From an uncultured Bacilli bacterium (GTDB lineage: Bacteria > Bacillota_I > Bacilli_A > RF39 > UBA660): DNA of 64,000 nt. The stretch spans positions 13,191 through 77,190 of the forward strand of contig CANRCX010000004.1 of assembly GCA_947629235.1 (NCBI GenBank). The letters are read 5' to 3'. Position numbers and translations under genes: made by a program. The notes under the pieces were generated by a model. It was not told the DNA's origin, ran no database searches, and saw only the letters and a program-made list of their open reading frames with translations. This document shows positions 1-64,000 of this stretch, in pieces. Within the stretch, counting starts at the first letter, position 1. The number at the start of each line of letters is the position of its first letter.

Positions 1-695
1 ATATTAATTTTAAAATAGATGGCCCAATTAATATAAATGGAAATATGATAGTTAATTCAAATATAGATTTAAATAATCAAAAATCATGTAACGTGAATAT
101 TGCAATAAATTATATAGATAATAAAAATAATGAATCTTCTATAAAACTTATAAGTAATAAATCATTTATATTTGAATCTAAAAATATAGAATATAATGAA
201 CAAATAATAGTTAATCCATGGAGTATATTTGATAGATTTATATATCATTCTATTAAAAAAGGTAAATTTAATAGTAATTTAAATTCTTATTATAAAGAAA
301 ATGTAAATTATATAGAAAGAGATAAAAATAATGCATATTTAAAAACAGTTACAAAATTAATTGATAATTATAAAATTAGAAAATATGAAAATCAATTATA
401 TCATAAAGTACCAGATAAAGAATTAACAAAAGGTACTATTCAAAAAGGTTTATTAATGCAAAAAATAGATAAAACATATTCTAAAAAAATAAAAGAATTA
501 CAAAAACTATTTAATAAAAATAAAGTATTAATTTTTGATAATTTAATATCTGTTACATTTGATAAAACATCTCCACAAGAAATAAATCATTTATTTGCTA
601 CAGAAATAGAAAAAATAAAATATTATAATGAAGAAGATAATTTAACAGATGCAATTTTTAAAAATAAAAAGACACAAAAAAGAATATTAAAATAA
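1..695 (+). CDS. hypothetical protein, C-terminal fragment (5' end lies upstream of the window)
   Basis: The frame of ORF 45..695 stays open back to base 3 (att aat ttt aaa ata gat ggc ...), so the ATG at 45 is probably internal. The protein is Asn/Lys-rich and has no motif I recognise. Confidence 0.5.
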   Translation, partial: INFKIDGPININGNMIVNSNIDLNNQKSCNVNIAINYIDNKNNESSIKLISNKSFIFESKNIEYNEQIIVNPWSIFDRFIYHSIKKGKFNSNLNSYYKENVNYIERDKNNAYLKTVTKLIDNYKIRKYENQLYHKVPDKELTKGTIQKGLLMQKIDKTYSKKIKELQKLFNKNKVLIFDNLISVTFDKTSPQEINHLFATEIEKIKYYNEEDNLTDAIFKNKKTQKRILK

Positions 696-769
696 ATTTA
701 TTATTCTTTTTTGTTTGCGTATTTTAAGAAATAATTTATAATGATATAATTATATTAAAGGAGAAACTT

Positions 770-1510
770 ATGAAAATAAATAAATTTAAAAAAGTTGGGA
801 AAAATAAATATAAAGTTATATTTGATAATAATGAAATAACTTTATATGAAGATGTTATTTTAAAATACGATTTATTATTAATAAAAGATGTTGATATAGA
901 TTTACTTGATAAAATAATAGAAGAAAATAAATATTATGATGCTTATTATACTGCACTTAATTATATTGAAATTAAATTACGTTATAAAAAAGAAATAATA
1001 TCATATTTGAAGAAAAAAGAATTTAGTGATGATTTAATTAATGAAGTAGTGAATAAATTAGAAGAATTAAAACTACTTAATAATAAAAATTATATAATAG
1101 CTTATACTAATGATAGAATAAATTTAAGTAGTGATGGGCCATATAAAATAAAAAAGTCACTATTAGAGTATGAATTTGATGAAGAAGATATAGATGAATA
1201 TTTAAATACTATTGATGATAGTATATGGATAGAAAAATTAAATAAAATAGTTAATAAAAAGAAAAATTTAATGAAAAGTAAAAGTTATTATATGTTTATT
1301 ACTAAAATGAAAAATGATTTATATAATTTAGGTTATGATAAATATATGATAGAAGAGATTCTTAAAAATATAGAATATAATTCAAATGCATTAGAAAAAG
1401 AAGCAGAAAAAGCAAAAAAGAAATTTAAAAATGATAAAACTAAAATAATTAATTCTCTTTTAAGAAAAGGTTTTGATTATGAAGATATAAAATCAATATT
1501 TAAAGATTAA
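770..1510 (+). CDS. recX: RecX-family regulatory protein
   Basis: 246 aa. The N-terminal KYKVIFDNNEITLYEDVILKYDL is followed by repeated helical modules (YYTALNYIEIKLRYKKEIISYLKKK; DLINEVVNKLEELKLLNNKNY; GPYKIKKSLLEYEF; LLRKGFDYEDI), typical of Firmicute RecX. RBS aaaggag lies upstream. Confidence 0.6.
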   Translation: MKINKFKKVGKNKYKVIFDNNEITLYEDVILKYDLLLIKDVDIDLLDKIIEENKYYDAYYTALNYIEIKLRYKKEIISYLKKKEFSDDLINEVVNKLEELKLLNNKNYIIAYTNDRINLSSDGPYKIKKSLLEYEFDEEDIDEYLNTIDDSIWIEKLNKIVNKKKNLMKSKSYYMFITKMKNDLYNLGYDKYMIEEILKNIEYNSNALEKEAEKAKKKFKNDKTKIINSLLRKGFDYEDIKSIFKD

Positions 1511-1543
1511 AAAACTCACAATATTTTGTGAGTAATTTTTTTT
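1511..1543. terminator. bidirectional intrinsic terminator shared by convergent recX and prsA
   Basis: Stem ACTCACAA (1514-1521) pairs with TTGTGAGT (1526-1533) around loop TATT. It is flanked by AAAA on one side and AATTTTTTTT on the other. Confidence 0.7.
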
Positions 1544-2516
1544 AATTTAAACTAGTATCTTGACTAGAAACTAAATCATTAAAACTTTTTTCTAAATCAG
1601 TATCAACAAATTTCATTTTATTTTCTTCTCTTAATGCTTTTAATGCTTTAGCAGTAAATCCAGTTTCTAAAGCTATTTCTCTACCAATAGTAGTTCTAAT
1701 TTCTTCTTTTAATTCATCTGTTAATTCTGGTTTATCATCTTGACTAGTTCTATATAAAATATGATATCCTTGACTAGATTTTACAGGGCTAGTTGTATAA
1801 CTTCCATCTTTTAATCCAAGTAGTGCATCAAATACTTCACTTTCAACATCGTTAGTATTTACTTTTCCTAAACTACCACCATTATTAGCAGTTTCACTAT
1901 CTTTAGAATATTCTTTAGCAGCTTGAGCAAAATCCTTTCCATCTTTTAATTCTTGAATTATATTTTTAGCTTTTTCAAGAGCTTTATTTTCAGCATCTTT
2001 CTTTTCATCATCACTAGCACTACTACTAACATCAATAGTAATTAAAATTTGACTAGCTTCAATATCTCCATATACTTCTTGTTCATAATAATCATTTAAT
2101 TGTTTATCTGTTACACTTTCAATAGCATAATCTTCTGCCCATAAATTTCTTTTGTAATTAAGTGATAAATAATCTCTAAATGCACTATCATCTTTTACAT
2201 TAAATGTTGAACTTATATAATCTTCATAATCATAACCATATTTCTTAGTTTCATCTTTTAGTTGTTTAATAGTTTGATTTATATATGTTTTTTCACTTTC
2301 TGTAGTTTCATATTTTTCTTTTAATAATTTAGAATCTATTAAATCCATAATCTTCTCAGCACCATAAGATTCTTTTAATTCTTTATACAATTCATCTACA
2401 CTAATTCCACCATTTTCAAATGTAACTATTGCTTTTTCTCCATTATCAAGTTTTACATCTTTACAACCAGTTACTAATAATAAACATAGTGCTCCAAGTA
2501 ATAACTTTTTCTTCAT
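1542..2516 (-). CDS. prsA: PrsA-type foldase lipoprotein (parvulin peptidyl-prolyl isomerase)
   Basis: Lipoprotein signal with lipobox MKKKLLLGALCLLLVTGC. Parvulin signature SSQGYHILY near the C-terminus. AGGAGG RBS. Confidence 0.8.
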   Translation of the reverse strand: MKKKLLLGALCLLLVTGCKDVKLDNGEKAIVTFENGGISVDELYKELKESYGAEKIMDLIDSKLLKEKYETTESEKTYINQTIKQLKDETKKYGYDYEDYISSTFNVKDDSAFRDYLSLNYKRNLWAEDYAIESVTDKQLNDYYEQEVYGDIEASQILITIDVSSSASDDEKKDAENKALEKAKNIIQELKDGKDFAQAAKEYSKDSETANNGGSLGKVNTNDVESEVFDALLGLKDGSYTTSPVKSSQGYHILYRTSQDDKPELTDELKEEIRTTIGREIALETGFTAKALKALREENKMKFVDTDLEKSFNDLVSSQDTSLN

Positions 2517-2641
2517 TTTAATTTCCTCCTAACTCTTAATATAATAGCAAATATAACATTAAAATACAAGTAATTATCATACACAAAAAATAAGTTTTAA
2601 CATACTATAAGAGTGTAAAGATAAAAAAGGAGGAATGTTTT

Positions 2642-2758
2642 ATGAATTCAGGATGCGGTTGTAATTCTTGTAATGGTAATGGAAATGGCATTGGTGGAGC
2701 AGCATTTGCACTAGTATTATTCATATTATTAGTAATCATACTAGGTGCTTTTATCTAG
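2642..2758 (+). CDS. tiny transmembrane protein, YjcZ-like (not in ORF track)
   Basis: 38 codons, MNSGCGCNSCNGNGNGIGGAAFALVLFILLVIILGAFI. AGGAGG lies 8 nt upstream. A Gly/Asn/Cys head plus an FALVLFILLVII tail is the pattern of the YjcZ / tiny_TM_bacill sporulation-protein family. Confidence 0.55.
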   Translation: MNSGCGCNSCNGNGNGIGGAAFALVLFILLVIILGAFI

Positions 2759-2777
2759 TTTAAGGAGGTGCAATTAT

Positions 2778-2870
2778 ATGTGTGGTAATTATCAAGGAGC
2801 TAATATATTCTTTATAATTTTAGTACTATTTATTCTTTTAGCTATAATTTTTGGCTTTGGAGGATGGTAG
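2778..2870 (+). CDS. tiny transmembrane protein, YjcZ-like paralog (not in ORF track)
   Basis: 30 codons, MCGNYQGANIFFIILVLFILLAIIFGFGGW. It has its own AAGGAGGTG RBS (2762-2770) and shares the VLFILL core with the ORF 20 nt upstream. Confidence 0.5.
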   Translation: MCGNYQGANIFFIILVLFILLAIIFGFGGW

Positions 2871-2876
2871 TAATAT

Positions 2877-2906
2877 AAAAGAGAACATTTTCTCTTTTTA
2901 TTTTGT
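2877..2906 (+). terminator. intrinsic terminator after the tiny-ORF pair
   Basis: AAAGAGAA (2878-2885), loop CATT, TTCTCTTT (2890-2897), then TTATTTT. Confidence 0.6.
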
Positions 2907-2941
2907 CATTTTTTTGATAAAATAATTTAAGAGGTGAGTTT

Positions 2942-4228
2942 ATGATAGATATTAAACTTATAAGAGAAAATAGAGAAGTAGTAAAAGAAAATATTAAAAA
3001 GAAATTTCAAGATGAAAAATTACCTTTAGTAGATGAAGTATTTGAACTTGATAGAGAATATCGTGAATGTAAATCAAAAGGTGATAATTTAAGAAGTGAA
3101 AAAAATAATTTAAGTTCCAAAATTGGTGAACTTATGAGAAATAAAAAAGTAGATGAAGCTAATAAAATAAAAGAAAATGTTTCTAAAATGCAAGATGAGA
3201 TTACATCATTAGGAGAAAGAGAAGAAGAGTTAGAAGTTAAAATAAAAGAAATAATGATGGTTATTCCAAATATAATAGATGAAAGTGTACCAATTGGAAA
3301 AGATGATAGTGAAAATGTTGAAGTTGAAAAATTTGGTGAACCAATTGTTCCAAAGTATGAAATACCATATCATGCAGATATAATTGAAAGTTTAAATGGA
3401 ATGGATAAAGATGCAGCAGGAAGAACTAGTGGACAAGGATTTTATTATCTTCTTGGTGATATAGCTAGACTTCATGAAGCAATGATAGCGTATGCAAGAG
3501 ATTATATGATTGAAAAAGGATTTACTTATGCAATTCCACCATTTATGATTCATAGTGATGTAGTTACTGGTGTTATGTCTTTCCCTGAAATGGAAGCAAT
3601 GATGTATAAAATTGAAGGAGAAGATTTATATTTAATTGGAACTAGTGAACACTCAATGATAGGTAGATTTAAAGATCAAATGTTAAAGAAAGAAGATTTA
3701 CCAATTAGAATGACTTCATATTCACCATGTTTTAGAAAAGAAGGTGGATCTCATGGCTTAGAAGAAAGAGGTTTATATAGAGTTCATCAATTCGAGAAAC
3801 AAGAAATGATTGTTTTATGTGAACCAGAAGATTCAATGAAATATTATAATGATATGTGGAAATATACAGTAGAAGTATTTAGAAATATGGATATTCCTGT
3901 AAGACAACTTGAATGTTGTAGTGGAGATCTAGCTGACTTAAAAGTTAAATCATGTGATATTGAAGCATGGAGTCCAAGACAACAAAAATATTTTGAAGTA
4001 GGATCTTGTTCTAATTTAGGGGATGCACAAGCAAGAAGACTTTCTATTAGAGTAAAAGGTGAGAATGGTAATTATTATTTACATACACTAAATAATACAG
4101 TACTAGCATCTCCTCGTGGACTTATTGCTTTAATTGAAAACAATTATCAAGAAGATGGATCAATTAAAATACCAAAAGTATTACAACCATATATGGGTGG
4201 TAAAAAAGTCATTAAGAAAGAGAATTAG
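2942..4228 (+). CDS. serS: seryl-tRNA synthetase
   Basis: 428 aa. An N-terminal coiled-coil arm (MIDIKLIRENREVVKENIKKK) is followed by class II motifs (FRKEGGSHGLEERGLYRVHQFEKQE; GSCSNLGDAQARRL; LNNTVLASPRGLIALIENNYQ). Confidence 0.95.
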   Translation: MIDIKLIRENREVVKENIKKKFQDEKLPLVDEVFELDREYRECKSKGDNLRSEKNNLSSKIGELMRNKKVDEANKIKENVSKMQDEITSLGEREEELEVKIKEIMMVIPNIIDESVPIGKDDSENVEVEKFGEPIVPKYEIPYHADIIESLNGMDKDAAGRTSGQGFYYLLGDIARLHEAMIAYARDYMIEKGFTYAIPPFMIHSDVVTGVMSFPEMEAMMYKIEGEDLYLIGTSEHSMIGRFKDQMLKKEDLPIRMTSYSPCFRKEGGSHGLEERGLYRVHQFEKQEMIVLCEPEDSMKYYNDMWKYTVEVFRNMDIPVRQLECCSGDLADLKVKSCDIEAWSPRQQKYFEVGSCSNLGDAQARRLSIRVKGENGNYYLHTLNNTVLASPRGLIALIENNYQEDGSIKIPKVLQPYMGGKKVIKKEN

Positions 4229-4240
4229 TTCTCTTTTTTT
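4217..4240 (+). terminator. intrinsic terminator overlapping the serS stop codon
   Basis: AAAGAGAA (4217-4224), loop TTAG (contains the stop), TTCTCTTT (4229-4236), then a T-run. Confidence 0.6.
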
Positions 4241-4287
4241 ATTCTTTTTACTATGTTATAATTATTATAATATAGGAGAAGTACAAA

Positions 4288-5814
4288 ATGAAAAAGCTAT
4301 TAAAAAAAGAACAAATACTTTTAGAAATTTTATCAGATATTTATATTTTTACTTTAATAATTATTTTTCCATTAATAGTTAATAAAACTGGTTTCTTTCA
4401 TATATTGGAATGTAAATGGTATTCATTTGTACTTATCGCGACAACATATATTTTATTAAGCTTAATTATAGTATTATATTTTTTAATATTTAAAAAAGTA
4501 AATTATTTTAAAAAATATAAATTTTCTATTATACAGTATTTAGCTATTATATTTTTATTTGTAAATATTGTTTCTTGTTTTTTATCTCCTTTTTTAAATA
4601 AATATAATTTATTTATTGGAGTAGGTAGAGGTGAAGGATTAATAGTAACATCTTTATATATTTTATCTTTTTTATGTTTAACATTTTTTGCTAAATTTAA
4701 GAAAAAATATATTTTATATTTTTCTATTTCTTCAATACTTTTAAATTTAATAGCAATATTACAATATATTGGATTTAATCCATTTAATATGTATCAAAAT
4801 GGTATAGGAACTCATAATGTAAGTTTTATGACAACAATTGGTAATATAGATTTTATATCAGCAATGTATACAATATTATTAACTATATCATTTAGTTCAT
4901 TTATATTTTTAGAAGATAATAAAACATATGAAAAAATTATTCATTTATTATCAGTTTTAATGGGTTCATTTATATTTGGAATAATAAATGTTCAAAGTGG
5001 AAAAGTTGCATTTTTAGTAACATTAGTTATAATATTTCCATTTATAATTACAAATAATAAAAGACTATCTAGATTTTTAATTATGATATCAACAATATTA
5101 TTATCTTATTGTATAAATATAATTATTAATCCAGAATATCATTATGATTTAAATAAGTTAGGACTTTATTTTCAATTTAATTATTTAGTTATTTTATTTT
5201 TAATAGTATGTAGTTTATTAATATATTTATCTTATATATTAAAAAATACTAAATATGATTTTTCTAATAATAAAAAAATAATAAGAAACTTTTATATATT
5301 AATAGTATCTTGTATTTTAATTGTAATAGTTTCTTTATATTTTATTGATTTTAAAAGTGGTATTTTATATGAAGTTCATGAATTATTACATGGAAACTTT
5401 GATGATGAATTTGGTACATATAGAATATTTCTATGGAAAAGATCATTAAAATTAATATTAGACTATCCAATACTTGGAACAGGTCCTGATAGCTTTGCTG
5501 TTAGATTTATGGCTAAATATACTAATGATATTATGGCAATTGGTCCTTTAACAATAAATGATACAGCAGCTAATGTTTATTTAACAATGACTGTTAATTT
5601 AGGAATTATAGGTTTATTAAATTATTTATCATTCTTATTTTATAATTTAAAAGAAGGAATTAAAAATATAAATAAATATTCTGTTGTTTTATTAATCGCT
5701 ATTATTTGTTATATAACTCAAGATTTTTTCAATTTATCTGTAGTTATTGTAAGTCCATTATTTTGGGCATTGTTAGCTATTCATTATATTAGTTATAAGA
5801 ATAAAAATACTTGA
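4288..5814 (+). CDS. O-antigen ligase/polymerase (Wzy_C)-like polytopic membrane protein
   Basis: 508 aa with at least 10 hydrophobic segments. A large loop carries YRIFLWKRSLKLILDYPILGTGPDSFAVRF, which is the R..lW...l.....P.fG.G.gsF signature of the Wzy_C / O-antigen ligase family. Confidence 0.6.
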   Translation: MKKLLKKEQILLEILSDIYIFTLIIIFPLIVNKTGFFHILECKWYSFVLIATTYILLSLIIVLYFLIFKKVNYFKKYKFSIIQYLAIIFLFVNIVSCFLSPFLNKYNLFIGVGRGEGLIVTSLYILSFLCLTFFAKFKKKYILYFSISSILLNLIAILQYIGFNPFNMYQNGIGTHNVSFMTTIGNIDFISAMYTILLTISFSSFIFLEDNKTYEKIIHLLSVLMGSFIFGIINVQSGKVAFLVTLVIIFPFIITNNKRLSRFLIMISTILLSYCINIIINPEYHYDLNKLGLYFQFNYLVILFLIVCSLLIYLSYILKNTKYDFSNNKKIIRNFYILIVSCILIVIVSLYFIDFKSGILYEVHELLHGNFDDEFGTYRIFLWKRSLKLILDYPILGTGPDSFAVRFMAKYTNDIMAIGPLTINDTAANVYLTMTVNLGIIGLLNYLSFLFYNLKEGIKNINKYSVVLLIAIICYITQDFFNLSVVIVSPLFWALLAIHYISYKNKNT

Positions 5815-5867
5815 AAAATTAATCAATATAAGAGATAATTATTATTGTAGTAGGAGAGTGAAAAGTA

Positions 5868-7484
5868 GTGAATGATTATGAAAATAAAGTTTTAAAATAT
5901 ATATTAAGTGGTATTTTTATATTTGTTTTCGGAATATTTATAGGATATCAATTAGATAATAATGGAATTAAATCTATTCAAGGATATTTATTTAATTCTT
6001 TAACTAACGCGACTGATTCAAATGCAACAGATTCAAATGCTACTGATGCTAATGCTACTAATTCTAATGCTGAATGTTTTGATTGTGCAAATGCTAGTGA
6101 TGATGTAATATATTTAAGTGATTTTTATTTAAAAGATACTGAAGTAAAATCTGGTGATAGATTAAATTTAGTTGTTGACACTTGTGGTGCTACTATAAGA
6201 GAAATAGTAGTAACTTTTAAAGATTATAGTAATGATAATATATTTAATGCTAGAGTAAAAGCAATTAATACTGACCCATACATTGAAGTACCATACAATA
6301 TTTTTAGTGGTGAATATACAGTTAATGATGTTTTATTAATTGCTAATAATAGTGATGGAACAACATTTTCAAAACATTATAGTTATGATTCAGAAGATGA
6401 TGAATATTATTGGGATTTTTATTATGAGACAGTAACAATTACTGTTCCAGAAAATAAAGTTCATTTAATAAATACATTTAATATTAAAAGTACTAATGCA
6501 ATGGCAGGAGATAAAATTTATATAGATTATTCTTTATATGGATCTGAAAAATTAAAAAATTTATATTTAACTTTTGAAGAAATAAATAGTCATGATTCAT
6601 TTTCTACAACAGTAAATTCATTAGATAGTTCACCATATTTCTATATACCTTCTAATGTTAAAAAAGGAAATTATGTATTATCAGAAATACTTGCATTATC
6701 AGCACATAATTCAATTTATGAAGATATTGATAAATTTAGTTATTCTATAAATGTAAATGGTGTTAATAGTAATAGCTTATATTATAATCTTCAAGATTTA
6801 GATTCAAAAACTATATCAGAATTATATAAAAATGATACAGATATTATTGTAAATGAAGGAATAATTAAAAAAGATGTATTTAATGCTATTAAAGGTAAAA
6901 ATAAAAACTTAATAATTGAAAGCAATAATAATCAAATGGTATTTAATGGAAAAGATATAAAAAATGCAAAAGAAATAGATGCAGAATTTGAATCTACTAA
7001 TGTAAAAGATTTTCCTAATATAGAAAATCATGTTAAAAATGGTGTAGTTTTAAATTTTGTAAATAATGGTGATTTACCAGGAAAAGCAACTATAAGAATA
7101 AAATCAACTGATACTATAAGTTCAATTTTAGAAAATAAAAAAATATATGTATATTATTATAATGAAGATAGTGATAATTTCTGTATAATTGATTCAAATA
7201 TTAAATTAACAAAAGATGGATATTATGAATTTGAAATTACACATAATTCAAATTACTTATTAGTTAATTATAAATTAGATAGTTCTTTAGTTGTTGATAA
7301 TAATGTTGTAACATTTCAAAAAAGTAAATTAATTAATATAGCATTAATATTAGGTGGATTCTTACTAGCAGTTATTGTTATAGTAGTTATTATAATAATA
7401 CAAAAGAAAAATAAGAAAAAGAAACTTAATCCAGAAGAAACAAATAATGAAGTAAAAGAAGAAAAAAATAATACTTTAAATTAA
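5868..7484 (+). CDS. secreted/surface protein with N- and C-terminal membrane segments, function unknown
   Basis: GTG start 9 nt after AGGAGAG. It has an N-terminal TM segment (ILSGIFIFVFGIFIGY), a tandem NATDS repeat, and a C-terminal TM segment plus a basic tail (ALILGGFLLAVIVIVVIIIIQKKNKKKK). Confidence 0.6.
   Translation: MNDYENKVLKYILSGIFIFVFGIFIGYQLDNNGIKSIQGYLFNSLTNATDSNATDSNATDANATNSNAECFDCANASDDVIYLSDFYLKDTEVKSGDRLNLVVDTCGATIREIVVTFKDYSNDNIFNARVKAINTDPYIEVPYNIFSGEYTVNDVLLIANNSDGTTFSKHYSYDSEDDEYYWDFYYETVTITVPENKVHLINTFNIKSTNAMAGDKIYIDYSLYGSEKLKNLYLTFEEINSHDSFSTTVNSLDSSPYFYIPSNVKKGNYVLSEILALSAHNSIYEDIDKFSYSINVNGVNSNSLYYNLQDLDSKTISELYKNDTDIIVNEGIIKKDVFNAIKGKNKNLIIESNNNQMVFNGKDIKNAKEIDAEFESTNVKDFPNIENHVKNGVVLNFVNNGDLPGKATIRIKSTDTISSILENKKIYVYYYNEDSDNFCIIDSNIKLTKDGYYEFEITHNSNYLLVNYKLDSSLVVDNNVVTFQKSKLINIALILGGFLLAVIVIVVIIIIQKKNKKKKLNPEETNNEVKEEKNNTLN
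6006..6071 (+). repeat. 15-bp coding tandem repeat, about 4.4 copies, encoding N-A-T-D/N-S/A
   Basis: aac gcg act gat tca / aat gca aca gat tca / aat gct act gat gct / aat gct act aat tct / aat gct. Confidence 0.85.
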
Positions 7485-7488
7485 AGTG

Positions 7489-8088
7489 TTATTTTCTTTT
7501 ACAATATGAAATTATATAATTATCTATATCATTTATAAATCCACATTCAACAGTTTTATCACTACAATAAACTTTATTATTTTTAATTATAAATTCAACA
7601 CTAAAAATATTATTTAAATTTGTTCCTTTCATTTTAAAATAAGCTTCTTTTAATGTATATATTTGAAATAATCTCTTTTCTATATCATTATTACTTTTTA
7701 ATATATATTCTTTTTCTTTATTAGTAGCAAAATAATTAATAGTATTTAAATTAGTTTTTCTCACTTTTTCAATATCTATTCCAATTTCTTTATTTGATAC
7801 TATAGTTATAATATAATCAAATGAATGACTTATATTAAAATATATATCTTTATCTTTTATATAAGATTTACCATAATTATTATAATTAAAATCTAAATTA
7901 CTATAATTTAAATTATATAAATCTAAAAGTAAATCTTTTAATAATATTTCACCAATAATAGATAATAATTTTAATTTATTATTTTTATATTTATCTATTT
8001 TATCTTTTTTAAAATTATTTATTTTATTATAAAAACTTATTATTTCATCTTCATTATAATCATTAATTGTTTTGATTAAGTATTTCAA
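7489..8088 (-). CDS. Sfp-type 4'-phosphopantetheinyl transferase
   Basis: 199 aa with GIDIEKV and the LKEAYFKMKG (W/K-E-A-x-x-K) motifs. The length and two-lobe layout fit Sfp-class PPTases. Confidence 0.7.
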   Translation of the reverse strand: MKYLIKTINDYNEDEIISFYNKINNFKKDKIDKYKNNKLKLLSIIGEILLKDLLLDLYNLNYSNLDFNYNNYGKSYIKDKDIYFNISHSFDYIITIVSNKEIGIDIEKVRKTNLNTINYFATNKEKEYILKSNNDIEKRLFQIYTLKEAYFKMKGTNLNNIFSVEFIIKNNKVYCSDKTVECGFINDIDNYIISYCKRK

Positions 8089-8214
8089 TATAACACCTCT
8101 TATATAATTTAAATTAAAATTATTATTTGTGTCAATATTTTTAAATAAAATATTAAAAATAATATTAATATTTGATATAATAAATTTAATATATAGAAAG
8201 AAAGAGTAGTAAAT

Positions 8215-9087
8215 ATGAGTAGAAAACTTTTTTGTGATATTAGTCCAACAACTTATAAAATTTCAATGAAAAAAGAAATTATGTTAAGACACATAAAAGA
8301 TTTTTTTAGTAGAGAAAAAATAGCTAAAACAAAGTCTAAAAAGGAACTATCAAATATAGTTAAAAGTCACACCTCTATACTTATAAGAAAACTAGCAGGA
8401 GTAGATTTAAAATTACAAGAAAATAAAGTTACTAATATTATGATTGCTTGTAATAAAATTAATGGAATAATAGTTCATCCTGGAGAAACATTTTCATATT
8501 GGAAAGTAGTTGGTCCAACCGGTAAAAAATATGGATATAAAAAAGGATTAGTTATTGGAAGAAAAGGATTATCTTCTGATTATGGTGGTGGATTATGTCA
8601 AATGGCTAATATGATACATTATTTAGTATTAAATAGTCCATTAGAAGTAACTGAATTACATCATCATTCAGATGCATTATTTCCAGATGATAGAAGACGA
8701 GTACCATTTGGGACAGGGACATCTGTAACATATAATAATGTAGATTATAGATTTAAAAATAATACTGATCAAGATGTTCAAATTTTAGTTTGGTGTGAAG
8801 GTGGAGAATTATGTGGAGAATTAAGGAGTGAAAGACCTTTTCCATGTAGATATAAATTAATAGAAGAAAATCATCATTTTGCAAAAGAAAATAATAAATA
8901 TTATAGAATTTCTCAAGTATATAGAATAGTTATTGATAAAATGACAAATGAAGAATTATATAGAGAACTAATATTAGATAATCACTCAGAAGTTTTATAT
9001 GATTATTCATTAATACCTAAAGATCAAATAAGAGATGATAAAAATGATAGAAAAAATAAAAGAAATAGTAAAAAGAAATCCAAATAA
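8215..9087 (+). CDS. VanW-domain protein
   Basis: PGETFSYWKVVG...YGYKKGLVI...YGGGLCQMANMIHYLVLNSPLEVTELHHHS matches the VanW core (GGG-x-CQ ... H). It has a Lys-rich C-terminal tail. Confidence 0.75.
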   Translation: MSRKLFCDISPTTYKISMKKEIMLRHIKDFFSREKIAKTKSKKELSNIVKSHTSILIRKLAGVDLKLQENKVTNIMIACNKINGIIVHPGETFSYWKVVGPTGKKYGYKKGLVIGRKGLSSDYGGGLCQMANMIHYLVLNSPLEVTELHHHSDALFPDDRRRVPFGTGTSVTYNNVDYRFKNNTDQDVQILVWCEGGELCGELRSERPFPCRYKLIEENHHFAKENNKYYRISQVYRIVIDKMTNEELYRELILDNHSEVLYDYSLIPKDQIRDDKNDRKNKRNSKKKSK

Positions 9088-10438
9088 TATAGCATATAAA
9101 ATTAATAATGAAAGAATTACTTATAAAGAATTATGGAATAAAGCAACATACTATTCAGAATATTTAATTAATCAAGGAGTAGACCCTGTAATAATATATG
9201 GACATAAAAGTATTAGTATTTTGATATCTATATTATCTTGTATTATTTCTAATAGAACTTATATACCAATTGAAACATCTATGCCACTATATAGATTAAA
9301 AAAGATAATTAAAAGTACTAATACTTCTTTAATATTAACTGAAAATAAAATAAATTTAGATAATATATCTATTCATAATTTAAATGAATTAGAAAAATAT
9401 AAAATTCATAAAGACAAAAATAACAATAATAATATAGTTTATATAATTTTTACATCTGGTTCTAGTGGAGAAGCTAAAGGTGTACCTATAAGTAAAGATA
9501 ATTTAAATAATTTTATAAATTGGATTAGTAATTTAAAACCATTATGTGATTATAAAAATATTAATGTATTAAATCAAGCTAATTTTAATTTTGATTTGAG
9601 TGTTGCTGATTTATATTATTCATTATGTAATGGACATACATTAATATCATTTAATAGAGATAATAGTGAAGAAATATTTGATGTAATGAAAGAAATAAAT
9701 GTTGCAGTTATGACACCTACATTTATGAAATATTGTTTATTAAATGAAGAATTCAATGAAAAAAATTACAAAAAGTTTAAATGTGTATATTTTTGTGGTG
9801 AACAATTAGAAAAAAAATTAGTAAATAAGTTATTTTTACATTTTCCAAATTTAAAAATAATAAATGCATATGGACCAACAGAAGCAACAAGTGCAGTTTC
9901 TGCTATTAGAATTACAAAAGATATGTTAATAAATGAGAAAAAATTATTACCAGTAGGTGAAACTCAAACTTTTGCAACTAATATAGAAATTATAGATAAT
10001 GAAATAGTTTTAAAAGGAAAAAGTGTATTTAATGGTTATTTAAATAACTATACTCAAGGATATTATAAAGAAAATAATATTAATTGTTATAAAACAGGTG
10101 ATATTGGATATATAGAAAATAATAAATTATATTGTATAGGTAGAAAAGATAATCAAATTAAATATAAAGGATATAGAATTGAACTTGAAGATATTGAATA
10201 TAATATTAATTTAATAGATGAAGTAGAAGATTGTGCAGTAATAGCTAAATATAATGAAAATAATATTGTTAAAACAATAGTGGCATATGTTGTTTTAAAA
10301 AAAGATATTGATATAAAAATGAAATTAAAAAAATATTTACCAGATTATATGATACCAAAAACTATTAAAATAATTGATAAACTACCTGTTAATAAAAATG
10401 GTAAAATAGATAGAAGGGAATTAAGTAAATATGAATAA
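9035..10438 (+). CDS. dltA: D-alanine--D-alanyl-carrier-protein ligase-like adenylating enzyme
   Basis: It is collinear with my recollection of B. subtilis DltA: ITYKELWNKA, VIIYGHKSISILISIL, YIPIE, IFTSGSSGEAKGV, LNQANFNFDLSVADLY, YFCGE, NAYGPTEATSAV, TGD, GRKDNQIKYKGYRIELEDIE, NKNGKIDRR. The start may be 9035 or 9044, and either overlaps the vanW 3' end. Confidence 0.75.
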   Translation: MIKMIEKIKEIVKRNPNNIAYKINNERITYKELWNKATYYSEYLINQGVDPVIIYGHKSISILISILSCIISNRTYIPIETSMPLYRLKKIIKSTNTSLILTENKINLDNISIHNLNELEKYKIHKDKNNNNNIVYIIFTSGSSGEAKGVPISKDNLNNFINWISNLKPLCDYKNINVLNQANFNFDLSVADLYYSLCNGHTLISFNRDNSEEIFDVMKEINVAVMTPTFMKYCLLNEEFNEKNYKKFKCVYFCGEQLEKKLVNKLFLHFPNLKIINAYGPTEATSAVSAIRITKDMLINEKKLLPVGETQTFATNIEIIDNEIVLKGKSVFNGYLNNYTQGYYKENNINCYKTGDIGYIENNKLYCIGRKDNQIKYKGYRIELEDIEYNINLIDEVEDCAVIAKYNENNIVKTIVAYVVLKKDIDIKMKLKKYLPDYMIPKTIKIIDKLPVNKNGKIDRRELSKYE

Positions 10439-10661
10439 AATAGATGTCAAAAAATTATTATATGAAATATGTGAAGATAAAATGGTGTATGAAGATAATA
10501 TTGATTTAGTAGAAAGTGGATTATTAGATTCTTATGCATTTATAGAACTTTTTTCTAAATTAGAAGATGAAGGTATAAGTTTGCAACCAACAAGAATTGA
10601 TAGAACAAAATTAAGAACAGTTAAAGGTATTGAAGAATTAATAAATGAATTTAAAAAATAA
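10431..10661 (+). CDS. dltC: D-alanyl carrier protein-like
   Basis: 76 aa. ESGLLDSYAFIELFSKLEDEGIS parallels DltC EEGLLDSFGTVELLL (Ser is the Ppant site). An 8-nt overlap with dltA suggests translational coupling. Confidence 0.7.
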   Translation: MNKIDVKKLLYEICEDKMVYEDNIDLVESGLLDSYAFIELFSKLEDEGISLQPTRIDRTKLRTVKGIEELINEFKK

Positions 10662-10714
10662 TTGATTTTATTTCAATAGTAATATAAAATATATTTTTAC
10701 TAGGAGGGTTTTAA

Positions 10715-11932
10715 ATGAATATTGATGAAGATAGAATGACTTATGATTTAATGTGTGCTATTAGTGAGTTTGCATGTAGACCAACTAAAAATATGATAGT
10801 AAATGATTATGCATCTTTAATATTTTTAAATCAAGCACTAGCTAAATTATTTAATAAATATTTTGTAATAGATAATATAATTAAAGATTATCATAGAGCA
10901 CAAAAAATAAAAATAAGAGATAATCAAAACTCATTAAATAATTATTTAAATAATTTTTTTGAAAATAGAAAATTAATAAATGATATATCTACAAGCTATA
11001 TAAAGAATTTTGATGAAAAACAAATACAAAAATATCAATATTTTAAAAATTTAAGACATTATAGTAAACAAGATTTTATTGATGTAATTCTATCTTACTA
11101 TAGTACTTTTGGTAATAATATATATAATATTGTAAAAAAATATTTTGATGAAAATAGAATACAAACAGGATTTTCAATAAATGATTTAGAAAATTCAGGT
11201 GATGATTATTCTGGATTATATAGTTTTCTTACATTTTTACAAACAGGTTATATATTTGGTGAGCTTAGTGAATTAAGCACTATGAATGCTGGAATGTTAG
11301 TTCATGAACTAGGGCATGCAGTAGATTCTGAAACATTTATATTTCCACAACAAAAGAATATTAATATATTTGATGATTATTTATCAGAAATACCATCATT
11401 AACATTTGAATTTGGTTTTTATGATTATTTAGAAAAAAATCATATTGATATAATTGGTAGTAATATAATGAAAAATTTAAATTATATTAATTATTATTCA
11501 TGGTTTAAAGTATTAAATTATGCATCATCTCTAAAAGAAATGATTATTAATACAGATGGAGATATAGAAATACCACAAGAAGAAATTGATTCAATAAATA
11601 AAATGATAGCTGATATAATTGATATTACTATTTATGAAGATGGTGAAGGTAATGTTTTAGATCAAGAATGTGTTATTCGTTTAAGAGACTCAATTATATA
11701 TGCATTAGGTGGATACTTTGCAAGACATTTAAGTTTAATGATGAATGAAGATAATAAAGAATTTTTAAAAATATTTAATAATATTATTACATCTAGAAAA
11801 GAAGCAACATTTGAAGAAATAATTGAAAGAGCAGGTATTAATTTAGAAGACTTTATAAGTGGTAAATTAATTTATCCTAAAATTGATGAAGACACTTTAG
11901 TACTTAAAAATAGATTTGAGAAGAAGATATAA
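10715..11932 (+). CDS. HExxH zinc metallopeptidase, M3B (PepF)-like catalytic region
   Basis: MLVHELGHAVDSE is followed about 25 residues later by YLSEIPSLTFE, which fits the HExxH ... E third-ligand arrangement of M3 peptidases. It lacks the long N-terminal half of PepF. Confidence 0.45.
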   Translation: MNIDEDRMTYDLMCAISEFACRPTKNMIVNDYASLIFLNQALAKLFNKYFVIDNIIKDYHRAQKIKIRDNQNSLNNYLNNFFENRKLINDISTSYIKNFDEKQIQKYQYFKNLRHYSKQDFIDVILSYYSTFGNNIYNIVKKYFDENRIQTGFSINDLENSGDDYSGLYSFLTFLQTGYIFGELSELSTMNAGMLVHELGHAVDSETFIFPQQKNINIFDDYLSEIPSLTFEFGFYDYLEKNHIDIIGSNIMKNLNYINYYSWFKVLNYASSLKEMIINTDGDIEIPQEEIDSINKMIADIIDITIYEDGEGNVLDQECVIRLRDSIIYALGGYFARHLSLMMNEDNKEFLKIFNNIITSRKEATFEEIIERAGINLEDFISGKLIYPKIDEDTLVLKNRFEKKI

Positions 11933-11968
11933 TGTATTAATGTTATATCTTTTTTCATATAATTTATT

Positions 11969-12748
11969 ATGAAAACATATTTAAAATATTTATTAGTTAT
12001 ATTTTTTACTGTATTTAGTTTTTATTATACAGATAAAGTTATTGAATTATCACAATATAATAATACGATTCTAGCATCTATTGAGAAGTATGCTGAAGAT
12101 AATGATTATAAATGTATGGAAGGTTATATAAAAGAAGAAGGAATAGTTCTAGGACTAAGTGGTCTTATAGTTAATAAAAATAAGAGTTACTCAAATATGA
12201 AAGGTATTGGATTTAAAGAAGATTTAATTGAATATAAAAGTGATGAATGTATATTAAATAAAAAAGATAATTTAGATAAATATATTATTTCAGGTAATAA
12301 ACATAAAAATAATATAAGCTTAGTAATAGATACAGATACATTTAATTATTATAATCAAATGATGAAAATTGCCAAGAGTGAAAATATTGAATTAAATACA
12401 CTTGTAAATTTAAATAATATAAATAATATAGAAGATAAAACAAATATTTTATATAAAACTAATAGTAATGATATAAAAGAATTTAAGAAAAATATTTCTA
12501 ACTTTTACTGTGTTAAAACAAATGATTTTGATATATTAAAATATTGTAAAAAAGAAAAATTAAATAGTATTAATATAATAAATTATATTGAATCAGATTT
12601 ACTTATTAATACTAAAAAGATACTTGAAAATGGTTCAATTATATTTATAAAAGAAAATAATAAAAATTTAAATGAATTATTAACTACTATAAAATATATA
12701 AAAAGTAGGGGATATAATATAGTTAATATAGATACTCTTTTATCTTAA
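11969..12748 (+). CDS. membrane-anchored protein, degenerate polysaccharide-deacetylase (PdaB)-like
   Basis: It has an N-terminal TM segment. ISLVIDTD and the C-terminal GSIIFIKENNKNLNELLTTIKYIKSRGYNIVNIDTLL resemble the NodB-fold start and end. The catalytic D-D and His motifs are not recognisable. Confidence 0.3.
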   Translation: MKTYLKYLLVIFFTVFSFYYTDKVIELSQYNNTILASIEKYAEDNDYKCMEGYIKEEGIVLGLSGLIVNKNKSYSNMKGIGFKEDLIEYKSDECILNKKDNLDKYIISGNKHKNNISLVIDTDTFNYYNQMMKIAKSENIELNTLVNLNNINNIEDKTNILYKTNSNDIKEFKKNISNFYCVKTNDFDILKYCKKEKLNSINIINYIESDLLINTKKILENGSIIFIKENNKNLNELLTTIKYIKSRGYNIVNIDTLLS

Positions 12749-12801
12749 TAGATTGTAATTTTACTCTAAAAACTATATAATTATTATAGTAGGTGGGTAA
12801 T

Positions 12802-13740
12802 ATGATTAAAAAGTATTATAAGAGTTTAAAATCAAACTTAAAAAAGTTACATAAGAATATATTAGTAGTTAAAAGTAAATGCAATAAAAATTATATTTTT
12901 ATATTATTTGATATGTTATATTCAACAGTTAGATATGATGTAAATGATGAAGAATATAAATTTTTTGAATTTTATAATCTTGATAAAGATAAAAGAAATA
13001 CTTACCTTACTAACTATAGACATGATAGATTACAAAAACATTTATATGATAAAAATATTACAAATATAATAAATGATAAAAATAAACTAATATTAAGATT
13101 TAAAGATATATTAAAAAGAGAAGTTTATAATATAAATGATTTAAGTTTTAAAGAATTTGAAGACCTTTCAAAAAGCAATGGAAAATTAATATGTAGAAGT
13201 GATAACAATTCATTTATTAAAACATATAAAATATTTGATGTTAAAAATTATAGAAGTCCTGCTTTTATGGCAGAAGATATAAGAAAAAATAAATTATTTA
13301 TAATTGAAAAATATTTTGAAAATAATAAAACTTTATCTGAACTTAATAATGATTTAGTAGTTATTAATGTAGTTACTCTTTATAATAAAAGAAATGCTAA
13401 TGTAATATCTTCAACAATAAAATTTAAAGATGGAAATAATATTATTAGTGGTTGTATTGATATTAAAAATAAAGTTATTTTAAGTACTTTAAAAGATGAT
13501 AAATTTAACAATTATAAAAAAATAGATAATATTAAAGTCCCATATTTTGATAAAATATTAGATCTATCATTAAAATTAGCAAATGAACTTAGTGAAATAA
13601 AAGAAATCGAATGGAGTTTCTGTATAAATGGAAAAAATATTTATTTAATGGATGCATCTTTATGGAATGACTATGTATATTCACAATTACCAGATTATAG
13701 AAAAGTAGGATTAATTAAATATTATAATAGAATAAAATAA
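12802..13740 (+). CDS. ATP-grasp (sugar-transfer-associated type)-like protein
   Basis: ATG at 12802 lies 6 nt after TAGGTGG; the track's GTG at 12793 is less likely. The N-terminal FDMLYSTVRYDVNDEEYKFFEFYNLDKDKRNTYLT and the C-terminal IEWSFCINGKNIYLMDASLW resemble the ATPgrasp_ST family layout. The match is weak. Confidence 0.35.
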   Translation: MIKKYYKSLKSNLKKLHKNILVVKSKCNKNYIFILFDMLYSTVRYDVNDEEYKFFEFYNLDKDKRNTYLTNYRHDRLQKHLYDKNITNIINDKNKLILRFKDILKREVYNINDLSFKEFEDLSKSNGKLICRSDNNSFIKTYKIFDVKNYRSPAFMAEDIRKNKLFIIEKYFENNKTLSELNNDLVVINVVTLYNKRNANVISSTIKFKDGNNIISGCIDIKNKVILSTLKDDKFNNYKKIDNIKVPYFDKILDLSLKLANELSEIKEIEWSFCINGKNIYLMDASLWNDYVYSQLPDYRKVGLIKYYNRIK

Positions 13741-13748
13741 AAATAGGG

Positions 13749-14999
13749 TTAAATCATATTTTTAAATTTTTCCCTATTTTTTATTGTTGAATTTTTTAAA
13801 AGAGATGATGCACGAAGTAGAGTAGTTTTACCAAATTTATCATTTATTTTATCAATAATATCATAGTATTCATTTGTTTTGATTGAATTATCACTATCAT
13901 TATCAAATAAACTAAGTTGTGTACATTTTTTATTTGATAGTTTAGAATAAGCAATTCCAACTTTTCTAATAGGTAAGTCTTCTATATTTTTATCATAAAT
14001 ATATTTTAATACTTCAAGTATTTTATCTTTATTATCTTCTTCTATATTTAAAGATATTGTTTCACTAAATTTTTTATAATAATCTCTTGAATATGATACG
14101 CTTAAATAAATTAATTTAGTAGTAAGATTCATACTTCTAAGTTTAGTATTTAACATATCATTCATTTCTTCAATTACTAAAAAAGCTTCATCAACTTTAT
14201 AATCTCTATTTAATATTTGACTCATACTCATTGATTTATTCTTACCTTTATTATTTAAATCTTTTATAGTAGTAAAATCTATTCCATTAGCTTTACACCA
14301 AATGTCATTTCCCATAACATTACCAAATCTTTTAATATAAAAGTCTCGTGTATAATTATTTATATCTTTAATTTTTTTAATTCCAAGATTTGATAATTTA
14401 TCTTGAAGTTTTTTACCAAGTCCCCATACTTCACTTATTGGTTCTATATTCCAAAGTTTATTTTCAATATCATCATATGTCCATTTAGCAATACAATCTT
14501 TATTATGTTTTGCTTCTATGTCCATTGCAACTTTAGCTAAAAATATATTTGGTCCAATACCTGCAGTTGAAGTAATACCTGTTCTTTTCTTTATTTCTTT
14601 CATCATCATAAGTGCAATTTCATAATCACTCATATTATAATATTTTAAATAATCTGTTATATCAATGAATACTTCATCAATAGAATATACATGTATATCT
14701 TCAATACTTACAAACTCTTTATAAATATCTAATACTTTTTTACTATATTCTTCATATAATTTCATTCTAGGTTTTGCATATATAATATTTATATTTTTAG
14801 GAAGCTCAAAAACTCTAATTCTATTTTTAACACCAATGTTTCTAAGATAGGGTGATACAGCAAGACACATGGCAGAGTTACCCCTAGTAGTATCAGCAAC
14901 TACAAGTGGTACTTTAAATGGATCAAAACCTCTTTGTACACATTCGCAAGATGCAAAAAAACTTTTTAAATCAATACTAATAATATGTCTTTCTTTCAT
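13749..14999 (-). CDS. Y-family (translesion) DNA polymerase
   Basis: IISIDLKSFFASCECV, PLVVAD and YSIDEVFIDIT are the Y-family palm motifs. 416 aa. Confidence 0.85.
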   Translation of the reverse strand: MKERHIISIDLKSFFASCECVQRGFDPFKVPLVVADTTRGNSAMCLAVSPYLRNIGVKNRIRVFELPKNINIIYAKPRMKLYEEYSKKVLDIYKEFVSIEDIHVYSIDEVFIDITDYLKYYNMSDYEIALMMMKEIKKRTGITSTAGIGPNIFLAKVAMDIEAKHNKDCIAKWTYDDIENKLWNIEPISEVWGLGKKLQDKLSNLGIKKIKDINNYTRDFYIKRFGNVMGNDIWCKANGIDFTTIKDLNNKGKNKSMSMSQILNRDYKVDEAFLVIEEMNDMLNTKLRSMNLTTKLIYLSVSYSRDYYKKFSETISLNIEEDNKDKILEVLKYIYDKNIEDLPIRKVGIAYSKLSNKKCTQLSLFDNDSDNSIKTNEYYDIIDKINDKFGKTTLLRASSLLKNSTIKNREKFKNMI

Positions 15000-15062
15000 A
15001 CAAACACCTTTTTGTAATTATATAATACTATACAAATAATTGTTTGTCAATTACATAAAATA

Positions 15063-15084
15063 AAAAAGTAGATGTCTACTTTTT
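15063..15084 (-). terminator. intrinsic terminator overlapping the stop of the AAA+ gene
   Basis: AAAAAGTAG / CTACTTTTT around ATGT. On the minus strand a TTTTTTATTTT run follows. Confidence 0.55.
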
Positions 15085-17238
15085 TAATCTAAGTTCTATA
15101 ATTTCACAATGATGTTTTTGTGGTTTCATATTTCTTAATTTTTGAATTTGTCTTGCTTTTGAACTATTATAAAGTCTATCTTCATTAAGTAGTGCACTAA
15201 TAATATCTTCAATTGAAACTTCACTTCTATTATAATAAGCACTAATTGCATAAGCTTCTTTTAAAATATCAATTACCATTCTTGGATTACCAGATTTATC
15301 ATTATAAGTTCTAAATTTATCTTGTGTTGATTCAATTAACCATTTAATTATCATATCTTTTTCTTCATCACTCATAAGTAATTTAGAATAACTAAATTTA
15401 TTATAACTTGTAATTAAATTATCTAATATTTCATATATAACATCATTTGTAGGTTCACTTACTGAAATTTTTTTAAATCTAGTTTTATATGCTTCATCTT
15501 CATTTATATATTTTTGATATTCATTCTCAGTAGTAGAACCAATAATTCTAACTCTTCCTGTATCTAAATAAGGTTTTAATATTTCACTAACAGAATTTTC
15601 ACTATTTTCGGTTTTTCCTGCTCCGATAGTTTGATGAATTTCATCTATAAATAAAAGTATATTTTTAGATTTACTAGCATCATTTAATATTTTTTCCATT
15701 TTTTCTTCAAGAGTACCAACATATTTAGTACCAGCAACAAGAGTACTTGTACTTATATTAAATATTCTTAAATTTTTAAGTTCATCAGGAACATCACCTT
15801 TTTGTATTCTATAAGCAAGTCCATTTACAATAGATGTTTTACCACATCCAGCACGACCTGTTAATATAATAGATTTATCTTTCTCAGGATATAATAAAAT
15901 TTGTTCAATTCGTTTTAATATATCTTCACGTCCTACACTTGGATCTTTTAAATAATTTTCTTTTGTTAATTCATAACCATATTTATTTAAAGCAGATAAA
16001 TTTAATTCATTATCATATTCAGTAGTATTTTCAATAGACTCATCATCTAAATTATTACTTTCACTTTCATTAATAATTACATAATTATCTGTATTTATAT
16101 TTTTCATTTTATTTTGAAAATATTTTTTATCTTTTTCATCTACTATTAAAAATGATTCTTTAAATCTTTTATCTAATTTATATTTAGGATTTTTTTCTAA
16201 ATTTTTTTCGTTTCTAAACTTTCTTAATTTATCAAAATTCTCTAAAGAACAATTCATTATTATATAATTACTTTTTAGTTTAATATTATATTCATTATCA
16301 TTATATTTAAACACAATATTAAATTCTTCTTTATTATAATAAGAATCATATAAATAAGATAATATATCAATTTCATTTGAATTAATTATATGATTATTAA
16401 TACTTATTATTTCTAAACTATTATCTTTTATATTTGATAAATCTAATTTTTCATTATTGTTAATATTTTCAATACTAATAATTAAATCATTATTTACATT
16501 TTTAAAATCATCAAATTTTAAATAATATTTATTATTATCTTTATATATAATAAATCCATTAAATACATTTATTGGAAATCTATCACTAAAACTTTCATTT
16601 ATAACTTCAATATTATCAAAGAAATTAGCTAAATCCATATTAAATATATCATCTAATTCATCATATAAATACATAATTTTATCACTATCAATTTTATAGT
16701 TATATTTTAAAATATTATTAAATAAAGCAGATATTTCGCTATCTTCTAAACTATAATATATATTAATAGGAGTAATTTGTTTATAGAAATTATCATTTTT
16801 ATTTATATATTTATCTTCAAATTCATTTTCAACATAATCACATAAATCATTAAAAACATTATCTAAATTAATTCTATCTATTTCTTCTATTGTAATTTCA
16901 CTATTTAATATACTTGTAAATTTTGATTTTAAATTATTATCTTTAATAATAAATTTATTAAATAAGCTTTTACATGTAATACCATATTCTTTAAATTTAT
17001 TTTTAATATTTTCATCAGTATTTAAAATTGCAAATAAAGAAGAGAAATATATAATTTCATCTGCATATAAATTTCTTATTATTTCTATATCTTTATTTTT
17101 ATCATATTCATGAACTTTTATTTTAGATTCATTCTCATAAAAAAAGCTAGCAATTCTATTCATTATTATTAAATATCTTTTTGTTTCATTATTTAATTTT
17201 TTAAATATTTCGTTATTTTTCATGTTTAATTCTCCCAT
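15076..17238 (-). CDS. Clp/Hsp100-related AAA+ ATPase with a single D1-type module and a long unrelated N-terminal region
   Basis: Residues about 430-720 read like ClpA/B/C D1: GRAGCGKTSIVNGLAYRIQKGDVPDELKNLRIFNISTSTLVAGTKYVGTLEEKMEKIL, ILLFIDEIHQTIGAG, IIGSTTENEYQKYI, RFKKISVSEPT. There is no D2 module. The first 430 aa or so are Asn/Asp/Ile-rich with only a faint Clp_N-like segment. Confidence 0.7.
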   Translation of the reverse strand: MGELNMKNNEIFKKLNNETKRYLIIMNRIASFFYENESKIKVHEYDKNKDIEIIRNLYADEIIYFSSLFAILNTDENIKNKFKEYGITCKSLFNKFIIKDNNLKSKFTSILNSEITIEEIDRINLDNVFNDLCDYVENEFEDKYINKNDNFYKQITPINIYYSLEDSEISALFNNILKYNYKIDSDKIMYLYDELDDIFNMDLANFFDNIEVINESFSDRFPINVFNGFIIYKDNNKYYLKFDDFKNVNNDLIISIENINNNEKLDLSNIKDNSLEIISINNHIINSNEIDILSYLYDSYYNKEEFNIVFKYNDNEYNIKLKSNYIIMNCSLENFDKLRKFRNEKNLEKNPKYKLDKRFKESFLIVDEKDKKYFQNKMKNINTDNYVIINESESNNLDDESIENTTEYDNELNLSALNKYGYELTKENYLKDPSVGREDILKRIEQILLYPEKDKSIILTGRAGCGKTSIVNGLAYRIQKGDVPDELKNLRIFNISTSTLVAGTKYVGTLEEKMEKILNDASKSKNILLFIDEIHQTIGAGKTENSENSVSEILKPYLDTGRVRIIGSTTENEYQKYINEDEAYKTRFKKISVSEPTNDVIYEILDNLITSYNKFSYSKLLMSDEEKDMIIKWLIESTQDKFRTYNDKSGNPRMVIDILKEAYAISAYYNRSEVSIEDIISALLNEDRLYNSSKARQIQKLRNMKPQKHHCEIIELRLKK

Positions 17239-17354
17239 TAAATGAATTTATAATAGCATAATTTAATTTTTATTGTCAATTAAGTATTTAAAAAAAATAA
17301 ATTTAATGTTATAATTTATATGAAAGAAAAATATTAGTAGTGGAGGTGAATTTA

Positions 17355-18539
17355 ATGACTATTTTATCTATATGTGATAATCCTGATGTTTTATCAATGT
17401 TTAGAGTAATTAAAATATTATTAACTATAGTAAGAATTGTTGTACCAATTATGTTGATAATTTCATTAGCATTAGATTTCACTAAGGCAACAATAGACGG
17501 GAATAATGATTCATTAAAAAAAGCTAGCACTCTTGCAGTAACTAAAGCTATAGCTGCAATTCTTGTATTCTTTATACCTAATTTTGTTCATATAGTTGTA
17601 AATGTTGTAAGTGGAGATGATACATATGAACAATGTTTATCTGATGCAACTATTGAAAAAATAAGTGCTGGATATGAAACTCTAGCATCTAGTTATATGG
17701 ATATGGTTAAAGAAAATTATAATGAATCATATTATAATCTTGCATTAAAAGCCGTTAATAAAATAAAAGATGAAGACTTAAAAAAAAAGAAATTAGATGA
17801 ACTTAAAGATATAAAAGCAGTAATTGATGCTAAAAAATATATTGATATAGTAAGAAAATCTAAAAATACTACTGATTATGAAAATGCAGAAGCAGCAATT
17901 GAAAAAATTAAAGATGAAACAATAAAAAGTGAGTTGTCAAAAGAATTAGAAGAAATTTCTTATTCAATGACACAGTATATAGAAGAGTATAGTAGTAATG
18001 GACTTATAGCAAATGCGGCCGGTATGCCATATTATAATCAATGTGATTCAAGATGGGGTAATCATGCATATGATATTACTGCAGCATATACTGCAACACT
18101 TTGTTCATCATCTTGTGGTTATACATCATTTTCTATGGTAGCAAGTGGACTTAATCATGATATGTCAATAAATCCTTTAGGAGTTGTACAATTTTTTAGA
18201 GGCACTGCCCCTACACATAAAGGATATGGAGCAATGAGTGATGCTGAGCTTAGAGATGCAAATAAAGTAGGACATTTTAATTTAGTTCCAGAAGTATTAT
18301 TTGGAAGATCAAGTGATATGAGTGAAACTAAAAAAGTTAAAATAATGACAGCTATTAATGCTGGAAAACCAGTTGTATTATTAACTCCAGGTCATTTTGT
18401 AGCACTAGCTCCTAGTGGTACTGGTAAAGTAGTATTATTAGATCCGTTTTATACTAATAAAAATGGAACATATACAGTAGATCAATTATATAGTAAAGTT
18501 GGAACATTTATGTATGCAGTTGCATATTCAAGAAAATAG
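17355..18539 (+). CDS. membrane protein with C-terminal C39-like (papain-fold) peptidase domain
   Basis: ATG at 17355 lies 7 nt after GGAGG; the track's GTG at 17340 is less likely. Two N-terminal TM segments precede PYYNQCDSRWGNHAY...LCSSSCGYTSFSMVASGL ... GHFVALAP, which is the Q..W / CG.t / H pattern of Peptidase_C39-like domains. Confidence 0.5.
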   Translation: MTILSICDNPDVLSMFRVIKILLTIVRIVVPIMLIISLALDFTKATIDGNNDSLKKASTLAVTKAIAAILVFFIPNFVHIVVNVVSGDDTYEQCLSDATIEKISAGYETLASSYMDMVKENYNESYYNLALKAVNKIKDEDLKKKKLDELKDIKAVIDAKKYIDIVRKSKNTTDYENAEAAIEKIKDETIKSELSKELEEISYSMTQYIEEYSSNGLIANAAGMPYYNQCDSRWGNHAYDITAAYTATLCSSSCGYTSFSMVASGLNHDMSINPLGVVQFFRGTAPTHKGYGAMSDAELRDANKVGHFNLVPEVLFGRSSDMSETKKVKIMTAINAGKPVVLLTPGHFVALAPSGTGKVVLLDPFYTNKNGTYTVDQLYSKVGTFMYAVAYSRK

Positions 18540-18543
18540 TGTT

Positions 18544-18571
18544 AAGTACTTTAAAATAAGTACTTTTTTTA
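18544..18571 (+). terminator. intrinsic terminator
   Basis: Self-complementary AAGTACTT (18544-18551) and AAGTACTT (18558-18565), then TTTTT. Confidence 0.65.
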
Positions 18572-18626
18572 TTGTATTTTTAATACTAATCATTTATAAT
18601 ATAGCTTATTAAAGAGGTAAAAAGGT

Positions 18627-18890
18627 ATGAAAAATTTTATAGATCCATTTTTATATAATGTACCACACTTAGATATTCATGGATATGATAGAACAGGTGC
18701 AGTAGCAGTAATTAAAATATTTATTGATAATAATTTAAGAATAGATGAAAAGAAACTTGTAATTATTCATGGTAAAGGAGAAGGAATATTAAAAAGTGCA
18801 ACTCATGAATATTTAAAGAAAGATAAAAGAGTTTTATCATTTAAAACAAATAATTTTAATGATGGAGAAACAATAGTTTATTTAAAGTGA
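18627..18890 (+). CDS. stand-alone Smr-domain protein
   Basis: 87 aa. LDIHGYDRTGAVAVIKIFI...LVIIHGKGEGILKSATHEYL matches Smr (LDLHG ... iIHGkG.g.L). Confidence 0.7.
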   Translation: MKNFIDPFLYNVPHLDIHGYDRTGAVAVIKIFIDNNLRIDEKKLVIIHGKGEGILKSATHEYLKKDKRVLSFKTNNFNDGETIVYLK

Positions 18891-18900
18891 GGAATTACAT

Positions 18901-19608
18901 ATGCAACAATATTTTAGTGTATCAAAAAAAGATAATACTTTATATTTAAATAATGATGAATTAAATCATATTAAAAATGTAATGAGAATGAAAGAAAATG
19001 ATGAAGTAATTATCGTTTATGAAGATAAAAGTTATATTTGTACTTTAAATAAAGATTTATTATCTGCTAATATTAAGGAAGAATTTAAATCATTAAAAGA
19101 CTCTAGTAAATTTATTGTATATGTTCCTTTATTAAGCGAAGATAAAATGAGTTTTATATTACAACATGGAACAGAACTTGGTATTACAGACTTTATAGTA
19201 GTAGAATATGAACATTGTAAATATAAGTTACCTAAAAAAGATTATGAAAAGAAACTTACTAGATGGAATAAAATAATTAAAGAAGCAAGTGAACAATCTT
19301 ATAGAATTAAAAAACCATCTCTTGAAAAAATAATAAATGTTAAAGATATAGAAAGTATATGTAATGTAAATATATTGTGTTCACTTGACAAAAGTAACGT
19401 AAAACATATTTGTAAAGTATTAACAAGTAAAAATCTCAATGATACAATTAGTTTAGTATTTGGACCAGAAGGTGGACTATCTAAATCTGAAGAAGAAATG
19501 CTAGTAAAAAAAGGATTTATTAAAACATCTCTTGGTGAAAATGTACTTAGGACAGAGACAGTACCTTTGATGATAGCATCAATAATCAAATACTTAAAGG
19601 AAGAGTGA
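18901..19608 (+). CDS. rsmE: 16S rRNA (uracil1498-N3)-methyltransferase
   Basis: 235 aa. The C-terminal SPOUT knot is LVFGPEGGLSKSEEEML...LGENVLRTETVPL. The conserved Firmicute rsmE-mtaB neighbourhood is present. Confidence 0.85.
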   Translation: MQQYFSVSKKDNTLYLNNDELNHIKNVMRMKENDEVIIVYEDKSYICTLNKDLLSANIKEEFKSLKDSSKFIVYVPLLSEDKMSFILQHGTELGITDFIVVEYEHCKYKLPKKDYEKKLTRWNKIIKEASEQSYRIKKPSLEKIINVKDIESICNVNILCSLDKSNVKHICKVLTSKNLNDTISLVFGPEGGLSKSEEEMLVKKGFIKTSLGENVLRTETVPLMIASIIKYLKEE

Positions 19609-19613
19609 TCAAT

Positions 19614-20300
19614 ATGAAATTTGATAAAATGTTAGATACATTTATTGAAGGAGATTATTTTATAATATTTTTAATACTTACAATTATTATATTAATAGTA
19701 TTAATTCTTGCATTAATAAAATCAAGAAAAGATTATAATGAATTATTAATTGAATCAACTGAAAATAAAGATAATGAATTAAATCTATTTATAAGTGATA
19801 ATGAAAATTTAAAACAAGAAGAACCTAAGAAAGAAGAAAATGATATCTTAGATGATTTAAATTCTCTTTATGCAACAACTGAAGAAGATATTATTAATGC
19901 AGAAGAACCACTTGTTAAACAAGTAGATATTAATAATATTAAAACATATGATGATGAAATAGATGAATATGAAAATAGTGAAGAAGAAAATGCAGTTATT
20001 TCAGCAGAAGAACTAGAAAAGAAAACTAGAGAAAGAATGGATGCACTTGGATTAACTGATAATCAAGCTGCAATTCAAAAATATGAAGAAGAGCAAGAAA
20101 ATAAGGCAATTATAAGTTATGAACAACTATTAAAAAATGCATCAAATATAACATTATCATATAAAGATGAAACAAAAGAAAAAGGTTCACCTAAAATAAA
20201 TAAAATTGAAGTAGAGCAAAAAGAAGTAGTTGGAACAGAAGTTTATTTGGAGGAAGAAGAATTCTTAAAAATATTAAAAGAATTTAGAATATCATTATGA
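19614..20300 (+). CDS. membrane-anchored acidic protein, unknown function
   Basis: The ATG at 19614 is preferred over the GTG at 19605. It has a single TM segment (FIIFLILTIIILIVLILALI) followed by a Glu/Asp-rich tail. Confidence 0.5.
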   Translation: MKFDKMLDTFIEGDYFIIFLILTIIILIVLILALIKSRKDYNELLIESTENKDNELNLFISDNENLKQEEPKKEENDILDDLNSLYATTEEDIINAEEPLVKQVDINNIKTYDDEIDEYENSEEENAVISAEELEKKTRERMDALGLTDNQAAIQKYEEEQENKAIISYEQLLKNASNITLSYKDETKEKGSPKINKIEVEQKEVVGTEVYLEEEEFLKILKEFRISL

Positions 20301-21562
20301 AAACATTTTTAATAAAAACATTAGGCTGTAAAGTTAATTCTTATGAAAGTGAATTTATAAGAAATATACTTCTTGATAATGATTATATGGAAGTAGAAGA
20401 TCATGCAGATATTTGTATTATAAATACATGTACTGTTACAAATACAGCTGATAATAAAAGTAAACAAGTTATTAATAATATAAAAAAGAATAATCCTAAT
20501 AGCATAGTTGTTGCTATGGGATGTTTTTGCCAGTTTAAAAAAGATAATATTCTAGATTATATAGATGCAGATATTATTGTTGGTAATAAATATAAAAGTA
20601 AAATATTAGATTTATTAAATGAATTTGAAAAAAATAAAAAGAGAATAATTAAATTTGATGATATGGAAAAGTCTATATTTGAAGATATGGAAATAAAAAA
20701 ATATGTTCATCATCATAGAGCATTTATTAAAGTAGAAGATGGATGTAATAATTTTTGTAGTTATTGTATAATTCCATATGTAAGGGGTAGAGTTAGAAGC
20801 AAAGATTTTAATAAATGTATTATGGAAATAAATGATTTATCATTATCTGGTGTTAAAGAAATAGTTTTATCAGGTATTCATACTGGTCAATATAATAGTG
20901 ATGGTAAAAGACTATCTGATTTAATAAATAAAATATCTGAAAATGAATTAATTAAAAGAATAAGACTTTCATCAGTTGAAATAGTAGAGCTTGATGAAAA
21001 AATGATGGAAATAATAAAAAATAATAATAAATTTGTATCTCACTTACATATTCCACTTCAAGCAGGTAGTGATAAAGTACTAAAATTAATGAATAGAAGA
21101 TATGATAAAAAATATTTTAAAGAAAAATGTGATGAAATTAGAAGTTATAGAAAAGATATAGCACTTTCTACTGATGTAATAGTTGGTTTTCCTGGTGAAA
21201 CAGAAGATGATTTTAAAGAAACTTTAGATTTTTGTCGTGAAATTGGCTTTTCTAAAATACATGTTTTCCCATATTCTGATAGAAGTGGAACAGTAGCTTC
21301 TCGTATGGAAAATAAAATACCAGGAAATATTAAAAAAGATAGAGTACATAGATTAATTGAATTATCTAATACTTTAGAAAAAGAATATTTTAATAAATTC
21401 ATTAATCATGAAGTAGAAGTATTAATAGAAGAATTAAAAGATGGATATTATTATGGTTTTACTGATAATTATATTCCACTTAAATTAAAAGGGGATTATA
21501 AAATTAATGAGATTTATAAAATAAAACTAACAAAAGAAGATATAAATTTTGATATGAATTAA
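20297..21562 (+). CDS. mtaB: tRNA methylthiotransferase, MtaB/MiaB family (radical SAM)
   Basis: N-terminal UPF0004 domain (LGCKVNSYESE ... NTCTVT), radical-SAM CNNFCSYC, and a C-terminal TRAM-like region. An ATGA overlap links it to the upstream gene. Confidence 0.8.
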   Translation: MKTFLIKTLGCKVNSYESEFIRNILLDNDYMEVEDHADICIINTCTVTNTADNKSKQVINNIKKNNPNSIVVAMGCFCQFKKDNILDYIDADIIVGNKYKSKILDLLNEFEKNKKRIIKFDDMEKSIFEDMEIKKYVHHHRAFIKVEDGCNNFCSYCIIPYVRGRVRSKDFNKCIMEINDLSLSGVKEIVLSGIHTGQYNSDGKRLSDLINKISENELIKRIRLSSVEIVELDEKMMEIIKNNNKFVSHLHIPLQAGSDKVLKLMNRRYDKKYFKEKCDEIRSYRKDIALSTDVIVGFPGETEDDFKETLDFCREIGFSKIHVFPYSDRSGTVASRMENKIPGNIKKDRVHRLIELSNTLEKEYFNKFINHEVEVLIEELKDGYYYGFTDNYIPLKLKGDYKINEIYKIKLTKEDINFDMN

Positions 21563-21590
21563 TAAAATAAGGTTAATTATTAAAAAAATG

Positions 21591-21619
21591 TTGATTATCA
21601 AATATATTTTTGATATAAT
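21591..21619 (+). promoter_or_regulatory. sigma-A-type promoter for tRNA-Met
   Basis: TTGATT (21591-21596), a 17-nt spacer ending in TGa, then TATAAT (21614-21619). This sits 19 nt before the tRNA 5' end. Confidence 0.6.
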
Positions 21620-21637
21620 TATCCTTGTAATTCAAAT

Positions 21638-21714
21638 GGCGATGTAGCTCAGCTGGCTAGAGCATCTGGTTCATACCCAGGAGGTCGAGGGTTCGAATCC
21701 CCCCGTCGCTACCA
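21638..21714 (+). tRNA. tRNA-Met (CAT), elongator type, CCA encoded
   Basis: Cloverleaf folded by hand: acceptor GGCGATG/CGTCGCT, D arm GCTC/GAGC, anticodon stem TCTGG/CCAGG with loop TTCATAC, T arm GAGGG-TTCGAAT-CCCCC. The 5' half is nearly identical to my recollection of B. subtilis elongator tRNA-Met. It lacks the initiator features (no 1:72 mismatch, no GGG/CCC anticodon stem). Confidence 0.9.
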
Positions 21715-21752
21715 AATTTATAGAAAACTCGAATAATACGAGTAAAATAGAG

Positions 21753-21779
21753 AACGTACTTGATAAAAGTACGTTTTTA
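21753..21779 (+). terminator. intrinsic terminator after tRNA-Met
   Basis: AACGTACTT (21753-21761) pairs with AAGTACGTT (21767-21775), then TTT. Confidence 0.65.
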
Positions 21780-21794
21780 TGTTATTATGTATTT

Positions 21795-21906
21795 GTCAAA
21801 GAAATTTGCATAAAATAAAAAAGGAATACCTAATTTTGATGAGTTAGGTACTATCCTAAAATTATTTCAGTTTAGTACCGACTTATACAGTTGGTACTAT
21901 TTTATT
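21795..21906 (+). ncRNA. candidate antisense sRNA (type I antitoxin-like), ends approximate
   Basis: Promoter TTGATA-17-TATTAT (21760-21788) is homologous to the promoters at 34717 and 35060. Hairpins are AGGAATACCTAA/TTAGGTACTATCCT and TAGTACC(21873-79)/GGTACTA(21893-99), followed by TTTTATT. It is fully complementary to the 3' UTR and last codons of the minus-strand small ORF. Confidence 0.3.
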
Positions 21907-21974
21907 AATATGATTAAAATCACAATAATAAGGAGTATTATGATAGAGCAAAGATATTTCTCTGATTTTCTCAT
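21897..21974 (-). CDS. 25-aa hydrophobic peptide, type I toxin-like (not in ORF track)
   Basis: MRKSEKYLCSIIILLIIVILIILIK. GGAGGTG lies 7 nt upstream of the ATG. It has its own promoter (TTGCAT-17-TGgTATAAT on the minus strand near 22046-22075) and its own terminator (AGGATAGTACCTAA/TTAGGTATTCCT + TTTTTTATTTT ending near 21815). Confidence 0.4.
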   Translation of the reverse strand: MRKSEKYLCSIIILLIIVILIILIK

Positions 21975-22121
21975 AATTTCACCTCCTTTCACTTTAAAAA
22001 GTAAAAGAGAATAGTACCTAAACTAACTAAGTATTCCTAAAATAATTATACCAAACAAATGTTTTTGATGCAATGCTTTTATATTAAATTTTGACAATTT
22101 AAGAAACACATTTGCTTACTA

Positions 22122-22152
22122 TCAAAAAACTACTCTTAAACAGGGTAGTTTA
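22122..22152 (-). terminator. intrinsic terminator of the 209-aa gene
   Basis: On the minus strand: AAACTAC, an 11-nt loop, GTAGTTT, then TTTTGAT. Confidence 0.5.
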
Positions 22153-22154
22153 TT

Positions 22155-22784
22155 TTATCTTTTTTTAATTAATTTAGATACATCATTTGAATTTTCAGTT
22201 TTAGATTGTTCTGAGTTTTCTAATAATATTAAATCATAAAAATTAATACCACATTTATCATAAATTGACTTTATTTCATCAAGTGTAATATTTTCAGTAT
22301 ACCATTCAAAATATTTTTGATAATTTTTACTATTTTTAAATAATAATAAGCGTCCAGATACAGTAAATAAATCAATAATATCATTATCATTAACATCTGT
22401 ATTTACTCTTTTGAATCCTAATCTTTCTAAATCTAATACATTATTTAAATTAGATACACTTTTATATGAGCAAGGACTTAAATTCAATTTCTTTTCTATA
22501 TAATCTGTTAAATAAGATAAAACTTTAAATCCATCTTCACGACTCATTCCATCAGGAAGCATAAATGGTTTAAATGGCCAATCAATTACACCTATATTAT
22601 TATCTGTTTTACCATACTGTTCACCAATTCTGTGATAATTAACATAGTGTAATCTATATATATTTTGATTTCCAATTTGATGATCTTCTAGTTCTGCTTC
22701 AAATTCATAATTTTTATTAGTAGTTTGAGATAAATCTGAGATTTTACTTTTTAATTTTTCTAAATTTTCTTTTAAACTCATCAT
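22155..22784 (-). CDS. hypothetical protein
   Basis: 209 aa with an AAAGGAGG RBS. No motif recognised. Confidence 0.6.
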   Translation of the reverse strand: MMSLKENLEKLKSKISDLSQTTNKNYEFEAELEDHQIGNQNIYRLHYVNYHRIGEQYGKTDNNIGVIDWPFKPFMLPDGMSREDGFKVLSYLTDYIEKKLNLSPCSYKSVSNLNNVLDLERLGFKRVNTDVNDNDIIDLFTVSGRLLLFKNSKNYQKYFEWYTENITLDEIKSIYDKCGINFYDLILLENSEQSKTENSNDVSKLIKKR

Positions 22785-22848
22785 AAAGTCCTCCTTTGCA
22801 TGTATTATTTTATCATAAAAAACTATTATTTCAATGATTTATTACATA

Positions 22849-22874
22849 TAAAAACTACTTTTAAGTAGTTCTAT
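22849..22874 (-). terminator. intrinsic terminator of the ASCH gene
   Basis: AACTACT (22853-59) pairs with AGTAGTT (22864-70) around a 4-nt loop, with T-runs on both strands. Confidence 0.55.
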
Positions 22875-22883
22875 TTTTTTAAT

Positions 22884-23225
22884 TTATAATAGTTGTATTC
22901 TAATACCTAAGACACCATATTGTTCTTGCTTTTCTTTTGTATAAAATTGTTCAAGATCTTTAATTAATTTTTCTTTTGTTATAGATTTATCAGCAAGAAG
23001 TGCAATATCAAAATCTTTTAACATATCTTCAAAATTATTATATCTTAATAAACCAATAACTTTAGCTTCAAAAAAATTATTTACTTGTGAATCATTTATA
23101 AATTTAATAGTGTCACCAAGAACTATTTTTTGTCTTTTCTCATCATATAATCTTATTTCAATTCTTTTAGTTCCATTAAGTATATAGTTATAATATTCAG
23201 GTTGTAATTTCATTTCGTATTTCAT
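22884..23225 (-). CDS. ASCH (ASC-1 homology, PUA-like) domain protein
   Basis: 113 aa. MKLQPEYYNYILNGTKRIEIRLYDEKRQKIVLGDTIKF... matches the ASCH beta-barrel start (l...y...i..G.K..E.Rl.d.kr..i..GD.i.f). Confidence 0.65.
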   Translation of the reverse strand: MKYEMKLQPEYYNYILNGTKRIEIRLYDEKRQKIVLGDTIKFINDSQVNNFFEAKVIGLLRYNNFEDMLKDFDIALLADKSITKEKLIKDLEQFYTKEKQEQYGVLGIRIQLL

Positions 23226-23341
23226 TTTATTTTCTCCTTTAAATTATTTTATCATAAATATAATATTATGGTAATATTAATTAAAGTAATATAAGTTATA
23301 ATTGTTTGTTCATCAAATTTACACAAAAATTACACAAATTA

Positions 23342-23370
23342 TTGTATACAAAAAAATTTAGTTGTATAAT
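23342..23370 (+). promoter_or_regulatory. sigma-A-type promoter of the Dlt-like operon
   Basis: TTGTAT (23342-47), a 17-nt spacer, then TATAAT (23365-70), 41 nt before the ATG. Confidence 0.5.
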
Positions 23371-23411
23371 GTTTTTAGTGTGAAAAAATTTGTTAAAAGG
23401 AAGTTATAAAA

Positions 23412-24914
23412 ATGTATAATGTAGTAGATTATTTAGAAAATACAACTAAAAAATATGGTAATAAAATAGCTATTATAGAAGAGAATAATAAAATAACTTA
23501 TAATGATTTTAACAAATATTCTAAAGTAGTAGGATCATTTATAGGAAGTATAGTATTTAATGAACCAATTATAATATTTATGGATAAGGGAATAGATGCT
23601 TTAATTTCATTTTTTGGATGTATTTATGCAGGATGCTTTTATACTCTTATAAATCCAGAGCTTCCTAGTGTTAGAATAGATCATATTAAAGATACAATTA
23701 AATCTAAAATAGTAATTACTGATGATGAAAATTATGAATTAGCAAAAACTTATTTTAGTGATTTAACTATTAAAAAAATTAGTGAATTAAAAAAAGGTAA
23801 AATAAATAGTGAAATACTTGATAAATGTTATAGAAATCATATTGATACAGATCCTTTATATGTAAATTTCACATCAGGTTCTACTGGAGTACCAAAAGGA
23901 GTGGTAATATCACATAAAAGTGTAATTGATTTTATAGATGAATTTACAAAAACATTTAAGTTTAATAAAAATGATATAATTGCAAATCAAGCTCCATTTG
24001 ATTTTGATGTTTCGGTAAAAGACATTTATTCAAGTATAAAAGTAGGAGCTACATTATTAATTGTACCTAAGAAATATTTTTCAAATCCATCTTTGCTTTT
24101 AGATTATTTGTGTGATAATAAAGTTACTACTATGACTTGGGCTGTGTCGGCACTTTGTTTAATTACAACTTTTCATGGACTTGATTATAAGGTTCCAGAA
24201 ACTGTAAATAAAATATTATTTAGTGGTGAGGTAATGCCTTTAAAACATTTAAATATATGGATGCAACATTTACCAAAAACAAAGTTTGTAAATGTATATG
24301 GACCTACTGAAATAACATGTAATTGCCTATATCATATAGTTGATAGAAAAAGAGATTATAAAGATAAATTACCAGTAGGATTTCCTTTTAAAAATGAAAG
24401 AGTATTTTTATTAAATGATAAAGACGAAATAATAAAAGACAAAGATATTGTTGGTGAAATATGTGTATCAGGAACTTGTGTAGGACTTGGATACTATAAT
24501 AATACTGAATCTACAAATAAAAGTTTTACTAAAAATCCAAATAATTCTAGTTATAGAGAAACAATATATAGAACAGGTGATTTAGGATATTATAATAACT
24601 TAGGTGAAATAATGTTTAATGGTAGAAAAGATTTTCAAATTAAATATTTGGGTCATAGAATAGAACTAGAAGAAATAGAAAAATCAATGATGGATATTGA
24701 TGAAGTAAATCGTGGATGTGTAATATTTGATGAAGAAAAATCTAAATTATATGGGTTTTATATAGGAAATATAGATAGAAAAAATTTAAGTATTAAATTA
24801 AAAGAAACTTTACCAGTATTTATGATACCAACGAAACTTATACAATTAAATGAATTTCCACTTACTAAAAATGGAAAAATTGATAGAAAAAAATTAATGG
24901 GTGATTACAAATGA
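23412..24914 (+). CDS. stand-alone amino-acid adenylation enzyme (DltA/NRPS A-domain type)
   Basis: 500 aa with FTSGSTGVPKGV, NQAPFDFDVSVKDIY, FSGE, VYGPTEITC, YRTGDLG, GRKDFQIKYLGHRIELEEIE and TKNGKIDRKKL. Confidence 0.85.
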   Translation: MYNVVDYLENTTKKYGNKIAIIEENNKITYNDFNKYSKVVGSFIGSIVFNEPIIIFMDKGIDALISFFGCIYAGCFYTLINPELPSVRIDHIKDTIKSKIVITDDENYELAKTYFSDLTIKKISELKKGKINSEILDKCYRNHIDTDPLYVNFTSGSTGVPKGVVISHKSVIDFIDEFTKTFKFNKNDIIANQAPFDFDVSVKDIYSSIKVGATLLIVPKKYFSNPSLLLDYLCDNKVTTMTWAVSALCLITTFHGLDYKVPETVNKILFSGEVMPLKHLNIWMQHLPKTKFVNVYGPTEITCNCLYHIVDRKRDYKDKLPVGFPFKNERVFLLNDKDEIIKDKDIVGEICVSGTCVGLGYYNNTESTNKSFTKNPNNSSYRETIYRTGDLGYYNNLGEIMFNGRKDFQIKYLGHRIELEEIEKSMMDIDEVNRGCVIFDEEKSKLYGFYIGNIDRKNLSIKLKETLPVFMIPTKLIQLNEFPLTKNGKIDRKKLMGDYK

Positions 24915-26080
24915 ATTATGAAGAAATAGTTAAAAAATATAAAACACCATTATTTATATATAATATTGATACTTTAATTGATAGAATAAATTATTTAAAA
25001 AGTAAACTTACAGATAAATATGATTTAGTATATGCAGTAAAAGCAAATACATTTATAGCAAAATCTATAGAAAAATATGTATCTAGATATGAAATATGTA
25101 GTAATGGAGAATTTAATATATGTAATAATCTTAATATTGCTCATAATAAAATGGTTATATCTGGTGTTAATAAAGATTATGATTCAATTGATAATATGAT
25201 TAAAAACTATGATATATTAAAATATACTATTGAATCTATTAATCAATTTAAATTATTAACTGAATTATCTAAAAAGTATAATAAACAAATACATGTATTA
25301 ATAAGACTTACAAGTAATAATCAATTTGGTGTAAGTGAAGATGATTTTAAATGTATATTAAAAAATATAGATAATAATTATTTGTTATTAGATGGTATTG
25401 AATACTTTTCTGGTACTCAAAAAACAAAATTAGAAAGAATAGAAAAAGAAATAGATTATTTAATAGAATTTACAAATAATATTGAAAATGAATTTAATAT
25501 AAACATTAATGAAATAGAATATGGAGTAGGTCTTCCTGTTTACTATTACCAAGGAGATACATTTAATGAAGATGAATTTTTAGATAAAGTTAAAACAATT
25601 TTAGATAAAATAACAAATAAAAAAGTAGTATTAGAACTTGGAAGAAGTATAGCTTCTTCTTGTGGAAGTTATTTAACAAGTGTAGTAGATATGAAAACAA
25701 GTAAATATGGAAATTATGTAATAGTAGATGGTGGGATAAATCATTTAGTATATTATGGTCAAACAATGGCTATGAAAATACCATATTATGAATTATTACC
25801 TAAAGTAAAAACAAAAGATGAAGAAACTTATAATATATGCGGTTCTCTTTGTACTATAAATGATTTTCTAGTTAAAAATATTAAAACAAGAAAGTTAAAT
25901 ATTAATGATATATTTGTATTTAAAAATACAGGTGCTTATTCAAGTACAGAAGGAATTAATTTATTTTTAAGTAGAGATTTACCTAAAATAGTATTAATAG
26001 AAAATAATAAATGTAAATTAGTTAGAAAAGATATTAAAACAAGTGATATAAATTTTCCAAATTATGATATAAAGGAGTGA
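24911..26080 (+). CDS. fold-type III PLP-dependent decarboxylase (Orn/DAP/Arg decarboxylase family)
   Basis: TPLFIYNIDTL...YAVKAN (PLP lysine), EYFSGTQ, DGGINHL, and ICGSLCTINDFL (active-site Cys). The ATGA overlap with the adenylation gene suggests translational coupling. Confidence 0.75.
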   Translation: MNYEEIVKKYKTPLFIYNIDTLIDRINYLKSKLTDKYDLVYAVKANTFIAKSIEKYVSRYEICSNGEFNICNNLNIAHNKMVISGVNKDYDSIDNMIKNYDILKYTIESINQFKLLTELSKKYNKQIHVLIRLTSNNQFGVSEDDFKCILKNIDNNYLLLDGIEYFSGTQKTKLERIEKEIDYLIEFTNNIENEFNININEIEYGVGLPVYYYQGDTFNEDEFLDKVKTILDKITNKKVVLELGRSIASSCGSYLTSVVDMKTSKYGNYVIVDGGINHLVYYGQTMAMKIPYYELLPKVKTKDEETYNICGSLCTINDFLVKNIKTRKLNINDIFVFKNTGAYSSTEGINLFLSRDLPKIVLIENNKCKLVRKDIKTSDINFPNYDIKE

Positions 26081-26087
26081 AGTAAAA

Positions 26088-26318
26088 ATGGAAAAATTAA
26101 TTGAAATATTAGAAGGATTAAATCCAGAAGTAGACTTTAAAACATGTAATGATTTAGTAGATGGAAGACACTTAGATTCTCTTAGTATATTATCACTTAT
26201 TAGTGAAATAGAAAGTGAATTTGATGTAGTAATACCAACTGTAGAAATAATACCAGAAAACTTTAATTCTGCTAAAAAAATATGGGAGCTAATAGAAAGA
26301 TTAGAAGAAGATAACTAA
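26088..26318 (+). CDS. acyl/peptidyl carrier protein
   Basis: 76 aa and acidic. It carries the GRHLDSLSILSLISEIE phosphopantetheine-attachment motif (DSL). Confidence 0.8.
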   Translation: MEKLIEILEGLNPEVDFKTCNDLVDGRHLDSLSILSLISEIESEFDVVIPTVEIIPENFNSAKKIWELIERLEEDN

Positions 26319-27880
26319 TGTCATACTTCTCATTAAAATATTTATTAGTATTTTTATTAGCTATAGTAGTTGTATATATTTTTACACCTAAAAAATTAAA
26401 AAGATTATTATTACTTCTAGCAAGTTATGCTTTATTTTTAAAAGTTAGTAAAAAGCTAGTAATATATTTATTATTATCAACACTATCTATTTATATATCT
26501 GGTTTATTATTTAAAAAAATAGATGATAAAAGAAATATAAAAATAAAAGGTGTTGATAAAGAAAAAAGAAAAGAAATTAAAGAGAAATATAAATCTAAAA
26601 AGAAAATAATTTTGATTTGCTGTATTCTTTTTAATGTGTCTTTTTTATTTATATTTAAATATTTAACTTTCTTTACTAATATAATTAATATAATATTTAG
26701 TAGTGATATAAAGGTATTAAAATTATTAGCTCCAATGGGAATATCTTTTTATACTCTAAGTGCATTATCATATTTAATTGATGTATATAATGAAAAACAA
26801 GAAGCAGAAAAAAATATAGTAAAAATAATGTTATATTTATCATTCTTTCCAACTATACTTGAAGGTCCTATACTAAAATATAGTGATGTTAAAGATGAAT
26901 TTGAAAAGAAATCAAAAGTAACATATAAAAATTTTTGTTTTGGAGTTCAACGAATTCTTTATGGACTTTTTAAAAAATTCTTAATCGCAGATAGACTTAA
27001 TATGTTTGTAAAACTTGTTTTTGATAATTATACAAATTATAATGGTTCAACAATATTATTAGGTGCATTATTCTATACAATATTACTTTATATGGAATTT
27101 TCTGGAACAATGGATGTAGTAATAGGATCAGCAGAAATTTTTGATATAAAATTACCTGAGAATTTTAAACAACCATTCTTTTCAAAAAATATATCTGAAT
27201 TTTGGTCAAGATGGCATATTACATTAGGATTATGGTTTAAAAATTATATATTTTATCCTGTATCATTATCAAAACCAGTTAAAAAATTAACAACATTTTT
27301 AAGAAATAAAATAAATGCAAGATTTTCAGTAATTGTAATGAGTGCAATATCTTTATTTGCAGTATGGTCATTAAATGGATTATGGCATGGAGCAGGATTT
27401 ACTTATATTGCATTTGGATATTATCATTTTATATTAATATTACTTGGAAATATATTTGAACCATTAATAGTAAAAATATTAAATAAATTAAAAATATCTA
27501 GACAAAATAAAGTATATAAATTTTTACAAATAATTAAGACATCATTCTTAGTAGTATTAGGTGAGTTAATATTTAGAGCTAAAGATTTAACTACCGCGAT
27601 AGGTATGTTAAAAAGTATATTTACAAACTTTAATATTACTAAAATAAATTTCTTATTAGGAATGGATAGTAAAGATTATATAGTATTAATTATATCAATT
27701 ATAATTGTATTTATAATTAGCATATTAAAAGAGAAAAATATTAATGTAAGAGAAAAAATAAGTGAAAAACATATAGTAATTAGATGGATAATTTATTATG
27801 CATTAATTCTTGGCATTATAGTATTTGGTGCTTATGGACCTGGATATGATCCAGTAGAACCAATATATGCAGATTTTTAG
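26318..27880 (+). CDS. MBOAT-family membrane O-acyltransferase (DltB/AlgI-like)
   Basis: 520 aa and polytopic. It has FWSRWHITLGLWFKNYIFYPV with the invariant MBOAT His. The start shares a base with the carrier-protein stop (TAATG). Confidence 0.85.
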   Translation: MSYFSLKYLLVFLLAIVVVYIFTPKKLKRLLLLLASYALFLKVSKKLVIYLLLSTLSIYISGLLFKKIDDKRNIKIKGVDKEKRKEIKEKYKSKKKIILICCILFNVSFLFIFKYLTFFTNIINIIFSSDIKVLKLLAPMGISFYTLSALSYLIDVYNEKQEAEKNIVKIMLYLSFFPTILEGPILKYSDVKDEFEKKSKVTYKNFCFGVQRILYGLFKKFLIADRLNMFVKLVFDNYTNYNGSTILLGALFYTILLYMEFSGTMDVVIGSAEIFDIKLPENFKQPFFSKNISEFWSRWHITLGLWFKNYIFYPVSLSKPVKKLTTFLRNKINARFSVIVMSAISLFAVWSLNGLWHGAGFTYIAFGYYHFILILLGNIFEPLIVKILNKLKISRQNKVYKFLQIIKTSFLVVLGELIFRAKDLTTAIGMLKSIFTNFNITKINFLLGMDSKDYIVLIISIIIVFIISILKEKNINVREKISEKHIVIRWIIYYALILGIIVFGAYGPGYDPVEPIYADF

Positions 27881-27888
27881 GTGAGTGT

Positions 27889-28833
27889 ATGAAAAACGTA
27901 TTAAAAAGTATAATATTTATGACAATATTATTAATTTTATATGAAATTATATCATATTCATTAATTACAAATAAAGAAAATATAGAAAAATATGGTATAA
28001 GAGTAGTATCTAATAATGCAATATTAACTGAAGAAAAAAATACTATTGATGTAGTAGCAATAGGGGATAGTTTAATTTATTCATCTATTTCTCCAATGAT
28101 AATATGGAATAATTATGGATATACTGTATTTGATCTTGCATCTGCTGCTCAAGTAATAAATGATTCATATAAAGATTTAGAGTATGCAGTTGATACACAA
28201 AATCCAAAAGTAGTTATATTTGAAGCAGATGTTTTATTTAGAAATCCTAAAAAAGTACCATGGTATTATAAATTTACAAAATTAGAAAATTATTTTTCTT
28301 TATTCAATCATCATAATAATTGGAAAATATATTTATTTAATTTTTTAAAAACTGATACAACAAATAATATATTTAAAGGATTTAAATATATAAATAAGAC
28401 TGTATCAGCAAAAGAAAAAGATTATATGAAAAAAACGGATAAAAAGACAAAAATACCAGAAAATAATATTAAATATTTTGAAGAAATGAAAAAAATATGT
28501 GATGAAAATAATATAAAATTAATTATTATGAGTTTTCCAAATATGAGAAGATGGAACTATTCAAAACATGAAGCAACTTTAGAATTATCAAAAAAATATA
28601 ATTTAGAATTTATTGATTTTAATACAGAAACAGATATATTAAATATAGATTGGAAAACTGAATCAAGAGATGGTGGTGGTCACTTAAATTATGTTGGTGC
28701 TACTAAAGCTTCTAATTATGTAGGGGAATATTTGAAAAAAAATAATCTTGTAGAAGATCATAGAAAAGATAGTAAATATAATAGTTGGAATGAAGCTTAT
28801 AAACAATATGAATATAAATTAAAAAATAATTAA
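27889..28833 (+). CDS. membrane-anchored DltD/SGNH-like protein
   Basis: N-terminal TM segment. VVAIGDSLIYSSISP is the GDS block I. The C-terminal SRDGGGHLNYVGA is the D-x-x-H block V. Its position after the MBOAT matches dltD. Confidence 0.65.
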   Translation: MKNVLKSIIFMTILLILYEIISYSLITNKENIEKYGIRVVSNNAILTEEKNTIDVVAIGDSLIYSSISPMIIWNNYGYTVFDLASAAQVINDSYKDLEYAVDTQNPKVVIFEADVLFRNPKKVPWYYKFTKLENYFSLFNHHNNWKIYLFNFLKTDTTNNIFKGFKYINKTVSAKEKDYMKKTDKKTKIPENNIKYFEEMKKICDENNIKLIIMSFPNMRRWNYSKHEATLELSKKYNLEFIDFNTETDILNIDWKTESRDGGGHLNYVGATKASNYVGEYLKKNNLVEDHRKDSKYNSWNEAYKQYEYKLKNN

Positions 28834-29175
28834 TACTGAAGATATAGCATAATCTTTATCATGAGATATAGAAACAGATATATTTTTGATTTCTATATCT
28901 TTTTTTATATCATTATGTAAAACTATATAAGGATCACTATTTTCATTATGCAATACTTCTATATCTTTAATATTATAGTCATTAATACCTTTTTTAATAG
29001 ATTTTAAAAAAGCTTCTTTACTTGCATATATTCCAGCAATAGTATCTAACTTATTTTTATTTTTAGAATTAATATATTCTATTTCATTTAAAGTAAAACA
29101 TCTATTCATAAAATTTTCATTATTAATAAGTTTTTCAAATCTTTTTATATAAACAATATCTATTCCATTTGACAT
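28819..29175 (-). CDS. acpS: holo-[acyl-carrier-protein] synthase (AcpS-type PPTase)
   Basis: 118 aa with GIDIVYIKRF, YASKEAFLKS and ISISHDKDYA. Its 3' end overlaps the convergent DltD-like gene by 15 nt. Confidence 0.8.
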   Translation of the reverse strand: MSNGIDIVYIKRFEKLINNENFMNRCFTLNEIEYINSKNKNKLDTIAGIYASKEAFLKSIKKGINDYNIKDIEVLHNENSDPYIVLHNDIKKDIEIKNISVSISHDKDYAISSVLIIF

Positions 29176-29277
29176 AATAATTCACCTGTAAAAATTATAG
29201 CATAAATTAAATATTATGTTTATTTTATTTAAAAAGTATGTTATAATATCATAACTTGATTAAAGGGGAGAATTATA

Positions 29278-30927
29278 ATGAAATTATTTGAATTTATTAA
29301 TAAAACATCTTTATATTTAAAAGAAACTGAAGAAGAGTTAATAGACTATTTAAATACTAGAATATATAATAAAAATATTTGTAGTAAAGATGAACTTAAA
29401 AGTTTAGATGAATTAATAAATAATGTTATATCTAATGTAAGTATAGGATTGAAAAGTAAAAGTAAAATTTTACATAAAATATCAGATTTATATATAATGT
29501 CAGTTAGTATGACAGATTATAATATAATTAAATCTAAGAAATTTTTTTATTATAATTCAATGGATATTATAGATTATTTAACAATATTATTAAAAGATTG
29601 TCCTAATATATTTGAAACAAATATTTTATATAAAATATTATATAAATATTTAGAAGATTATGCAGATATTAATGAATTAATAAATGTATTATATGAATAT
29701 AAAGATAAAATAGGTGAAGATAAAATAAATGAGTATGTAGATTATATAACTAAATCTTCATTTACTATTATTTGTAATAAAATATTAAAAGAATTAGATA
29801 ATGATATAATAAGTATTGATGTAATACTTAAAAACTTAGATTTATTATCTAATATTAATTTAAATTATCATTCACCAAAAAGAATACTTTTATTAAAAGA
29901 AGTAATAAATAAAATAAATATAAAAAAAGAGTTAGATTATTTTGTAGAAGAAGATGGAAATAAAATAATTAATAAAATTGATAATATATTGAAAAATATA
30001 GATAGAGATTATAATAAGAATGAAAAAATAAAACATTCTATTGAAAATGGAAATATTGATATAAGAAGAACTCAAGCATATTTTGAAAATATTAATTATC
30101 CACAAGATGGATATAAAATTGTTCAAAATGAAAAAATAATTACAATTAATAAAAATATATATAATAAAAATGCTGCTTTTTGTATAAGAAAAGATGGAGA
30201 TAATTATTTATTAAAAGTATATATAACAGATGTACCAACTTTTCTAGCTAATAATAGACAAATAGCAATGAATGCTTATAAAAAAGGTGAAAACATGTAT
30301 TTAAATGATAAAGATAAATCTTTATTAATACCAATGTTACCATTATTTTTAATAAAGAAAAATTTATCTTTAAATATGTATTATAATAAAAAAGCAATTG
30401 AATTTTCTTTTGTAATAGATAAAAATGGAAATGTAATATCTAAAAATGTAGATAAAAAGTTTTTTAAAATAGGTCATGACTTAAATATAGAAGATACAAA
30501 AAATATAATAAATAGTAATGAAGATAGTTTACTTAGATATTGTTTAAGAAATTATTATGAATTATGTAAAATAATTTCTTTGTCAAATAATTCAAATATT
30601 AATGATAATACACTAGTTAATTTGCCCTTAAAATTAGTAGATGATTGTGTATCAAAAGATTTAAATTTAGGTATTTTTAGAGATAAAAATAAATATACAA
30701 AAGAAAATACGGGTATATTATTTTCATCAACTCCATTATCAAAATATTGTTGTAATATAAATTTAACTTTATTTTTAGAAAATAATGGAATACATATATG
30801 TGATGAAAAAGATTTAATATATATAGAAGATCATATTGATGATATTATTAAACATTTAAATAATAGAGAAGAAATAAAAGATTTTGTTTCAAAAAATTAT
30901 GATTTTTGTAAAAAATATGTTATATAA
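29278..30927 (+). CDS. RNB (RNase II/R)-like protein with degenerate catalytic motif
   Basis: The central AAFCIRKDGDNYLLKVYITDVPTFL...AYKKGENMYL...IPMLPLFLIKKNLSL follows RNB motifs (DDA.s...g.y.l.VHIADV...R..S.Y....pMLP..L....SL). The Asp cluster is replaced by ITINKNIYNKNAAF. Confidence 0.5.
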   Translation: MKLFEFINKTSLYLKETEEELIDYLNTRIYNKNICSKDELKSLDELINNVISNVSIGLKSKSKILHKISDLYIMSVSMTDYNIIKSKKFFYYNSMDIIDYLTILLKDCPNIFETNILYKILYKYLEDYADINELINVLYEYKDKIGEDKINEYVDYITKSSFTIICNKILKELDNDIISIDVILKNLDLLSNINLNYHSPKRILLLKEVINKINIKKELDYFVEEDGNKIINKIDNILKNIDRDYNKNEKIKHSIENGNIDIRRTQAYFENINYPQDGYKIVQNEKIITINKNIYNKNAAFCIRKDGDNYLLKVYITDVPTFLANNRQIAMNAYKKGENMYLNDKDKSLLIPMLPLFLIKKNLSLNMYYNKKAIEFSFVIDKNGNVISKNVDKKFFKIGHDLNIEDTKNIINSNEDSLLRYCLRNYYELCKIISLSNNSNINDNTLVNLPLKLVDDCVSKDLNLGIFRDKNKYTKENTGILFSSTPLSKYCCNINLTLFLENNGIHICDEKDLIYIEDHIDDIIKHLNNREEIKDFVSKNYDFCKKYVI

Positions 30928-30983
30928 TTGACAATAATTATTTTAAAGTTTATAATTTTTATAGTTCACAGGAGGATGTAAAA

Positions 30984-31724
30984 ATGGACTTTAAAGATAA
31001 AGTAGTAATTGTAACTGGTGGTACAAGAGGTATAGGTCTTGAAACAGTAAAAGTATTTTACAAATATAATGCAAATGTAGTATTATTTGGATCTAAAAAA
31101 GAAAGTGTAGAAGAATGTGTTAATAAATTAAAAGAAGAAGGTATTATAGTTTCAGGATATTATCCTAATTTAAATAATTATGAAGAAGTAAATAATATAA
31201 TAAAAAAAGTATATGAAAAATATGGACATATAGATGTTCTTGTAAATAATGTAGGAATATCTGATAATAAAAAGATTGATGATGTTAGTAGTGCTGATTT
31301 TTTAAAAATTATGAATATAAATATAAATTCAATGTTTAATACTTCTAAATCAGTAATTCCATATATGAAAGAACAAAAATCAGGTGTAATATTAAATGCA
31401 AGTTCTATGGTAAGTATTTATGGTCAACCAAGTGGGATAGGATATCCTACTAGTAAAAGTGCTGTTAATGGATTTACTAAATCACTTGCAAGAGAACTTG
31501 CACCATTCAATATAAGAGTAAATGCAGTTGCTCCTGGAATTATAAAAACTGATATGTTAAAGAATTTAAGTGAAGATATTATTAAACCATTAATTGATAA
31601 TATACCACTTGGTAGAATAGGTATGCCTTCTGATATAGCTAATGCATATTTATTCTTAGCAAGTGACTTAGCAAGTTATATTACAGGTGTTGTTTTACAA
31701 GTAGATGGATGTGCTAAAAATTAG
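30984..31724 (+). CDS. short-chain dehydrogenase/reductase, FabG-like
   Basis: VTGGTRGIG, NNVG, S...Y(PTS)K triad, PGIIKTDM. 246 aa. Confidence 0.8.
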   Translation: MDFKDKVVIVTGGTRGIGLETVKVFYKYNANVVLFGSKKESVEECVNKLKEEGIIVSGYYPNLNNYEEVNNIIKKVYEKYGHIDVLVNNVGISDNKKIDDVSSADFLKIMNININSMFNTSKSVIPYMKEQKSGVILNASSMVSIYGQPSGIGYPTSKSAVNGFTKSLARELAPFNIRVNAVAPGIIKTDMLKNLSEDIIKPLIDNIPLGRIGMPSDIANAYLFLASDLASYITGVVLQVDGCAKN

Positions 31725-31730
31725 CAAACA

Positions 31731-31758
31731 AAAAGAACAATCGAAATTGTTCTTTTTT
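31731..31758. terminator. bidirectional intrinsic terminator
   Basis: AAAAGAACAAT, loop CGAA, ATTGTTCTTTT, with A- and T-runs on either side. It lies between convergent genes. Confidence 0.7.
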
Positions 31759-32281
31759 AATCTCTTTCTTTAAATGAATGAATTATATTTCCTGTTTCTG
31801 CATTAATATAAAATTCATATTCATAATTATTAGAATCAAAGTCTACTTCATATACATATTGATTATATTTATAATCAAATTCTATACTTATGTCATATAC
31901 ATCACTACTACTAAAATTAAGATTTTTAAGTGCTATATCTAATGCTTCTTCTTTTGTTATATATTTTGTATTGTTATTATTAGTTTGATTGTTGTTTTGT
32001 TGATTATCATTTATTTGTTGATTATCATTAACTTGATTATTATTTTGATTATCAACATTAGTATTGTTATTATTAGAATTATTACCATTTACATAACCAT
32101 TATTATAGTTATCATACATATCATCATATTTATCAAATTTTTCTAATACTATTGCAATAATAGTTACAAGTAATACAATTATAAATATTAATGCAAGAAT
32201 TACTATTTTATATGGTATTTCATCTTTTTTCTCAACTTCTAATTCTTTATTTTCTTTTTTTATTTCCTTTTTACTCATTTT
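31757..32281 (-). CDS. membrane-anchored PepSY-domain protein
   Basis: The preferred start is MSKKEIKK at 32281, after AAGGAG. It has a TM segment, an Asn/Gln-rich low-complexity linker, and a C-terminal PepSY fold (ITKEEALDIALKN...YEVDF...YEFYINAETGNII). Confidence 0.7.
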   Translation of the reverse strand, partial: KMSKKEIKKENKELEVEKKDEIPYKIVILALIFIIVLLVTIIAIVLEKFDKYDDMYDNYNNGYVNGNNSNNNNTNVDNQNNNQVNDNQQINDNQQNNNQTNNNNTKYITKEEALDIALKNLNFSSSDVYDISIEFDYKYNQYVYEVDFDSNNYEYEFYINAETGNIIHSFKERD

Positions 32282-32366
32282 ATTCTCCTTTCTTATGTAA
32301 TAATTATAGCATAATATTTTTCTTTTAATCAATATAATTTAATGATATAATTTTATTAGTGATTAT

Positions 32367-32849
32367 ATGAATAGAAAAGTATTAATTATAAGTTTAATAT
32401 TAATAATTATAATTTTATCTATATTTTTAATATTTAATAAAAAACAGAATATAGAAGTAAATAATAATATAGAAGAAAATACAAATGAAAGTGAAGATAA
32501 TATGGATAAGATAAAATTAAAAGTAAATAATATTGAATATGAAATATTACTTGAAAATAATGATACAGTAAAAGATTTAATAAATTTATTGCCACTTAAT
32601 ATTAATATGAGTGAACTTAATGGAAATGAAAAATATTATTATTTAGATAATAGTATTAGAAGTAATCCTAGTAAAGTTGGTAAAATTAATACTGGTGATA
32701 TTATGTTATATGGTAATGATTGTATAGTTATATTTTATGAATCATTTAATACAAGTTATTCTTATACTAGAATAGGAAAGATTGTAGATAGTAGTAATTT
32801 AAAAGAAAACTTAGGTTCTAGTAATGTAAATGTAGTATTTGAAAAATAA
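32367..32849 (+). CDS. cyclophilin-like-fold protein with signal anchor
   Basis: KLKVNNIEYEILLENNDTVKDLINLLPLNINMSELNGNEKYYYL...GDIMLYGNDCIVIFY...YTRIGKI fits the cyclophilin-like (Cyclophil_like) family pattern. Confidence 0.6.
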   Translation: MNRKVLIISLILIIIILSIFLIFNKKQNIEVNNNIEENTNESEDNMDKIKLKVNNIEYEILLENNDTVKDLINLLPLNINMSELNGNEKYYYLDNSIRSNPSKVGKINTGDIMLYGNDCIVIFYESFNTSYSYTRIGKIVDSSNLKENLGSSNVNVVFEK

Positions 32850-32891
32850 ATAAAAATAATTTATAATAAAATAAGAAAGGAAAATAAAATT

Positions 32892-33764
32892 ATGGAAAAA
32901 TCAAAAGTTTATTTTACAAAAGAATTAACTCCTGAAGCTGTAGTTAAAATGTATGAGTCTTTAGGTATTGAATTAAAAAGAAAAGTAGCAGTAAAAGTAC
33001 ATTCTGGTGAAAGAGGAAATCAAAATTATTTAAAACCAGAATTCTTAAAGCCAATGATTGATCATGTAAATGGTACAGTAGTAGAATGTAATACTGCTTA
33101 TGATGGAGCAAGAGATACAACAGAAAAACATATAAAATTAATGGAAGAGCATGAATGGAGTAAATATTTTAATGTAGATATAATGGATTCAAAAGAAGAA
33201 TTAGAACTTGAAATTCCAAATGGAAAAGTACTTAAGAAAAATTATGTTGGAAAAAATATTGAAAATTATGATTCTATGTTAGTATTATCTCACTTTAAAG
33301 GTCATCCAATGGGTGGATATGGTGGAGCTTTAAAACAATTATCAATTGGGGTTGCATCAGGTCATGGTAAAAGATATATTCACTGTTGTGGAAATGATGG
33401 AAGTTATGAAGATATGTTTAATCAAAATCAAGAAAGATTTTTAGAATCAATGGCAGATGCAGCATCTTCTGTAGCAAAATATTTTGAAGGAAATATTGCA
33501 TATATTAATATAATGTGTAATATGTCTGTTGATTGTGATTGTTGTAATGTAGCAGAAGATCCATGTATGAAAGATATTGGTATTTTAGCTTCATTAGATC
33601 CAATAGCAATAGATCAAGCTTGTATTGATTTGGTAAAGAGTTCAGATGATCCTGGACGTGATCATTTACTTGAAAGAATTAATTCAAGAAAAGGTACTCA
33701 TACTATAGATGCCGCTTATGATTTAGAATTTGGAAATAAGGAATATGAATTAATTGAATTATAG
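32892..33764 (+). CDS. DUF362-like protein with Cys cluster
   Basis: N-terminal KVYFTKE...VAVKVHSGE plus the Cys-rich MCNMSVDCDCCNVAEDPC. Assignment to DUF362 is from memory of the family pattern. Confidence 0.45.
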   Translation: MEKSKVYFTKELTPEAVVKMYESLGIELKRKVAVKVHSGERGNQNYLKPEFLKPMIDHVNGTVVECNTAYDGARDTTEKHIKLMEEHEWSKYFNVDIMDSKEELELEIPNGKVLKKNYVGKNIENYDSMLVLSHFKGHPMGGYGGALKQLSIGVASGHGKRYIHCCGNDGSYEDMFNQNQERFLESMADAASSVAKYFEGNIAYINIMCNMSVDCDCCNVAEDPCMKDIGILASLDPIAIDQACIDLVKSSDDPGRDHLLERINSRKGTHTIDAAYDLEFGNKEYELIEL

Positions 33765-33782
33765 TGATTTAGTACTATTTTC

Positions 33783-33811
33783 TTGACAAAATAGGCAAAA
33801 AGTGGTATAAT
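33783..33811 (+). promoter_or_regulatory. strong sigma-A promoter (extended -10)
   Basis: TTGACA (33783-88), a 17-nt spacer ending in TGg, then TATAAT (33806-11). Confidence 0.7.
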
Positions 33812-33817
33812 GTTAAA

Positions 33818-33939
33818 CAGTTGAAGGGGAGTAGTTCTAAAGTTTAATTCGTCATTACGATATAAAATATCCGGATTAAACAGTAACTTTGTTATTGAAC
33901 AAGACTTTCACAGTAATTGTGGGGTCTTGTTTTCTTTTA
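33818..33939 (+). promoter_or_regulatory. structured 5' leader ending in an intrinsic terminator (candidate riboswitch/attenuator)
   Basis: A 10-bp hairpin, GTTTAATTCG/CGGATTAAAC, lies at about 33843-33892. Then comes AACAAGAC(33898-905)...CACA/TGTG...GTCTTGTT(33924-31) plus TTTTCTTTT, ending 27 nt before the ATG of 33967. Confidence 0.45.
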
Positions 33940-33966
33940 CCTCACAATAAATAAGGGGGGATATAT

Positions 33967-34494
33967 ATGAAGAAAAGAAAATTTTATTTAGCTTCTGCTA
34001 TACTTAAAAGAAGGGAGATTGTTGAATTATATGACAAATATGAAACATTTGGAGAAATAGATTATTATATATATGTTTCAAATAAAAAAGTACTTGTTTA
34101 TAGTGAAACAGATGAAAATGGTAAAGAAGTTTTCTATCATTATCCAAGTGGTAAAGAAGTTTATGAAAGAAACTTTGATTCATCATATACTACTGATAAT
34201 TCATATTGTTATACTTTCAATTATACAGATAGTATTAGTTTAGTAGATAAATTTGCTAAAAGACCATTTAAAGAAAGAGATTATTTAGGATACTTTGTTC
34301 CTATTCATGAATACTTTGGATTTAATACAGAAATAACTTCAACAGGATTAGCAGTTGCATTATTAAACTATGCTAACTTAAATAAATCTGGTTATACATT
34401 ATTATCAATGAATAAAGAAGAAGCTAAAAAACAAATTGATGCTATTAAAAATAAAAATACAGAAGAAGAACAAAAACAATTAAAACTAAAATAA
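33967..34494 (+). CDS. hypothetical protein
   Basis: 175 aa with a GGGGGG/AAGGGGGG RBS. No motif recognised. Confidence 0.6.
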   Translation: MKKRKFYLASAILKRREIVELYDKYETFGEIDYYIYVSNKKVLVYSETDENGKEVFYHYPSGKEVYERNFDSSYTTDNSYCYTFNYTDSISLVDKFAKRPFKERDYLGYFVPIHEYFGFNTEITSTGLAVALLNYANLNKSGYTLLSMNKEEAKKQIDAIKNKNTEEEQKQLKLK

Positions 34495-34510
34495 CTATTT
34501 CTAATATCAG

Positions 34511-34539
34511 AGTAAGTCAAAATATGACTTACTTTTTTA
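34511..34539 (+). terminator. intrinsic terminator
   Basis: AGTAAGTCA (34511-19) pairs with TGACTTACT (34525-33), then TTTTT. Confidence 0.7.
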
Positions 34540-34716
34540 ATTTATCATAATATTATTAATGATAAGTAAAATAAAAAATTAATATTTGTAGTAGAATTGA
34601 AGATAATTCTAGTTATCTATTATAATGAAAGTTATTGTAATAAAAATAGTGAAATACTCTTGAAATGTATGAAGATTATTAATATACATAAGTGAAGTAA
34701 TACTATACAAATTAAT

Positions 34717-34745
34717 TTGACAAAATACATAAATAATGTTATTAT
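34717..34745 (+). promoter_or_regulatory. sigma-A promoter of candidate sRNA (repeat copy 1)
   Basis: TTGACA (34717-22), a 17-nt spacer, then TATTAT (34740-45). Confidence 0.55.
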
Positions 34746-34751
34746 GAATAC

Positions 34752-34866
34752 ATCAAGGAAACTTGAATAAAATAAAAAAGGAACATTTAGCTTATTGCTA
34801 AAATGTCTACCTTAATGCGATAGACATTTAGTCTATAAAGAATAGACTAAGTGTCATTTTTTTATT
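34752..34866 (+). ncRNA. candidate antisense sRNA (type I antitoxin-like), ends approximate
   Basis: The 5' hairpin is ATCAAG/CTTGA. Further hairpins are AATGTCTA/TAGACATT and TTAGTCTAT(34828-36)/ATAGACTAA(34842-50), with a T7 run at 34857-63. It is complementary to the 3' UTR and stop region of the minus-strand small ORF. Confidence 0.35.
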
Positions 34867-34946
34867 ACAATTATCAAAATGATAATTAAAAATAAAATGA
34901 TAATTATGAGCTTTAGAATTTTGATCAAAAAAGTCTTAGTTTTCAT
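34854..34946 (-). CDS. 30-aa hydrophobic peptide, type I toxin-like (not in ORF track)
   Basis: MKTKTFLIKILKLIIIILFLIIILIIVIKK. GGAGG lies 9 nt upstream. A minus-strand promoter TTTACT-17-TATAAT sits near 35010-35040. The minus-strand terminator is ACATTTTAGC/GCTAAATGT + TCCTTTTTTATTTT (34770-34812). Confidence 0.4.
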   Translation of the reverse strand: MKTKTFLIKILKLIIIILFLIIILIIVIKK

Positions 34947-35059
34947 ATTATCAAACCTCCTTTCTAAAAAAAGAAGGTAGACACTTTAGCACTAAATATT
35001 CCTTAATATTAATTATAAATGATAATTTATACTAAGTAAAGTAAAACTATACATTTTTA

Positions 35060-35089
35060 TTGACAAAAATACATTAATAATGATATTAT
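35060..35089 (+). promoter_or_regulatory. sigma-A promoter, repeat copy 2 of the sRNA promoter
   Basis: TTGACA (35060-65), an 18-nt spacer, then TATTAT (35084-89). About 120 nt around it are homologous to 34690-34840. Confidence 0.5.
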
Positions 35090-35095
35090 GAATAT

Positions 35096-35249
35096 ATCAA
35101 GGATACCTTGATATAAAATGTCTACCTAAAATTGGAATAGACATTTAGTCTTTAATTATGATATGAGCCCTGTTTCTTGAATAAAAAAGGAATGGGGCTT
35201 ATATCATTATGTACTATTTATTATGAAGTCTTCTACAAGACTATTTTTT
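35096..35249 (+). ncRNA. orphan sRNA paralog or 5' leader of the lipoprotein-MBOAT-DHHW operon
   Basis: Hairpins are ATCAAGG/CCTTGAT, AAATGTCTA/TAGACATTT and ATGATATGAGCCC/GGGGCTTATATCAT, with a terminator-like AGTCTT(35227-32)/AAGACT(35237-42) + ATTTTTT. It ends 75 nt before the ATG at 35324. Confidence 0.3.
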
Positions 35250-35323
35250 ACTTTTAAAAACAATTGATTAATTTTTGAATATATAGTAAACTTTAAATAT
35301 AAGGAAAGTAAAGGAGAAAAATT

Positions 35324-35791
35324 ATGAAAAAATTTAAAAAACTAGTGCTTTTATCATTTGCTTGTTTAATGGTTTTAACTTTAAGTGCATGTGGTAGTAA
35401 AAATGTAGAAGAAAGTTTAGATGAAATAGTTAATAAGTTAACTGCTGGTGTAGATGATGAAATGAAATCTAGATTAGAAAATCGTGAAATCACAGCTGAA
35501 AATATTAATCAATTTGTAGGAACTAGTGACATTAAATTTACAGAAGGACTTGCACAAGAACATATGACAGGTTCTGTTGCATATTCAGTAGTTTTATTAA
35601 GAGTAGAAGATAGTGATGTTGAAAGTGTTAAAACTAAAATTAAAGAAAATATAGATCCTAGAAAATGGATTTGTGTTGGAGTGGAGCCAGAGAATGTTAT
35701 TATTAAAAATAAAGGTAATTTAATAATTGCAATAGTGGTTGAAAACGAAGAATATAGAAATTCTATTTCAAAAGCGTTTGATAATTTATAA
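35324..35791 (+). CDS. lipoprotein (DUF4358-like)
   Basis: The lipobox is LTLSACGS. Small lipoproteins of this type commonly precede MBOAT + DHHW gene pairs in Clostridia. The family name is from memory. Confidence 0.6.
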   Translation: MKKFKKLVLLSFACLMVLTLSACGSKNVEESLDEIVNKLTAGVDDEMKSRLENREITAENINQFVGTSDIKFTEGLAQEHMTGSVAYSVVLLRVEDSDVESVKTKIKENIDPRKWICVGVEPENVIIKNKGNLIIAIVVENEEYRNSISKAFDNL

Positions 35792-35823
35792 GAGTTTTAA
35801 AACTCTTTTTTTAGGAGAAATTT

Positions 35824-37203
35824 ATGATATTTTCTAGTATAACATTTATATATTATTTTTTACCAATTTTATTACTAATATATTTTATAGTATCAAGTAA
35901 ATACAAAAATCTAGTATTACTATTTTTTAGTTTATTATTTTATTTTTTAGGAGAGCCTAAATATATAATAATATTAATACTATCTTGTATTATTAATTAT
36001 TATATAAGTAAACTAATAGAAAAAAGAAAACACAAAAAATTATATTTAATTATCGGACTTACTTATAACATATTACAATTATTAATATTTAAATATACTG
36101 ATTTTTTCATATCAAATATAAATACAATATTTAAAACAAATTTTAGTTATTTATATTTAGTAATGCCTATAGGAATAAGTTTTTTTACATTTCAAGCAAT
36201 TAGTTATATAGTAGATGTGTATAATAAAAAACATAAAAGTGCAGATACTTTAATTACATTTATGACTTATTTATGCTTATTTCCACAGTTGATTGCAGGA
36301 CCAATAGTAAGATATAGTAATGTAGAAAAAGAATTAAAAAGTAGAACTCATACATTTGATAAAACAAGTGAAGGAATTAAAAGATTTATAATAGGTTTAT
36401 CTAAAAAAGTATTACTTGCTAATGTATTAGGTGAATTTTCAAAATCAATAATTACTGAAACAGTAGTATCTTCTTGGTTAAAACCAATTAGTTTTACACT
36501 ACAAATATATTTTGATTTTAGTGGATACTCAGATATGGCAATTGGACTTGGATTAATATTTGGATTTAGATTCTTAGAAAACTTTAATTACCCATTAATA
36601 GCATCTTCAATCACAGATTTTTGGAGAAGATGGCATATATCACTATCATCTTGGTTTAGAGATTATGTATATATACCATTAGGAGGAAATAGAGTAAGTA
36701 AATTAAAATGGATAAGAAATATATTTATAGTATGGTTTTTAACAGGATTTTGGCATGGAGATAGTTGGAATTTTATAATATGGGGACTTTATTTTGGAGT
36801 ATTACTAATAATTGAAAAATTATTCTTAGGTAAACATTTAGAAAAAACTAAAATATTCAAATATATTTACACAAGTATTATAGTTATAATTAGTTTTCTA
36901 ATATTTAATTCAAATAGTGTAAGTGAAATATTTATAAGTTTAAAAAATATGTTTTTCCTAAATAATATTCCATTTATTAATAATGAAACAATATATTATT
37001 TAAAAAGTTATTTAATCATATTTATAATATCTATATTTTCAGCAACACCATTACTTAAAAACATAATAAAGAAACTTTCAAATACTAAATTTAAAAACAT
37101 TATAAATATTTTAGAAGTAATAACATTAATAACTTTACTTACTATAACTACTGCATTTTTAATAGATGAATCATTTAATCCATTTTTATATTTTATATTT
37201 TAA
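35824..37203 (+). CDS. MBOAT-family membrane O-acyltransferase (AlgI/DltB-like)
   Basis: 459 aa and polytopic, with FWRRWHISLSSWFRDYVYIPLGGNR and WHG. Confidence 0.85.
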   Translation: MIFSSITFIYYFLPILLLIYFIVSSKYKNLVLLFFSLLFYFLGEPKYIIILILSCIINYYISKLIEKRKHKKLYLIIGLTYNILQLLIFKYTDFFISNINTIFKTNFSYLYLVMPIGISFFTFQAISYIVDVYNKKHKSADTLITFMTYLCLFPQLIAGPIVRYSNVEKELKSRTHTFDKTSEGIKRFIIGLSKKVLLANVLGEFSKSIITETVVSSWLKPISFTLQIYFDFSGYSDMAIGLGLIFGFRFLENFNYPLIASSITDFWRRWHISLSSWFRDYVYIPLGGNRVSKLKWIRNIFIVWFLTGFWHGDSWNFIIWGLYFGVLLIIEKLFLGKHLEKTKIFKYIYTSIIVIISFLIFNSNSVSEIFISLKNMFFLNNIPFINNETIYYLKSYLIIFIISIFSATPLLKNIIKKLSNTKFKNIINILEVITLITLLTITTAFLIDESFNPFLYFIF

Positions 37204-37212
37204 GGAGAACTT

Positions 37213-38277
37213 ATGAAAAATAAAATTATAACAATTATATTTATAATTTATATATTTACTTTTTCAATACTTGGAATAGTTTTAAAAGATGAACTTATTA
37301 GTAAAAGTGAAAGAAGAAAATTAAAAACATTTCCAGAATTTACTTTTACAAGTGAATATATTACTAATTTAGATAAATACTTTTTAGATCATTTTCCATA
37401 TAGAGATAATTTTAGAAGTTTAAAAGCAAATTTAAATTATAAAATATTTAGAAAATTAGATAATAATAGTATTTATTTAAAAGATAATTATATATTTAAA
37501 TCAAACTATCCAACAAACATGGATTCAATAAAATATTTTATAGATAAAACAAATGAAGTAAAAGATAAATTTAGTGAAAATAATAATGTTTATATGTTAA
37601 TTATTCCTGATAAAAATTATTATTTAAAAGATAAAGATTTCTTACAAATAGATTATGATTATATTTATAATGAAATAAATAAATTAAATATTAATAACAT
37701 TGATATTAGAAATATAATGAATTTAAATGATTATTATGAAACAGATACCCATTGGAAACAAGAAAATTTAGATAAAGTAGTAAAAGAAATTACAAATAAA
37801 ATGAATTTATCTTATGAAAATATTAATTATAAAAAGAATACTTTTAATAATTTTTATGGTGTTTATTATGGAGAGTCAGCAATTAATAGAAGTCCTGAGA
37901 GTCTTACATATTTAACTAATGAAACTATTGATAATTCAAATGTATATTATTTAGAAAATGATACTTTAAATAAAGTTTATAACAAAGATAAATTAAATAA
38001 TTTAGATAGTTATGATGTTTATTTAGATGGCGCTAGTGCTTATATTGAAATATATAATGAAAATGCAAGTAGTGATAGAGAACTTATAATATTTAGAGAT
38101 TCATTTGGAAGTAGTTTAACACCACTTCTAATTAATTATTATAAAAAGATTACTATTATTGATAATAGATATATAAATAGTGATAATTATTTAAATTATG
38201 TTAATTTTACTAATCAAGATATATTATTTTTATATAGTACACTTATAGTAAATAATAGTTATACATTAAAAGGATAG
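37213..38277 (+). CDS. DHHW-family (AlgX/AlgJ-like SGNH) protein
   Basis: N-terminal TM segment, YYETDTHWKQEN (the D-x-H-W motif, here DTHW) and FRDSFGSSL. It lies directly after the MBOAT gene. Confidence 0.65.
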   Translation: MKNKIITIIFIIYIFTFSILGIVLKDELISKSERRKLKTFPEFTFTSEYITNLDKYFLDHFPYRDNFRSLKANLNYKIFRKLDNNSIYLKDNYIFKSNYPTNMDSIKYFIDKTNEVKDKFSENNNVYMLIIPDKNYYLKDKDFLQIDYDYIYNEINKLNINNIDIRNIMNLNDYYETDTHWKQENLDKVVKEITNKMNLSYENINYKKNTFNNFYGVYYGESAINRSPESLTYLTNETIDNSNVYYLENDTLNKVYNKDKLNNLDSYDVYLDGASAYIEIYNENASSDRELIIFRDSFGSSLTPLLINYYKKITIIDNRYINSDNYLNYVNFTNQDILFLYSTLIVNNSYTLKG

Positions 38278-38372
38278 TAATATAAATGTTAAAATTAATA
38301 TTAATGATTGATAAAAATTTAAAAAAGATATAAAATTTAATTAGAGAATTATAAGAAAGGAAATTTAATATT

Positions 38373-38825
38373 ATGAAAAAGTTAGTTGTTTATTTTTCAG
38401 CAAGTGGAGTTACTAAGAAAGTAGCAGAAAGTTTAAAAGAAAAAATTAATGCAGATATTTTTGAAATAAAACCAGTAAATGAATATACTACTGAAGACTT
38501 AGATTGGACAAATGGAAGTAGTAGATGTTCTATTGAAACTAAAGATAAAACTAGTAGACCAGAAATTAAAGAAAAACTAGATTCAATTAAAGAATATGAT
38601 ACTATTTATATAGGATTTCCTATTTGGTGGTATGTGTGTCCACATATTATAAATACTTTTATAGAAAGTTATGATTTTACTAAAAAAACTGTTAGAGTAT
38701 TTTGTACATCAGGATCTAGTGGAATAGATGAAGCACTTGATGATTTAAGAAAAACATATCCAAATATTAATTTTAAGGATGGTAGAAGAATAGGCAGAAT
38801 AGAAGAATTAGATACTTGGATTTAG
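38373..38825 (+). CDS. flavodoxin-like protein
   Basis: MKKLVVYFSASGVTKKVAE (FMN phosphate loop), IYIGFPIWW and FCTSGSSG. Confidence 0.7.
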   Translation: MKKLVVYFSASGVTKKVAESLKEKINADIFEIKPVNEYTTEDLDWTNGSSRCSIETKDKTSRPEIKEKLDSIKEYDTIYIGFPIWWYVCPHIINTFIESYDFTKKTVRVFCTSGSSGIDEALDDLRKTYPNINFKDGRRIGRIEELDTWI

Positions 38826-38829
38826 GTAG

Positions 38830-39513
38830 GTGATTATATTGAAAAAAACTTTCATAGAAATTTGTGCATTTATTTTAGTACTTATTTTAGTAATTAGTGT
38901 AATAACAATTGTAAATGATAAAAAAAGTACTAATGAAAATGAAGCTAAAGATGTATTAGATGATGCTGAAAACAACTCAAATTTACCTGCTACAAATAAT
39001 AAAATATTAGTTGCATATTTCTCAAGACCAGGTGGTAACTATAATGTAGGTAATGTTGAAATAGGTAATACTGCTTTAATGGCATCATATATAGTTGAAT
39101 ATTTAGACGCTTCATCATTTGAAATATTACCAGTTAATGCATATTCTCAAGATTATTCAACTGCTTTAGAAGAAGCAAGTAAAGAAAAAGAACAAAATGC
39201 ACGACCAGCAATTAAAAATGAACCTACTAATTTAGAAAGTTATGATACAATATTTATTGGCTATCCAATATGGCATGGAGATTTACCTATGATTATGTAT
39301 ACGTTCTTAGAAAATTATAATTTTGATGGTAAAAAGATAATACCATTTAATACCCATGAAGGATCTGGTTCTGCAGGAACATTTGAAACAATAAAAAATA
39401 AATTAATAAATTCAAATGTTAATACAAATGGACTTTCAATTAAAGGTAGTATTGCAAGAACAGAAGAAGGTAAAGAAGAAACAATAAAATGGTTAAAATC
39501 AATAGGATATTAA
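38830..39513 (+). CDS. membrane-anchored flavodoxin-like protein
   Basis: GTG start and an N-terminal TM segment. ILVAYFSRPGGNY, IFIGYPIWHG and FNTHEGSGS mark it as a paralog of the preceding gene. Confidence 0.65.
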   Translation: MIILKKTFIEICAFILVLILVISVITIVNDKKSTNENEAKDVLDDAENNSNLPATNNKILVAYFSRPGGNYNVGNVEIGNTALMASYIVEYLDASSFEILPVNAYSQDYSTALEEASKEKEQNARPAIKNEPTNLESYDTIFIGYPIWHGDLPMIMYTFLENYNFDGKKIIPFNTHEGSGSAGTFETIKNKLINSNVNTNGLSIKGSIARTEEGKEETIKWLKSIGY

Positions 39514-39514
39514 G

Positions 39515-39539
39515 TCTAGTTTATTAAAACTAGATTTTT
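39515..39539 (+). terminator. intrinsic terminator
   Basis: TCTAGTTT (39515-22) pairs with AAACTAGA (39527-34), then TTTTT. Confidence 0.7.
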
Positions 39540-39623
39540 AATTTACATAAAATTTACATATTTAATTTCAATTAAATTATCGATATGATAAAATAAACTA
39601 AGACATTAAATTGGGAGGTTATA

Positions 39624-41489
39624 ATGGATATCGATTATTTAAAGAAATTAAAATCAGAGATTAGCAAATTAAGTGATGAAGAATTAAAGAAAAGAGATTT
39701 ATATTTAAAGAAATTAGCATCAGGTGAATTACAAGGTCCACCTGTAGGATATATGAGTATAGATAAGCCATGGTTAAAATATTATGATGATAGTAGTATT
39801 ATGTTAGATTTTAAACCTATGTCTATTTATGACTTAATGCATGAATCAAATATAGGCCATGAAAATGATACAGTTATTAATTATTTTGGTAAAAAAGTTA
39901 CTTATAAAGAATTAGAAAAAAATATTGATATAGTAGCTAAAGCTTTATTAGAATTAGGTGTACAAAAAGGTGATATAGTTATGATGAATTTACCTAATAT
40001 TCCAGAAGCTGAATATGTATTTTATGCAGTAAATAAAATCGGAGCTATATTAGAACCAATTGACCCTAGAACTAATGAAGAAAATATTTTAAAAGATGTA
40101 AAAGATTCTAACGCAAAATTATTTATAAGTTTAAATATAATGAATCCAAAATTAGCAAAAGTTGAAGATGTAAAAATTGTTCCAGTATCACCATATAATT
40201 CATTACCTTTTATAATGAAAAAAATTGCTAGTTTAAAAGAAAAAAAAGGTATTGTTAATTTAGATAATCAATTAAGTTGGGATGAATTTATTAAATTAGG
40301 TAAAAATTCAAATAAAACAGTTGAGAGTGTTTTTGAACCAAATGAAACAGCAATAATAATACATACTGGTGGATCAACTGGAGTACCAAAAGGTGTTAAA
40401 TTAACAAATGAAAATTTTAATGGATTAATTTATCAATTAATGAATAATAAAATGAATTTTAGAAGAGGTAGTACTTTCTTAAATATTTTACCACCTTTTA
40501 TAGCATTAGGATTAGATAATGCTATGCATTTAGCAGCTTGCTTGGGTATTGAATCTATATTGATTCCTAGTTTTGAACCAGAAGATATACCAAAACTTGT
40601 AGATAAACATAAACCAAATGTACTTCTTTGTGGACCAATTCATTGTTTAACAATGATGAATTCAGATATAATGAAAAATAAAGATTTATCTTATTTAGAA
40701 ATATTATGTTCAGGTGGAGATAAAATGCCAAGAGAAGATCAAGAAGCATTTCAAACATTTTTAAAAGATCACAATGCAAAAGCAAATACTTGGCTTGGAT
40801 ATGGTGCTACAGAAACAAGTGCTGGAAGTTCATGTATGACAGATGAATGCTTTAGATATGAATCAGTTGGAGTACCATATTTAAAAAATGTTTTTGCAGT
40901 TTATGATACAGATACTAATGAAGAAGTATATGGACCTGATAAAATAGGAGAATTAAGAATTAATGCACCAACTTTAATGCAAGGATATTTTGGAGTAGGA
41001 GAAGAAGAAACAAATAAAGTTTTATATACAGATGAAAATGGTACTAGATGGTATTTAACAGGAGATTTATCTCATTTTGATAAAGATGGACTTGTATATA
41101 TTGATGGTAGAATAAAAAGAATTATTACTCGTAGAGGATTTAAAATATATCCTTTATATGTAGAAGAATTAATAATGAGACATCCTGCTATTAAACAATG
41201 TGCAGTTGTAGGTGTTGAAGATCCAAAAGAAATAAATATTCCAGTTGCTAATATTGTATTAAAAGATGAATATAAAGATAATGAACAAATAAAAGAAGAA
41301 GTTATAAATTATATAAATGATATAATTGAGAAGAATTTACCTGAATATTCAATGATGGCAGGATTTAATTTTTTAGATGAAATGCCACTAACACCTATTG
41401 GAAAATTAGACTTTAAAGCTTTAGAAAAAATGGGTATTATTTCTTCTAAAGAAAAACAAATGCAAAAGAGATTTGATATTTTGAAATAA
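39624..41489 (+). CDS. AMP-forming acyl-CoA synthetase/ligase family protein
   Basis: 621 aa with IIHTGGSTGVPKGV, GYGATE and TGD...DGRIKR. The N-terminal extension contains KPWLKYY. It is a paralog of 49700..51436. Confidence 0.75.
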   Translation: MDIDYLKKLKSEISKLSDEELKKRDLYLKKLASGELQGPPVGYMSIDKPWLKYYDDSSIMLDFKPMSIYDLMHESNIGHENDTVINYFGKKVTYKELEKNIDIVAKALLELGVQKGDIVMMNLPNIPEAEYVFYAVNKIGAILEPIDPRTNEENILKDVKDSNAKLFISLNIMNPKLAKVEDVKIVPVSPYNSLPFIMKKIASLKEKKGIVNLDNQLSWDEFIKLGKNSNKTVESVFEPNETAIIIHTGGSTGVPKGVKLTNENFNGLIYQLMNNKMNFRRGSTFLNILPPFIALGLDNAMHLAACLGIESILIPSFEPEDIPKLVDKHKPNVLLCGPIHCLTMMNSDIMKNKDLSYLEILCSGGDKMPREDQEAFQTFLKDHNAKANTWLGYGATETSAGSSCMTDECFRYESVGVPYLKNVFAVYDTDTNEEVYGPDKIGELRINAPTLMQGYFGVGEEETNKVLYTDENGTRWYLTGDLSHFDKDGLVYIDGRIKRIITRRGFKIYPLYVEELIMRHPAIKQCAVVGVEDPKEINIPVANIVLKDEYKDNEQIKEEVINYINDIIEKNLPEYSMMAGFNFLDEMPLTPIGKLDFKALEKMGIISSKEKQMQKRFDILK

Positions 41490-41541
41490 AAATATTAAAT
41501 TTTTTTTCTTTATATGTTATAATTAAAATAGGTGATGTAAA

Positions 41542-43782
41542 ATGCTAGTGTCAATGCTTGCAGCAATTTTTAGTTTAATATTTATTTTAATTATAACTAT
41601 ATCTTTTTATTCAAAGCAAAGAATAGATAGTTATGAAACCCAAATCTATTCTAGAATGTTAATAGTAAATACATTATTGTGCTTTTGTGATGCTCTATCT
41701 GGTATACTATTTTTAAATGGTTTTGATATTAGCTCACATTGGTATATGTTACTTACTAAATTTATATTTATATTATTTTTGCTATGGGACTTATGTATAT
41801 TTGTATATATATTATCTATATCATATAATGTTAAAAAGCAACAAGATAAAGTAAATTTCTATTTTTATTGTTTAGCATTTATGCTTTCATTATTAATGTT
41901 AATATCTCCTGTAGATATAGTAATTAAAGAAAGTGTTGTTTATCCAGAAGGATTAGCAATAGAAATTATAAGTGCACTTACAATAATATTAACTTTTTCA
42001 GTTGTTATTGTTTTAATTAAAAATATAAATAAAATTTTAAATAAGAAATTTGTTCCATTAATACTTTTATTATTATTTGGACTTATAACTTTTTATATTC
42101 AAAATATTACAGGAGTATTATTAATGACTGCTTGTCAAACAATAATTACTGTAATAATGTTTCATACAATAGAAAATCCAGATGCTAAAATGGTTAATGA
42201 ATTAGAACTAGCTAAGTCAGCTGCTGAAAAAGCAAATAGAGCAAAAACAGATTTCTTATCTAATATGTCACATGAAATAAGAACACCATTAAATGCAATA
42301 GTTGGATTTAGTCAATTTATAGAAAATGCAGAAACATTAGAAGAAGCTAAAGAAGATGCAACTGATATAATTATTGCTTCTCAAAACTTACTTGAAATAG
42401 TAAATGGAATCTTAGATATAAGTAAAATAGAAGCAGATAAAATGGAAATAGTAAGTGTTGATTATGATTTAAAAGCTATTCTTGAAAATTTAGTTAAGCT
42501 TGTAGAAACTAGAATAGGTGAAAAAGATATTGAAATAAAAACTCAATTTGCTGAAGATATACCAGAAAATTTATATGGTGATAGTGGTAAAGTTAAACAA
42601 ATTATTACAAATATATTAACTAATGCTGCTAAGTATACAGAAGAAGGTGAAATAAACTTTAATGTAAATTGTGTTAATAATGATAATAAATGTAAATTAG
42701 TAATATCTATTAGTGATACAGGAAGAGGAATTAAACAAGATCAAATAGATAAGTTATTTAATAAATTTGAACGTCTTGAAGAAGATAAAAATACAACAGT
42801 TGAAGGAACTGGTCTTGGACTTGCAATAACAAAAAGATTAGTTGAAATGATGGGTGGTAAAATTGTAGTACAAAGTGAATATGGAGAAGGTAGTACATTT
42901 ACAATTTATTTAACTCAAGAAATAAGAAAAGCAGTTCATAAAAAAGAAGAAGAAATTGCAAATATTTCTGCAAAATTCACAAATAAAAGAGCATTATTAG
43001 TTGATGATAATAGATTAAATCTTAAAGTAGGTAGAAGACTTCTTATTAGTTATGAATTAAGTGTTGATTGTGTAGAAAGTGGATTTGAAGCTATAAATAA
43101 AGTAAAGGCAAACAAATATGATATTATATTACTTGATATAATGATGCCTAAAATGGGTGGCGTTAGTACTCTTAAAAAATTAAAAGAAATAGATGGTTTT
43201 GATGTACCAGTAGTTGCATTAACAGCAGATGCAATACAAGGAAAAGCACAAAAATATTTAGAAAGTGGATTTAATGCATATTTATCAAAACCAATTGAAA
43301 ATGTTGAATTAAGTAAAGTACTAGTAAAATATTTAGGTAAAGATAAAAAAGAAGTTAGTGTTAAAAAAGTTGAAGCAAAAAAAGAAACTAGTGAAAAAAT
43401 AGAAGTTAAAAAAGAAAATAGAATTGAATATTTAAAAGAAAATGGTATAGATGTTGAAGCAGGTCTTAAATTACTTGGAAGTGTTGAATTATATAATCAA
43501 ACATTAAAAGATTTCTTAACTGAAACTAAAACAAGAATTCCAAAAATGAAAAAATTTAAAGAAAATAAAGATTGTGAAAACTATCAAATACTTGCTCATG
43601 CTATGAAAAGTGATAGTAAATATTTAGGTTTCAAAGTACTAGCTGATATGTCTTTAGAACATGAACTTAAAGGAAAAGATAATAATATTAAGTTTATTGA
43701 AGAAAATTATGATAAACTAATAGAAGAAGTTAAAAGAATTACAAATGTTATTAAAACATATTTAGAAAAGGAGGAAAAATGA
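41542..43782 (+). CDS. hybrid sensor histidine kinase (multi-TM sensor, HisKA, HATPase_c, REC, HPt)
   Basis: About 6-7 N-terminal TM segments. [11 protein letters not shown] is the H box. DTGRGI and GTGLGLAI are the G boxes. The REC domain has [14 protein letters not shown]. The C-terminal HPt is [11 protein letters not shown]. Confidence 0.9.
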
Positions 43783-44171
43783 AAAAAGCAATATTAGTAG
43801 CAGATGATTCAATGATAATTAGAAATATTATTGAGAGCACATTAAAAGATAAGTATGAAGTATTAAAAGCAGAAAATGGAAAAGAAGCAATTGATTTTGT
43901 TACTAAAAACGAATATGATATTGTAGGTATACTCCTAGATTTAAAGATGCCAGATTATGATGGATTTGTAGTACTTGATTATTTTAAAAATAATGATTTA
44001 TTTAAAAAATATCCTGTATCTATTATATCTGGTGATGATACTAAAGATACAATAGAAAATGCATTTAAATATGATATAGTTGATATGTTAAATAAGCCAT
44101 TTGATGCTGAAAATATTATATCTATTGTAAATAAGATGATAAGTAAAAAAGAAGATTCTACTAAATGGTAG
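43779..44171 (+). CDS. single-domain response regulator (REC only)
   Basis: 130 aa with [18 protein letters not shown] and KP. An ATGA overlap links it to the kinase gene. Confidence 0.85.
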
Positions 44172-44247
44172 AATTTTTTTTAATTTTTTTATAAAAAATA
44201 TTGAATATATAAAAAAATAGTCTTAAAATTATAATAGGTGAGAGTGT

Positions 44248-45624
44248 ATGAAAAAGGATAAAAAAGAAAAAATAACTGAAGAAGAAAAAGAAGAAGAAAT
44301 TGAAGAAAAAAAACCTAAGACTATAAAAGAAACTAAAGTAAAAAAAGTAGATCAAAATAAAGCAATAGAAGAAGTAAAAACTGAACCAAAAAAAGAAAAG
44401 AAACAAAATAAAAAGGAAGTAAAAGAAGTATCACAAGAAGTACCAAAAGAAAAACATAAGAGAAGTAAAGTAGCAACCGTAATTTTATGGATATTTGTAG
44501 TACTTTTTACAATTGTATTATTATGTTCATGTGGAGCGTGGAGTTATTATATGTATAATACATATATGACTCATAGAGAAAACTGCTATAAAGAAATGGA
44601 AATAATAAAATCTCAAAATGATTCAGCATTTAAAGAAGTAAATATGGAAGAAGAATATTTAAATTCAATGACATATGAAGAAATAAAAAATTTAGCAGTA
44701 GATAAAGAAAAATTAGTAAGTGGAACAACAATAAAAATGTATTATAACGGAGAAGAAGTAACAGAAGATAGTGGAATGTTATTTAATGTAGTTGGTGAGT
44801 CAAGATTAATAATAAAATTAAGAAAAAGTTATAATTATCAATTAATAAAATCATATAGAGAAGATATTGAAAGTACAAATATAATAGTATTTAATGTAAA
44901 AGATACAATATTTCCAAAAATAACAGGAGTATCAAATAAAACAATAACAGTAGGAGATAAAATAGATTTAACAAGTGGAGTAAGTGCAAGTGATGAAAAA
45001 GAAGGAGAAATAGAAGTAGTAGTCGAAGGAAGTGTAGATACATCAAAAGCAGGAACATATACAGTAAAATATAATGCAACAGATATAAACGGAAATAAAA
45101 CAACTAGTGAAATGAAAGTAACAGTAAAAGCAAAGACAACAACAACTAAAAAATCAAGTAGTTCTAGTTCAACTAAAAAATCAAGTAGTTCAAGTTCGAG
45201 TAAAAAATCAAGCTCTAGTTCAAGTTCAAGTAAGCCAAGTGCAAGTACAAAATCAGGAAGACTTAGTATTGCTAAAACAGAAGCTAAAAAAGTAGCAAAA
45301 CAAATATTTAAATCAGGAATGACTGATATGCAAAAAGCAGAAGCTATAGCTACATGGTTGTATACAAATGTTGATCCACAACATGAACAAGGAACAGAAG
45401 AATATAAAAAGAATTTTGGAAATGAAGCATATGCAGCATTTGTATTAAGAAAAGCAGCATGTTCAGGATTTTGTAAGGCAGCAATGTTATTGTGTACTGA
45501 AGGTAAATTAACTTGTAAACATATAAATGCAAATAAATGGACTCATCAATGGTTACAAGTAAAAATTGATGGTAAATGGCTTGAATTAGATGGTCAATTA
45601 GGAATGGTTGGAAATTTATATTAA
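44248..45624 (+). CDS. membrane-anchored protein with Ig-like (DUF5011-type) domain, poly-Ser linker and transglutaminase-like C-terminal domain
   Basis: A Lys/Glu-rich N-terminus is followed by a TM segment (VATVILWIFVVLFTIVLLCSC). The Ig-like module is DTIFPKITGVSNKTITVGDKIDLTSGVSASD...GTYTVKYNATDINGN. A KKSSSSSS x3 linker follows. The C-terminal candidate Cys-His-Asp set is AACSGFCKA ... THQWLQVKIDGKWLELD. Confidence 0.55.
   Translation: MKKDKKEKITEEEKEEEIEEKKPKTIKETKVKKVDQNKAIEEVKTEPKKEKKQNKKEVKEVSQEVPKEKHKRSKVATVILWIFVVLFTIVLLCSCGAWSYYMYNTYMTHRENCYKEMEIIKSQNDSAFKEVNMEEEYLNSMTYEEIKNLAVDKEKLVSGTTIKMYYNGEEVTEDSGMLFNVVGESRLIIKLRKSYNYQLIKSYREDIESTNIIVFNVKDTIFPKITGVSNKTITVGDKIDLTSGVSASDEKEGEIEVVVEGSVDTSKAGTYTVKYNATDINGNKTTSEMKVTVKAKTTTTKKSSSSSSTKKSSSSSSSKKSSSSSSSSKPSASTKSGRLSIAKTEAKKVAKQIFKSGMTDMQKAEAIATWLYTNVDPQHEQGTEEYKKNFGNEAYAAFVLRKAACSGFCKAAMLLCTEGKLTCKHINANKWTHQWLQVKIDGKWLELDGQLGMVGNLY
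45148..45231 (+). repeat. 27-30-bp coding tandem repeat x3 (KKSSSSSS[T/S])
   Basis: aaaaaatcaagtagttctagttcaact / aaaaaatcaagtagttcaagttcgagt / aaaaaatcaagctctagttcaagttcaagt. Confidence 0.8.
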
Positions 45625-45646
45625 AAATATAAAAAAATAGTTTTAG

Positions 45647-45680
45647 AAAAAGTATATTAAAAAACAATATACTTTTTTTA
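45647..45680 (+). terminator. intrinsic terminator
   Basis: AGTATATT (45651-58) pairs with AATATACT (45666-73), then TTTTTT. Confidence 0.7.
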
Positions 45681-45718
45681 ATTTTACAAAAAATTTACAA
45701 ATAAATTATAAAAAACTA

Positions 45719-45747
45719 TTTACAAATTAATATAAAAATAGTAATAT
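45719..45747 (+). promoter_or_regulatory. putative dcw (mraZ) promoter
   Basis: TTTACA (45719-24), a 17-nt spacer, then TAATAT (45742-47). Confidence 0.45.
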
Positions 45748-45748
45748 A

Positions 45749-45783
45749 GTGGTAGGAAGTGAAACAAAGTGGTAGAAAGTGGG
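45749..45783 (+). promoter_or_regulatory. MraZ operator-like array: four GTG[G/A][T/A/G] boxes phased every 10 nt
   Basis: GTGGT at 45749, GTGAA at 45759, GTGGT at 45769 and GTGGG at 45779. The last two are preceded by AAA (aaaGTGGT, aaaGTGGG). Confidence 0.6.
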
Positions 45784-45794
45784 GTGTAAATATC

Positions 45795-46232
45795 ATGTTC
45801 ATGGGTGAGTTTCATCATAATATTGATGAAAAAAGCAGATTAATAATTCCTTCTAAATTTAGAAGTGAATTAGGAGAAACTTTTATAATCACTAAGGGAC
45901 TTGATAAATGCTTATTTATCTATTCTAAAACTGAATGGGATAAAATAATGCAAAAAGTAAGCACACTACAATTTACTAAAAAGAATGTAAGAGCTTTTGA
46001 AAGAGCTTTTATAGGTGGAGCTTCCACAATTGAATTCGATAAACAAGGTCGAATTAATATTACCTCACCGTTAGTTCATTACGCCAATATTCAAAAAGAA
46101 TGTGTGATTATTGGCGTAAATGAACGACTAGAAATATGGAGTTTAGAAGAATTTAATAATTATATGAAAGCAAATGAAGAATCTCTTGAAGAAATAACTG
46201 AAAATATATTTGAGAGTGGATATGAAGCATAA
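45795..46232 (+). CDS. mraZ: transcriptional regulator MraZ
   Basis: MFMGEFHHNIDEKSRLIIPSKFR is the canonical MraZ N-terminus, and there is a second SpoVT/AbrB-like repeat (DKQGRINITSPL). The track start at 45759 would read through the operator boxes. Confidence 0.9.
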   Translation: MFMGEFHHNIDEKSRLIIPSKFRSELGETFIITKGLDKCLFIYSKTEWDKIMQKVSTLQFTKKNVRAFERAFIGGASTIEFDKQGRINITSPLVHYANIQKECVIIGVNERLEIWSLEEFNNYMKANEESLEEITENIFESGYEA

Positions 46233-47124
46233 AAGTGTATTATTAAATGAGGTAATAGAATACTTAAATGTATCAGAGGGTAAAAATTATATAGATGCTA
46301 CTGTGGGATATGCAGGGCACTCAGGCGAGATATTAAAGAGATTGAATAAAAAGGGGTTTCTTTTCGCCTTTGATCAAGATGATGAAGCCATTAAATATTC
46401 AAATGAGAAGTTATCTAAAATTGCTTCTAATTTCAAAATCATTAAAAGTAATTTTGTTCATATGAAGGATTACATTAATGAAAGTGTTGATGGTATATTA
46501 TTTGACTTAGGAGTATCTAGTCCACAGTTAGATGAAGATGAAAGGGGATTTAGTTTCCATAAAGATGCAGTACTTGATATGAGAATGGATACATCTAACA
46601 ATCTTACTGCATACATTGTTGTTAATGAATATAGTTATGAAAAACTAGTAGATATTCTCTATAGATTTGGTGAAGAAAAATATGCAAAATCAATAGCAAA
46701 AGCTATAGTAGATAATAGACCAATTACAACAACATTAGAGCTAGCTGAATTAATTAAAAACAATGTACCAATAAGTTATAGAAATAAATCTCATCCTGCA
46801 AGAAAAACATTTCAAGCAATAAGAATTGAAGTGAATCATGAACTTGATATATTAGAAAGTTCACTAAGAGATGCTTTTGATTTATTAAATGTTGGTGGAA
46901 GATTACTTGTAATTACATTTCAACCACTAGAAGATAAAATAGTTTCAAAAGTATTTAAAGAATTATGTAGTGATAGTGAAAGTGCTAAAAAACTACCATT
47001 TGTTCCAGAAGAATTAAAAGCAAAAGCTAAAAAAGTAGCTAAAATAACTCCTAGTAGTAAAGAACTAGAAGATAATAATAGAAGTAGAAGTTCTAAATTA
47101 AGAGTAATAGAAAGGGTAAAATGA
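46222..47124 (+). CDS. rsmH: 16S rRNA (cytosine1402-N4)-methyltransferase
   Basis: HKSVLLNEV..., DATVGYAGHS, FDQDDEA, DLGVSSPQLD, RGFSF, HPARKTFQAIRIEVN. Confidence 0.9.
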   Translation: MKHKSVLLNEVIEYLNVSEGKNYIDATVGYAGHSGEILKRLNKKGFLFAFDQDDEAIKYSNEKLSKIASNFKIIKSNFVHMKDYINESVDGILFDLGVSSPQLDEDERGFSFHKDAVLDMRMDTSNNLTAYIVVNEYSYEKLVDILYRFGEEKYAKSIAKAIVDNRPITTTLELAELIKNNVPISYRNKSHPARKTFQAIRIEVNHELDILESSLRDAFDLLNVGGRLLVITFQPLEDKIVSKVFKELCSDSESAKKLPFVPEELKAKAKKVAKITPSSKELEDNNRSRSSKLRVIERVK

Positions 47125-47408
47125 AAAAGAAAAAGTATATTAAAGTTAAAGGCGAAGGTGTAATAACTACTATGATGATATTATTTATAGTAGGTATTTT
47201 GTTTACAAATTTTATAGGTCAAGCTATGTTACAATCAAATAATTCAGAACTTCAAAGATTAAAAAGTAAAATTAATACACAAGAAAAGATGAATGCAAGT
47301 ATACAAATGAAAATTAATGAACTTGCATCTTTAGATAATGCACTTCAAGTTGCAGATACATTTGGTTTGGAGTATAATAATAGTAATATTAAAGTAATTT
47401 CAAAATAG
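47121..47408 (+). CDS. ftsL: cell-division protein FtsL-like
   Basis: 95 aa: a basic N-terminus, one TM segment, a coiled-coil and a C-terminal LQVADTFGLEY. Its position directly after rsmH fits, with an ATGA overlap. Confidence 0.6.
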   Translation: MKKKKYIKVKGEGVITTMMILFIVGILFTNFIGQAMLQSNNSELQRLKSKINTQEKMNASIQMKINELASLDNALQVADTFGLEYNNSNIKVISK

Positions 47409-47421
47409 AGGTGCATAAATA

Positions 47422-49626
47422 ATGAAAAAAATAAGAGCAATTAAAATAAATATAATGTTTGTTATTATAATTGTTTTTATTTTTTTATGTCTTATAATTA
47501 AACTTGTATTTATAGGTACTGGAAATGTTACAGTTAAAGATAAAACTCTTTCTGAATTTGCTAGTGATAGGGATACTGTTAAACGAACATTAAAAGCACC
47601 AAGGGGAACAATATATTCAAGTGATAATGAAGTACTTGCAAAAGATGTTAATAGTTATACAGTAATTGCATATTTAGAACCGTCTAGAACTAAAGATGAA
47701 AATCATCCATATCATGTAGTAGATAAAGAACTTACAGCTGAAAAATTAAGTCCTATTATTAATATGAGTAAAGAAACAATATTAGATATTTTAAATACTA
47801 AAATTAAAAGTTGTGATGAAAATAATGTATGTCAAGAAAAAGTACCATATCAAGTTGAACTAGGTCCTGGTGGAAGGGGAATTACTGAACTTACTAAAGA
47901 TCAAATAGAAGCACTTGATTTACCAGGTATAGATTTTATATCAAGTACTAAGAGATATTATCCAAATGGTGACTTTTTATCTTATGAACTTGGATATGCT
48001 AAAACAGATGATAATGGAAATTATAAAGGTGAAATGGGTATTGAAAGTTACTATAATAAAGAACTTACAGGAACTGATGGTTATATAGAATATCAATCAG
48101 ATTTATATGGATATCAAATTACTAGTATGCCGAGTGTTGAAAAGAAAGCAGTACCTGGAAATGATATATATTTAACAATAGATACAAATATTCAAATGTT
48201 TACAGAACAAGCAAGAACTACATTAGAAGCTGCTAAACCAGAGTGGGCAACAGTAGTTGTAGTAAATGCTAAAACTGGTGAAATATTAGGTGTTTCATCA
48301 AGTCCAAGTTTTAATAATAATACTCTTGAAATAAAATCGTATTATAGTCCATTTACACAAAATACATATGAACCAGGTTCAACTATGAAAATATTTAGTT
48401 TTATGGCAGCTATGCAAAATGGAGTGTATGATGGACAAGAAAAATATAAAAGTGGTAGATTAAAAGTAGATGATGCGGTTATTAAAGATTGGAATGGTTA
48501 TGGTTGGGGAAGTATCACTTATGATGAAGGATTTATGGGTTCTTCAAATGTAGCAGCAAGTCATCTTGCACTTGATAAATTAGGTCGTGCTAAATTAAAA
48601 GATTTTTATAATTTACTTGGCTTTGGTAAAAAGACTGGAATATATCCAGAAATAAAAGGTGTTGATACTGAAGGAACAGGACTTGTTAATTTTAGATATA
48701 ATACAGAAGTTGCATCTGCTTCTTATGGTCAAGGTATTAGTGTAACAGCAGTACAAATGATTCAAGCTTTAACTACACTTGGTAATAAAGGAACAATGCT
48801 AAAACCATATATTGTTTCTAAAATAGTAGATAGTGAAGGAAATGTAGTTCTTGAAAATAAAAGAACAGAAGTAAGTAAAGTTTGTAGTGAAGAAGTAGCA
48901 ACAGATATTATTGATTTAATGAGAGGTGTAGTTGATGGTAGAAGTAAGATTTCTACTGGTACTGGTTATAAAGTAAAAGGTTATGATTTAGTTGGAAAAA
49001 CTGGTACTGCTGAAATAGCTTCTGCTAGTGGTGGATATTTAAGTGGTTCTACAAATTATGTTAGAAGTTTTGCAGGATTATTTCCAGGAAAAGATCCAGA
49101 AATTATTGTATATGTAGCTGCTGCTAAAATGAAAAATTCGAGTTATTTAAAAACTGCTGTAAAAGATTTAGTTAAAAATGTAGGTACATACTTAAATATA
49201 TATGGAGATGTAAGTGATAATGAAGATGCAACATATACATTAAAAAGTTATGTTAGTAAAAATGTAAGTGATGTATCAAAAGAAATAAATGATGCTGGAC
49301 TTAAATCTATAGTAATTGGTGATGGAGATAAAGTAATTAAGCAATATCCTAATGAAGATGTAACATTAAATAAAAATAGTAAAGTATTTTTACTTACAAA
49401 TTCAAATTCATATAAAATGATTGATATAAATGGTTGGTCTAGAAATGATGTTTTATCATTTACAAAATTAATTAATTTAAATACTACATTTAGTGGATTT
49501 GGTTATGTAAAAGAATATTCATTAAAGAAAAATAGTGAAATTGATTTAACACAGACTCTAGAAGTAACGTTAGAACCAAAATATAAAGAAGAAGAAAAAG
49601 ATGAAGATAAAAAAGATCAAGAGTAA
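47422..49626 (+). CDS. class B penicillin-binding protein (PBP2B/SpoVD type) with two PASTA domains
   Basis: Signal anchor and dimerisation domain. Transpeptidase motifs are STMK (EPGSTMKIF), SSN and KTGT. Two C-terminal PASTA-like repeats are present. Confidence 0.85.
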   Translation: MKKIRAIKINIMFVIIIVFIFLCLIIKLVFIGTGNVTVKDKTLSEFASDRDTVKRTLKAPRGTIYSSDNEVLAKDVNSYTVIAYLEPSRTKDENHPYHVVDKELTAEKLSPIINMSKETILDILNTKIKSCDENNVCQEKVPYQVELGPGGRGITELTKDQIEALDLPGIDFISSTKRYYPNGDFLSYELGYAKTDDNGNYKGEMGIESYYNKELTGTDGYIEYQSDLYGYQITSMPSVEKKAVPGNDIYLTIDTNIQMFTEQARTTLEAAKPEWATVVVVNAKTGEILGVSSSPSFNNNTLEIKSYYSPFTQNTYEPGSTMKIFSFMAAMQNGVYDGQEKYKSGRLKVDDAVIKDWNGYGWGSITYDEGFMGSSNVAASHLALDKLGRAKLKDFYNLLGFGKKTGIYPEIKGVDTEGTGLVNFRYNTEVASASYGQGISVTAVQMIQALTTLGNKGTMLKPYIVSKIVDSEGNVVLENKRTEVSKVCSEEVATDIIDLMRGVVDGRSKISTGTGYKVKGYDLVGKTGTAEIASASGGYLSGSTNYVRSFAGLFPGKDPEIIVYVAAAKMKNSSYLKTAVKDLVKNVGTYLNIYGDVSDNEDATYTLKSYVSKNVSDVSKEINDAGLKSIVIGDGDKVIKQYPNEDVTLNKNSKVFLLTNSNSYKMIDINGWSRNDVLSFTKLINLNTTFSGFGYVKEYSLKKNSEIDLTQTLEVTLEPKYKEEEKDEDKKDQE

Positions 49627-49639
49627 TCTTGATTTTTTA
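49615..49639 (+). terminator. intrinsic terminator inside the dcw cluster
   Basis: GATCAAGA (49615-22) pairs with TCTTGATT (49627-34) around GTAA (includes the stop), then TTTTT. Confidence 0.6.
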
Positions 49640-49699
49640 ATTTAATGAAAGAATATAAAAAATATGGTATAATTAATTTATATATAAAATAATTGTATA

Positions 49700-51436
49700 A
49701 TGAAAGGAAAAATTATTTTTATGGGAAAAACACAAGAGAAAACAGATTATCCTTGGTATAAATATTATGTAGGAATGCAAAAACATATAGATTATCCTGA
49801 TGTTTCAATGTATGAAATGGTAAGAAGAAGTGCAAATAGTTATCCTAGTAACATAGCATATACTTATTTTGGAAATAAAGTTACTTATAAAACATTTTTA
49901 AAACGTATTGATGAAACAGCTAAAGCTTTTATTAGAATGGGTGTTAAAAAAGGAGATTATGTAAGTATAATAATGCCAAATACACCAGAAGCAATAACAT
50001 GTGTTTATGCATTAAATAAAATAGGTGCAATATGTAATATGTTACATCCATTATATAGTGAAGAAGAAATAAAATATGCTGTTAATTTAGTTAATTCTAA
50101 ATATTTAGTTGTTTGTGATATTGTTTATAAGAAAATTAAAAACATAAGAGATAAATTTAATAATGTTGAAAAAATACTTTATATACCACTTAGTGAATCT
50201 ATGGATCCATTAACTTCTTTTGCATTTAAAATAACTAATGGTCTAAAAATTAGTTTACCACTTGAAGATGATGTAATACCATATTATAGATTTATATCAA
50301 GAGCTAAATTTCATAAAAAAGAAGTAAAAGATGTATTAAAAGGAAATGATGTTGCGATTATACTACATAGTGGTGGTACAACAGGAAAATCTAAAGGAAT
50401 TGCTCTTACTAATTTAAATCTTAATGCACTTGCATTATCTGAACTTGAAATAATTAAAAGTATGAAACCTGGTGTTAGTTGTTTATCAATTATGCCAATA
50501 TTTCATGGATTTGGTCTTGGTTGTACAATGCATGGTGTATTTGTAGGAAAAGGTCATGCTATAATTTTACCAACAGTTAATCCTAAAAAATTTGCAGATA
50601 CTATTTTAAAATATAAACCAAATGCAATAGCAGTAGTTCCAAGTATGTTAGAAGGATTATATAAAAATAAAAAATTAGTAGATGCAGATTTATCATTTAT
50701 TAAATGTATTGTGTGTGGTGGAGATAGTATTAGTGATAAATTAAGAAAAAAATTAGATACTTTTTTATATGATCATGGAAGTGAAGCAACAATTAGAGCA
50801 GCTTATGGTATGACAGAATGTACTGCAGGAGTTATAATGATACCAAAAGAAATATCAAAAGATGAAAGTATTGGTATTCCTACACCTGATACAATAATTA
50901 AAATAGTAAAACCTAATACAACAGAAGAATTACCTTATAAAGAAGAAGGTGAAATATGTATTAGTGGACCTACTGTTATGAAAGAATATATTAATGAGAA
51001 AGAAGAAACTAAAAATGTATTAAAAACTCATAAAGATGGTAAATTATATCTTCATAGTGGAGATATTGGATATATGGATAAAGATGGCTTTGTTTATTTT
51101 AAATCAAGATTAAAAAGAATGATTGTATCAAGTGGTTATAATATTTATCCTAGTGTAGTTGAAAATATCATTTTAGAACATCCTTATGTATCTGCCTGTG
51201 CAGTAGTAGGTGTTCCACATCCATATAAAAAAGAAGTAATAAAAGCATATATTGTACTTAAAAAAGGAATAGTATTAAATAGTGAAGTTAAAAAAAGTAT
51301 TAAAGAGCATTGTGAAAAAAATATAGCTTCATATGCACTTCCTTATGCATATGGATATAGAAAAGAACTACCTAAAACATTAGTTGGAAAAGTTGCATAT
51401 ACAGAACTTATTAGTGATGATAAAGAAGAAATATAA
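49700..51436 (+). CDS. AMP-forming acyl-CoA synthetase/ligase family protein
   Basis: ILHSGGTTGKSKGI, AYGMTE and SGDIG...KSRLKR, with an N-terminal YPWYKYY. It has its own extended -10 (TGgTATAAT, 49665-73). The alternative start is 49721. Confidence 0.75.
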   Translation: MKGKIIFMGKTQEKTDYPWYKYYVGMQKHIDYPDVSMYEMVRRSANSYPSNIAYTYFGNKVTYKTFLKRIDETAKAFIRMGVKKGDYVSIIMPNTPEAITCVYALNKIGAICNMLHPLYSEEEIKYAVNLVNSKYLVVCDIVYKKIKNIRDKFNNVEKILYIPLSESMDPLTSFAFKITNGLKISLPLEDDVIPYYRFISRAKFHKKEVKDVLKGNDVAIILHSGGTTGKSKGIALTNLNLNALALSELEIIKSMKPGVSCLSIMPIFHGFGLGCTMHGVFVGKGHAIILPTVNPKKFADTILKYKPNAIAVVPSMLEGLYKNKKLVDADLSFIKCIVCGGDSISDKLRKKLDTFLYDHGSEATIRAAYGMTECTAGVIMIPKEISKDESIGIPTPDTIIKIVKPNTTEELPYKEEGEICISGPTVMKEYINEKEETKNVLKTHKDGKLYLHSGDIGYMDKDGFVYFKSRLKRMIVSSGYNIYPSVVENIILEHPYVSACAVVGVPHPYKKEVIKAYIVLKKGIVLNSEVKKSIKEHCEKNIASYALPYAYGYRKELPKTLVGKVAYTELISDDKEEI

Positions 51437-51557
51437 TAATTTATAAATAATATAATTTTATATAGTTTATGACAAAATATGCTAAAAATGATGCAAAAAA
51501 ATAAATAATGTTATATAATAATGCTTGCAAAGAAGCACTTTGCAAAAAGGAGAGCTT

Positions 51558-52667
51558 ATGAAATTTATTTTAACTGCTGGTGGAACAGGTGGACATATAT
51601 ATCCAGCTCTATCAGTATTAGATGAAATAAAAAAGGATAAAAATAATGAATACTTATATATTGGAACTAAAAATAGAATGGAAAATGATTTAATACCAAG
51701 TATGGGTATTCCATATGAAGGAATAGAAATATATGGACTTTCTAAAACTAATATGATTAGAAATGTTAAAAATATAAAATGCATTATTTCTTCATATAAA
51801 AAGTGTCTTAAAATAATGGATGAATTTAAACCAGATGCAGTAGTTGCTTTTGGTGGATATGTAACATTACCAGTTTGTTTAGCTGCTAAAAAAAGAAAAG
51901 TTAAAGTATTTATACATGAACAAAATATGTTACCAGGAAAAACAAATATTTATTTATCTAAAAAAGCAGATGCTGTTTTCACATCATTTGAAGATGGAAC
52001 TAGAAAATTGAAATGTAAAAATATTAAATTTACTGGAAATCCAGTTAGCCAAAGAGCACTAGAATGTAAAAAATATAATAAAACTGATTTAGGTTTTGAT
52101 AAAAATAAAAAACTTATAATTATAGTAATGGGTTCTCTTGGTAGTACATCAGTAAATGAAAAATTATTAGATTTCTTGAGAACATATGAAAAAGATGATA
52201 CAGAAATATTATTTATAACAGGAAAAGCTAGTTATAATGAATTAAATAATAATTTAGTAGTACCAAAAAGTACAAAAATAGTACCATTTTTTGATAATTT
52301 ACCAAGTTTAATGAAAAGTGCTGACTTAATTATTTCAAGAGCAGGTGCTTCAACTATCGCGGAGATTATGGCTACTAAAACACCATCAATATTAATACCT
52401 AGTCCATATGTAGCTAATAATCATCAATACTATAATGCACTTGATTTAGTAAATAAAAAAATAAGTATATTAATAGAAGAAAAAGATTTAAATAAAAATA
52501 CACTAGTTGATGCAATTGATGAAATATTTAGTGAAAATACTAGTAAAGAAATAAAGAAAAACTTAAGTGAAATAAAAGTATTAAATTCTAGTACTATAAT
52601 ATTAGATGAAATGAAGAAGATAATAAAGGGTAAAAATGAAAAAAAGAAAGTCAAAGAAAAAAATTAA
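51558..52667 (+). CDS. murG: undecaprenyldiphospho-muramoylpentapeptide beta-N-acetylglucosaminyltransferase
   Basis: MKFILTAGGTGGHIYPAL at the ATG at 51558, after AAAGGAGAG. Also GGYV, HEQN and RAGASTIAEI. Confidence 0.9.
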   Translation: MKFILTAGGTGGHIYPALSVLDEIKKDKNNEYLYIGTKNRMENDLIPSMGIPYEGIEIYGLSKTNMIRNVKNIKCIISSYKKCLKIMDEFKPDAVVAFGGYVTLPVCLAAKKRKVKVFIHEQNMLPGKTNIYLSKKADAVFTSFEDGTRKLKCKNIKFTGNPVSQRALECKKYNKTDLGFDKNKKLIIIVMGSLGSTSVNEKLLDFLRTYEKDDTEILFITGKASYNELNNNLVVPKSTKIVPFFDNLPSLMKSADLIISRAGASTIAEIMATKTPSILIPSPYVANNHQYYNALDLVNKKISILIEEKDLNKNTLVDAIDEIFSENTSKEIKKNLSEIKVLNSSTIILDEMKKIIKGKNEKKKVKEKN

Positions 52668-53313
52668 TTTTAAAAATATTATTAAGTTTATATTAATACT
52701 TTCAATATTTATAATTCTTATATATTTTGTTTTTAATACAAAAACTAGAAATATAATTATATTAAATAATGAATATTACACAGATGAAGATATTATTGAA
52801 GGGTGTGGTATTCAAAATTATCCTAAATTTACATTATTAAGTACAAGTAGTATTAAGAAAAAATTATTAGATTTAGATTTAATTGAAGATGTTAAAGTTA
52901 AAAAGAAATTTGGATTTATATTACAAATAGAAGTTAGTGAAAAGAAAATTCTATATTATATTAGAAGTACAGATGAATATAAATTATCTACAAATGAAAA
53001 TATTAAACTTGATAATGTAATTGGTGTTCCAACTTTAATAAATTATGTAGAAGAAGATGTTGAAAAGAATTTTGTTTCTTCTCTTAAAAAAGTAGATAAA
53101 AATATTATTAATATGATTAGTGAAATAGAATATTCACCAAATGAATTTGATAACAAAAGATTTCTACTTTATATGAATGATTCTAATTTAGTATATGTTA
53201 CAACAACTAGAATTGAACTTTTAAATAAATATGTTGATGTTATAAAAAAAGTTGGAGATAAAAAAGGAATACTATATTTAGATAGTGGAAATTATTTTGA
53301 AATTAAAAAATAG
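52636..53313 (+). CDS. divIB: cell-division protein DivIB/FtsQ-like
   Basis: A basic N-terminus and TM segment are followed by a POTRA-like segment (IIILNNEYYTDEDIIEGCGI). The position after murG fits. Confidence 0.6.
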   Translation: MKKRKSKKKINFKNIIKFILILSIFIILIYFVFNTKTRNIIILNNEYYTDEDIIEGCGIQNYPKFTLLSTSSIKKKLLDLDLIEDVKVKKKFGFILQIEVSEKKILYYIRSTDEYKLSTNENIKLDNVIGVPTLINYVEEDVEKNFVSSLKKVDKNIINMISEIEYSPNEFDNKRFLLYMNDSNLVYVTTTRIELLNKYVDVIKKVGDKKGILYLDSGNYFEIKK

Positions 53314-53337
53314 ATATGCATTTGTATATCTTTTTTT
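53312..53337 (+). terminator. intrinsic terminator (A/T-rich stem)
   Basis: AGATAT / ATATCT, then TTTTTTT. Confidence 0.45.
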
Positions 53338-53350
53338 CATATAATATAAT

Positions 53351-53713
53351 ATGACAAAGTTAGATAATTTTAAAAAATTTGTCTCACATCATCCTGAATT
53401 TGTAGATTATGTAAAAAATAATAGAGTTTCTTGGCAAACTTTTTATGAACTTTATGATATTTATGGAGAAGATGATAAAATATGGGATAAATATATAAGT
53501 AGTGATATAAAAGATTCAATTAATATTAAAGGACTATTTAATACACTTAAAAATATTAATTTAGATTCTCTTGAAGAAAGTATTGGATCTATTCAAAAAG
53601 CAGTAGGTCTAGTAGAAGAATTAACTAAACCAAATGAAAAAGAAGAAGATAAGAATATAACTATTAAAGAAGAAAAAATAGATAAATTATATGGTGATGA
53701 GAATGCAGTATGA
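53351..53713 (+). CDS. YlbD-like protein
   Basis: FKKFVSHHPEFVDYVKNNRVSWQTFYELYDIYGEDDKIWDKY parallels the YlbD family N-terminus (from memory), and a YlbE-like gene follows it as in Bacillus. Confidence 0.45.
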   Translation: MTKLDNFKKFVSHHPEFVDYVKNNRVSWQTFYELYDIYGEDDKIWDKYISSDIKDSINIKGLFNTLKNINLDSLEESIGSIQKAVGLVEELTKPNEKEEDKNITIKEEKIDKLYGDENAV

Positions 53714-53927
53714 AGTATTAAATAAATTAAAAGAAAATGATAAATATTTAAAATTCTTAAGACAAAATTCTAATTGGTATAAAGAACTTAATAGAAATCC
53801 AAAATCTTATGATTTATTTGTTAAAAAAATGAAAGAAAAATATAAATTAAGAACTATTGATAAAGTTGATAATTTTGTTGATAGTGTAGATTTAATAACT
53901 AAAATAATTAGTGCTTCTAATGATTAA
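53691..53927 (+). CDS. YlbE-like protein
   Basis: LKFLRQNSNWYKELNRNPKSYDLF resembles the YlbE-like family (..fLR.nP.WYr.LsR.P..y..F). The alternative start is 53703. Confidence 0.45.
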   Translation: MVMRMQYEVLNKLKENDKYLKFLRQNSNWYKELNRNPKSYDLFVKKMKEKYKLRTIDKVDNFVDSVDLITKIISASND

Positions 53928-53941
53928 TTAGAAGTTTTTTT
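53914..53941 (+). terminator. intrinsic terminator
   Basis: CTTCTAAT (53914-21) pairs with ATTAGAAG (53927-34), then TTTTTT. Confidence 0.65.
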
Positions 53942-54065
53942 AATGAATATAATATGTAAAAATATGTAAAATAATTAATGAATATCTTGATATAAATATT
54001 TAATTTGATATAATGGTAGTAATGATAGGGATAACCTAGATGGAAAGGAAGAGTGAAATAGTTAA

Positions 54066-54521
54066 ATGAAAAAGAAAGGATTTACATTAGTAGAGTTATT
54101 AGCAGTTATCGCAATATTAGCAATTTTAGTAATCATAGCACTTCCAAATGTACTTGGAATGTTTAGACAAGCAAGAGAAAATACATTTGTAGAAGAAGTA
54201 CAAAAAATATATCAAGTAGCTACACAATCTTATATTACAAGTACAATGAATACAACAAGAACAGCTTGTTTCTCATCTGAAACTGGAGATACTCATCTTG
54301 ACTTAACTGGTAGAACTACATTACATTATTATGTAAAATTCAATAGTGAAGGAAAAGTTATTAATATCCAAGCATATGATGATTCTTATGAACTTAATAT
54401 CGGTACTAAAGATGCTGATAACGAAATAACAATTGAACAAATTGGCTCAAGTACTAGTGGTAAAGCTAATGTGACTAAACCTAGAGGAACTGGTACAATG
54501 TATACTTGTGCTACTAACTAA
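54066..54521 (+). CDS. type IV pilin / pseudopilin with prepilin-type N-terminal cleavage-methylation motif
   Basis: MKKKG|FTLVELLAVIAILAILVIIALPN is the canonical G-F-T-L-x-E class III signal. Confidence 0.8.
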   Translation: MKKKGFTLVELLAVIAILAILVIIALPNVLGMFRQARENTFVEEVQKIYQVATQSYITSTMNTTRTACFSSETGDTHLDLTGRTTLHYYVKFNSEGKVINIQAYDDSYELNIGTKDADNEITIEQIGSSTSGKANVTKPRGTGTMYTCATN

Positions 54522-54530
54522 TATGAAATT

Positions 54531-54560
54531 AAAAGACTTTAAAAAGTCTTTTTTATTTTG
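54531..54560 (+). terminator. intrinsic terminator
   Basis: AAAAGACT (54531-38) pairs with AGTCTTTT (54545-52), then TTATTTT. Confidence 0.6.
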
Positions 54561-54613
54561 TAATTGAAAAAATTTCATATAAATGGTAATATAATTATAA
54601 TAGAGGTGTAAAT

Positions 54614-55054
54614 ATGAATCATAAATTATCAATTGTATTTGAAATAATTACAATTATTATATTAGCTGCTTTACTAACTGTAATTATATATCCTAAATTA
54701 AATAGAACATCAAAAAATTCAAAAGTTGAAACTTTTGTAGCAGAAGTACAAAATATATATAGAGTAACTAAGACTCAAGAAAACAAACAAAGCGTTGTAT
54801 ATAATAATGGAGTTGGAGCATCTACTTCAAATAATACATGCAATAATCTTAATAATTTATTATTAAAGGATAAAAGTATTGTATATACAGTAACTCTTGA
54901 TTATTATGGTAATATTACTAATTTAGCTGTTAGTAATGGTGAATATGAATTTGTATATAAAGGTGAAGATTTAAAATTAGACGATATAACAGAGAGTTCT
55001 GCTAAAAATGCTAAAATTGGTAATTCGGAAATTAGTTTAAGTTTATGTGAATAG
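54614..55054 (+). CDS. pilin-like paralog with degenerate signal
   Basis: It shares TFVAEVQNIYRVT with TFVEEVQKIYQVA of the upstream pilin. Its hydrophobic N-terminal helix is SIVFEIITIIILAALLTVIIYP, but it has no Gly-Phe cleavage site. Confidence 0.45.
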   Translation: MNHKLSIVFEIITIIILAALLTVIIYPKLNRTSKNSKVETFVAEVQNIYRVTKTQENKQSVVYNNGVGASTSNNTCNNLNNLLLKDKSIVYTVTLDYYGNITNLAVSNGEYEFVYKGEDLKLDDITESSAKNAKIGNSEISLSLCE

Positions 55055-55101
55055 TATTTGATAAAACATAAGATTTATTTTATAATTATTTTGGTGATAT
55101 T

Positions 55102-55986
55102 ATGGAATTAATAATTGGAAGTCATGTAGGCTTTAGTAATAAAAAACAACTTCTTGGAAGTGTAGAAGAAGCACTTAGTTATAATGCAAATACATTTATG
55201 TTTTATACAGGTTCTACTCAAAGTACACAAAGAAGTGAATTAAATGATGAACTTACATATGAAGCATATAAATTAATGGTAGAAAATAATATAAATAGTT
55301 CTAATGTTATTGTACATGCTCCATATATAATAAATTTAGCAAATAGAAGTGATGAAAGTAAATTTATGTTTTATGTAAATTTCTTTAAAGATGAATTAAA
55401 TAGAGTAAAAAAACTTGGTTTTGATAAAATTGTTTTACATCCTGGAAGTGCAGTTAATTGTACAAAAGAAGAAGGTATTAAAAATATTATAGATGGACTT
55501 AATATGGTTATTAATGATACTACTGAAGTTAAAATATTACTTGAATTTATGGCAGGTAAAGGAAATGAACTTGGAAGTAGTATTGATGAATTAAAATCTA
55601 TTATAGAAGGTATTAATAATAAAGATAGAGTTGGTGTATGTTTAGATAGTTGTCATATGAATGATGCTGGAATTGATTTAAATAAATTTGATGAATTTCT
55701 AGATGAATTTGATAAAAAAATAGGAATTAATAAGATAGGGTGTTTTCATATAAATGATAGTATGAATCCAATTGCTTCACATAAAGATAGACATGCTAAT
55801 ATCGGTTTTGGTACTATTGGATTTGAAACGCTTAATAGTATTGTTTATAATTCTAGAATAAGTGGTATTCCATTTATATTAGAAACACCATATATTAATA
55901 GAAATCAAAGTAATGAGTATCCACCATATAAATATGAAATAGAAAATTTTAGAAACAAAAAGTTTATTGATTTTACTATTCAATAA
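55102..55986 (+). CDS. nfo: deoxyribonuclease IV (endonuclease IV)
   Basis: HAPYIINLA, LHPGS, LEFMAGKGNELG, CLDSCHMNDAG, HINDS, ILETP. Confidence 0.85.
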   Translation: MELIIGSHVGFSNKKQLLGSVEEALSYNANTFMFYTGSTQSTQRSELNDELTYEAYKLMVENNINSSNVIVHAPYIINLANRSDESKFMFYVNFFKDELNRVKKLGFDKIVLHPGSAVNCTKEEGIKNIIDGLNMVINDTTEVKILLEFMAGKGNELGSSIDELKSIIEGINNKDRVGVCLDSCHMNDAGIDLNKFDEFLDEFDKKIGINKIGCFHINDSMNPIASHKDRHANIGFGTIGFETLNSIVYNSRISGIPFILETPYINRNQSNEYPPYKYEIENFRNKKFIDFTIQ

Positions 55987-55987
55987 A
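55959..55987 (+). repeat. 29-bp direct repeat, copy 1 (covers the nfo stop)
   Basis: AAAGTTTATTGATTTTACTATTCAATAAA, identical to 57306-57334. Confidence 0.9.
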
Positions 55988-56058
55988 TTGCTTAAATATT
56001 GAATGATTATTAAGAATATATTATTTTAACGAAGTAGGATAAAAAGGGGAATATAAAA

Positions 56059-57301
56059 ATGAGAAAAAGTATGATTTATGTAATATCAACAATGTTAGTT
56101 ATAAATATATTATTATTCAGTGTTGGATTATACTTAAATAAAAGTGGCAATAATATAAATAATGATAATGCAAATAGTAATAATACAAATAATGAAAATA
56201 CAAATAGTAATAATACAAATAATGAAAATACAAATGTTGATGGAAAATGTATATAAATATGAGGAAGAAGAATTTGAATATGATTGCATAGCAAATGCAA
56301 ATAATGAAAATGAATTAAATGAAATTGATTATATAAATTATAATGCTTCACCTTATCAAATTTTTACCTTTGTAGTCTTTTTAATGAATAATAAAGACTA
56401 TGTTTTAGTAAATTATGATGAAGATGGTAAAATGATTTCAATTAAAAATATTGATGAATTTACTGAACAAGATTTTTCTTCATTAAAATTTGAAAATAGT
56501 AATTTAAATGAAATAGTAGATTTTAATTCTTATGTAAAGTATATAGAATTTAATAAAACAACAAATGTTGATGAAGAGACTTCAGATATAATGATATTAC
56601 TTGAAAATAATGATGAATATAAATCATATAAGGAAGAATATAAAATAAAAATAGAAAATAATAGTTTTTATGTAAATGATAAAAAAATAAGTATTAAAGA
56701 TAATAATGAAGAATTAAAAGTTAAAAAAGTTTACATTACTGGAACTACGGATGATTGCTTTGTATGGTCAAGAATTTTAGTACTTACTACAAATAATAAA
56801 TTATATTATTATAATTATTATACAAAAAAAATAAAAGAAATAAATCCTAGTTATAAATATACAGATGTATATGAAGTCGATTTTAAAGAATCAGATATGC
56901 CTATACTTGTTGCTAAAACAACTGATAATAAATATTATTCTTTAATTGATGACAAAATTTTTAACTATGCACATAAACATTATATTTATGATGAAAATGA
57001 TGAAGATATTATTTATGTTAATTTTGATGGTTCTATTGAAAATAGTGAGAATGTATCTTATAAAGCAAAAAATATTTATGGAAGTTTAGTACTTACTACT
57101 GAGAATAAATTATTTTCTCTTGATGATATTAAATTAATTAGTGATAAAGAAGTAAAAGAAATATATATAAAAAATGAAGATTCTCATTATTATTTAATCG
57201 TTGCAAAATTTACTGATGATACTATTTATGCAAGATATGATCCTTATTATAATTGGACAAAAGAATATTGTATTAATTGGTATGCAAATCTTGATAATTA
57301 A
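56059..57301 (+). pseudogene. membrane-anchored paralog-family protein split by a frameshift (ORFs 56059..56256 and 56162..57301)
   Basis: The first frame gives a signal anchor plus an Asn-rich linker and stops at 56254. The remaining 350 aa or so continue in the +1 frame with no RBS of their own. The intact paralogs (59696, 61494, 63413) carry both parts in one frame. Confidence 0.55.
56176..56235 (+). repeat. perfect 2 x 30-bp tandem repeat (SNNTNNENTN)
   Basis: agtaataatacaaataatgaaaatacaaat occurs twice, with a degenerate half-copy just upstream. Confidence 0.9.
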
Positions 57302-57305
57302 AAAT

Positions 57306-57338
57306 AAAGTTTATTGATTTTACTATTCAATAAACTTT
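57306..57338. terminator. bidirectional terminator; 57306-57334 is copy 2 of the 29-bp direct repeat
   Basis: The 12-bp stem AAAGTTTATTGA (57306-17) pairs with TCAATAAACTTT (57327-38). T-runs occur on both strands. The stop of the minus-strand 84-aa gene lies in the loop. Confidence 0.75.
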
Positions 57339-57577
57339 TTATATTCATTATATTTTTCAATAATTCTTTTATATAATTCTTCATTGAAATTTAGTTTATA
57401 ATTTGAAATATAACTCATAAAATTAGAATTTAGAATTTCATCTGCATCATTTTTAATCGCGTTATAAATCATATCAATTTCTTCATTACTAGCAGGGACA
57501 CATTCTTTTTGTAAATAAGCAACAATATCATCTCTTGTAATATTTTTAGCATATGATTTTATTAAATCTTTTTTCAT
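57323..57577 (-). CDS. small hypothetical protein
   Basis: 84 aa, helical and acidic, with an AGGAGGA RBS. Confidence 0.6.
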   Translation of the reverse strand: MKKDLIKSYAKNITRDDIVAYLQKECVPASNEEIDMIYNAIKNDADEILNSNFMSYISNYKLNFNEELYKRIIEKYNEYKKFIE

Positions 57578-57620
57578 TAAAAAAATCCTCCTACTAATAG
57601 TATATTAGTAAGAAGACTTT

Positions 57621-58853
57621 TTATTCATTTATTGAATTTATTGCATTTAATATAGCAATTCTTCCATATTCATATGTAAGAGAACCTTGTTGATATAAAA
57701 CATATGGACTTTTTAGTGGTCCATCACATGATAATTCTATTGAAGATCCTTGAGTGAATGATGGACTTGCCATAATTATTTTATCATCATATCCTGGCAT
57801 ATCACTTTCAGTTGGGGTAACATGTGCATCAATTGGTCCACTTGCTTGAATAGAAGAAGTGTATTTAATTAATTTATCTTTATCATTAAAATATATTAAT
57901 TCTACAATATCACATCTTTTTTCATTATATCTAGGACTTACTTTATATCCTAATTTTTCTAATACTTTACTTGTTAAAATAGATACTTTTAATGCAGAGG
58001 ATACAACACTTGGGGCTAAGTATAATCCAAGTAATATATTTCTATTAGCATCAAATGAAGGTCCAACTTCTTTTCCTTCACCTGGAAGAGTAAGCCTTTG
58101 TGCACATAAATCAATTAGTTCTTTTTTACCAACGATATATGCTCCGTTATTTGCAATTCCAGCACCTAAATTTTTAATTAAAGATCCCACTATAATATCA
58201 GCACCAACATTTATAGGATTTTTAAGTTCAGTAAATTCACAATAACAATTATCTACAAATATAATTACATCTTTATTTATATTTTTAATAAATTTAATAA
58301 CTTTTTCTAACTTTTCAATATCAATTGAGTCTCTTAGAGAATATCCACGTGAACGTTGTATATGAATTACTTTGATATTATTTTTAAGTTCTTTTTTAAT
58401 ACTATCATAATCAAAATCATTATCTATTAAATCAATTTGTTTATAATTAACATTATAGCTTTTAAGAGAACTATTATTTTCTTTAATACCAATTACTTCA
58501 TGTAAAGTATCATATGGAGTACCTGTAATTGAAAGTAGGGTATCATTTGGTCTTAATAATGCAAATAAACATACAGTAATTGCATGACTTCCAGATATAA
58601 ATTGATTTCTAACAAGACCACTTTCAGCATCAAAAATATGAGCAAATATATTATCTAGTTTATCTCTTCCAGAGTCATTATACCCGTAACCCGTTGTTCC
58701 ATGTAAGTCACTTTCACTTACTTTTTCTTCATGTATTGCATCAATTACTTTTTTACTATAAAATCTATTTAATTCATCTACTTTTTTAAATTCATTTTTA
58801 ATTTCATTTTCACATTCAATTATAAATTCTTCATTATACACACTTACCACCAT
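57621..58853 (-). CDS. PLP-dependent methionine gamma-lyase-family protein (YnbB / aluminium-resistance type)
   Basis: GTTGYGYNDSGRDKLD, FISGSHAI, GTPYDTL and SLIKNLGAGIANNGAYIVG (PLP Lys) are characteristic of the YnbB family. Confidence 0.8.
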   Translation of the reverse strand: MVVSVYNEEFIIECENEIKNEFKKVDELNRFYSKKVIDAIHEEKVSESDLHGTTGYGYNDSGRDKLDNIFAHIFDAESGLVRNQFISGSHAITVCLFALLRPNDTLLSITGTPYDTLHEVIGIKENNSSLKSYNVNYKQIDLIDNDFDYDSIKKELKNNIKVIHIQRSRGYSLRDSIDIEKLEKVIKFIKNINKDVIIFVDNCYCEFTELKNPINVGADIIVGSLIKNLGAGIANNGAYIVGKKELIDLCAQRLTLPGEGKEVGPSFDANRNILLGLYLAPSVVSSALKVSILTSKVLEKLGYKVSPRYNEKRCDIVELIYFNDKDKLIKYTSSIQASGPIDAHVTPTESDMPGYDDKIIMASPSFTQGSSIELSCDGPLKSPYVLYQQGSLTYEYGRIAILNAINSINE

Positions 58854-59574
58854 CTATCTTTATAATACTATCATTTATGTAGTTTGCCTTATCACTTGCA
58901 AGAAAATATACAAGTTCTGCAATTTCATTTGGTTCTGCAAATCTTTTAAGTAATATTTTTTCAATTTCTTTTTCTTTAAATTCATTATCCATATTTTTAT
59001 TCATAGGAGTATTAATCCATCCAGGACATACACAATTTACATTAACATATGGACTATAATGATTAGCAAGATTATGAGTAAGATTAATAACACCAGCTTT
59101 AGATGCATCATAATCTAAACTATATTCATAATAACTATCAATTCCATTAGTAGATGCAATATTAATAATTTTACCATTTTTATGTTCATACATTAAATTT
59201 CCAAATAATCTACTAATATTAAATGTTCCATATAAATTTACTTCAAGTATTTTCATAAAATTTTCTTTTGTTTTATCATCAAATGCAGTATCAATTGAAA
59301 TACCTGCATTATTTACAAGAACATCAAGTGAACCAAATTCATGAATTATATCATCATACATCTTTTTAGATTCATTTTCATTAGTAATATCACATTTAAT
59401 ACAAAGACATTTTACATTATATTTTTTTTCTATTTTTTCTTTTAACTCAAAAGCTTCTTTTTCATCTTTAACATAATTAATTATAGTATTATAATTATGA
59501 CTTGCAAAAACTTCTATAATAGAAGAACCAAGTCCTATACTAGAACCTGTTACTAATACAGTTTTATTATTCAT
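58834..59574 (-). CDS. short-chain dehydrogenase/reductase
   Basis: MNNKTVLVTGSSIGLG (start at 59574 preferred), NNAG, S...YDASK and PGWINTPM. Confidence 0.8.
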   Translation of the reverse strand: MNNKTVLVTGSSIGLGSSIIEVFASHNYNTIINYVKDEKEAFELKEKIEKKYNVKCLCIKCDITNENESKKMYDDIIHEFGSLDVLVNNAGISIDTAFDDKTKENFMKILEVNLYGTFNISRLFGNLMYEHKNGKIINIASTNGIDSYYEYSLDYDASKAGVINLTHNLANHYSPYVNVNCVCPGWINTPMNKNMDNEFKEKEIEKILLKRFAEPNEIAELVYFLASDKANYINDSIIKIDGGKCV

Positions 59575-59695
59575 ATACTCATCCCTTTTTTCTAACATAT
59601 TTTATCATTTAATAAATAAAATGTAAACTTGGAATTCACAGATTGACTATCAACATATTATATTATATTATTAATAGTAGGAAGGTAAGGTAAAA

Positions 59696-61273
59696 ATGAA
59701 AAATAAAAAAGTATTAATTATAACAATTGTTTTGTTAATATTATGTATAACTGCAAGTGTACTTGGATATTACTATAGTATTAATAAAACTGATAGTAAT
59801 AAAGGAGAAAATAATACTCCAAATAACACACCATCAGATAGTGAACTAGAAGAATATTTTAATAAAATAGGTAAAAAATATGATAATATTTTTACTTTAG
59901 AAAATAATGAATTATCACAATTTGAATTTAATGAAGAAACAAAAAAACTATTTATGGATAATTTAATATTAGGAGATTTGCAATATACTGATTTTGGTGA
60001 TGATCCTGAATATAGTAAATATACAATATATAATAATAATGCAACAAAAGATATAATAAAAAATTGGTTATTTGTATATGTGGTAAAAGATCAAAATATA
60101 AATGAAGCATGTTTCTCAAAAGAATTATTAACTAATGCATATAAAAATATATTTGATAATGAAAATGTTGAAATTGATAAAATATTTAATGAAAATGAAC
60201 TAACAAATAATTATATTTGTTATAGTAAGAAGGAAAGCGATATAAAAGAATATAAAAGTTTACAAATAAAATATAGTGATGGAGAATTAGATAATTCATA
60301 TTATGAGATTATAGATAATTCAGGAAAAACAATTGATATAGAAATGGATATTGGAAAATATGTTAATTGCATAAGTATTTTTCAAGAAGCTGAATATAAT
60401 AAGGACAATGAAATAAAAAATTTAATAAATAAATATGTAAAAGATAGAGAATTTGATAAATCTGAAATAGTAGAATGGATTGGTGAATCACATATACACT
60501 TTTTAAAGGGAAATGACACTTATGATCTTGGAAATGGAGAAGAAAAAAATGTTATAACTTTAAATAATGGTAAAATGATTGTCGAATTAAAAGATAAAAA
60601 AGTAACAGTTCCAATTAATAATATAAAAGAAGTAATACTTGATGGAAAAGATAAGTCTTATGAATTAAGAGGTAATCATTTCTATATTTTAACTGAAGAA
60701 GGAGAAGTATATTATTATGATTCAATAGGTGAAGGAGAAATCACAGATGATAATGGTAAAACTAAAAATATAACTTTAGAAGAATCAGTAAAGAATTATA
60801 AAAAAATAAAGGTAGATAAAAAAGTAAAAAATTTTGTATTTAAAAGAGTAGAATCAGATTATAATATGGAAAATGAAACTTTGAAAAGAGAAATTTTGAT
60901 GGAAATATTATTTAAATTAGAAGATGATACATTATATTCAATTAAAAATAATAAAGTAGTAGATTATTTGTTAGATTCTAAATATGATAAAACTACCTTT
61001 TATGAAAATGGAGATGTAGCAATTAATAATAAAAAAATAAAATATAAATATAAATCATTTCTTAATATAGAACATTTTAAAATGTATGGAGGACAAGATT
61101 ATTTTATAACTGAAGATGATTATTTATATGATGTTGAAAATAATAAATTAGTAAATAATAGTAAGATTGATAAAATTTATGTATCTAGTATAGGTGATCA
61201 ATTATATGAATATACATATTTAATAGTTTTTAAAAATAAAGAACTTGCAACAGTAACTATAGTTAACATATAA
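59696..61273 (+). CDS. membrane-anchored paralog-family protein (long form)
   Basis: Signal anchor. The N-terminal domain is about half identical by eye to the partial gene at 63413: SELEEYFNKIGKKYDNIF, NWLFVYVVKDQNINEACFSKELLTNAYKNIF, YICYSKKESDIKEYK. The C-terminal part has repeated ...ILTEEGEVYYYD-type motifs. Confidence 0.7.
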   Translation: MKNKKVLIITIVLLILCITASVLGYYYSINKTDSNKGENNTPNNTPSDSELEEYFNKIGKKYDNIFTLENNELSQFEFNEETKKLFMDNLILGDLQYTDFGDDPEYSKYTIYNNNATKDIIKNWLFVYVVKDQNINEACFSKELLTNAYKNIFDNENVEIDKIFNENELTNNYICYSKKESDIKEYKSLQIKYSDGELDNSYYEIIDNSGKTIDIEMDIGKYVNCISIFQEAEYNKDNEIKNLINKYVKDREFDKSEIVEWIGESHIHFLKGNDTYDLGNGEEKNVITLNNGKMIVELKDKKVTVPINNIKEVILDGKDKSYELRGNHFYILTEEGEVYYYDSIGEGEITDDNGKTKNITLEESVKNYKKIKVDKKVKNFVFKRVESDYNMENETLKREILMEILFKLEDDTLYSIKNNKVVDYLLDSKYDKTTFYENGDVAINNKKIKYKYKSFLNIEHFKMYGGQDYFITEDDYLYDVENNKLVNNSKIDKIYVSSIGDQLYEYTYLIVFKNKELATVTIVNI

Positions 61274-61302
61274 TAAAATTATATATATATATATATTAAA
61301 AT

Positions 61303-61347
61303 GGAGATAAAATATTAAAATTGAATTGATTTTTATCTCTTTTTTTT
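61303..61347 (+). terminator. intrinsic terminator
   Basis: GGAGATAAAA (61303-12), an 18-nt loop, TTTTATCTCT (61331-40), then TTTTTTT. Confidence 0.55.
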
Positions 61348-61350
61348 AAC

Positions 61351-61449
61351 CTAGAACCTATTATTAATACAGATTTATTATTCATATAATCATATATTTT
61401 TTCTAACATATTTTATCAGTTAATAAATTAAATGTAAACTTGAAATTCT
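61351..61449. repeat. about 100-bp duplicate of 59540-59637 (SDR gene 5' end plus divergent promoter region)
   Basis: ctagaacctattattaatacagatttattattcatataatcat...ttttctaacatattttatcagttaataaattaaatgtaaactt aligns with ctagaacctgttactaatacagttttattattcatatactcat...ttttctaacatattttatcatttaataaataaaatgtaaactt. Confidence 0.8.
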
Positions 61450-61493
61450 GTAATATATATTATATAATCTTAAATAGAATAGGAGAGTTGTAT

Positions 61494-62375
61494 ATGAAAA
61501 ATAAGAAAATAATAATAGTAATAGGCATAGTATTAATTTTAGTTGTTTGTTTTGTAGGTTATTATATTCATTTAAATAGTAATAGTATGGAAAAATCTCT
61601 TGAAAAAGATGGCTACACTATGTTAGACATAGACAAACTAGAAACTAAATTAGAATTTACTGGAGAATTAAGAGAATTTAATATTAATGATAATGATAAT
61701 TCTTTAAGAACAATTAATACTCAAGGTGAAGAAACTTTATATGAAGGAGCTAAAATTAAATTAGCAAATGGAAAAGTTACAATGATTTTTGGTGATAATG
61801 AAGAAAGTGTACCTATAGCTGATGTATCAAAAGTATATATAAGTAATATAGCTTGCTTTAACTATGTTACAATATATTTATTAACTAATGATGGAACTTT
61901 ATATGTTTTTGATCAAAAGAGAGATAGTAGCAAAATAGAAGATTATCAAATGGGAAATAGTGAATTTAATTTATATAATCAAGATTTAAAATACACTAAT
62001 ATTATAGAATGGAAAATAAGAGATGAAAAATGTGGATATACTGCTGAATTAGTTGGAATTACTGAAGATAATGAAAGATATCTAGCTGCTCTTGAAAAGA
62101 AATTTACTTATGTAAATAAATTAAACAATATATTGATAAATGAAAATAGAGATATAGATTATGCACCAATTCAAAATAAAAAATTTAAATATTTACTAGG
62201 ATACACAGAAGATAATAATGAATATATATTTTTAACTATGGATAAGTATTTATATTCAGCTACAACTTTTTATTATATATTAATAAATCAATCACCAGTT
62301 AAAAAAATATATAATAAAAATAATAAATATGTAATAATATTTGATAATAATGAAACAAAAGAATATAGTTTTTAA
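61494..62375 (+). CDS. membrane-anchored paralog-family protein (short form)
   Basis: ATG at 61494 follows AGGAGAG; the track start at 61440 lies in the duplicated promoter segment. It has a signal anchor and repeated motifs such as IYLLTNDGTLYVFD. Confidence 0.7.
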   Translation: MKNKKIIIVIGIVLILVVCFVGYYIHLNSNSMEKSLEKDGYTMLDIDKLETKLEFTGELREFNINDNDNSLRTINTQGEETLYEGAKIKLANGKVTMIFGDNEESVPIADVSKVYISNIACFNYVTIYLLTNDGTLYVFDQKRDSSKIEDYQMGNSEFNLYNQDLKYTNIIEWKIRDEKCGYTAELVGITEDNERYLAALEKKFTYVNKLNNILINENRDIDYAPIQNKKFKYLLGYTEDNNEYIFLTMDKYLYSATTFYYILINQSPVKKIYNKNNKYVIIFDNNETKEYSF

Positions 62376-62437
62376 TTAGTAGTAAAATAAAATATAATGT
62401 GTTATAATAGTCAATACTTTATTTAGGGGTATATAGT

Positions 62438-63325
62438 ATGACTGAAGATAAAAAGCAATATTTTAAATATGATGATATATTAGAACCAATTTGTATTAAT
62501 GATGAATTATTATCAATAAAAGCATTATTAAATAAATTAAAAAAATATGTAATATATTATAAAACAATTGATATAAATGATATATTAAGATTTTCATATG
62601 AGTTTTTTAATCAATATTTAAAATTAAATAATATTAATTATTTTGATGAGAAAAAAATTTATAATATATATGATAAATCTATTTCTAAAGATGAATGGAT
62701 TAAATTTTATAATGATAATTCAGTTATTATAAGTCCATTAAATTTACCAATAAAAATAATAAGAAATTCAAAAAAAGATACTTATGAAGCATATATTGAA
62801 TATTTTTTTGGATATAACAAAGAAAGTTTGGAAGCAATTAAACAAGTTCCAATACTTTTTTCTTGTATTAAATTAAGTAGTAAATTAAGTCATTATACAT
62901 CATATTCATATATACATGAAATTACTCATACACAAATTATGAATAATAAGAATGTTCAAGAATATTATAATAAAGAATTTTTACCATTTTTAGTTGAACT
63001 AATTTCATCATTTGAATCAAATAATTCATTAATGGAATTAAGAGTATTAATTAACTATTTATTATTAAAATTAAATAGTGAAATAAATTATATATTAAAA
63101 CAAGATAATATTGATGCGTGGGTATATATAGTATCAAGACTTAAAGCATTAAATATGTTTTATTTATATTATAATAGTAATAAAGAAATAAGAAAAATAA
63201 TAGTTAATGATATTCAAAATATTTTTGATGGTACATTAGGAGTAGAAGAATTTTTAAATAAATACAATATCACTTATGAAAATTCATTAAATAAAAATTT
63301 AATAAAAAAAGTTCTTTATATTTAG
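62438..63325 (+). CDS. HExxH metallopeptidase-like protein
   Basis: YIHEITHTQI is followed by FLPFLVELISSFE. This is the same HExxH ... E spacing logic as 10715..11932. The match is very divergent. Confidence 0.4.
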   Translation: MTEDKKQYFKYDDILEPICINDELLSIKALLNKLKKYVIYYKTIDINDILRFSYEFFNQYLKLNNINYFDEKKIYNIYDKSISKDEWIKFYNDNSVIISPLNLPIKIIRNSKKDTYEAYIEYFFGYNKESLEAIKQVPILFSCIKLSSKLSHYTSYSYIHEITHTQIMNNKNVQEYYNKEFLPFLVELISSFESNNSLMELRVLINYLLLKLNSEINYILKQDNIDAWVYIVSRLKALNMFYLYYNSNKEIRKIIVNDIQNIFDGTLGVEEFLNKYNITYENSLNKNLIKKVLYI

Positions 63326-63412
63326 TATGTAAAATATTGTAAATAAAATTAAAAACATTGATAATAATAATTTGATATTATATAATCTTATAAGAATAGG
63401 AAGGTTGATAAT

Positions 63413-64000
63413 GTGAAAAAAGCTGGAATAATAATAACAATTGTTATTTTATTACTAATAAGTGGGTTTGCAAGTGTAATGGCATATTATTATTTAACTA
63501 ATAATACTAATGATACAGTAGTGGATAGTGAACTAAAAGAATATTTTGATAAAGTAGGTAAAAAGTATAAAAATATTTATACAACAGAAAATACAACAAT
63601 AAAAGATTTTAATTTTGATACTTCAAAAGATTTATTTATGAATAACTTTATATTAGAAAATTTGGAATTTTTTGATTTTAGTGATAGTTTTGATACTGAA
63701 AAATATAGAAATCAAAGTTTAATAGATAATTGGTTATTTGTATATATAGTAGATGATAATAATATTAAAGATGCATGCTTTTCAAAAGAGTTATTAACTA
63801 CTGCATATAAAAAAATATTTAATGAAGAAGTTGAAATAGAAAAAATATTTAATGATAATGAAATTACAAATCATTATGTATGTTATAGTAAAAAAGATAG
63901 TGATATAAAAGAATATAAATATAAAGAAGCAAAAATATTAAATACAACAGACGAAGATGATTTAATAGTTTCTTATTATGAATTAAAAGATAATAAAAAT
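63413..64000 (+). CDS. membrane-anchored paralog-family protein, 5' part (runs off the window; not in ORF track)
   Basis: GTG start 7 nt after AGGAAGG. I translated it by hand and it stays open to base 64000: VKKAGIIITIVILLLISGFASVMAYYYL...SELKEYFDKVGKKYKNIY...NWLFVYIVDDNNIKDACFSKELLTTAYKKIF...YVCYSKKDSDIKEYK. Confidence 0.7.
   Translation, partial: MKKAGIIITIVILLLISGFASVMAYYYLTNNTNDTVVDSELKEYFDKVGKKYKNIYTTENTTIKDFNFDTSKDLFMNNFILENLEFFDFSDSFDTEKYRNQSLIDNWLFVYIVDDNNIKDACFSKELLTTAYKKIFNEEVEIEKIFNDNEITNHYVCYSKKDSDIKEYKYKEAKILNTTDEDDLIVSYYELKDNKN

Follow-up and report, generated by a model that had tools for sequence, protein, structure and literature searches.

What does a DltA-like adenylase do, together with a DltC-like carrier protein, at a locus where neither dltB nor dltD follows? 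The pair lies in a stretch of 64,000 nucleotides (the window) from a genome of 1.43 Mb that is 91.7% complete. An initial annotation had called the pair a canonical-looking dltA-dltC, had taken the VanW gene that it overlaps as a chance neighbor, and had proposed that the pair either feeds an MBOAT/SGNH pair encoded elsewhere in the window or serves a different acceptor. The gene order is a divergent 4'-phosphopantetheinyl transferase (PPTase) gene followed by VanW, adenylase and carrier genes. Each feature described earlier was recovered at its coordinates, including the motifs ITYKELWNKA, YGH, YIPIE, LNQANFNFDLSVADLY, NAYGPTEATSAV and ESGLLDSYAFIEL, and the PPTase is indeed transcribed away from the shared 126-bp intergenic region. 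The features of the locus and its flanks are as follows.

2942-4228: serS, left flank of the 6.4-kb insertion
4229-10714, no strand: accessory insertion relative to same-genus genomes, 6.4 kb, from serS to the HExxH gene
4288-5814, plus strand: Wzy_C/O-antigen-ligase-like membrane protein (Wzy_C match, 50.9 bits)
5868-7484, plus strand: repeat protein whose two ends each bear a transmembrane helix, with x-x-N-A-S/T pentapeptides in tandem
7489-8088, minus strand: Sfp-type 4'-phosphopantetheinyl transferase, 199 aa (PF01648, 45.9 bits; AASDHPPT_N, PF22624, 30.5 bits)
8089-8214, no strand: divergent intergenic region, 126 bp, with a promoter-like site and a ribosome-binding site for VanW
8215-9087, plus strand: short-form VanW-domain protein, 290 aa (PF04294, 135 bits)
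9035-10438, plus strand: stand-alone adenylase (AMP-binding enzyme), 467 aa, best NCBIfam match DltA
10431-10661, plus strand: DltC-like carrier protein, 76 aa, best match DltC
10715-11932: genus-core HExxH gene, right flank of the 6.4-kb insertion

Boundaries and conservation of the cassette

The adenylase gene starts inside the VanW gene, as had been annotated, with an overlap of 53 nt from the ATG at 9035 or 44 nt from the ATG at 9044. The latter start is used by a 100%-identical database protein (P0001) and may be the one used here. The two genes had also been described as fused; here they only overlap, and a true fusion occurs elsewhere (below). The carrier gene overlaps the adenylase gene by 8 nt and is translationally coupled to it. 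The promoter-like site, with an extended -10 element, lies at 8153-8181, a match that is not significant by itself in DNA this AT-rich (114 matches found versus 101 expected). A terminator scan, whose criteria require G-C pairs, returned zero matches in this 20% G+C DNA.

As the annotation had noted, no dltB or dltD lies downstream of the pair. The genes after the carrier encode a HExxH protein of 405 aa that matches nothing in Pfam, a protein of 259 aa that matches YlxY/deacetylase weakly, and one with a likewise weak match to ATPgrasp_ST. In two genomes without the insertion (G014, L183; G024, L182), serS directly adjoins these same three genes. The cassette sits in an insertion that ends before the genus-core HExxH gene and begins after serS, so the three genes downstream fall outside it; they are genus-core, ancestral neighbors of serS, and were rejected as cassette members. 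The junctions of the 6.4-kb insertion showed neither direct repeats nor mobility genes.

The insertion additionally holds the Wzy_C gene and the NA(S/T)-repeat gene, which stand beside the PPTase-VanW-adenylase-carrier module in 13 of the 38 loci with at least 4.5 kb of upstream sequence. These two genes are an optional co-travelling pair; as obligatory partners they were rejected, being absent from 9 of 11 cassette genomes. A defense-system reading was also dropped, as none of the six island proteins matched a PADLOC model.

We examined the arrangement across related loci. The adenylase follows VanW in 63 of 64 loci and is accompanied by the carrier in 62 of the 64; the overlap of VanW with the adenylase is most commonly 4, 8 or 53 nt. 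A natural VanW::adenylase fusion (P0067, 744 aa) is present in one lineage and was recovered in two independent assemblies. Among 58 complete triples VanW had a mean pairwise identity of 70%, against 59% in the carrier and 50% in the adenylase, making VanW the most conserved and slowest-evolving member, and the VanW and adenylase distance matrices correlate with r = 0.86. Where enough upstream sequence was available, a PPTase homolog stands divergently upstream of VanW in 30 of 69 loci. VanW is therefore the core partner and not a chance neighbor; with the adenylase and carrier it forms a conserved, co-inherited, translationally coupled unit, in many cases with an Sfp-type PPTase of its own.

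Within the genus the cassette is accessory and has a patchy distribution, occurring in 2 of 19 genomes and at different sites, and it is widespread in gut Firmicutes and common in gut and rumen Firmicutes. It has apparently gone undescribed so far: literature searches for VanW tied to DltA, to an adenylation or carrier protein or to cytoplasmic thioester chemistry found nothing relevant. Genes related to an acceptor showed no consistent linkage to the cassette, and the genes neighboring it encode neither condensation nor thioesterase domains. TraX was rejected as a partner, as it follows the carrier in only four loci and is missing from many cassette genomes, including this one.

The adenylase, carrier and VanW proteins

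The label of canonical dltA-dltC could not be sustained for either protein. The adenylase scored 398.3 bits against TIGR01734 (cut-off 559.85) and 410.1 bits against PRK04813 (cut-off 476), and the carrier scored 28.9 bits against the DltC model (cut-off 68). In the phylogeny the adenylase does not group with dltB-linked DltA; adenylases linked to VanW make up a single clade (support 100/98) that stands separate from the MBOAT-linked DltA. By sequence, then, the adenylase is a member of the DltA superfamily in a separate, VanW-linked clade. All core motifs are intact, including the catalytic A10 lysine (NGKIDR), and the protein is approximately 45 residues shorter than the canonical DltAs compared.

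We compared the substrate pocket of 62 unique cassette adenylases with the D-Ala pocket of B. cereus DltA (D196/197, L197, M200, C268, T297 and V301), taking the roles of the residues from PMC8972799. Four of the six positions are kept, with D196, L197 and C268 in 100% and T297 in 95% of sequences, so that the residues holding the amino group and the cysteine gating for D-enantiomers are retained. The other two positions are systematically changed: M200 is replaced by alanine in 82% of sequences, and V301 by serine (77%) or cysteine (23%), whereas V301 is kept in 42 of 42 canonical DltAs. With the pocket changed in this way, the substrate may not be D-Ala.

In alignments with cassette carriers and canonical DltC, the carrier keeps the LLDS serine (GLLDS), the site of phosphopantetheine attachment, and an overall likeness to DltC. 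The PPTase has the two-domain architecture AASDHPPT_N plus ACPS (PF22624 plus PF01648) and the length of about 200 aa expected of the Sfp type, with AusB/HetI-type as its best NCBIfam match. The only other PPTase of the genome is an AcpS (28819-29175 of the window, minus strand) that adjoins a second carrier cluster. The Sfp-type enzyme probably primes the cassette carrier.

The VanW protein matches the vanW-gen model over its full length at 186.5 bits, below the cut-off of 365. Its Cys128 (in GGGLCQ) and His151 are invariant in the alignment, Asp153, Asp158 and Asp177 are candidates for a third catalytic residue, and the C-terminal tail is rich in lysine. The alignment shows neither a signal peptide, a hydrophobic N-terminus nor a transmembrane helix, and no PG4 domain, and the cassette VanW is predicted to be cytoplasmic. 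The nearest relatives outside the cassette are HAD-phosphatase::VanW fusions, which also point to a cytoplasmic location.

An AlphaFold2 model of VanW (pLDDT 76.8, pTM 0.77) has low confidence in the active-site loop, residues 152-175, so the geometry of the triad is predicted at best. Neither Foldseek with this model (E ≤ 0.001) nor a sequence search returned a match in the PDB, in agreement with the published statement of a new fold. VanW domains are reported to use a conserved cysteine together with histidine and aspartate, and the same study proposes that a thioacyl intermediate is formed (Bollinger et al., PNAS 2024, PMC11348318). Ldt4 and Ldt5 of C. difficile, proteins that carry a VanW domain, are described there as having carboxypeptidase activity that releases D-Ala, and four proteins are listed as showing no LDT activity. 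Peptidoglycan stems are the only substrates on which VanW chemistry has been demonstrated.

A proposed aminoacyl-transfer route

In the cassette a D-alanine-type activating enzyme and its carrier have a cytoplasmic VanW relative as partner where the Dlt membrane proteins would normally stand, which suggests that a small amino acid is attached to a cellular target by an unfamiliar route. We give roughly even chances to a self-contained, horizontally mobile aminoacyl-transfer cassette in which the carrier thioester feeds the VanW cysteine, and which is no fragment of the Dlt pathway. In this proposal the PPTase would prime the carrier, and the adenylase would load it with a small D-amino acid as a thioester, either D-Ala or a slightly larger or more polar residue such as D-Ser. 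The cytoplasmic VanW would then take the aminoacyl group onto Cys128 by transthioesterification, a step that would parallel the thioacyl intermediate put forward for L,D-transpeptidases of the VanW type. Finally, VanW would hand the group to a nucleophile, probably an amine on a cell-envelope precursor in the cytoplasm, for instance a peptidoglycan stem peptide or an amino sugar. Several points speak against this mechanism: a D-aminoacyl donor differs from the L-center carbonyl donor of known L,D-transpeptidases, the changed pocket may not take D-Ala, the active-site loop is modelled with low confidence, and no gene related to an acceptor keeps company with the cassette consistently.

The cassette resembles several known systems in part. 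As in the Dlt pathway of teichoic-acid D-alanylation (DltA-DltC-DltB-DltD, with DltX), a DltA-superfamily adenylase would load a DltC-like carrier of approximately 76-80 aa, and the pocket residues D196, L197, C268 and T297 are shared. In contrast to that pathway, the cassette has no MBOAT (DltB), DltD or DltX; its partner is the predicted cytoplasmic VanW, its adenylase forms a clade of its own with the shorter length and M200 and V301 changes described above, its PPTase is of the Sfp type and not AcpS, and it is accessory and mobile. C. difficile Ldt4 and Ldt5 share with the cassette protein the PF04294 domain, the catalytic Cys and His and, presumably, the thioacyl intermediate. They are described, however, as membrane-anchored extracellular proteins with PG4 and G5 domains that act on wall tetrapeptide stems (PMC11348318), whereas the cassette VanW is a soluble form of 290 aa that lacks an export signal and is coupled to an adenylation enzyme or fused with one.

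The VanW of vanB and vanG operons has the same short stand-alone architecture, and the cassette protein aligns with vanW-gen along its whole length. Cys128, His151 and Asp177 are common to the cassette VanW and enterococcal VanW-B. The cassette VanW is nevertheless only 27% identical to E. faecium VanW-B and falls below the family cut-off, and its partners are an adenylase and a carrier instead of VanH, VanB, VanX and VanY, with no van genes nearby. Acyltransferases that take thioester donors through a Cys-His-Asp triad include the transglutaminase-like AdmF of andrimid biosynthesis, which moves an acyl group from an S-carrier to an amine, and the arylamine N-acetyltransferases. The ping-pong logic proposed for VanW, from phosphopantetheine thioester to active-site cysteine to amine, would be analogous; the folds are unrelated and no homology was detected, making this an analogy of mechanism only.

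A bolder form of this proposal, which we advance tentatively and consider rather unlikely, would make the cytoplasmic short-form VanW proteins a new class of aminoacyl transferases that depend on a carrier protein. Once a DltA-derived ligase had activated a D-amino acid, they would add it to a precursor of the cell envelope in the cytoplasm. That precursor could be a UDP-MurNAc or lipid II stem peptide, accepting through a side-chain or terminal amine, or a lipid-linked glycan accepting through an amino sugar. For D-alanylation that depends on a carrier protein, the DltB/DltD membrane relay is the only known route; in the cassette that activation chemistry is joined to a different transferase candidate, a cytoplasmic one. 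Catalysis by VanW domains was first recognized in 2024, for extracellular forms alone. The conserved and sometimes fused adenylase and carrier yield a directly testable hypothesis on the role of short VanW proteins, namely that they accept an acyl group from a thioester. If the bolder form is true, tRNA-dependent Fem transferases and ATP-grasp ligases would be joined by a third way of making branched or edited wall precursors, and it would offer the first mechanistic handle on VanW in the vanB and vanG resistance operons. With four genes, the cassette is small enough to suit reconstitution in vitro.

Competing explanations

Sfp-type PPTases are typical of secondary metabolism, and one stands beside the cassette in the 30 loci noted above. 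A membrane partner is missing from most loci, and the cassette is patchily distributed at different sites within the genus. These observations would fit an NRPS-like small-molecule route in which the adenylase, carrier and PPTase produce an aminoacyl thioester and VanW is a stand-alone condensation or release catalyst. The product would be an aminoacyl amide or ester that is diffusible and serves as a metabolite or signal, with no target in the envelope. We judge such a route unlikely: across 97 loci the cassette has no recurring neighbor for other biosynthesis, tailoring, export or immunity, the ancestry of the adenylase and carrier lies in the DltA/DltC lineage and not in NRPS modules, and the only chemistry demonstrated for VanW acts on peptidoglycan stems.

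It is improbable, in our estimation, that VanW is not a transferase at all. It would then supply the adenylase with D-Ala, as an L,D-carboxypeptidase releasing it from recycled tetrapeptides, or be a proofreading hydrolase of the loaded carrier, with the acceptor step left to an unlinked enzyme. The D-Ala-releasing activity reported for Ldt4 and Ldt5 would agree with this, and the VanW::adenylase fusion is equally compatible with substrate channelling. Slowest evolution among the cassette members would, however, be unusual for an accessory editing enzyme. A conserved unlinked partner would also be needed and none was found, with DltB, Wzy_C and TraX each missing from many cassette genomes.

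The aminoacyl-transfer reading has also to be set against a split Dlt pathway, in which the pair loads D-Ala and hands it over in trans to an MBOAT/SGNH-like pair (at 26318-28833, at 35824-38277 or on contig C3). No proteins of the genome are more DltA- and DltC-like than this adenylase and carrier, and two of its MBOATs have no adenylase and carrier of their own. A search of the whole genome for further dlt genes, which the annotation had proposed as a check, gave one MBOAT besides the window pairs, on contig C3, and no DltA or DltB above cut-off. DltD (PF04914) had no match in the whole genome, while the B. subtilis and L. lactis controls matched. Of the MBOATs, the one at 26318-27880 comes with an adenylase and carrier of its own, and the other two adjoin DHHW or AlgX-like partners, a layout typical of carrier-independent O-acetylation systems.

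The distribution of MBOATs largely refutes this split arrangement, which we regard as very unlikely. Three of the 11 cassette genomes, one of them a single 2.63-Mb chromosome, have no DltB-like MBOAT at E ≤ 1e-5. Conversely, 13 of the 18 other same-genus genomes have an MBOAT and 17 of the 18 do not have the cassette; the one that does, G026, has a single weak MBOAT match of 42 bits. No MBOAT adjoins the cassette here or in the 97 related loci, and the cassette came in by insertion. It is independent of MBOATs. The suggestion that the pair feeds one in the window is not supported, and the other suggestion, that it serves a different acceptor, gains support from a self-contained cassette that recurs with no MBOAT adjacent.

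That the pair is a decaying duplicate of dltA and dltC, as the scores below the DltA and DltC cut-offs and the shorter adenylase might imply, is refuted by conservation and almost certainly wrong, as the genome holds no canonical dlt operon as an original copy, the core motifs and A10 lysine are intact in open reading frames, and the cassette has hundreds of orthologs under strong conservation.

The VanW, adenylase and carrier gene set

Gene calls together with domain and family-model searches agreed with the initial annotation on the identities and coordinates of all four genes in the cassette region, and the motifs it quoted, the 126-bp divergent spacer between the PPTase and VanW genes and the VanW/adenylase overlap are all present in the sequence.

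7489-8088, minus strand: Sfp-type PPTase (domain matches)
8215-9087, plus strand: VanW-domain protein (domain match)
9035-10438, plus strand: DltA-like adenylation enzyme (family-model match)
10431-10661, plus strand: DltC-like carrier (family-model match)

The VanW gene overlaps the adenylase start by 53 nt, or by 44 nt if the start is the ATG at 9044, and the adenylase and carrier genes overlap by 8 nt. Calling the pair a canonical-looking dltA-dltC was too strong, as both proteins fall under the DltA/DltC cut-offs: two DltA models with cut-offs of 560 and 476 bits gave the adenylase 398 and 410, respectively, and the carrier reached 28.9 bits where the cut-off is 68. Window G+C is 20-25%. 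The source genome (1.43 Mb, 64 contigs, completeness 91.7%) encodes cell wall and sporulation genes, with PBPs, MurA, SpoIIR and SpoIID all found. A search of this genome for further dltB and dltD genes, as had been suggested, found no DltA or DltB that scored above cut-off, and DltD gave no match whatever.

We gathered 97 loci, drawing on species-representative genomes as well as on metagenome contigs and assemblies; adenylase homologues at 56-70% identity are plentiful in metagenomes. Where at least 1750 nt lay downstream, VanW was followed by the adenylase at 63 of 64 loci and by both adenylase and carrier at 62. The most frequent VanW/adenylase overlaps were 53, 8 and 4 nt, and a natural VanW::adenylase fusion (protein P0067, 744 aa) was found in two independent assemblies. 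A divergent upstream Sfp-type PPTase accompanied 30 of 69 loci. Across all 97, no further gene was broadly recurrent beside the cassette, and an adjacent MBOAT was found at none. Among 58 complete triples, mean pairwise identity was highest for VanW (70%), followed by the carrier (59%) and the adenylase (50%), and the pairwise distance matrices of the members correlate (VanW versus adenylase, r = 0.86). The correlated matrices and the identity ranking show that the three genes travel as one unit, with VanW a core member under the strongest constraint.

By record title, the cassette loci come from Oscillospiraceae, Acutalibacteraceae, Peptococcaceae, Clostridium, unclassified Bacilli/Bacillales and one Treponema MAG, with sources that include the gut of horse, sheep, goat and human. 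A single locus (L171, 7938-8831) carries a cassette-type VanW (65% identity) without adenylase and carrier after it, in G+C-rich DNA adjoining an integrase-like gene. Directly 3' of the carrier gene, 4 of the 97 loci (L100, 9662-10486, and three others) encode a membrane protein of the TraX family, that of F-pilin N-acetylase, which could provide a lineage-specific membrane acceptor step.

Adenylase pocket and VanW active site

Maximum-likelihood analysis places the VanW-linked adenylases in a single clade (support 100/98), apart from MBOAT-linked DltA and from the second adenylase of the window. The phylogeny proposed earlier for the two window adenylases keeps them distinct from each other, and the cassette enzyme is a distinct offshoot of DltA. 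The D-Ala contact residues of Bacillus cereus DltA have been described, with C268 as the L-Ala-excluding residue (PMC8972799). Using these positions, we compared 62 unique cassette adenylases with 42 canonical DltA proteins, which are ~45 residues longer. D196, L197 and C268 are kept in 100% of the cassette enzymes and T297 in 95%, while M200 is Ala in 82%. V301, present in 42/42 canonical DltA, is Ser in 77% and Cys in 23% of the cassette set and Val in none. From this pocket we infer a small D-amino acid as substrate, perhaps one other than D-Ala.

A study of 2024 showed that VanW domains are the catalytic domains of L,D-transpeptidases; they carry a conserved Cys together with His and Asp, its authors infer a thioacyl intermediate, and the enzymes characterised are extracellular and anchored in the membrane (PMC11348318). 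The cassette VanW differs from these in location and architecture: its alignment begins MxRKLFC, contains no signal peptide or transmembrane segment, and predicts a cytoplasmic protein. Invariant in this alignment are C128 (GGGLCQ), H150/H151, D153, D158 and R161/R162, and C128, H151 and D177 are common to the cassette VanW and E. faecium VanW-B despite 27% identity. An AlphaFold2 model had moderate confidence (pLDDT 76.8) but was weak in the active-site loop, and neither sequence nor structure searches of the PDB turned up a structural neighbour. At E <= 1e-30, the short-form VanW profile matches about 313 clusters (50% identity level). The closest non-cassette relatives, at about 50% identity, are HAD-phosphatase::VanW fusions, a second and independent case of VanW joined to a cytoplasmic enzyme. 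The HAD domain, of YqeG/PGP type, is N-terminal of VanW (locus L096, 5452-6816; proteins P0244 and P0247); the L096 copy, on Staphylococcus warneri plasmid NZ_CP054016.1, is flanked by IS257 copies.

Proposed reaction and the MBOAT genes

The data establish the gene set and the coupling of its members, the VanW::adenylase fusion, a VanW that is predicted to be cytoplasmic and keeps the conserved Cys and His, and an adenylase pocket resembling that of DltA. We propose that the carrier would be primed by the PPTase and the adenylase would load it with a small D-amino acid, which would pass by transthioesterification to Cys128 of VanW and be transferred by VanW to an amine of a cytoplasmic acceptor. 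In the literature library searched, no paper connects VanW to either DltA or carrier proteins. There is perhaps a one-in-five prospect that the cassette makes a diffusible small-molecule product instead, and a slightly smaller one that VanW acts as substrate supplier or proofreader.

The initial annotation had offered that the pair feeds an MBOAT of the window in trans. This is improbable, since the cassette occurs without MBOATs and MBOATs without the cassette. No DltB-like MBOAT was detected at E <= 1e-5 in 3 of 11 cassette-bearing genomes, one of them a single 2.63-Mb chromosome; within the window's genus the cassette is in 2 of 19 genomes, and MBOATs are in 13 of the 18 others. On these distributions, neither requires the other. 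That the dltA/dltC pair is a decaying duplicate is scarcely credible.

An adenylase, a carrier and a PLP enzyme of its own accompany the MBOAT at 26318-27880, with an AcpS beside the cluster.

23412-29175: second, complete Dlt-like cluster (adenylase, PLP enzyme, carrier, MBOAT, 314-aa protein)
28819-29175: AcpS, convergent with this cluster and overlapping its end

Its adenylase (500 aa) forms its own clade, its MBOAT has 520 aa and the 314-aa protein has no Pfam match. The PLP-dependent enzyme is Orn/DAP-decarboxylase-like, which suggests a loaded group other than plain D-Ala. Similar clusters were found in Lachnospiraceae loci L077 and L093. Two further MBOAT genes lack their own adenylase or carrier (window 35824-38277; contig C3, locus L008, 7033-9610); a DHHW protein comes after one of them and an SGNH protein with weak likeness to AlgX before the other, and these are probably carrier-independent O-acetylation pairs.

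Insertion site and co-travelling genes

In cassette-free relatives (genomes G014 and G024), serS directly adjoins the HExxH, 259-aa and ATP-grasp genes, which makes window 4229-10714 a 6.4-kb insertion, by which the cassette arrived. As genus genes adjoining serS without the cassette, these three downstream genes were ruled out as members. The 405-aa HExxH protein (10715-11932) has no Pfam family, and its own family is restricted to the genus, being found in 17 of the 18 other genomes there and in 0 of 12 outside it; the copies are often in tandem, and contig C16 of genome G023 has as many as about five consecutive matches. In G026, the one other genome of the genus with the cassette, the four-gene module lies elsewhere on the chromosome.

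Besides PPTase, VanW, adenylase and carrier, the insertion contains two genes.

4288-5814: Wzy_C/O-antigen-ligase-like membrane protein
5868-7484: repeat protein, 538 aa, with N-terminal and C-terminal transmembrane helices and a C-terminal basic tail

This pair accompanies the module at 13 of 38 loci. Its absence from 9 of 11 cassette genomes rules it out as a required partner, leaving the two genes as optional co-travellers. They are always together in related loci. The repeat protein has a conserved IQGYLFN motif and tandem pentapeptide repeats whose constant part is solely N-A-S/T (an Asn-X-Ser/Thr sequon), and the repeats are retained in related loci though the remainder of the protein is 33-51% identical. 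The pair looks like a glycoprotein beside its own oligosaccharyltransferase or ligase.

Follow-up and report, generated by a model that had tools for sequence, protein, structure and literature searches.

A probable type I toxin-antitoxin family of uncultured low-GC gut Bacilli with a predicted bsrG/SR4-like RNA architecture and recurrent linkage to tRNA genes

In the Gram-positive type I toxin-antitoxin (TA) families collected in T1TAdb, the antisense RNA lies on the 3' side of the toxin gene and overlaps the end of its open reading frame (ORF) (PMC8594479). Hairpins formed between the Shine-Dalgarno sequence (SD) and an anti-SD, together with interactions between the 5' and 3' ends, are described there as key determinants of type I toxin mRNAs (PMC8594479). 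This RNA logic has been demonstrated experimentally for bsrG/SR4 of the Bacillus subtilis SPbeta prophage (Jahn & Brantl 2013, PMC3834814). In that system, nt 1-35 and 232-262 of the bsrG mRNA form helix P1, the SD is held within a stem, and the terminator loop of SR4 contacts a loop of the bsrG mRNA (PMC3834814).

A first-pass annotation of a 64,000-nt stretch of DNA from an uncultured Bacilli bacterium (the window, GC ~22%) had likened a locus directly behind a tRNA-Met gene to txpA/ratA, bsrG/SR4, and fst/RNAII. The convergent layout with 3' overlap stands, while membership by sequence does not, with no match found to Hol_Tox, Fst, or Rfam models. Eight peptides of the family described here had no Fst/Ldr or other toxin match at E <= 10 in Pfam and NCBIfam, including the Fst model NF033608/PF13955. 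Control toxins were recognized by these models: Fst and PepA1 matched Fst models at 1e-8 and 5e-16, and BsrG and TxpA matched Hol_Tox (Pfam PF16935) at 1.8e-8 and 1.8e-7. Searches of PADLOC and PHROGs yielded nothing above noise for the family peptides, and ten of them, including the window's, had no exact match among 15 billion proteins. In the Rfam search only tRNA reached its gathering score in the window, and permissive scans with three modules produced no relevant family. The module had no blastn match in plasmid or phage collections, and the literature, as far as our incomplete coverage of it extends, contained neither an account of this family nor a relevant type I system in Erysipelotrichaceae or Mollicutes, and none linked to tRNA genes. 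The sequence features, conservation, coding signature, covariation, and complementarity described below were established computationally. Every feature expected in silico of a type I TA module was found, which supports the reading that we prefer, namely that the locus is probably a chromosomal type I TA module of a previously undescribed sequence family whose transcription and toxicity are predictions.

The putative toxin gene of this first locus (locus 1) lies on the minus strand. As the first-pass annotation had noted, it contains a 25-codon ORF with a transmembrane helix, running from the ATG at 21974 to 21897 (stop codon TAG at 21899-21897) and encoding MRKSEKYLCSIIILLIIVILIILIK, a peptide with a single transmembrane segment; the sequence itself and the coding signature of the family both point to this ORF. 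The strong SD that had been reported, GGAGGTG, is present at 21986-21980, with a spacing to the ATG of 5 nt; the 7 nt given originally applies only when counting from the GGAGG core. In the minimum free energy (MFE) structure the SD and an upstream anti-SD arm, CUCUUUUACUUU, together form a hairpin that would sequester the SD (21980..22010). The proposed promoter can be read directly at 22073-22045 as TTGCAT (22073-22068), a 17-nt spacer, and TGgTATAAT (-10 box at 22050-22045). A simple consensus scan passed over it, since its -35 box has just 3/6 matches, a shortfall compensated by the extended -10, and a -10 box occupies the equivalent position in 53 family loci among the matches listed. The transcription start predicted 6-7 nt past the -10 box coincides with a conserved 5' element, AGGAAYAYUUAR..., in essentially all loci; at locus 1 this element is AGGAAUACUUAGUUAGUUUAGGUACUAUUCU (22008..22038), as defined by the pairing analyses. 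From here a toxin mRNA of ~225 nt is predicted to extend from about 22038 to 21812. Two hairpins follow the stop codon and are succeeded by the U-run UUUUUUAUUUU, ending near 21812. The toxin thus has the terminator of its own that had been claimed for it, a 3' terminal hairpin GGAUAGUACCUAA...UUAGGUAUUCC with this U-run (21856-21812), found by inspection of the sequence and by folding and missed by the scan because its loop is 10 nt.

On the plus strand, the consensus scan found the predicted convergent promoter with 10/12 matches (21760..21788), consisting of TTGATA, a 17-nt spacer, and TATTAT with an upstream TG, and its position is kept across the family among the matches listed. It had been described as buried in the tRNA terminator, and its -35 box does lie in the loop of a hairpin (21750-21778) belonging to the terminator-like element GAGAACGUAC-UUGAUAAAA-GUACGUUUUU behind the tRNA, called by scan and folding at 21750..21783 (-13.0 kcal/mol, z = -5.7). 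This element scores as terminator-like on the minus strand too. The RNA of about 110 nt with hairpins and a terminator that had been proposed is borne out as a predicted antitoxin small RNA (sRNA) of ~113 nt, placed at about 21794..21906 by promoter and terminator calls, folding, and a covariance model that matches 21790-21907 with 83.8 bits. Its fold has three hairpins, counting the terminator (-30.4 kcal/mol, z = -5.6). A 5' hairpin with a GAAA tetraloop (21797-21808) is followed by an A-rich stretch, AUAAAAUAAAAAAGG (21810-21824), by hairpin 2 (21823-21856), and by a terminator with a U-run, also found in the scan (21873-21899), which overlaps the toxin stop codon so that the final 2 codons and the stop of the toxin ORF lie under it.

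The paralogue that had been reported at 34.7-35.0 kb exists and has the same layout (locus 2, 34717..35040, both strands). Its sRNA promoter is at 34717-34745, and the sRNA, at about 34751-34865 on the plus strand, matches the covariance model with 80.8 bits. The toxin ORF on the minus strand (34854-34946) encodes 30 aa, MKTKTFLIKILKLIIIILFLIIILIIVIKK, and is preceded by an SD at 34960-34956 and a promoter at 35040-35012. A third, partial copy lies on the plus strand at 35060..35250, divergent from the toxin-2 promoter. It has the same type of promoter and 5' hairpin and ~40 nt matching the locus 2 sRNA, without a toxin ORF of its own. Its match to the covariance model is weak (19.7 bits), and its duplex with the toxin-2 mRNA is predicted at -68 kcal/mol, versus -39 +/- 5 kcal/mol for shuffled sequences.

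A search for further copies of the motif, which the first-pass annotation had recommended, revealed a sizable family. Metagenome contigs were scanned with a 22-base motif, GAAAYTT N1-3 ATAAAATAAAAAAGG, common to the 5' parts of the sRNAs, and at least 120 stretches matched. A module was called where the strand opposite the motif carried a convergent hydrophobic ORF of 20-40 aa that started with ATG and was preceded by an SD. Such an ORF lay opposite at least 57 motif matches, with its stop codon 72-97 nt past the motif, giving at least 56 distinct modules of the same layout and at least 44 distinct peptides of 23-36 aa. The peptides fall into three subgroups, M-x-K-+-E-K-S...IIxLL (the locus 1 type), MKTKTF/MKKRNF...VIKK (the locus 2 type), and MxKKDFLI.... 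A complete module, encoding the peptide MNKREKSYYFIIILLFILIFIVLIFK, is present on L049, an unrelated contig of a metagenome-assembled genome (MAG), and several loci contain modules in tandem, one of which (L130) has three complete modules and one extra sRNA. A covariance model built from 41 sRNAs retrieved with the A-rich pattern gave 90 matches at E < 1e-3 in 100 loci among the matches listed, many of them outside the seed; the A-rich stretch is invariant because the search pattern required it, and more divergent members would be invisible to the motif search. Three motif matches on viral contigs scored ~20 bits with the model and are probably due to chance. The family occurs in uncultured gut Bacilli of very low GC content, sampled from humans, rabbits, and ruminants. 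Module-bearing MAGs are labeled Bacilli, 'Tenericutes', or Erysipelotrichaceae, and one human-gut contig with a module encodes a TypA that shares 96% identity with the Candidatus Onthocola protein (Bacilli incertae sedis). No homologue was from a cultured organism.

Both genes of the module carry signatures of selection. For the sRNA, RNAalifold predicted hairpin 2 and the terminator from 41 homologous sequences, with compensatory changes in 17/19 pairs. The sRNA alignment contains ~88 G.U cells versus 8 A.C cells when read in the sRNA sense, and therefore the fold is selected on the sRNA strand and is not simply a reflection of the mRNA. Covariation extends to the 5' hairpin with the GAAA tetraloop, its closing pair being G-C in 39 sequences, A-U in 4, and G.U in 1, and its fourth pair G-C in 25 and C-G in 19. 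For the toxin, pairs of ORFs differing by <=30% showed 643, 313, and 938 differences at codon positions 1, 2, and 3. Of the codons that differed, 45% were synonymous in the frame of the ORF, while shifting the frame gave 19% and 6%. T occupies codon position 2 in 84% of the hydrophobic stretch, and the other two frames contain stops in 51/51 and 39/51 sequences. These comparisons indicate that the toxin ORF is truly coding, conserved, and under purifying selection. It had been cautioned earlier that Ile/Leu/Lys ORFs arise easily by chance in such a genome, a concern answered by at least 56 homologous modules with coding and covariation signatures, and the comparative data confirm that the signals at locus 1 are real and not a chance product of AT-rich DNA.

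The toxin mRNA is predicted to be closed on itself. Its 5' element (the first ~32 nt) can pair with both arms of the terminal hairpin at the 3' end of the same molecule, RNAduplex energies being -33.5 kcal/mol for the cognate 3' untranslated region (UTR), -20.4 for non-cognate 3' UTRs, and -12.9 for shuffled sequences. The possibility that the sRNA binds the toxin 5' UTR in the manner of par was rejected, since this pairing (-20.2) is weaker than the intramolecular one in 48/48 loci among the matches listed. The sequence of the 5' element is wholly different by subgroup (AGGAAUAC.. at locus 1, GACACACC.. in L049, and GGAUACGUUUGA.. in another subgroup), and the 5'-3' complementarity is retained in every subgroup despite this divergence. 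RNAalifold recovered a long-range helix with compensatory changes from 29 full mRNAs. The 5'-3' duplexes contain 105 G.U pairs versus 7 A.C mismatches, an asymmetry that points to selection at the RNA level and argues against the inverted repeat as a terminal repeat acting at the DNA level. At loci 1 and 2 the full-length MFE structures (-70.6 kcal/mol, z = -8.1, and -73.3 kcal/mol, z = -9.2, respectively) are closed by a 5'-3' helix of ~30 bp. In these structures the helix replaces the sole terminator hairpin; because the 5' element pairs with this hairpin itself, termination would have to come before closure. The SD is also predicted to be occluded, here by the upstream anti-SD arm; its unpaired probability is 0.24 across the family, compared with 0.56 in a control set of 18 ordinary window genes (p = 1e-5).

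Presence of the module varies among related genomes. The MtaB-like protein encoded upstream is 73-93% identical to proteins in MAGs of uncultured Bacilli, 'Tenericutes', and Erysipelotrichaceae, and the upstream genes and the tRNA-Met are syntenic in these relatives, with synteny ending right after the tRNA. In one relative (L008) the tRNA-Met is followed by ~480 nt and then dltA, and in another (L005) by unrelated genes, with no module at the site in either. Only L004 (87% MtaB identity) has the element at the syntenic site. Its sRNA region is 91% identical, homology ends inside the toxin ORF, and nothing is left of the toxin SD, start codon, and promoter. A TA pair would be expected to decay in this direction, shedding the toxin and keeping the antitoxin.

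These observations bear on the most serious alternative, which is that the small membrane protein encoded here has no toxic activity and acts, for example, as a regulator or a subunit of a membrane complex, with its expression tuned by a cis-antisense RNA. We regard this as unlikely, while acknowledging that a coding signature and a conserved antisense RNA would fit any antisense-regulated small membrane protein and that the peptides match no toxin family. Against such a role speak the patchy presence at syntenic sites, the decay of the toxin gene beside a retained sRNA in L004, and the tandem multi-copy arrays in which the peptides have diverged within a single locus. The predicted double block to translation, by the anti-SD hairpin and the closing helix, and the lack of a conserved partner gene beside the modules also argue against it. 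All these features are hallmarks of type I TA loci (PMC8594479).

The tRNA-Met (CAU) at locus 1 is on the plus strand at 21638..21714 (ARAGORN; Rfam tRNA 63 bits), and the module starts 36 nt downstream of it. Position behind a tRNA recurs in the family: among the matches listed with enough upstream sequence, a tRNA on the same strand ends 47-86 nt before the 5' end of the sRNA in 13/49 modules, where ~0.2 would be expected by chance at a tRNA density of 0.052 per kb. The linked tRNAs comprise at least six species, those for Arg, Lys, Ala, Glu, Leu, and Met, and the sRNA -35 box often falls within a terminator-like hairpin right behind the tRNA, in up to about a quarter of modules. A stable hairpin with the sRNA -35 box in its loop (CTTGnnAAAAG) is found at ~16/51 loci among the matches listed, and the T-run after this hairpin is the promoter spacer. 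A promoter buried in a tRNA terminator is therefore a recurrent trait of the family. The linkage could mean that such sites are preferred for insertion, that the sRNA gene is insulated there, or that the module is coupled to transcription of the tRNA.

A position just downstream of tRNA genes in 13/49 modules, a variable presence, and an inverted repeat of ~30 bp around the ORF might also be taken as marks of a mobile or repeated element, similar to a MITE, with terminal inverted repeats that target tRNA 3' flanks and an ORF that is incidental. We consider this very improbable. The ORF shows purifying selection specific to its reading frame, both promoters lie outside the inverted repeat, and the excess of G.U over A.C noted above reflects RNA-level selection on the toxin strand; neither target-site duplications nor a transposase were noticed, in inspection short of a systematic search. 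That the ORF, SD, promoters, and hairpins merely coincide by chance in 22% GC DNA, which is rich in Ile/Leu/Lys ORFs and promoter-like hexamers (11 promoter-like sites versus 6.3 expected in our consensus scan), is already refuted by comparative data, given that homologous modules on dozens of unrelated contigs keep this order and spacing, the covariation and coding signature, and 5 terminator-like sites versus 0.2 expected in the 800-nt region scanned.

Returning to the type I TA module, the sRNA had been claimed to be perfectly antisense to the toxin 3' UTR and last codons, and this is indeed the case: it matches the final ~91 nt of the toxin mRNA with perfect complementarity, a region that includes the last two codons, the stop, and the 3' strand of the closing helix. 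For the two pairs in the window, the cognate duplex is predicted at -148 kcal/mol, versus -29 to -33 for non-cognate duplexes, which equal shuffled sequences, and by this modeling the two toxin/sRNA pairs are orthogonal. Masking the 3' part of the mRNA raised the unpaired probability of the 5' element from 0.15 to 0.43. Masking the sRNA-bound region had no consistent effect on the accessibility of the SD across 52 mRNAs (0.185 vs 0.181, p = 0.27). At the two window loci SD accessibility fell, from 0.15 to 0.05 and from 0.27 to 0.00. A translational effect like that of bsrG/SR4 is therefore unsupported for the family in general and is predicted for the two window loci only.

Transcription, toxicity, the part played by RNases, and the sequence of steps are all inferred in the following scheme. 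The toxin mRNA would be poorly translated for two reasons, the anti-SD hairpin over the SD and the 5'-3' helix that closes the molecule. Its 3' terminal hairpin and U-run would serve at once as terminator, as 3' partner of the 5'-3' helix, and as target of hairpin 2 and the A-rich stretch of the sRNA. The sRNA may nucleate through its terminator loop, through its A-rich single strand on the U-tail of the mRNA, or through both, and then zip up, displacing the 5' element of the mRNA. RNase III would cut the resulting long duplex, the freed 5' end would be open to a 5' exonuclease, and no toxin would be made. If the sRNA were lost, the stable closed mRNA would persist, and its processing or refolding would lead to synthesis of the membrane peptide.

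This scheme is closest to bsrG/SR4. The two systems have in common convergent genes, an sRNA whose overlap with the toxin mRNA covers its 3' part and the ORF end, a closing 5'-3' helix (P1 in bsrG, involving the 5' ~35 nt), an SD in a double-stranded stem, an sRNA with several independent hairpins whose terminator loop faces a complementary mRNA loop, and a small membrane peptide with a single helix, which is predicted here. They differ in that BsrG matches Hol_Tox while peptides of the new family match nothing, in the length of the sRNA (~113 nt here versus 183 nt for SR4), and in the overlap, which is ~123 nt in bsrG/SR4 and ~91 nt in the new family. In addition, the terminator of bsrG, SL4, is distinct from P1 and lies downstream of it, whereas here the 5' element pairs with the terminator hairpin itself, and no consistent change in the SD helix is predicted upon sRNA binding. 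The new modules occur in low-GC Bacilli that are uncultured, and many are linked to tRNA genes, in contrast to the prophage-borne bsrG/SR4.

With txpA/RatA and the wider TxpA/BsrG/BsrE/YonT group, the new family shares an antisense RNA on the 3' side that partially overlaps the mRNA and the ORF end (PMC8594479), and RNase III-type decay of the long duplex would be the expected mode of action. It lacks the Hol_Tox match and any Rfam antitoxin match, and its peptides (23-36 aa) are shorter than those of the TxpA group; their N-terminus is charged (M-x-K-K/R-D/E), and a C-terminal tail is very short or missing. Similarity to fst/RNAII (par of pAD1) and SprA1/SprA1as consists of convergent transcription, a small hydrophobic toxin, a 5' stem-loop that occludes the SD, and sequence elements repeated between both RNAs, but the Fst models do not recognize the new peptides. 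In par, the RNAs interact through direct repeats at their 5' ends and through a shared bidirectional terminator. Here the repeat is inverted and pairs the 5' and 3' ends within one molecule, the terminators are separate, and the overlap is ~91 nt of perfect complementarity. Locking of the full-length toxin mRNA by pairing of both its ends ('fold-back inhibition') is also known from hok/sok and aapA1/isoA1. In those systems, which have Gram-negative hosts, the antisense RNA binds the 5' region, whereas here the 3' strand of the closing helix would be the target; the new family has no leader ORF and no peptide similarity to them. On these sequence comparisons the new family is one that would work like bsrG/SR4 yet is not a member of the bsrG/SR4 or Fst families.

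Annotation as currently practiced does not see this family, as the peptides tested lie outside the protein collection and models searched and the sRNA outside Rfam, and its hosts belong to a poorly known gut lineage. With at least 56 diverged modules in which the peptide, the sRNA, and the ~30-bp helix co-vary, it could help to dissect how antitoxins with 3' overlap work, and the set of modules could supply orthogonal RNA regulators. That modules recur behind tRNA genes is a genomic association which is new and can be tested. The sRNA might be supplied by read-through from tRNA promoters, which are strong and controlled by growth rate, or alternatively folding of the terminator might compete with use of the sRNA promoter. 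We consider it unlikely that the family has evolved an antitoxin coupled to tRNA in this way; combined with a 5' element of the toxin mRNA that mimics the target-binding hairpin of the antitoxin, such coupling would make up a mechanistic variant not known to have been described for type I systems. If the coupling to tRNA is true, a drop in stable-RNA synthesis would release the toxin.

Modules of this family, each pairing a small membrane-peptide ORF with a convergent antisense sRNA, frequently lie behind tRNA genes. Among the matches listed, 13 of 49 modules have a tRNA gene on the same strand 47-86 nt upstream, where about 0.2 would be expected, and the identity of the preceding tRNA varies. 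In many members of the family, a terminator-like hairpin holds the -35 box of the sRNA promoter in its loop; loci recorded for tRNA linkage or this hairpin are L097, L104, L115, L136, L144, L149, L168, L170, L178, L185, and L195, together with window positions 21638-21794. Directly 3' of tRNA-Met in the window, the hairpin ACTCGAATAATACGAGT (21727-21743) resembles the stem of the tRNA terminator in the relative L005, ACTCGAAC...GTTCGAGTTTTTT, but itself has no T-run. It may be what is left of an earlier terminator of this tRNA that was displaced when the module inserted. Between the module and dltA lie two minus-strand genes of 209 and 113 aa (22155-23225), both missing from the relative L008, in which dltA directly follows tRNA-Met. 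The module behind tRNA-Met and these two genes look like a small variable islet.

L130:2950-4190 carries three complete modules in a tandem array, with diverged peptides (MKKEISFLKLVIIILLIIIVMILV; MNKKDFLISS...; MNKKDFLITS...), and one further sRNA copy without an ORF. Two copies each are found in L181, L094, L172, L168, L175, L157, and L104, among the matches listed. In the window, a third, partial copy at 35060-35250 (+) has the promoter of the sRNA, here TTGACA-18-TATTAT, together with its 5' hairpin; no toxin ORF belongs to this copy, and it is arranged back-to-back with the promoter of toxin-2, the peptide gene of the paralogous module. After the 5' hairpin, about 40 nt match the sRNA of that module (sRNA2), followed by unrelated hairpins and a terminator. 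Complementarity of this copy to the toxin-2 mRNA is significant (-68 kcal/mol versus -39 +/- 5 for shuffles); the copy could be either an additional antitoxin acting in trans or a duplicate that has decayed. The family covariance model also gave a weak match at 15035-15086 (+), where a 720-aa minus-strand ORF has its 3' end (20.4 bits, E = 0.11). This match probably reflects nothing more than A-rich sequence together with a terminator.

The toxin C-terminus may be subject to homopolymer-length variation: one extra base in an A-run, ATAAAAATAG versus ATAAAATAG, abolishes the stop codon (L180:1739-2100 and L004:5600-5615 versus window 21897-21905). The L180 peptide is the closest homologue of the tRNA-Met-linked peptide among the matches listed, and its ORF reads through the sRNA terminator to give 36 aa (…LIKIVPTVKKSVLD). 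In the related MAG L004, the sRNA gene is retained behind tRNA-Met (5444-5660) at 91% identity, but the toxin gene has lost its promoter, its SD, and the part encoding the N-terminal half, so that toxin loss leaves the sRNA as an orphan antitoxin.

Follow-up and report, generated by a model that had tools for sequence, protein, structure and literature searches.

Why does an operon that resembles dlt encode a PLP decarboxylase between its adenylase and its carrier protein? A first-pass annotation of the 64,000-nucleotide stretch of DNA analyzed here (the window) had read the locus as a Dlt-style, carrier-dependent MBOAT machine whose substrate is no longer D-Ala. Our analysis supports that reading and suggests what the decarboxylase may do in it.

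Layout and conservation of the operon

An ORF check of the window sequence recovered six ORFs where they had first been placed. Five of them, g1 to g5, are co-directional and span 23412-28833. The g1/g2 and g3/g4 junctions are ATGA and TAATG overlaps, respectively, and the remaining junctions are spaced by 7 and 8 nt. The sixth, acpS, converges with g5 and shares 15 nt with it (Table 1), so that the reported coordinates, overlaps and gaps were all reproduced. The motifs quoted earlier (FDFDVS, YAVKAN, CGSLCTINDF, LDSLS, FWSRWHITLGLWF and GDS...DGGGHLN) were all found in the translations. Profile HMMs matched the family calls AMP-binding, Orn_Arg_deC_N/Orn_DAP_Arg_deC, MBOAT and ACPS; the PP-binding match of g3 was weak (19.4 bits, slightly below the 20.8 cut-off).

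Table 1. Features of the operon and its convergent neighbor (window coordinates)
Feature	Coordinates	Strand	Evidence or remark
Candidate -35/-10 hexamers, TTGTAT-17-TATAAT	23342..23370	+	TATAAT at 23365-23370; letters confirmed, promoter role putative
g1, stand-alone DltA-like amino-acid adenylase, 500 aa	23412..24914	+	AMP-binding 199.7 bits (HMM)
g2, fold-type III PLP decarboxylase, 389 aa, carrier-linked clade	24911..26080	+	Pfam decarboxylase domains
g3, carrier protein, 76 aa	26088..26318	+	PP-binding; phosphopantetheine site Ser31, codon 26178-26180
g4, AlgI/PatA-type MBOAT, 520 aa, two additional C-terminal TM helices	26318..27880	+	MBOAT 56.1 bits
g4 fused C-terminal acyl-shuttle motif P515-I-Y517-A-D-F520 (PIYADF)	27860..27877	+	Orthologue conservation
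g5, membrane-anchored SGNH-fold protein, 314 aa, predicted extracytoplasmic transferase	27889..28833	+	AF2 model
acpS, holo-carrier-protein synthase, 118 aa	28819..29175	-	ACPS 52.4 bits

The hexamers of the proposed promoter are present as described. Because promoter-like matches in this DNA of ~21% GC occur at chance level (84 found, 78 +/- 9 expected), the single promoter is only putative. A Shine-Dalgarno-like AGGAAG (23398-23403) lies 8 nt ahead of the g1 ATG, and a search of the upstream region found no Rfam element 5' of g1. Elsewhere, the window holds a second DltA/DltC-like pair, whose adenylase is more DltA-like than g1, and a second MBOAT pair; it also encodes PBP and MurG, and the organism is walled.

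We compared the operon with 81 related loci found in Firmicutes MAGs of the gut and rumen, which belong to Bacilli (RF39-like), Erysipelotrichaceae, Lachnospiraceae and Oscillospiraceae. Gene order and strand were identical in every one. The complete five-gene set was found in 71 loci, a contig end truncates eight, and two are true exceptions: L073 has no adjoining g5 and in L084 g4/g5 are replaced. This conservation is far beyond chance. We also sampled seven loci with distant decarboxylase relatives (31–41% identity). There, gene order varied, but a small carrier gene adjoined the decarboxylase in 7/7 and an adenylase in 6/7, confirming the syntenic link of the decarboxylase to both partners.

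Among the flanking gene families, acpS alone recurs beside the operon (41/81 loci); it is convergent with g5 and abuts or overlaps it in 39. The acpS product passed the cut-offs of TIGR00556 (93.1 bits) and TIGR00516 (80.5 bits), and we predict that it primes g3. The carrier itself scored 29 bits with DltC and 32.8 bits with the AmcB ACP model. Across 78 orthologues it keeps the D-S-L serine and a "P-x-N-F-N-S" signature; both recur in the carriers at six of the distant loci (L085-L087, L089, L090 and L092), L091 being the exception. The operon is immediately preceded in 14 genomes by co-directional genes for an ABC/FtsX transporter, an OmpR-type regulator and a histidine kinase. Comparable sensing modules control dlt in Firmicutes, a circumstantial parallel.

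The adenylase and the decarboxylase

The best stand-alone PDB relatives of g1 are DltA enzymes (216 bits). We extracted the A-domain specificity code, as had been proposed, and obtained DVKTLSVCNK; the positions were placed with GrsA and DltA references that we take to be correct, and the motif anchoring was unambiguous. Residues D199, V200, K203, S271, C303 and N304 are invariant among 81 orthologues. Lys203 (codon 24018-24020) occupies Stachelhaus position 239 and is thus conserved in 81/81. The same Lys is kept in 6/6 distant adenylases that adjoin a decarboxylase, their codes being otherwise divergent. It is missing from DltA2, the other adenylase of this window, which has no decarboxylase partner (code DLATYCASAK), from the non-adjacent ligase of L091, from solved A domains (L, W, L or A) and, presumably, from B. 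subtilis DltA. Judged by these residues, the g1 pocket is re-lined relative to DltA; it also looks shallow. Lys239 is also known from A domains in which glutamate is activated at its alpha-carboxyl (surfactin Glu code), so this residue marks an anionic substrate and not which carboxyl is activated. We predict that g1 loads a dicarboxylic amino acid onto g3.

Both decarboxylase domains of g2 scored above cut-off (Orn_Arg_deC_N, 49.9 bits; Orn_DAP_Arg_deC, 52.4 bits). Its PLP-binding residues are intact, and Lys44 (AVKAN), E242-x-G-R245, D273-G-G, C314 and G341-A-Y are conserved. The top PDB match of the single sequence was BtrK, and those of the family profile were SbnH-like 6knh, then BtrK. 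The BtrK/SbnH side outscored true LysA structures with the single sequence (96.7 versus 90.9 bits) and with the profile (135 and 129.6 versus 125.7 bits), a slight margin, so we regard g2 as an independent clade and not as a BtrK orthologue. In g2, "LCT" takes the place of the LysA motif "CE(S/T)xD", a change shared with BtrK and SbnH, and "vyyGq" (YYGQ) that of "lirP..Y" (R-P...Y). Identity with LysA was rejected: its active-site motifs are missing, the lysA score is below cut-off (178.9 versus 297.9 bits), and BtrK/SbnH are equally close. Its nearest relatives of known structure use conjugated amino acids as substrates (BtrK is an L-glutamyl-[ACP] decarboxylase), and g2 is predicted to alpha-decarboxylate an aminoacyl-S-carrier. 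Given the lost LysA elements, the low lysA score and the apparently shallow A-domain pocket, meso-DAP, offered earlier as an example, is an unlikely substrate.

Could this simply be an ordinary D-alanylation operon with an unrelated housekeeping lysA inside by chance? NCBIfam lists DltA among the best families for g1 and DltB as the only match for g4, and automatic pipelines label g2 "diaminopimelate decarboxylase". However, all Dlt and lysA models fell under their curated cut-offs (g1, 301 and 287 bits against 476 and 560 for DltA; g4, 146.6 against 375 for DltB), DltA Cys301 and Met239 are Ser and Lys in g1, and neither DltX nor DltD is present at the operon. Moreover, g2 lacks the LysA signature residues yet keeps its position in 81/81 loci across several orders, and the window has a better DltA/DltC candidate outside the operon. 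We consider a chance insertion extremely improbable.

If g2 were instead a racemase or epimerase sharing this fold, as also suggested earlier, it could give a D-amino acid, free or carrier-bound, to a D-specific DltA-like enzyme. DltA enzymes are indeed D-specific, some public records name members of the g2 family "alanine racemase", and g2 cross-matches Ala_racemase_N (E 4e-4). That match is below the gathering score, whereas the catalytic set of the decarboxylases, to which the active-site Cys and the C-terminal beta-sheet domain belong, is conserved in g2. The catalytic-Tyr context of alanine racemase was looked for in g2 and not found, and racemization would leave Lys239 unexplained. We found no specific support for this idea, which seems very unlikely.

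Alternatively, g2 may decarboxylate a free amino acid ahead of the adenylation step, turning Asp into beta-Ala, Glu into GABA or meso-DAP into Lys, with the product then loaded and exported Dlt-style. Fold-type III decarboxylases mostly use free substrates, g2 resembles LysA about as much as BtrK, and gene adjacency alone fits supply and editing equally. However, the invariant Lys239 suits an anionic substrate and would repel the side-chain amines of beta-Ala, GABA and Lys, and the amine-binding Asp, which dedicated beta-Ala A domains are known to shift, is not shifted in g1. The loss of LysA-specific residues and the carrier gene beside all seven distant decarboxylases also speak against it. 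Supply from a free pool is therefore unlikely; of the two roles first proposed for g2, supplying or editing the transferred amino acid, the evidence favors editing.

The membrane half and its acceptor

The MBOAT g4 is 34% identical (191 bits) to the ordinary MBOAT of the window (35824-37203). It aligned to DltB structures (72 bits) within residues 134-420 only, and its model (AF2 pLDDT 82.3) matched DltB folds best (8jem/6bug, E ~6e-12), with helices 451-472 and 486-505 outside the DltB-like core. The MBOAT histidines H300 and H357 are invariant. The tail of g4, PIYADF, matches the FXYXXF motif of DltX and PatA, for which an acyl-Tyr shuttle was shown experimentally (PMC12148441). P-[IML]-Y-A-x-F is found in 74/75 orthologues, single variants having V at the fourth or Y at the last position; Tyr517 is invariant, as is Phe520 in A3, MBOAT2 included. 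The low pLDDT of this tail is consistent with a mobile arm. Because g4 carries its own fused Tyr shuttle motif, DltX would not be needed.

Sequence searches of Pfam, NCBIfam and the PDB returned no match for g5. Its AlphaFold2 model (pLDDT 89.9, pTM 0.88) shows an SGNH/GDSL fold behind an N-terminal TM helix (2-25), and Foldseek placed it with GDSL/SGNH hydrolases at E 4e-6 and TMt values of up to 0.73; one of the matches is the peptidoglycan O-acetyltransferase PatB. G59-D60-S61, G77, D261, G263, H265 and N267 are invariant. Thus, the SGNH fold and membrane anchor of the "DltD/SGNH-like" call hold, but g5 is not a DltD family member. Likewise, the membrane half does contain an MBOAT, but one of the AlgI/PatA type with a fused Tyr motif and a non-DltD partner.

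What would this pair modify? Instead of a wall polymer, the omega-aminoacyl-S-carrier might serve a glycolipid of the membrane, a protein, or a capsule or secreted polysaccharide. The flanks of related loci show no consistent linkage of the operon to genes for LTA, WTA or glycosyltransferases. Distant triads are joined to other modules (L089 has a thioesterase together with an Rce1-like protein, and L091 a natural-product-like cluster), and the targets of known MBOAT-SGNH systems include alginate, cellulose and peptidoglycan besides LTA (PMC12148441). However, the characterized bacterial pairs all act on extracytoplasmic glycopolymers (PMC12148441), and the organism is walled. Such an acceptor would in any case be a variant of the main model and not a true alternative; we think it quite unlikely.

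A proposed pathway and its precedents

Taken together, these results make it moderately probable that the operon encodes a carrier-fed MBOAT-SGNH system, in which an omega-amino-acyl group is made on the carrier and then attached to an extracytoplasmic polymer of the envelope. AcpS would turn g3 into its holo form, and g1 would activate a dicarboxylic amino acid and thioesterify the carrier through the side-chain carboxyl; in the pocket, the alpha-carboxylate left free would pair with Lys203, and the amine with Asp199. The likeliest substrate would be aspartate via its beta-carboxyl, followed by glutamate via its gamma-carboxyl. We prefer aspartate because ANL adenylases with an amine-binding Asp have precedent only for beta-linked Asp or 3-MeAsp, because no second N-protecting ligase is present, and because, from general chemistry, a GABA thioester would be prone to lactamization. 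g2 would then decarboxylate the tethered amino acid at its alpha position, a reaction known from BtrK, VinO, FlvO and CtaF, leaving beta-alanyl-S-carrier (or gamma-aminobutyryl-S-carrier). g4 would carry the acyl group across the membrane onto its own Tyr517, and g5 would accept it on Ser61 and esterify a hydroxyl group on a polymer of the wall or cell surface. Such a modification would add positive charge to the polymer, like D-alanylation.

Each half of this pathway has an experimental precedent. Side-chain-carboxyl loading and the adenylation/ACP/fold-III decarboxylase logic were established for BtrJ-I-K, CtaD-E-F and FlvN-L-O (PMC11350588) and likewise for VinN-L-O (PMC11284099); in the A domains of these systems, a conserved Asp binds the beta-amino group (PMC11350588, PMC11284099). 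The acyl-Tyr to SGNH-Ser relay was shown for DltX/DltD and PatA/PatB (PMC12148441). The searchable literature yielded no characterized pathway of this composition, in agreement with the first-pass annotation. Compared with the known triads, g1 is a DltA-like adenylase, whereas BtrJ and probably also CtaD are ATP-grasp ligases and not ANL enzymes; FlvN and VinN are ANL-type and keep the amine-binding Asp. The operon is probably a variant of MBOAT-SGNH/Dlt-type acylation that performs a previously undescribed surface modification.

Layout and conservation of the operon

An ORF check of the window found all six genes exactly where the first-pass annotation had placed them: a DltA-like adenylase (g1), a PLP decarboxylase (g2), a carrier (g3), an MBOAT (g4), an SGNH-fold protein (g5) and a convergent acpS. 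The ATGA and TAATG overlaps, the 7- and 8-nt gaps and the 15-nt tail-to-tail overlap were confirmed at the junctions, and every peptide motif quoted earlier was present in the translations. HMM searches upheld the family calls (AMP-binding, 199.7 bits; both Orn/DAP/Arg decarboxylase domains; Pfam MBOAT, 56.1 bits, above the cut-off of 27; ACPS); the PP-binding match of the 76-aa g3 was weak. None of the five operon genes passed an NCBIfam model. The public names given to genes of the family are "hypothetical", "alanine racemase" or "diaminopimelate decarboxylase".

The single promoter proposed for the five genes is only putative. The TTGTAT and TATAAT hexamers exist, but in this DNA of ~21% GC promoter-like matches occur at chance level (84 observed, against 78 +/- 9 in shuffled sequence). 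No intrinsic terminator-like site was found between 22700 and 29500. We searched upstream of g1 for a T-box or another RNA that might name the substrate, and that stretch of the window gave no Rfam match at E <= 1; the gathering-threshold matches in the window and in eight orthologous loci were tRNAs only.

Features of the window, in its own coordinates
Feature	Position	Strand	Remarks
Wzy_C/O-antigen-ligase-like membrane protein	4288-5814	+	near the window start
VanW-like gene	8215-9087 (neighbour region)		precedes DltA2/DltC2
DltA2, second adenylase, 467 aa	9035-10438	+	NF003417, 410 bits; TIGR01734, 398 bits
DltC2, DltC-like carrier, 76 aa	10431-10661	+	overlaps DltA2 by 8 nt
Three proteins after DltC2	10715-13740		no significant family match; 405 aa with an HELGH motif, 259 aa TM (sub-threshold match to a polysaccharide-deacetylase-family model only), 315 aa
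tRNA gene	21638-21711	+	sole Rfam gathering-threshold match in the 64-kb window
g1, DltA-like adenylase	23412-24914	+	ORF check
g2, PLP decarboxylase	24911-26080	+	ORF check
g3, carrier	26088-26318	+	ORF check
g4, MBOAT	26318-27880	+	ORF check
g5, SGNH-fold protein	27889-28833	+	ORF check
acpS, 118-aa ORF	28819-29175	-	convergent; ORF check
549-aa protein	29278-30927	+	downstream of acpS
MBOAT2, 459 aa	35824-37203	+	ends in the canonical F-L-Y-F-I-F shuttle motif
DHHW-family protein	37213-38277	+	directly after MBOAT2
Two FadD-like long-chain acyl-CoA ligases	39624-41489; 49700-51436	+	one inside a dcw-type cluster, between PBP and MurG genes
Ig-like plus transglutaminase protein	44248-45624		separate gene
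RsmH, PASTA-containing PBP, MurG	46-52 kb		walled organism

The decarboxylase belongs to a large family, with 4,538 matches at E <= 1e-10 and over 120 clusters that are 61-80% identical. When one genome per species was scanned, at least 151 genomes had a relative; the best 80 of these 151 come from uncultured gut and rumen Bacilli ("Tenericutes"/RF39-like, Ca. Coprovivens), Erysipelotrichaceae, Lachnospiraceae and Oscillospiraceae MAGs, and all sampled members with names are MAGs. The closest relative, a rabbit-gut Bacilli MAG (L009), is ~96% identical to the window.

We compared 81 non-redundant loci. The order and strand of g1-g2-g3-g4-g5 were the same in all of them, so the decarboxylase is indeed syntenically fixed between adenylase and carrier. 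The full five-gene set was present in 71 loci, and eight others were cut by a contig end. The two real exceptions were L073, which has no adjacent g5, and L084, in which an AAA-ATPase/subtilase pair replaces g4-g5. In the latter, an AAA-ATPase (347 aa) and a 740-aa subtilase-like protein directly follow the carrier gene (10464-13722 of that locus), a pairing that looks like an inserted defence-type module.

AcpS, present in 41/81 loci, and in 39 of them both convergent with g5 and abutting or overlapping it, was the sole recurrent flanking gene family in the neighbour survey. Other flanking families were lineage-specific (TCS/ABC in 14-16 loci, then SDR, GH43, SulP and PGM), and no clue to the acceptor was found among the conserved neighbours. 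A 549-aa protein downstream of acpS is conserved beside the operon in L009; its RNB (RNase II/R) match is weak and partial (56.6 bits), covers about half of the profile and falls far under the RNase R cut-offs.

The 14 related genomes with an upstream module (L062, L064, L065, L068, L071, L074-L080, L082, L084) carry an ABC/FtsX transporter, often duplicated, an OmpR-type regulator and a histidine kinase directly upstream and co-directional, about 0.1-6 kb from g1. Two ABC/FtsX genes end 54 nt before g1 in L009 (module 1418-6376), and kinase or regulator genes lie upstream in the distant loci L090 and L092. The window itself is devoid of this module. Such modules resemble the peptide-antibiotic-sensing modules that control dlt in Firmicutes, a resemblance that counts as circumstantial evidence.

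In an exhaustive search the relatives of g2 formed a continuum that reached down to 31% identity; 255 clusters fell below 1e-30. Among the seven distant contexts sampled, a carrier of ~75-82 aa adjoined the decarboxylase in every case and an AMP-binding enzyme was adjacent in six, in variable order. An MBOAT was usually next (L085, L086, L092), an unannotated, contig-truncated ORF in L090 is probably another, and a DHHW/AlgX-type protein is the partner in L088. Because the carrier and adenylase persist and the downstream partners vary, the adenylase-carrier-decarboxylase triad is the conserved core.

Some distant contexts had a different composition. A termite-gut locus (L089, 4735-9266) contains a thioesterase, an adenylase, a decarboxylase, a carrier and an Rce1-like membrane protein. 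L091 (916-12889) is natural-product-like, with a radical SAM protein, a PALP enzyme, a methyltransferase, the decarboxylase, a carrier, an NAD-synthase-like protein, an AMP-ligase and KAS III. In L085 (4931-8071) the annotation joins the decarboxylase relative to surface Ig-like and transglutaminase-core domains in a single 1,046-aa protein, and Ig-like proteins lie on both sides of the operon in L092 (5179-7050 and 13424-14914).

The adenylase, decarboxylase and carrier

The adenylase did not reach the cut-off of either DltA equivalog model (TIGR01734, 287 bits versus 559.85; NF003417, 301.5 versus 476), and it matches DltA at 216 bits and beta-aminoacyl-ACP synthetases at about 166, which puts it nearer to the former. 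The window encodes a second adenylase, DltA2, that is more DltA-like: its code is DLATYCASAK and it keeps Cys301 and "FCGE". Thus, g1 is not the genome's best D-alanine-ligase candidate.

The substrate pocket of g1 was read by anchoring the specificity code on the A4 and A5 motifs, with GrsA and B. subtilis DltA as references. The g1 code, DVKTLSVCNK, differs from that of DltA (DLMTMCTVAK) at 7/10 positions; among these changes, Cys301 has become Ser and Met239 has become Lys. Across 81 orthologues the consensus is D-V-K-[TIV]-[LIMF]-S-[VLI]-C-N-K. The lysine at code position 239 (Lys203 in g1) is unusual, as solved A domains aligned to this segment have L, W, L or A there. It is kept in 6/6 distant adenylases that adjoin a decarboxylase relative, while the rest of the code diverges (DAKNSVLGVK, DAKSIVTGVK, DVKTMSLCNK, DIKILSLCNK, DVKILSLCNK and DKKDIGTGTK). 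It is absent from DltA2, which has no decarboxylase, and from a non-adjacent ligase in L091.

Such covariation between Lys239 and the decarboxylase is expected if the substrate of the adenylase carries a carboxylate that is later removed. The first-pass annotation had proposed that the decarboxylase either supplies or edits the transferred amino acid, for instance starting from meso-DAP; the covariation favors editing on the carrier over the supply of a free amine. The medium-sized residues that appear to line the pocket (T, L, S, V, C) also speak against a long substrate such as DAP. The Asp of the FDxS motif had been taken as a sign of an alpha-amino-acid substrate. It turns out not to discriminate, because the same conserved A-domain Asp binds the beta-amino group in VinN-type ANL enzymes (PMC11284099).

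We wondered whether g2 could simply be LysA. The lysA model is its best NCBIfam match by score, and both share the fold and the PLP-binding residues; yet g2 scored 178.9 bits against an equivalog cut-off of 297.9. In the alignment, LysA (2p3e) reads "iCEtgD" and "ndliRPs..Y" where g2 reads "LCTinD" and "nhlvYYGq". The "CE(S/T)xD" and "R-P...Y" elements, which presumably bind the distal end of DAP in LysA, are thus replaced in g2, which is moreover embedded in a fixed adenylase-carrier context. We rejected a LysA identity on the sub-cut-off score and the loss of these two elements.

The top single-sequence PDB match of g2 was BtrK, at a modest score (phmmer E 1.5e-26, 96.7 bits). With the family profile, 6knh (135 bits), BtrK (129.6) and LysA (125.7) followed each other by small margins. 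BtrK is an L-glutamyl-[BtrI ACP] decarboxylase, and we take 6knh to be the SbnH decarboxylase, acting on a citryl-diaminopropionate conjugate; "LCT", placed after the catalytic Cys, is common to g2, BtrK and 6knh. The PLP-binding and catalytic residues of g2 are invariant (Lys44, E242-x-G-R, D273-G-G, Cys314, G-A-Y343), so it is very probably active as an enzyme.

The carrier g3 fits DltC in its conserved D-S-L serine and its small size, but scored 29 and 17.8 bits with the DltC models, whose cut-offs are 68 and 52. It looks like a generic carrier more than a DltC equivalog.

The membrane half and the second Dlt-like genes

The MBOAT g4 is not a DltB by score (TIGR04091, 146.6 bits versus 375). 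DltB structures align to its residues 134-420 only (72 bits), and it is 34% identical (191 bits) to MBOAT2, an ordinary MBOAT of the window. Structure comparison matched its fold to DltB, HHAT and PORCN, and all of 32 sequences keep the MBOAT histidines H300 and H357. The AF2 model (pLDDT 82.3) adds two hydrophobic helices (451-472 and 486-505) and then a low-confidence tail that ends in P-I-Y-A-D-F. Of 75 g4 orthologues, 74 have P-[IML]-Y-A-x-F; a V stands at the fourth position in one case and a Y at the last in another. Tyr517 never varies, and neither does Phe520 in the alignment that includes MBOAT2.

This tail fits the FXYXXF acyl-shuttle motif except at the first position, which is Pro and not Phe. 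In Dlt the motif is carried by the microprotein DltX, while in PatA/AlgI-type systems the MBOAT carries it as a fusion, on two further TM helices (PMC12148441). Formation of acyl-Tyr and its hand-over to the SGNH partner were shown experimentally for both types of system (PMC12148441). No separate DltX-like small ORF was found upstream of g1.

Sequence searches with g5 gave no Pfam, NCBIfam or PDB match and no similarity to the DHHW protein of the window. Its AF2 model (pLDDT 89.9, pTM 0.88) is an N-terminally anchored SGNH/GDSL fold, with structure matches, PatB among them, that assign the SGNH fold a probability of 1.0. The earlier "DltD/SGNH-like" label thus survives in its second part: DltD was absent from the top 50 structural matches, and no DltD family match was found. 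The invariant residues are G-D-S61, G77, D261, G263, H265 and N267, and on this model g5 would be an extracytoplasmic SGNH-type partner with catalytic Ser and His.

Neither an MBOAT nor a DltD is adjacent to DltA2/DltC2, and neither an adenylase nor a carrier lies beside the MBOAT2/DHHW pair. The latter looks like an ordinary AlgI/PatA-type O-acylation pair. That it could serve as the membrane partner of DltA2/DltC2, 25 kb away, is speculative.

Proposed pathway and relation to known systems

Beyond family, fold, synteny and residues, what we infer is the following. AcpS would prime g3, and g1 would charge it with a dicarboxylic amino acid through the distal carboxyl. The alpha-carboxylate would then be stripped by g2 while the substrate sits on the carrier. 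The resulting omega-aminoacyl group would be handed by g4 to its own Tyr517, from which Ser61 of g5 would pass it on to a polymer hydroxyl. Aspartate giving a beta-alanyl group is favored over glutamate giving GABA because the ANL-type precedents (FlvN, VinN) are beta-linked Asp-type and because the second, N-protecting ligase on which butirosin and macrolactam synthesis draws is missing here; GABA, as a thioester or ester, can cyclise to a lactam.

We are confident that the operon encodes a carrier-fed MBOAT-SGNH envelope acylation system. That decarboxylation takes place on the carrier is probable, and that the transferred group is beta-alanyl is a tentative assignment. The whole proposal, that widespread uncultured gut and rumen Firmicutes esterify a surface polymer with beta-alanine (or GABA) made from carrier-bound aspartate (or glutamate) decarboxylated in situ, is possible but somewhat doubtful. 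If true, it would be the first non-alpha-aminoacyl, Dlt-like charge modification and the first fused-Tyr-shuttle MBOAT shown to be fed by a carrier protein and not by acyl-CoA. On chemical reasoning, such an ester should withstand base better than D-alanyl esters do, and some lineages would have it under a two-component system and ABC transporter, as dlt is under antimicrobial-peptide sensors.

D-alanylation, through envelope charge, governs cationic antimicrobial peptide resistance, autolysis and host and immune interactions in Firmicutes; the operon points to a modification of different chemistry in many uncultured gut commensals. The hypothesis predicts a new surface-polymer ester that is directly detectable by LC-MS or NMR. 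Each part is either small and soluble or has a tractable homologue, so an in vitro test is feasible and the host need not be cultured. It would also correct a systematic mis-annotation as "diaminopimelate decarboxylase", "alanine racemase" or DltA.

The predicted combination of a natural-product-style decarboxylate-on-carrier step with an MBOAT-SGNH exporter is previously unseen. In the literature searched, largely that outside subscription journals, we found no paper that joins an MBOAT to a decarboxylase, an adenylation step and a carrier. Searches for MBOATs linked to beta-alanyl or aminoacyl esters gave no match, and those for the exosortase triad gave nothing of use. The exosortase-A-associated pair, which was defined computationally in exopolysaccharide loci, is similar in that its AMP-forming ligase is accompanied by a fold-III PLP decarboxylase; to our knowledge its function is uncharacterised. 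It differs in its proteobacterial PEP-CTERM contexts, and g1 and g2 score far below the cut-offs of its models (TIGR03098, 180.4 bits versus 592; TIGR03099, 162.5 versus 478).

The re-tooled Dlt-type machine of the first-pass annotation holds as a description of how the system would work. As in DltXABCD, a stand-alone ANL adenylase would charge a ~76-aa Ppant carrier with an amino acid, AcpS would prime the carrier, an MBOAT would take over the carrier-bound acyl group and move it through the membrane, and an acyl-Tyr shuttle would deliver it to an anchored SGNH-fold transferase; a two-component system and an ABC transporter accompany some members. The description does not hold for membership of the DltA, DltB and DltD families. 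None of the Dlt HMMs reaches its cut-off, the lining of the adenylase pocket has changed, g4 bears the shuttle motif itself on two extra helices in place of a separate DltX, the SGNH partner is outside the DltD family, and the PLP decarboxylase between adenylase and carrier is without counterpart in Dlt.

For the cytoplasmic half, the closest logic is found in natural-product pathways. BtrJ/BtrI, CtaD/CtaE and FlvN/FlvL join Glu or Asp through the side-chain carboxyl, and BtrK, CtaF and FlvO then remove the alpha-carboxyl to give GABA or beta-alanine (PMC11350588). VinN/VinL/VinO do the same with 3-methyl-aspartate, and decarboxylation requires the prior thioester (PMC11284099). The butirosin triad has in common with the operon the small stand-alone carrier and, as predicted for the operon, the side-chain-carboxyl tether and fold-type III PLP alpha-decarboxylation, but BtrJ is an ATP-grasp ligase, there is no membrane export module, and the product goes to an aminoglycoside through further tailoring and gamma-glutamyl protection. 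VinN and FlvN are nearer in type: both are ANL-type adenylases in which the amine-binding Asp is retained, and they attach Asp or 3-methyl-Asp by the beta-carboxyl to a stand-alone ACP; in the Vin, Flv and Cta systems the PLP decarboxylase then gives a beta-alanyl-type thioester. These, however, are actinomycete or clostridial secondary-metabolite pathways (macrolactams, closthioamide) that feed PKS or thiotemplate lines; those for macrolactams also have a second, N-protecting ligase. The genetic coupling of the BtrIJK, VinNLO, FlvNLO and CtaDEF triads is seen here too, in 81/81 close loci and, among distant loci, with the carrier in 7/7 and the adenylase in 6/7.

The membrane half resembles PatA/PatB, AlgI/AlgJ/AlgX and WssH-type systems, in which the MBOAT ends in its own FXYXXF-type Tyr shuttle, fused on two further TM helices, and the SGNH-type transferase is membrane-anchored or periplasmic. 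Those systems use acetyl-CoA as the donor and no carrier, and non-Dlt MBOAT-SGNH pathways are described as free of carrier proteins because they use acyl-CoA (PMC12148441). The operon, by its gene content, contradicts this generalisation: it brings its own adenylase, carrier, decarboxylase and PPTase. Read from its genes, the predicted cytoplasmic half follows BtrIJK/VinNLO logic with enzymes that are not orthologous to those, and the predicted membrane half is of the PatA/AlgI-type shuttle-motif MBOAT-SGNH class while breaking the "acyl-CoA, no carrier" rule of that class.
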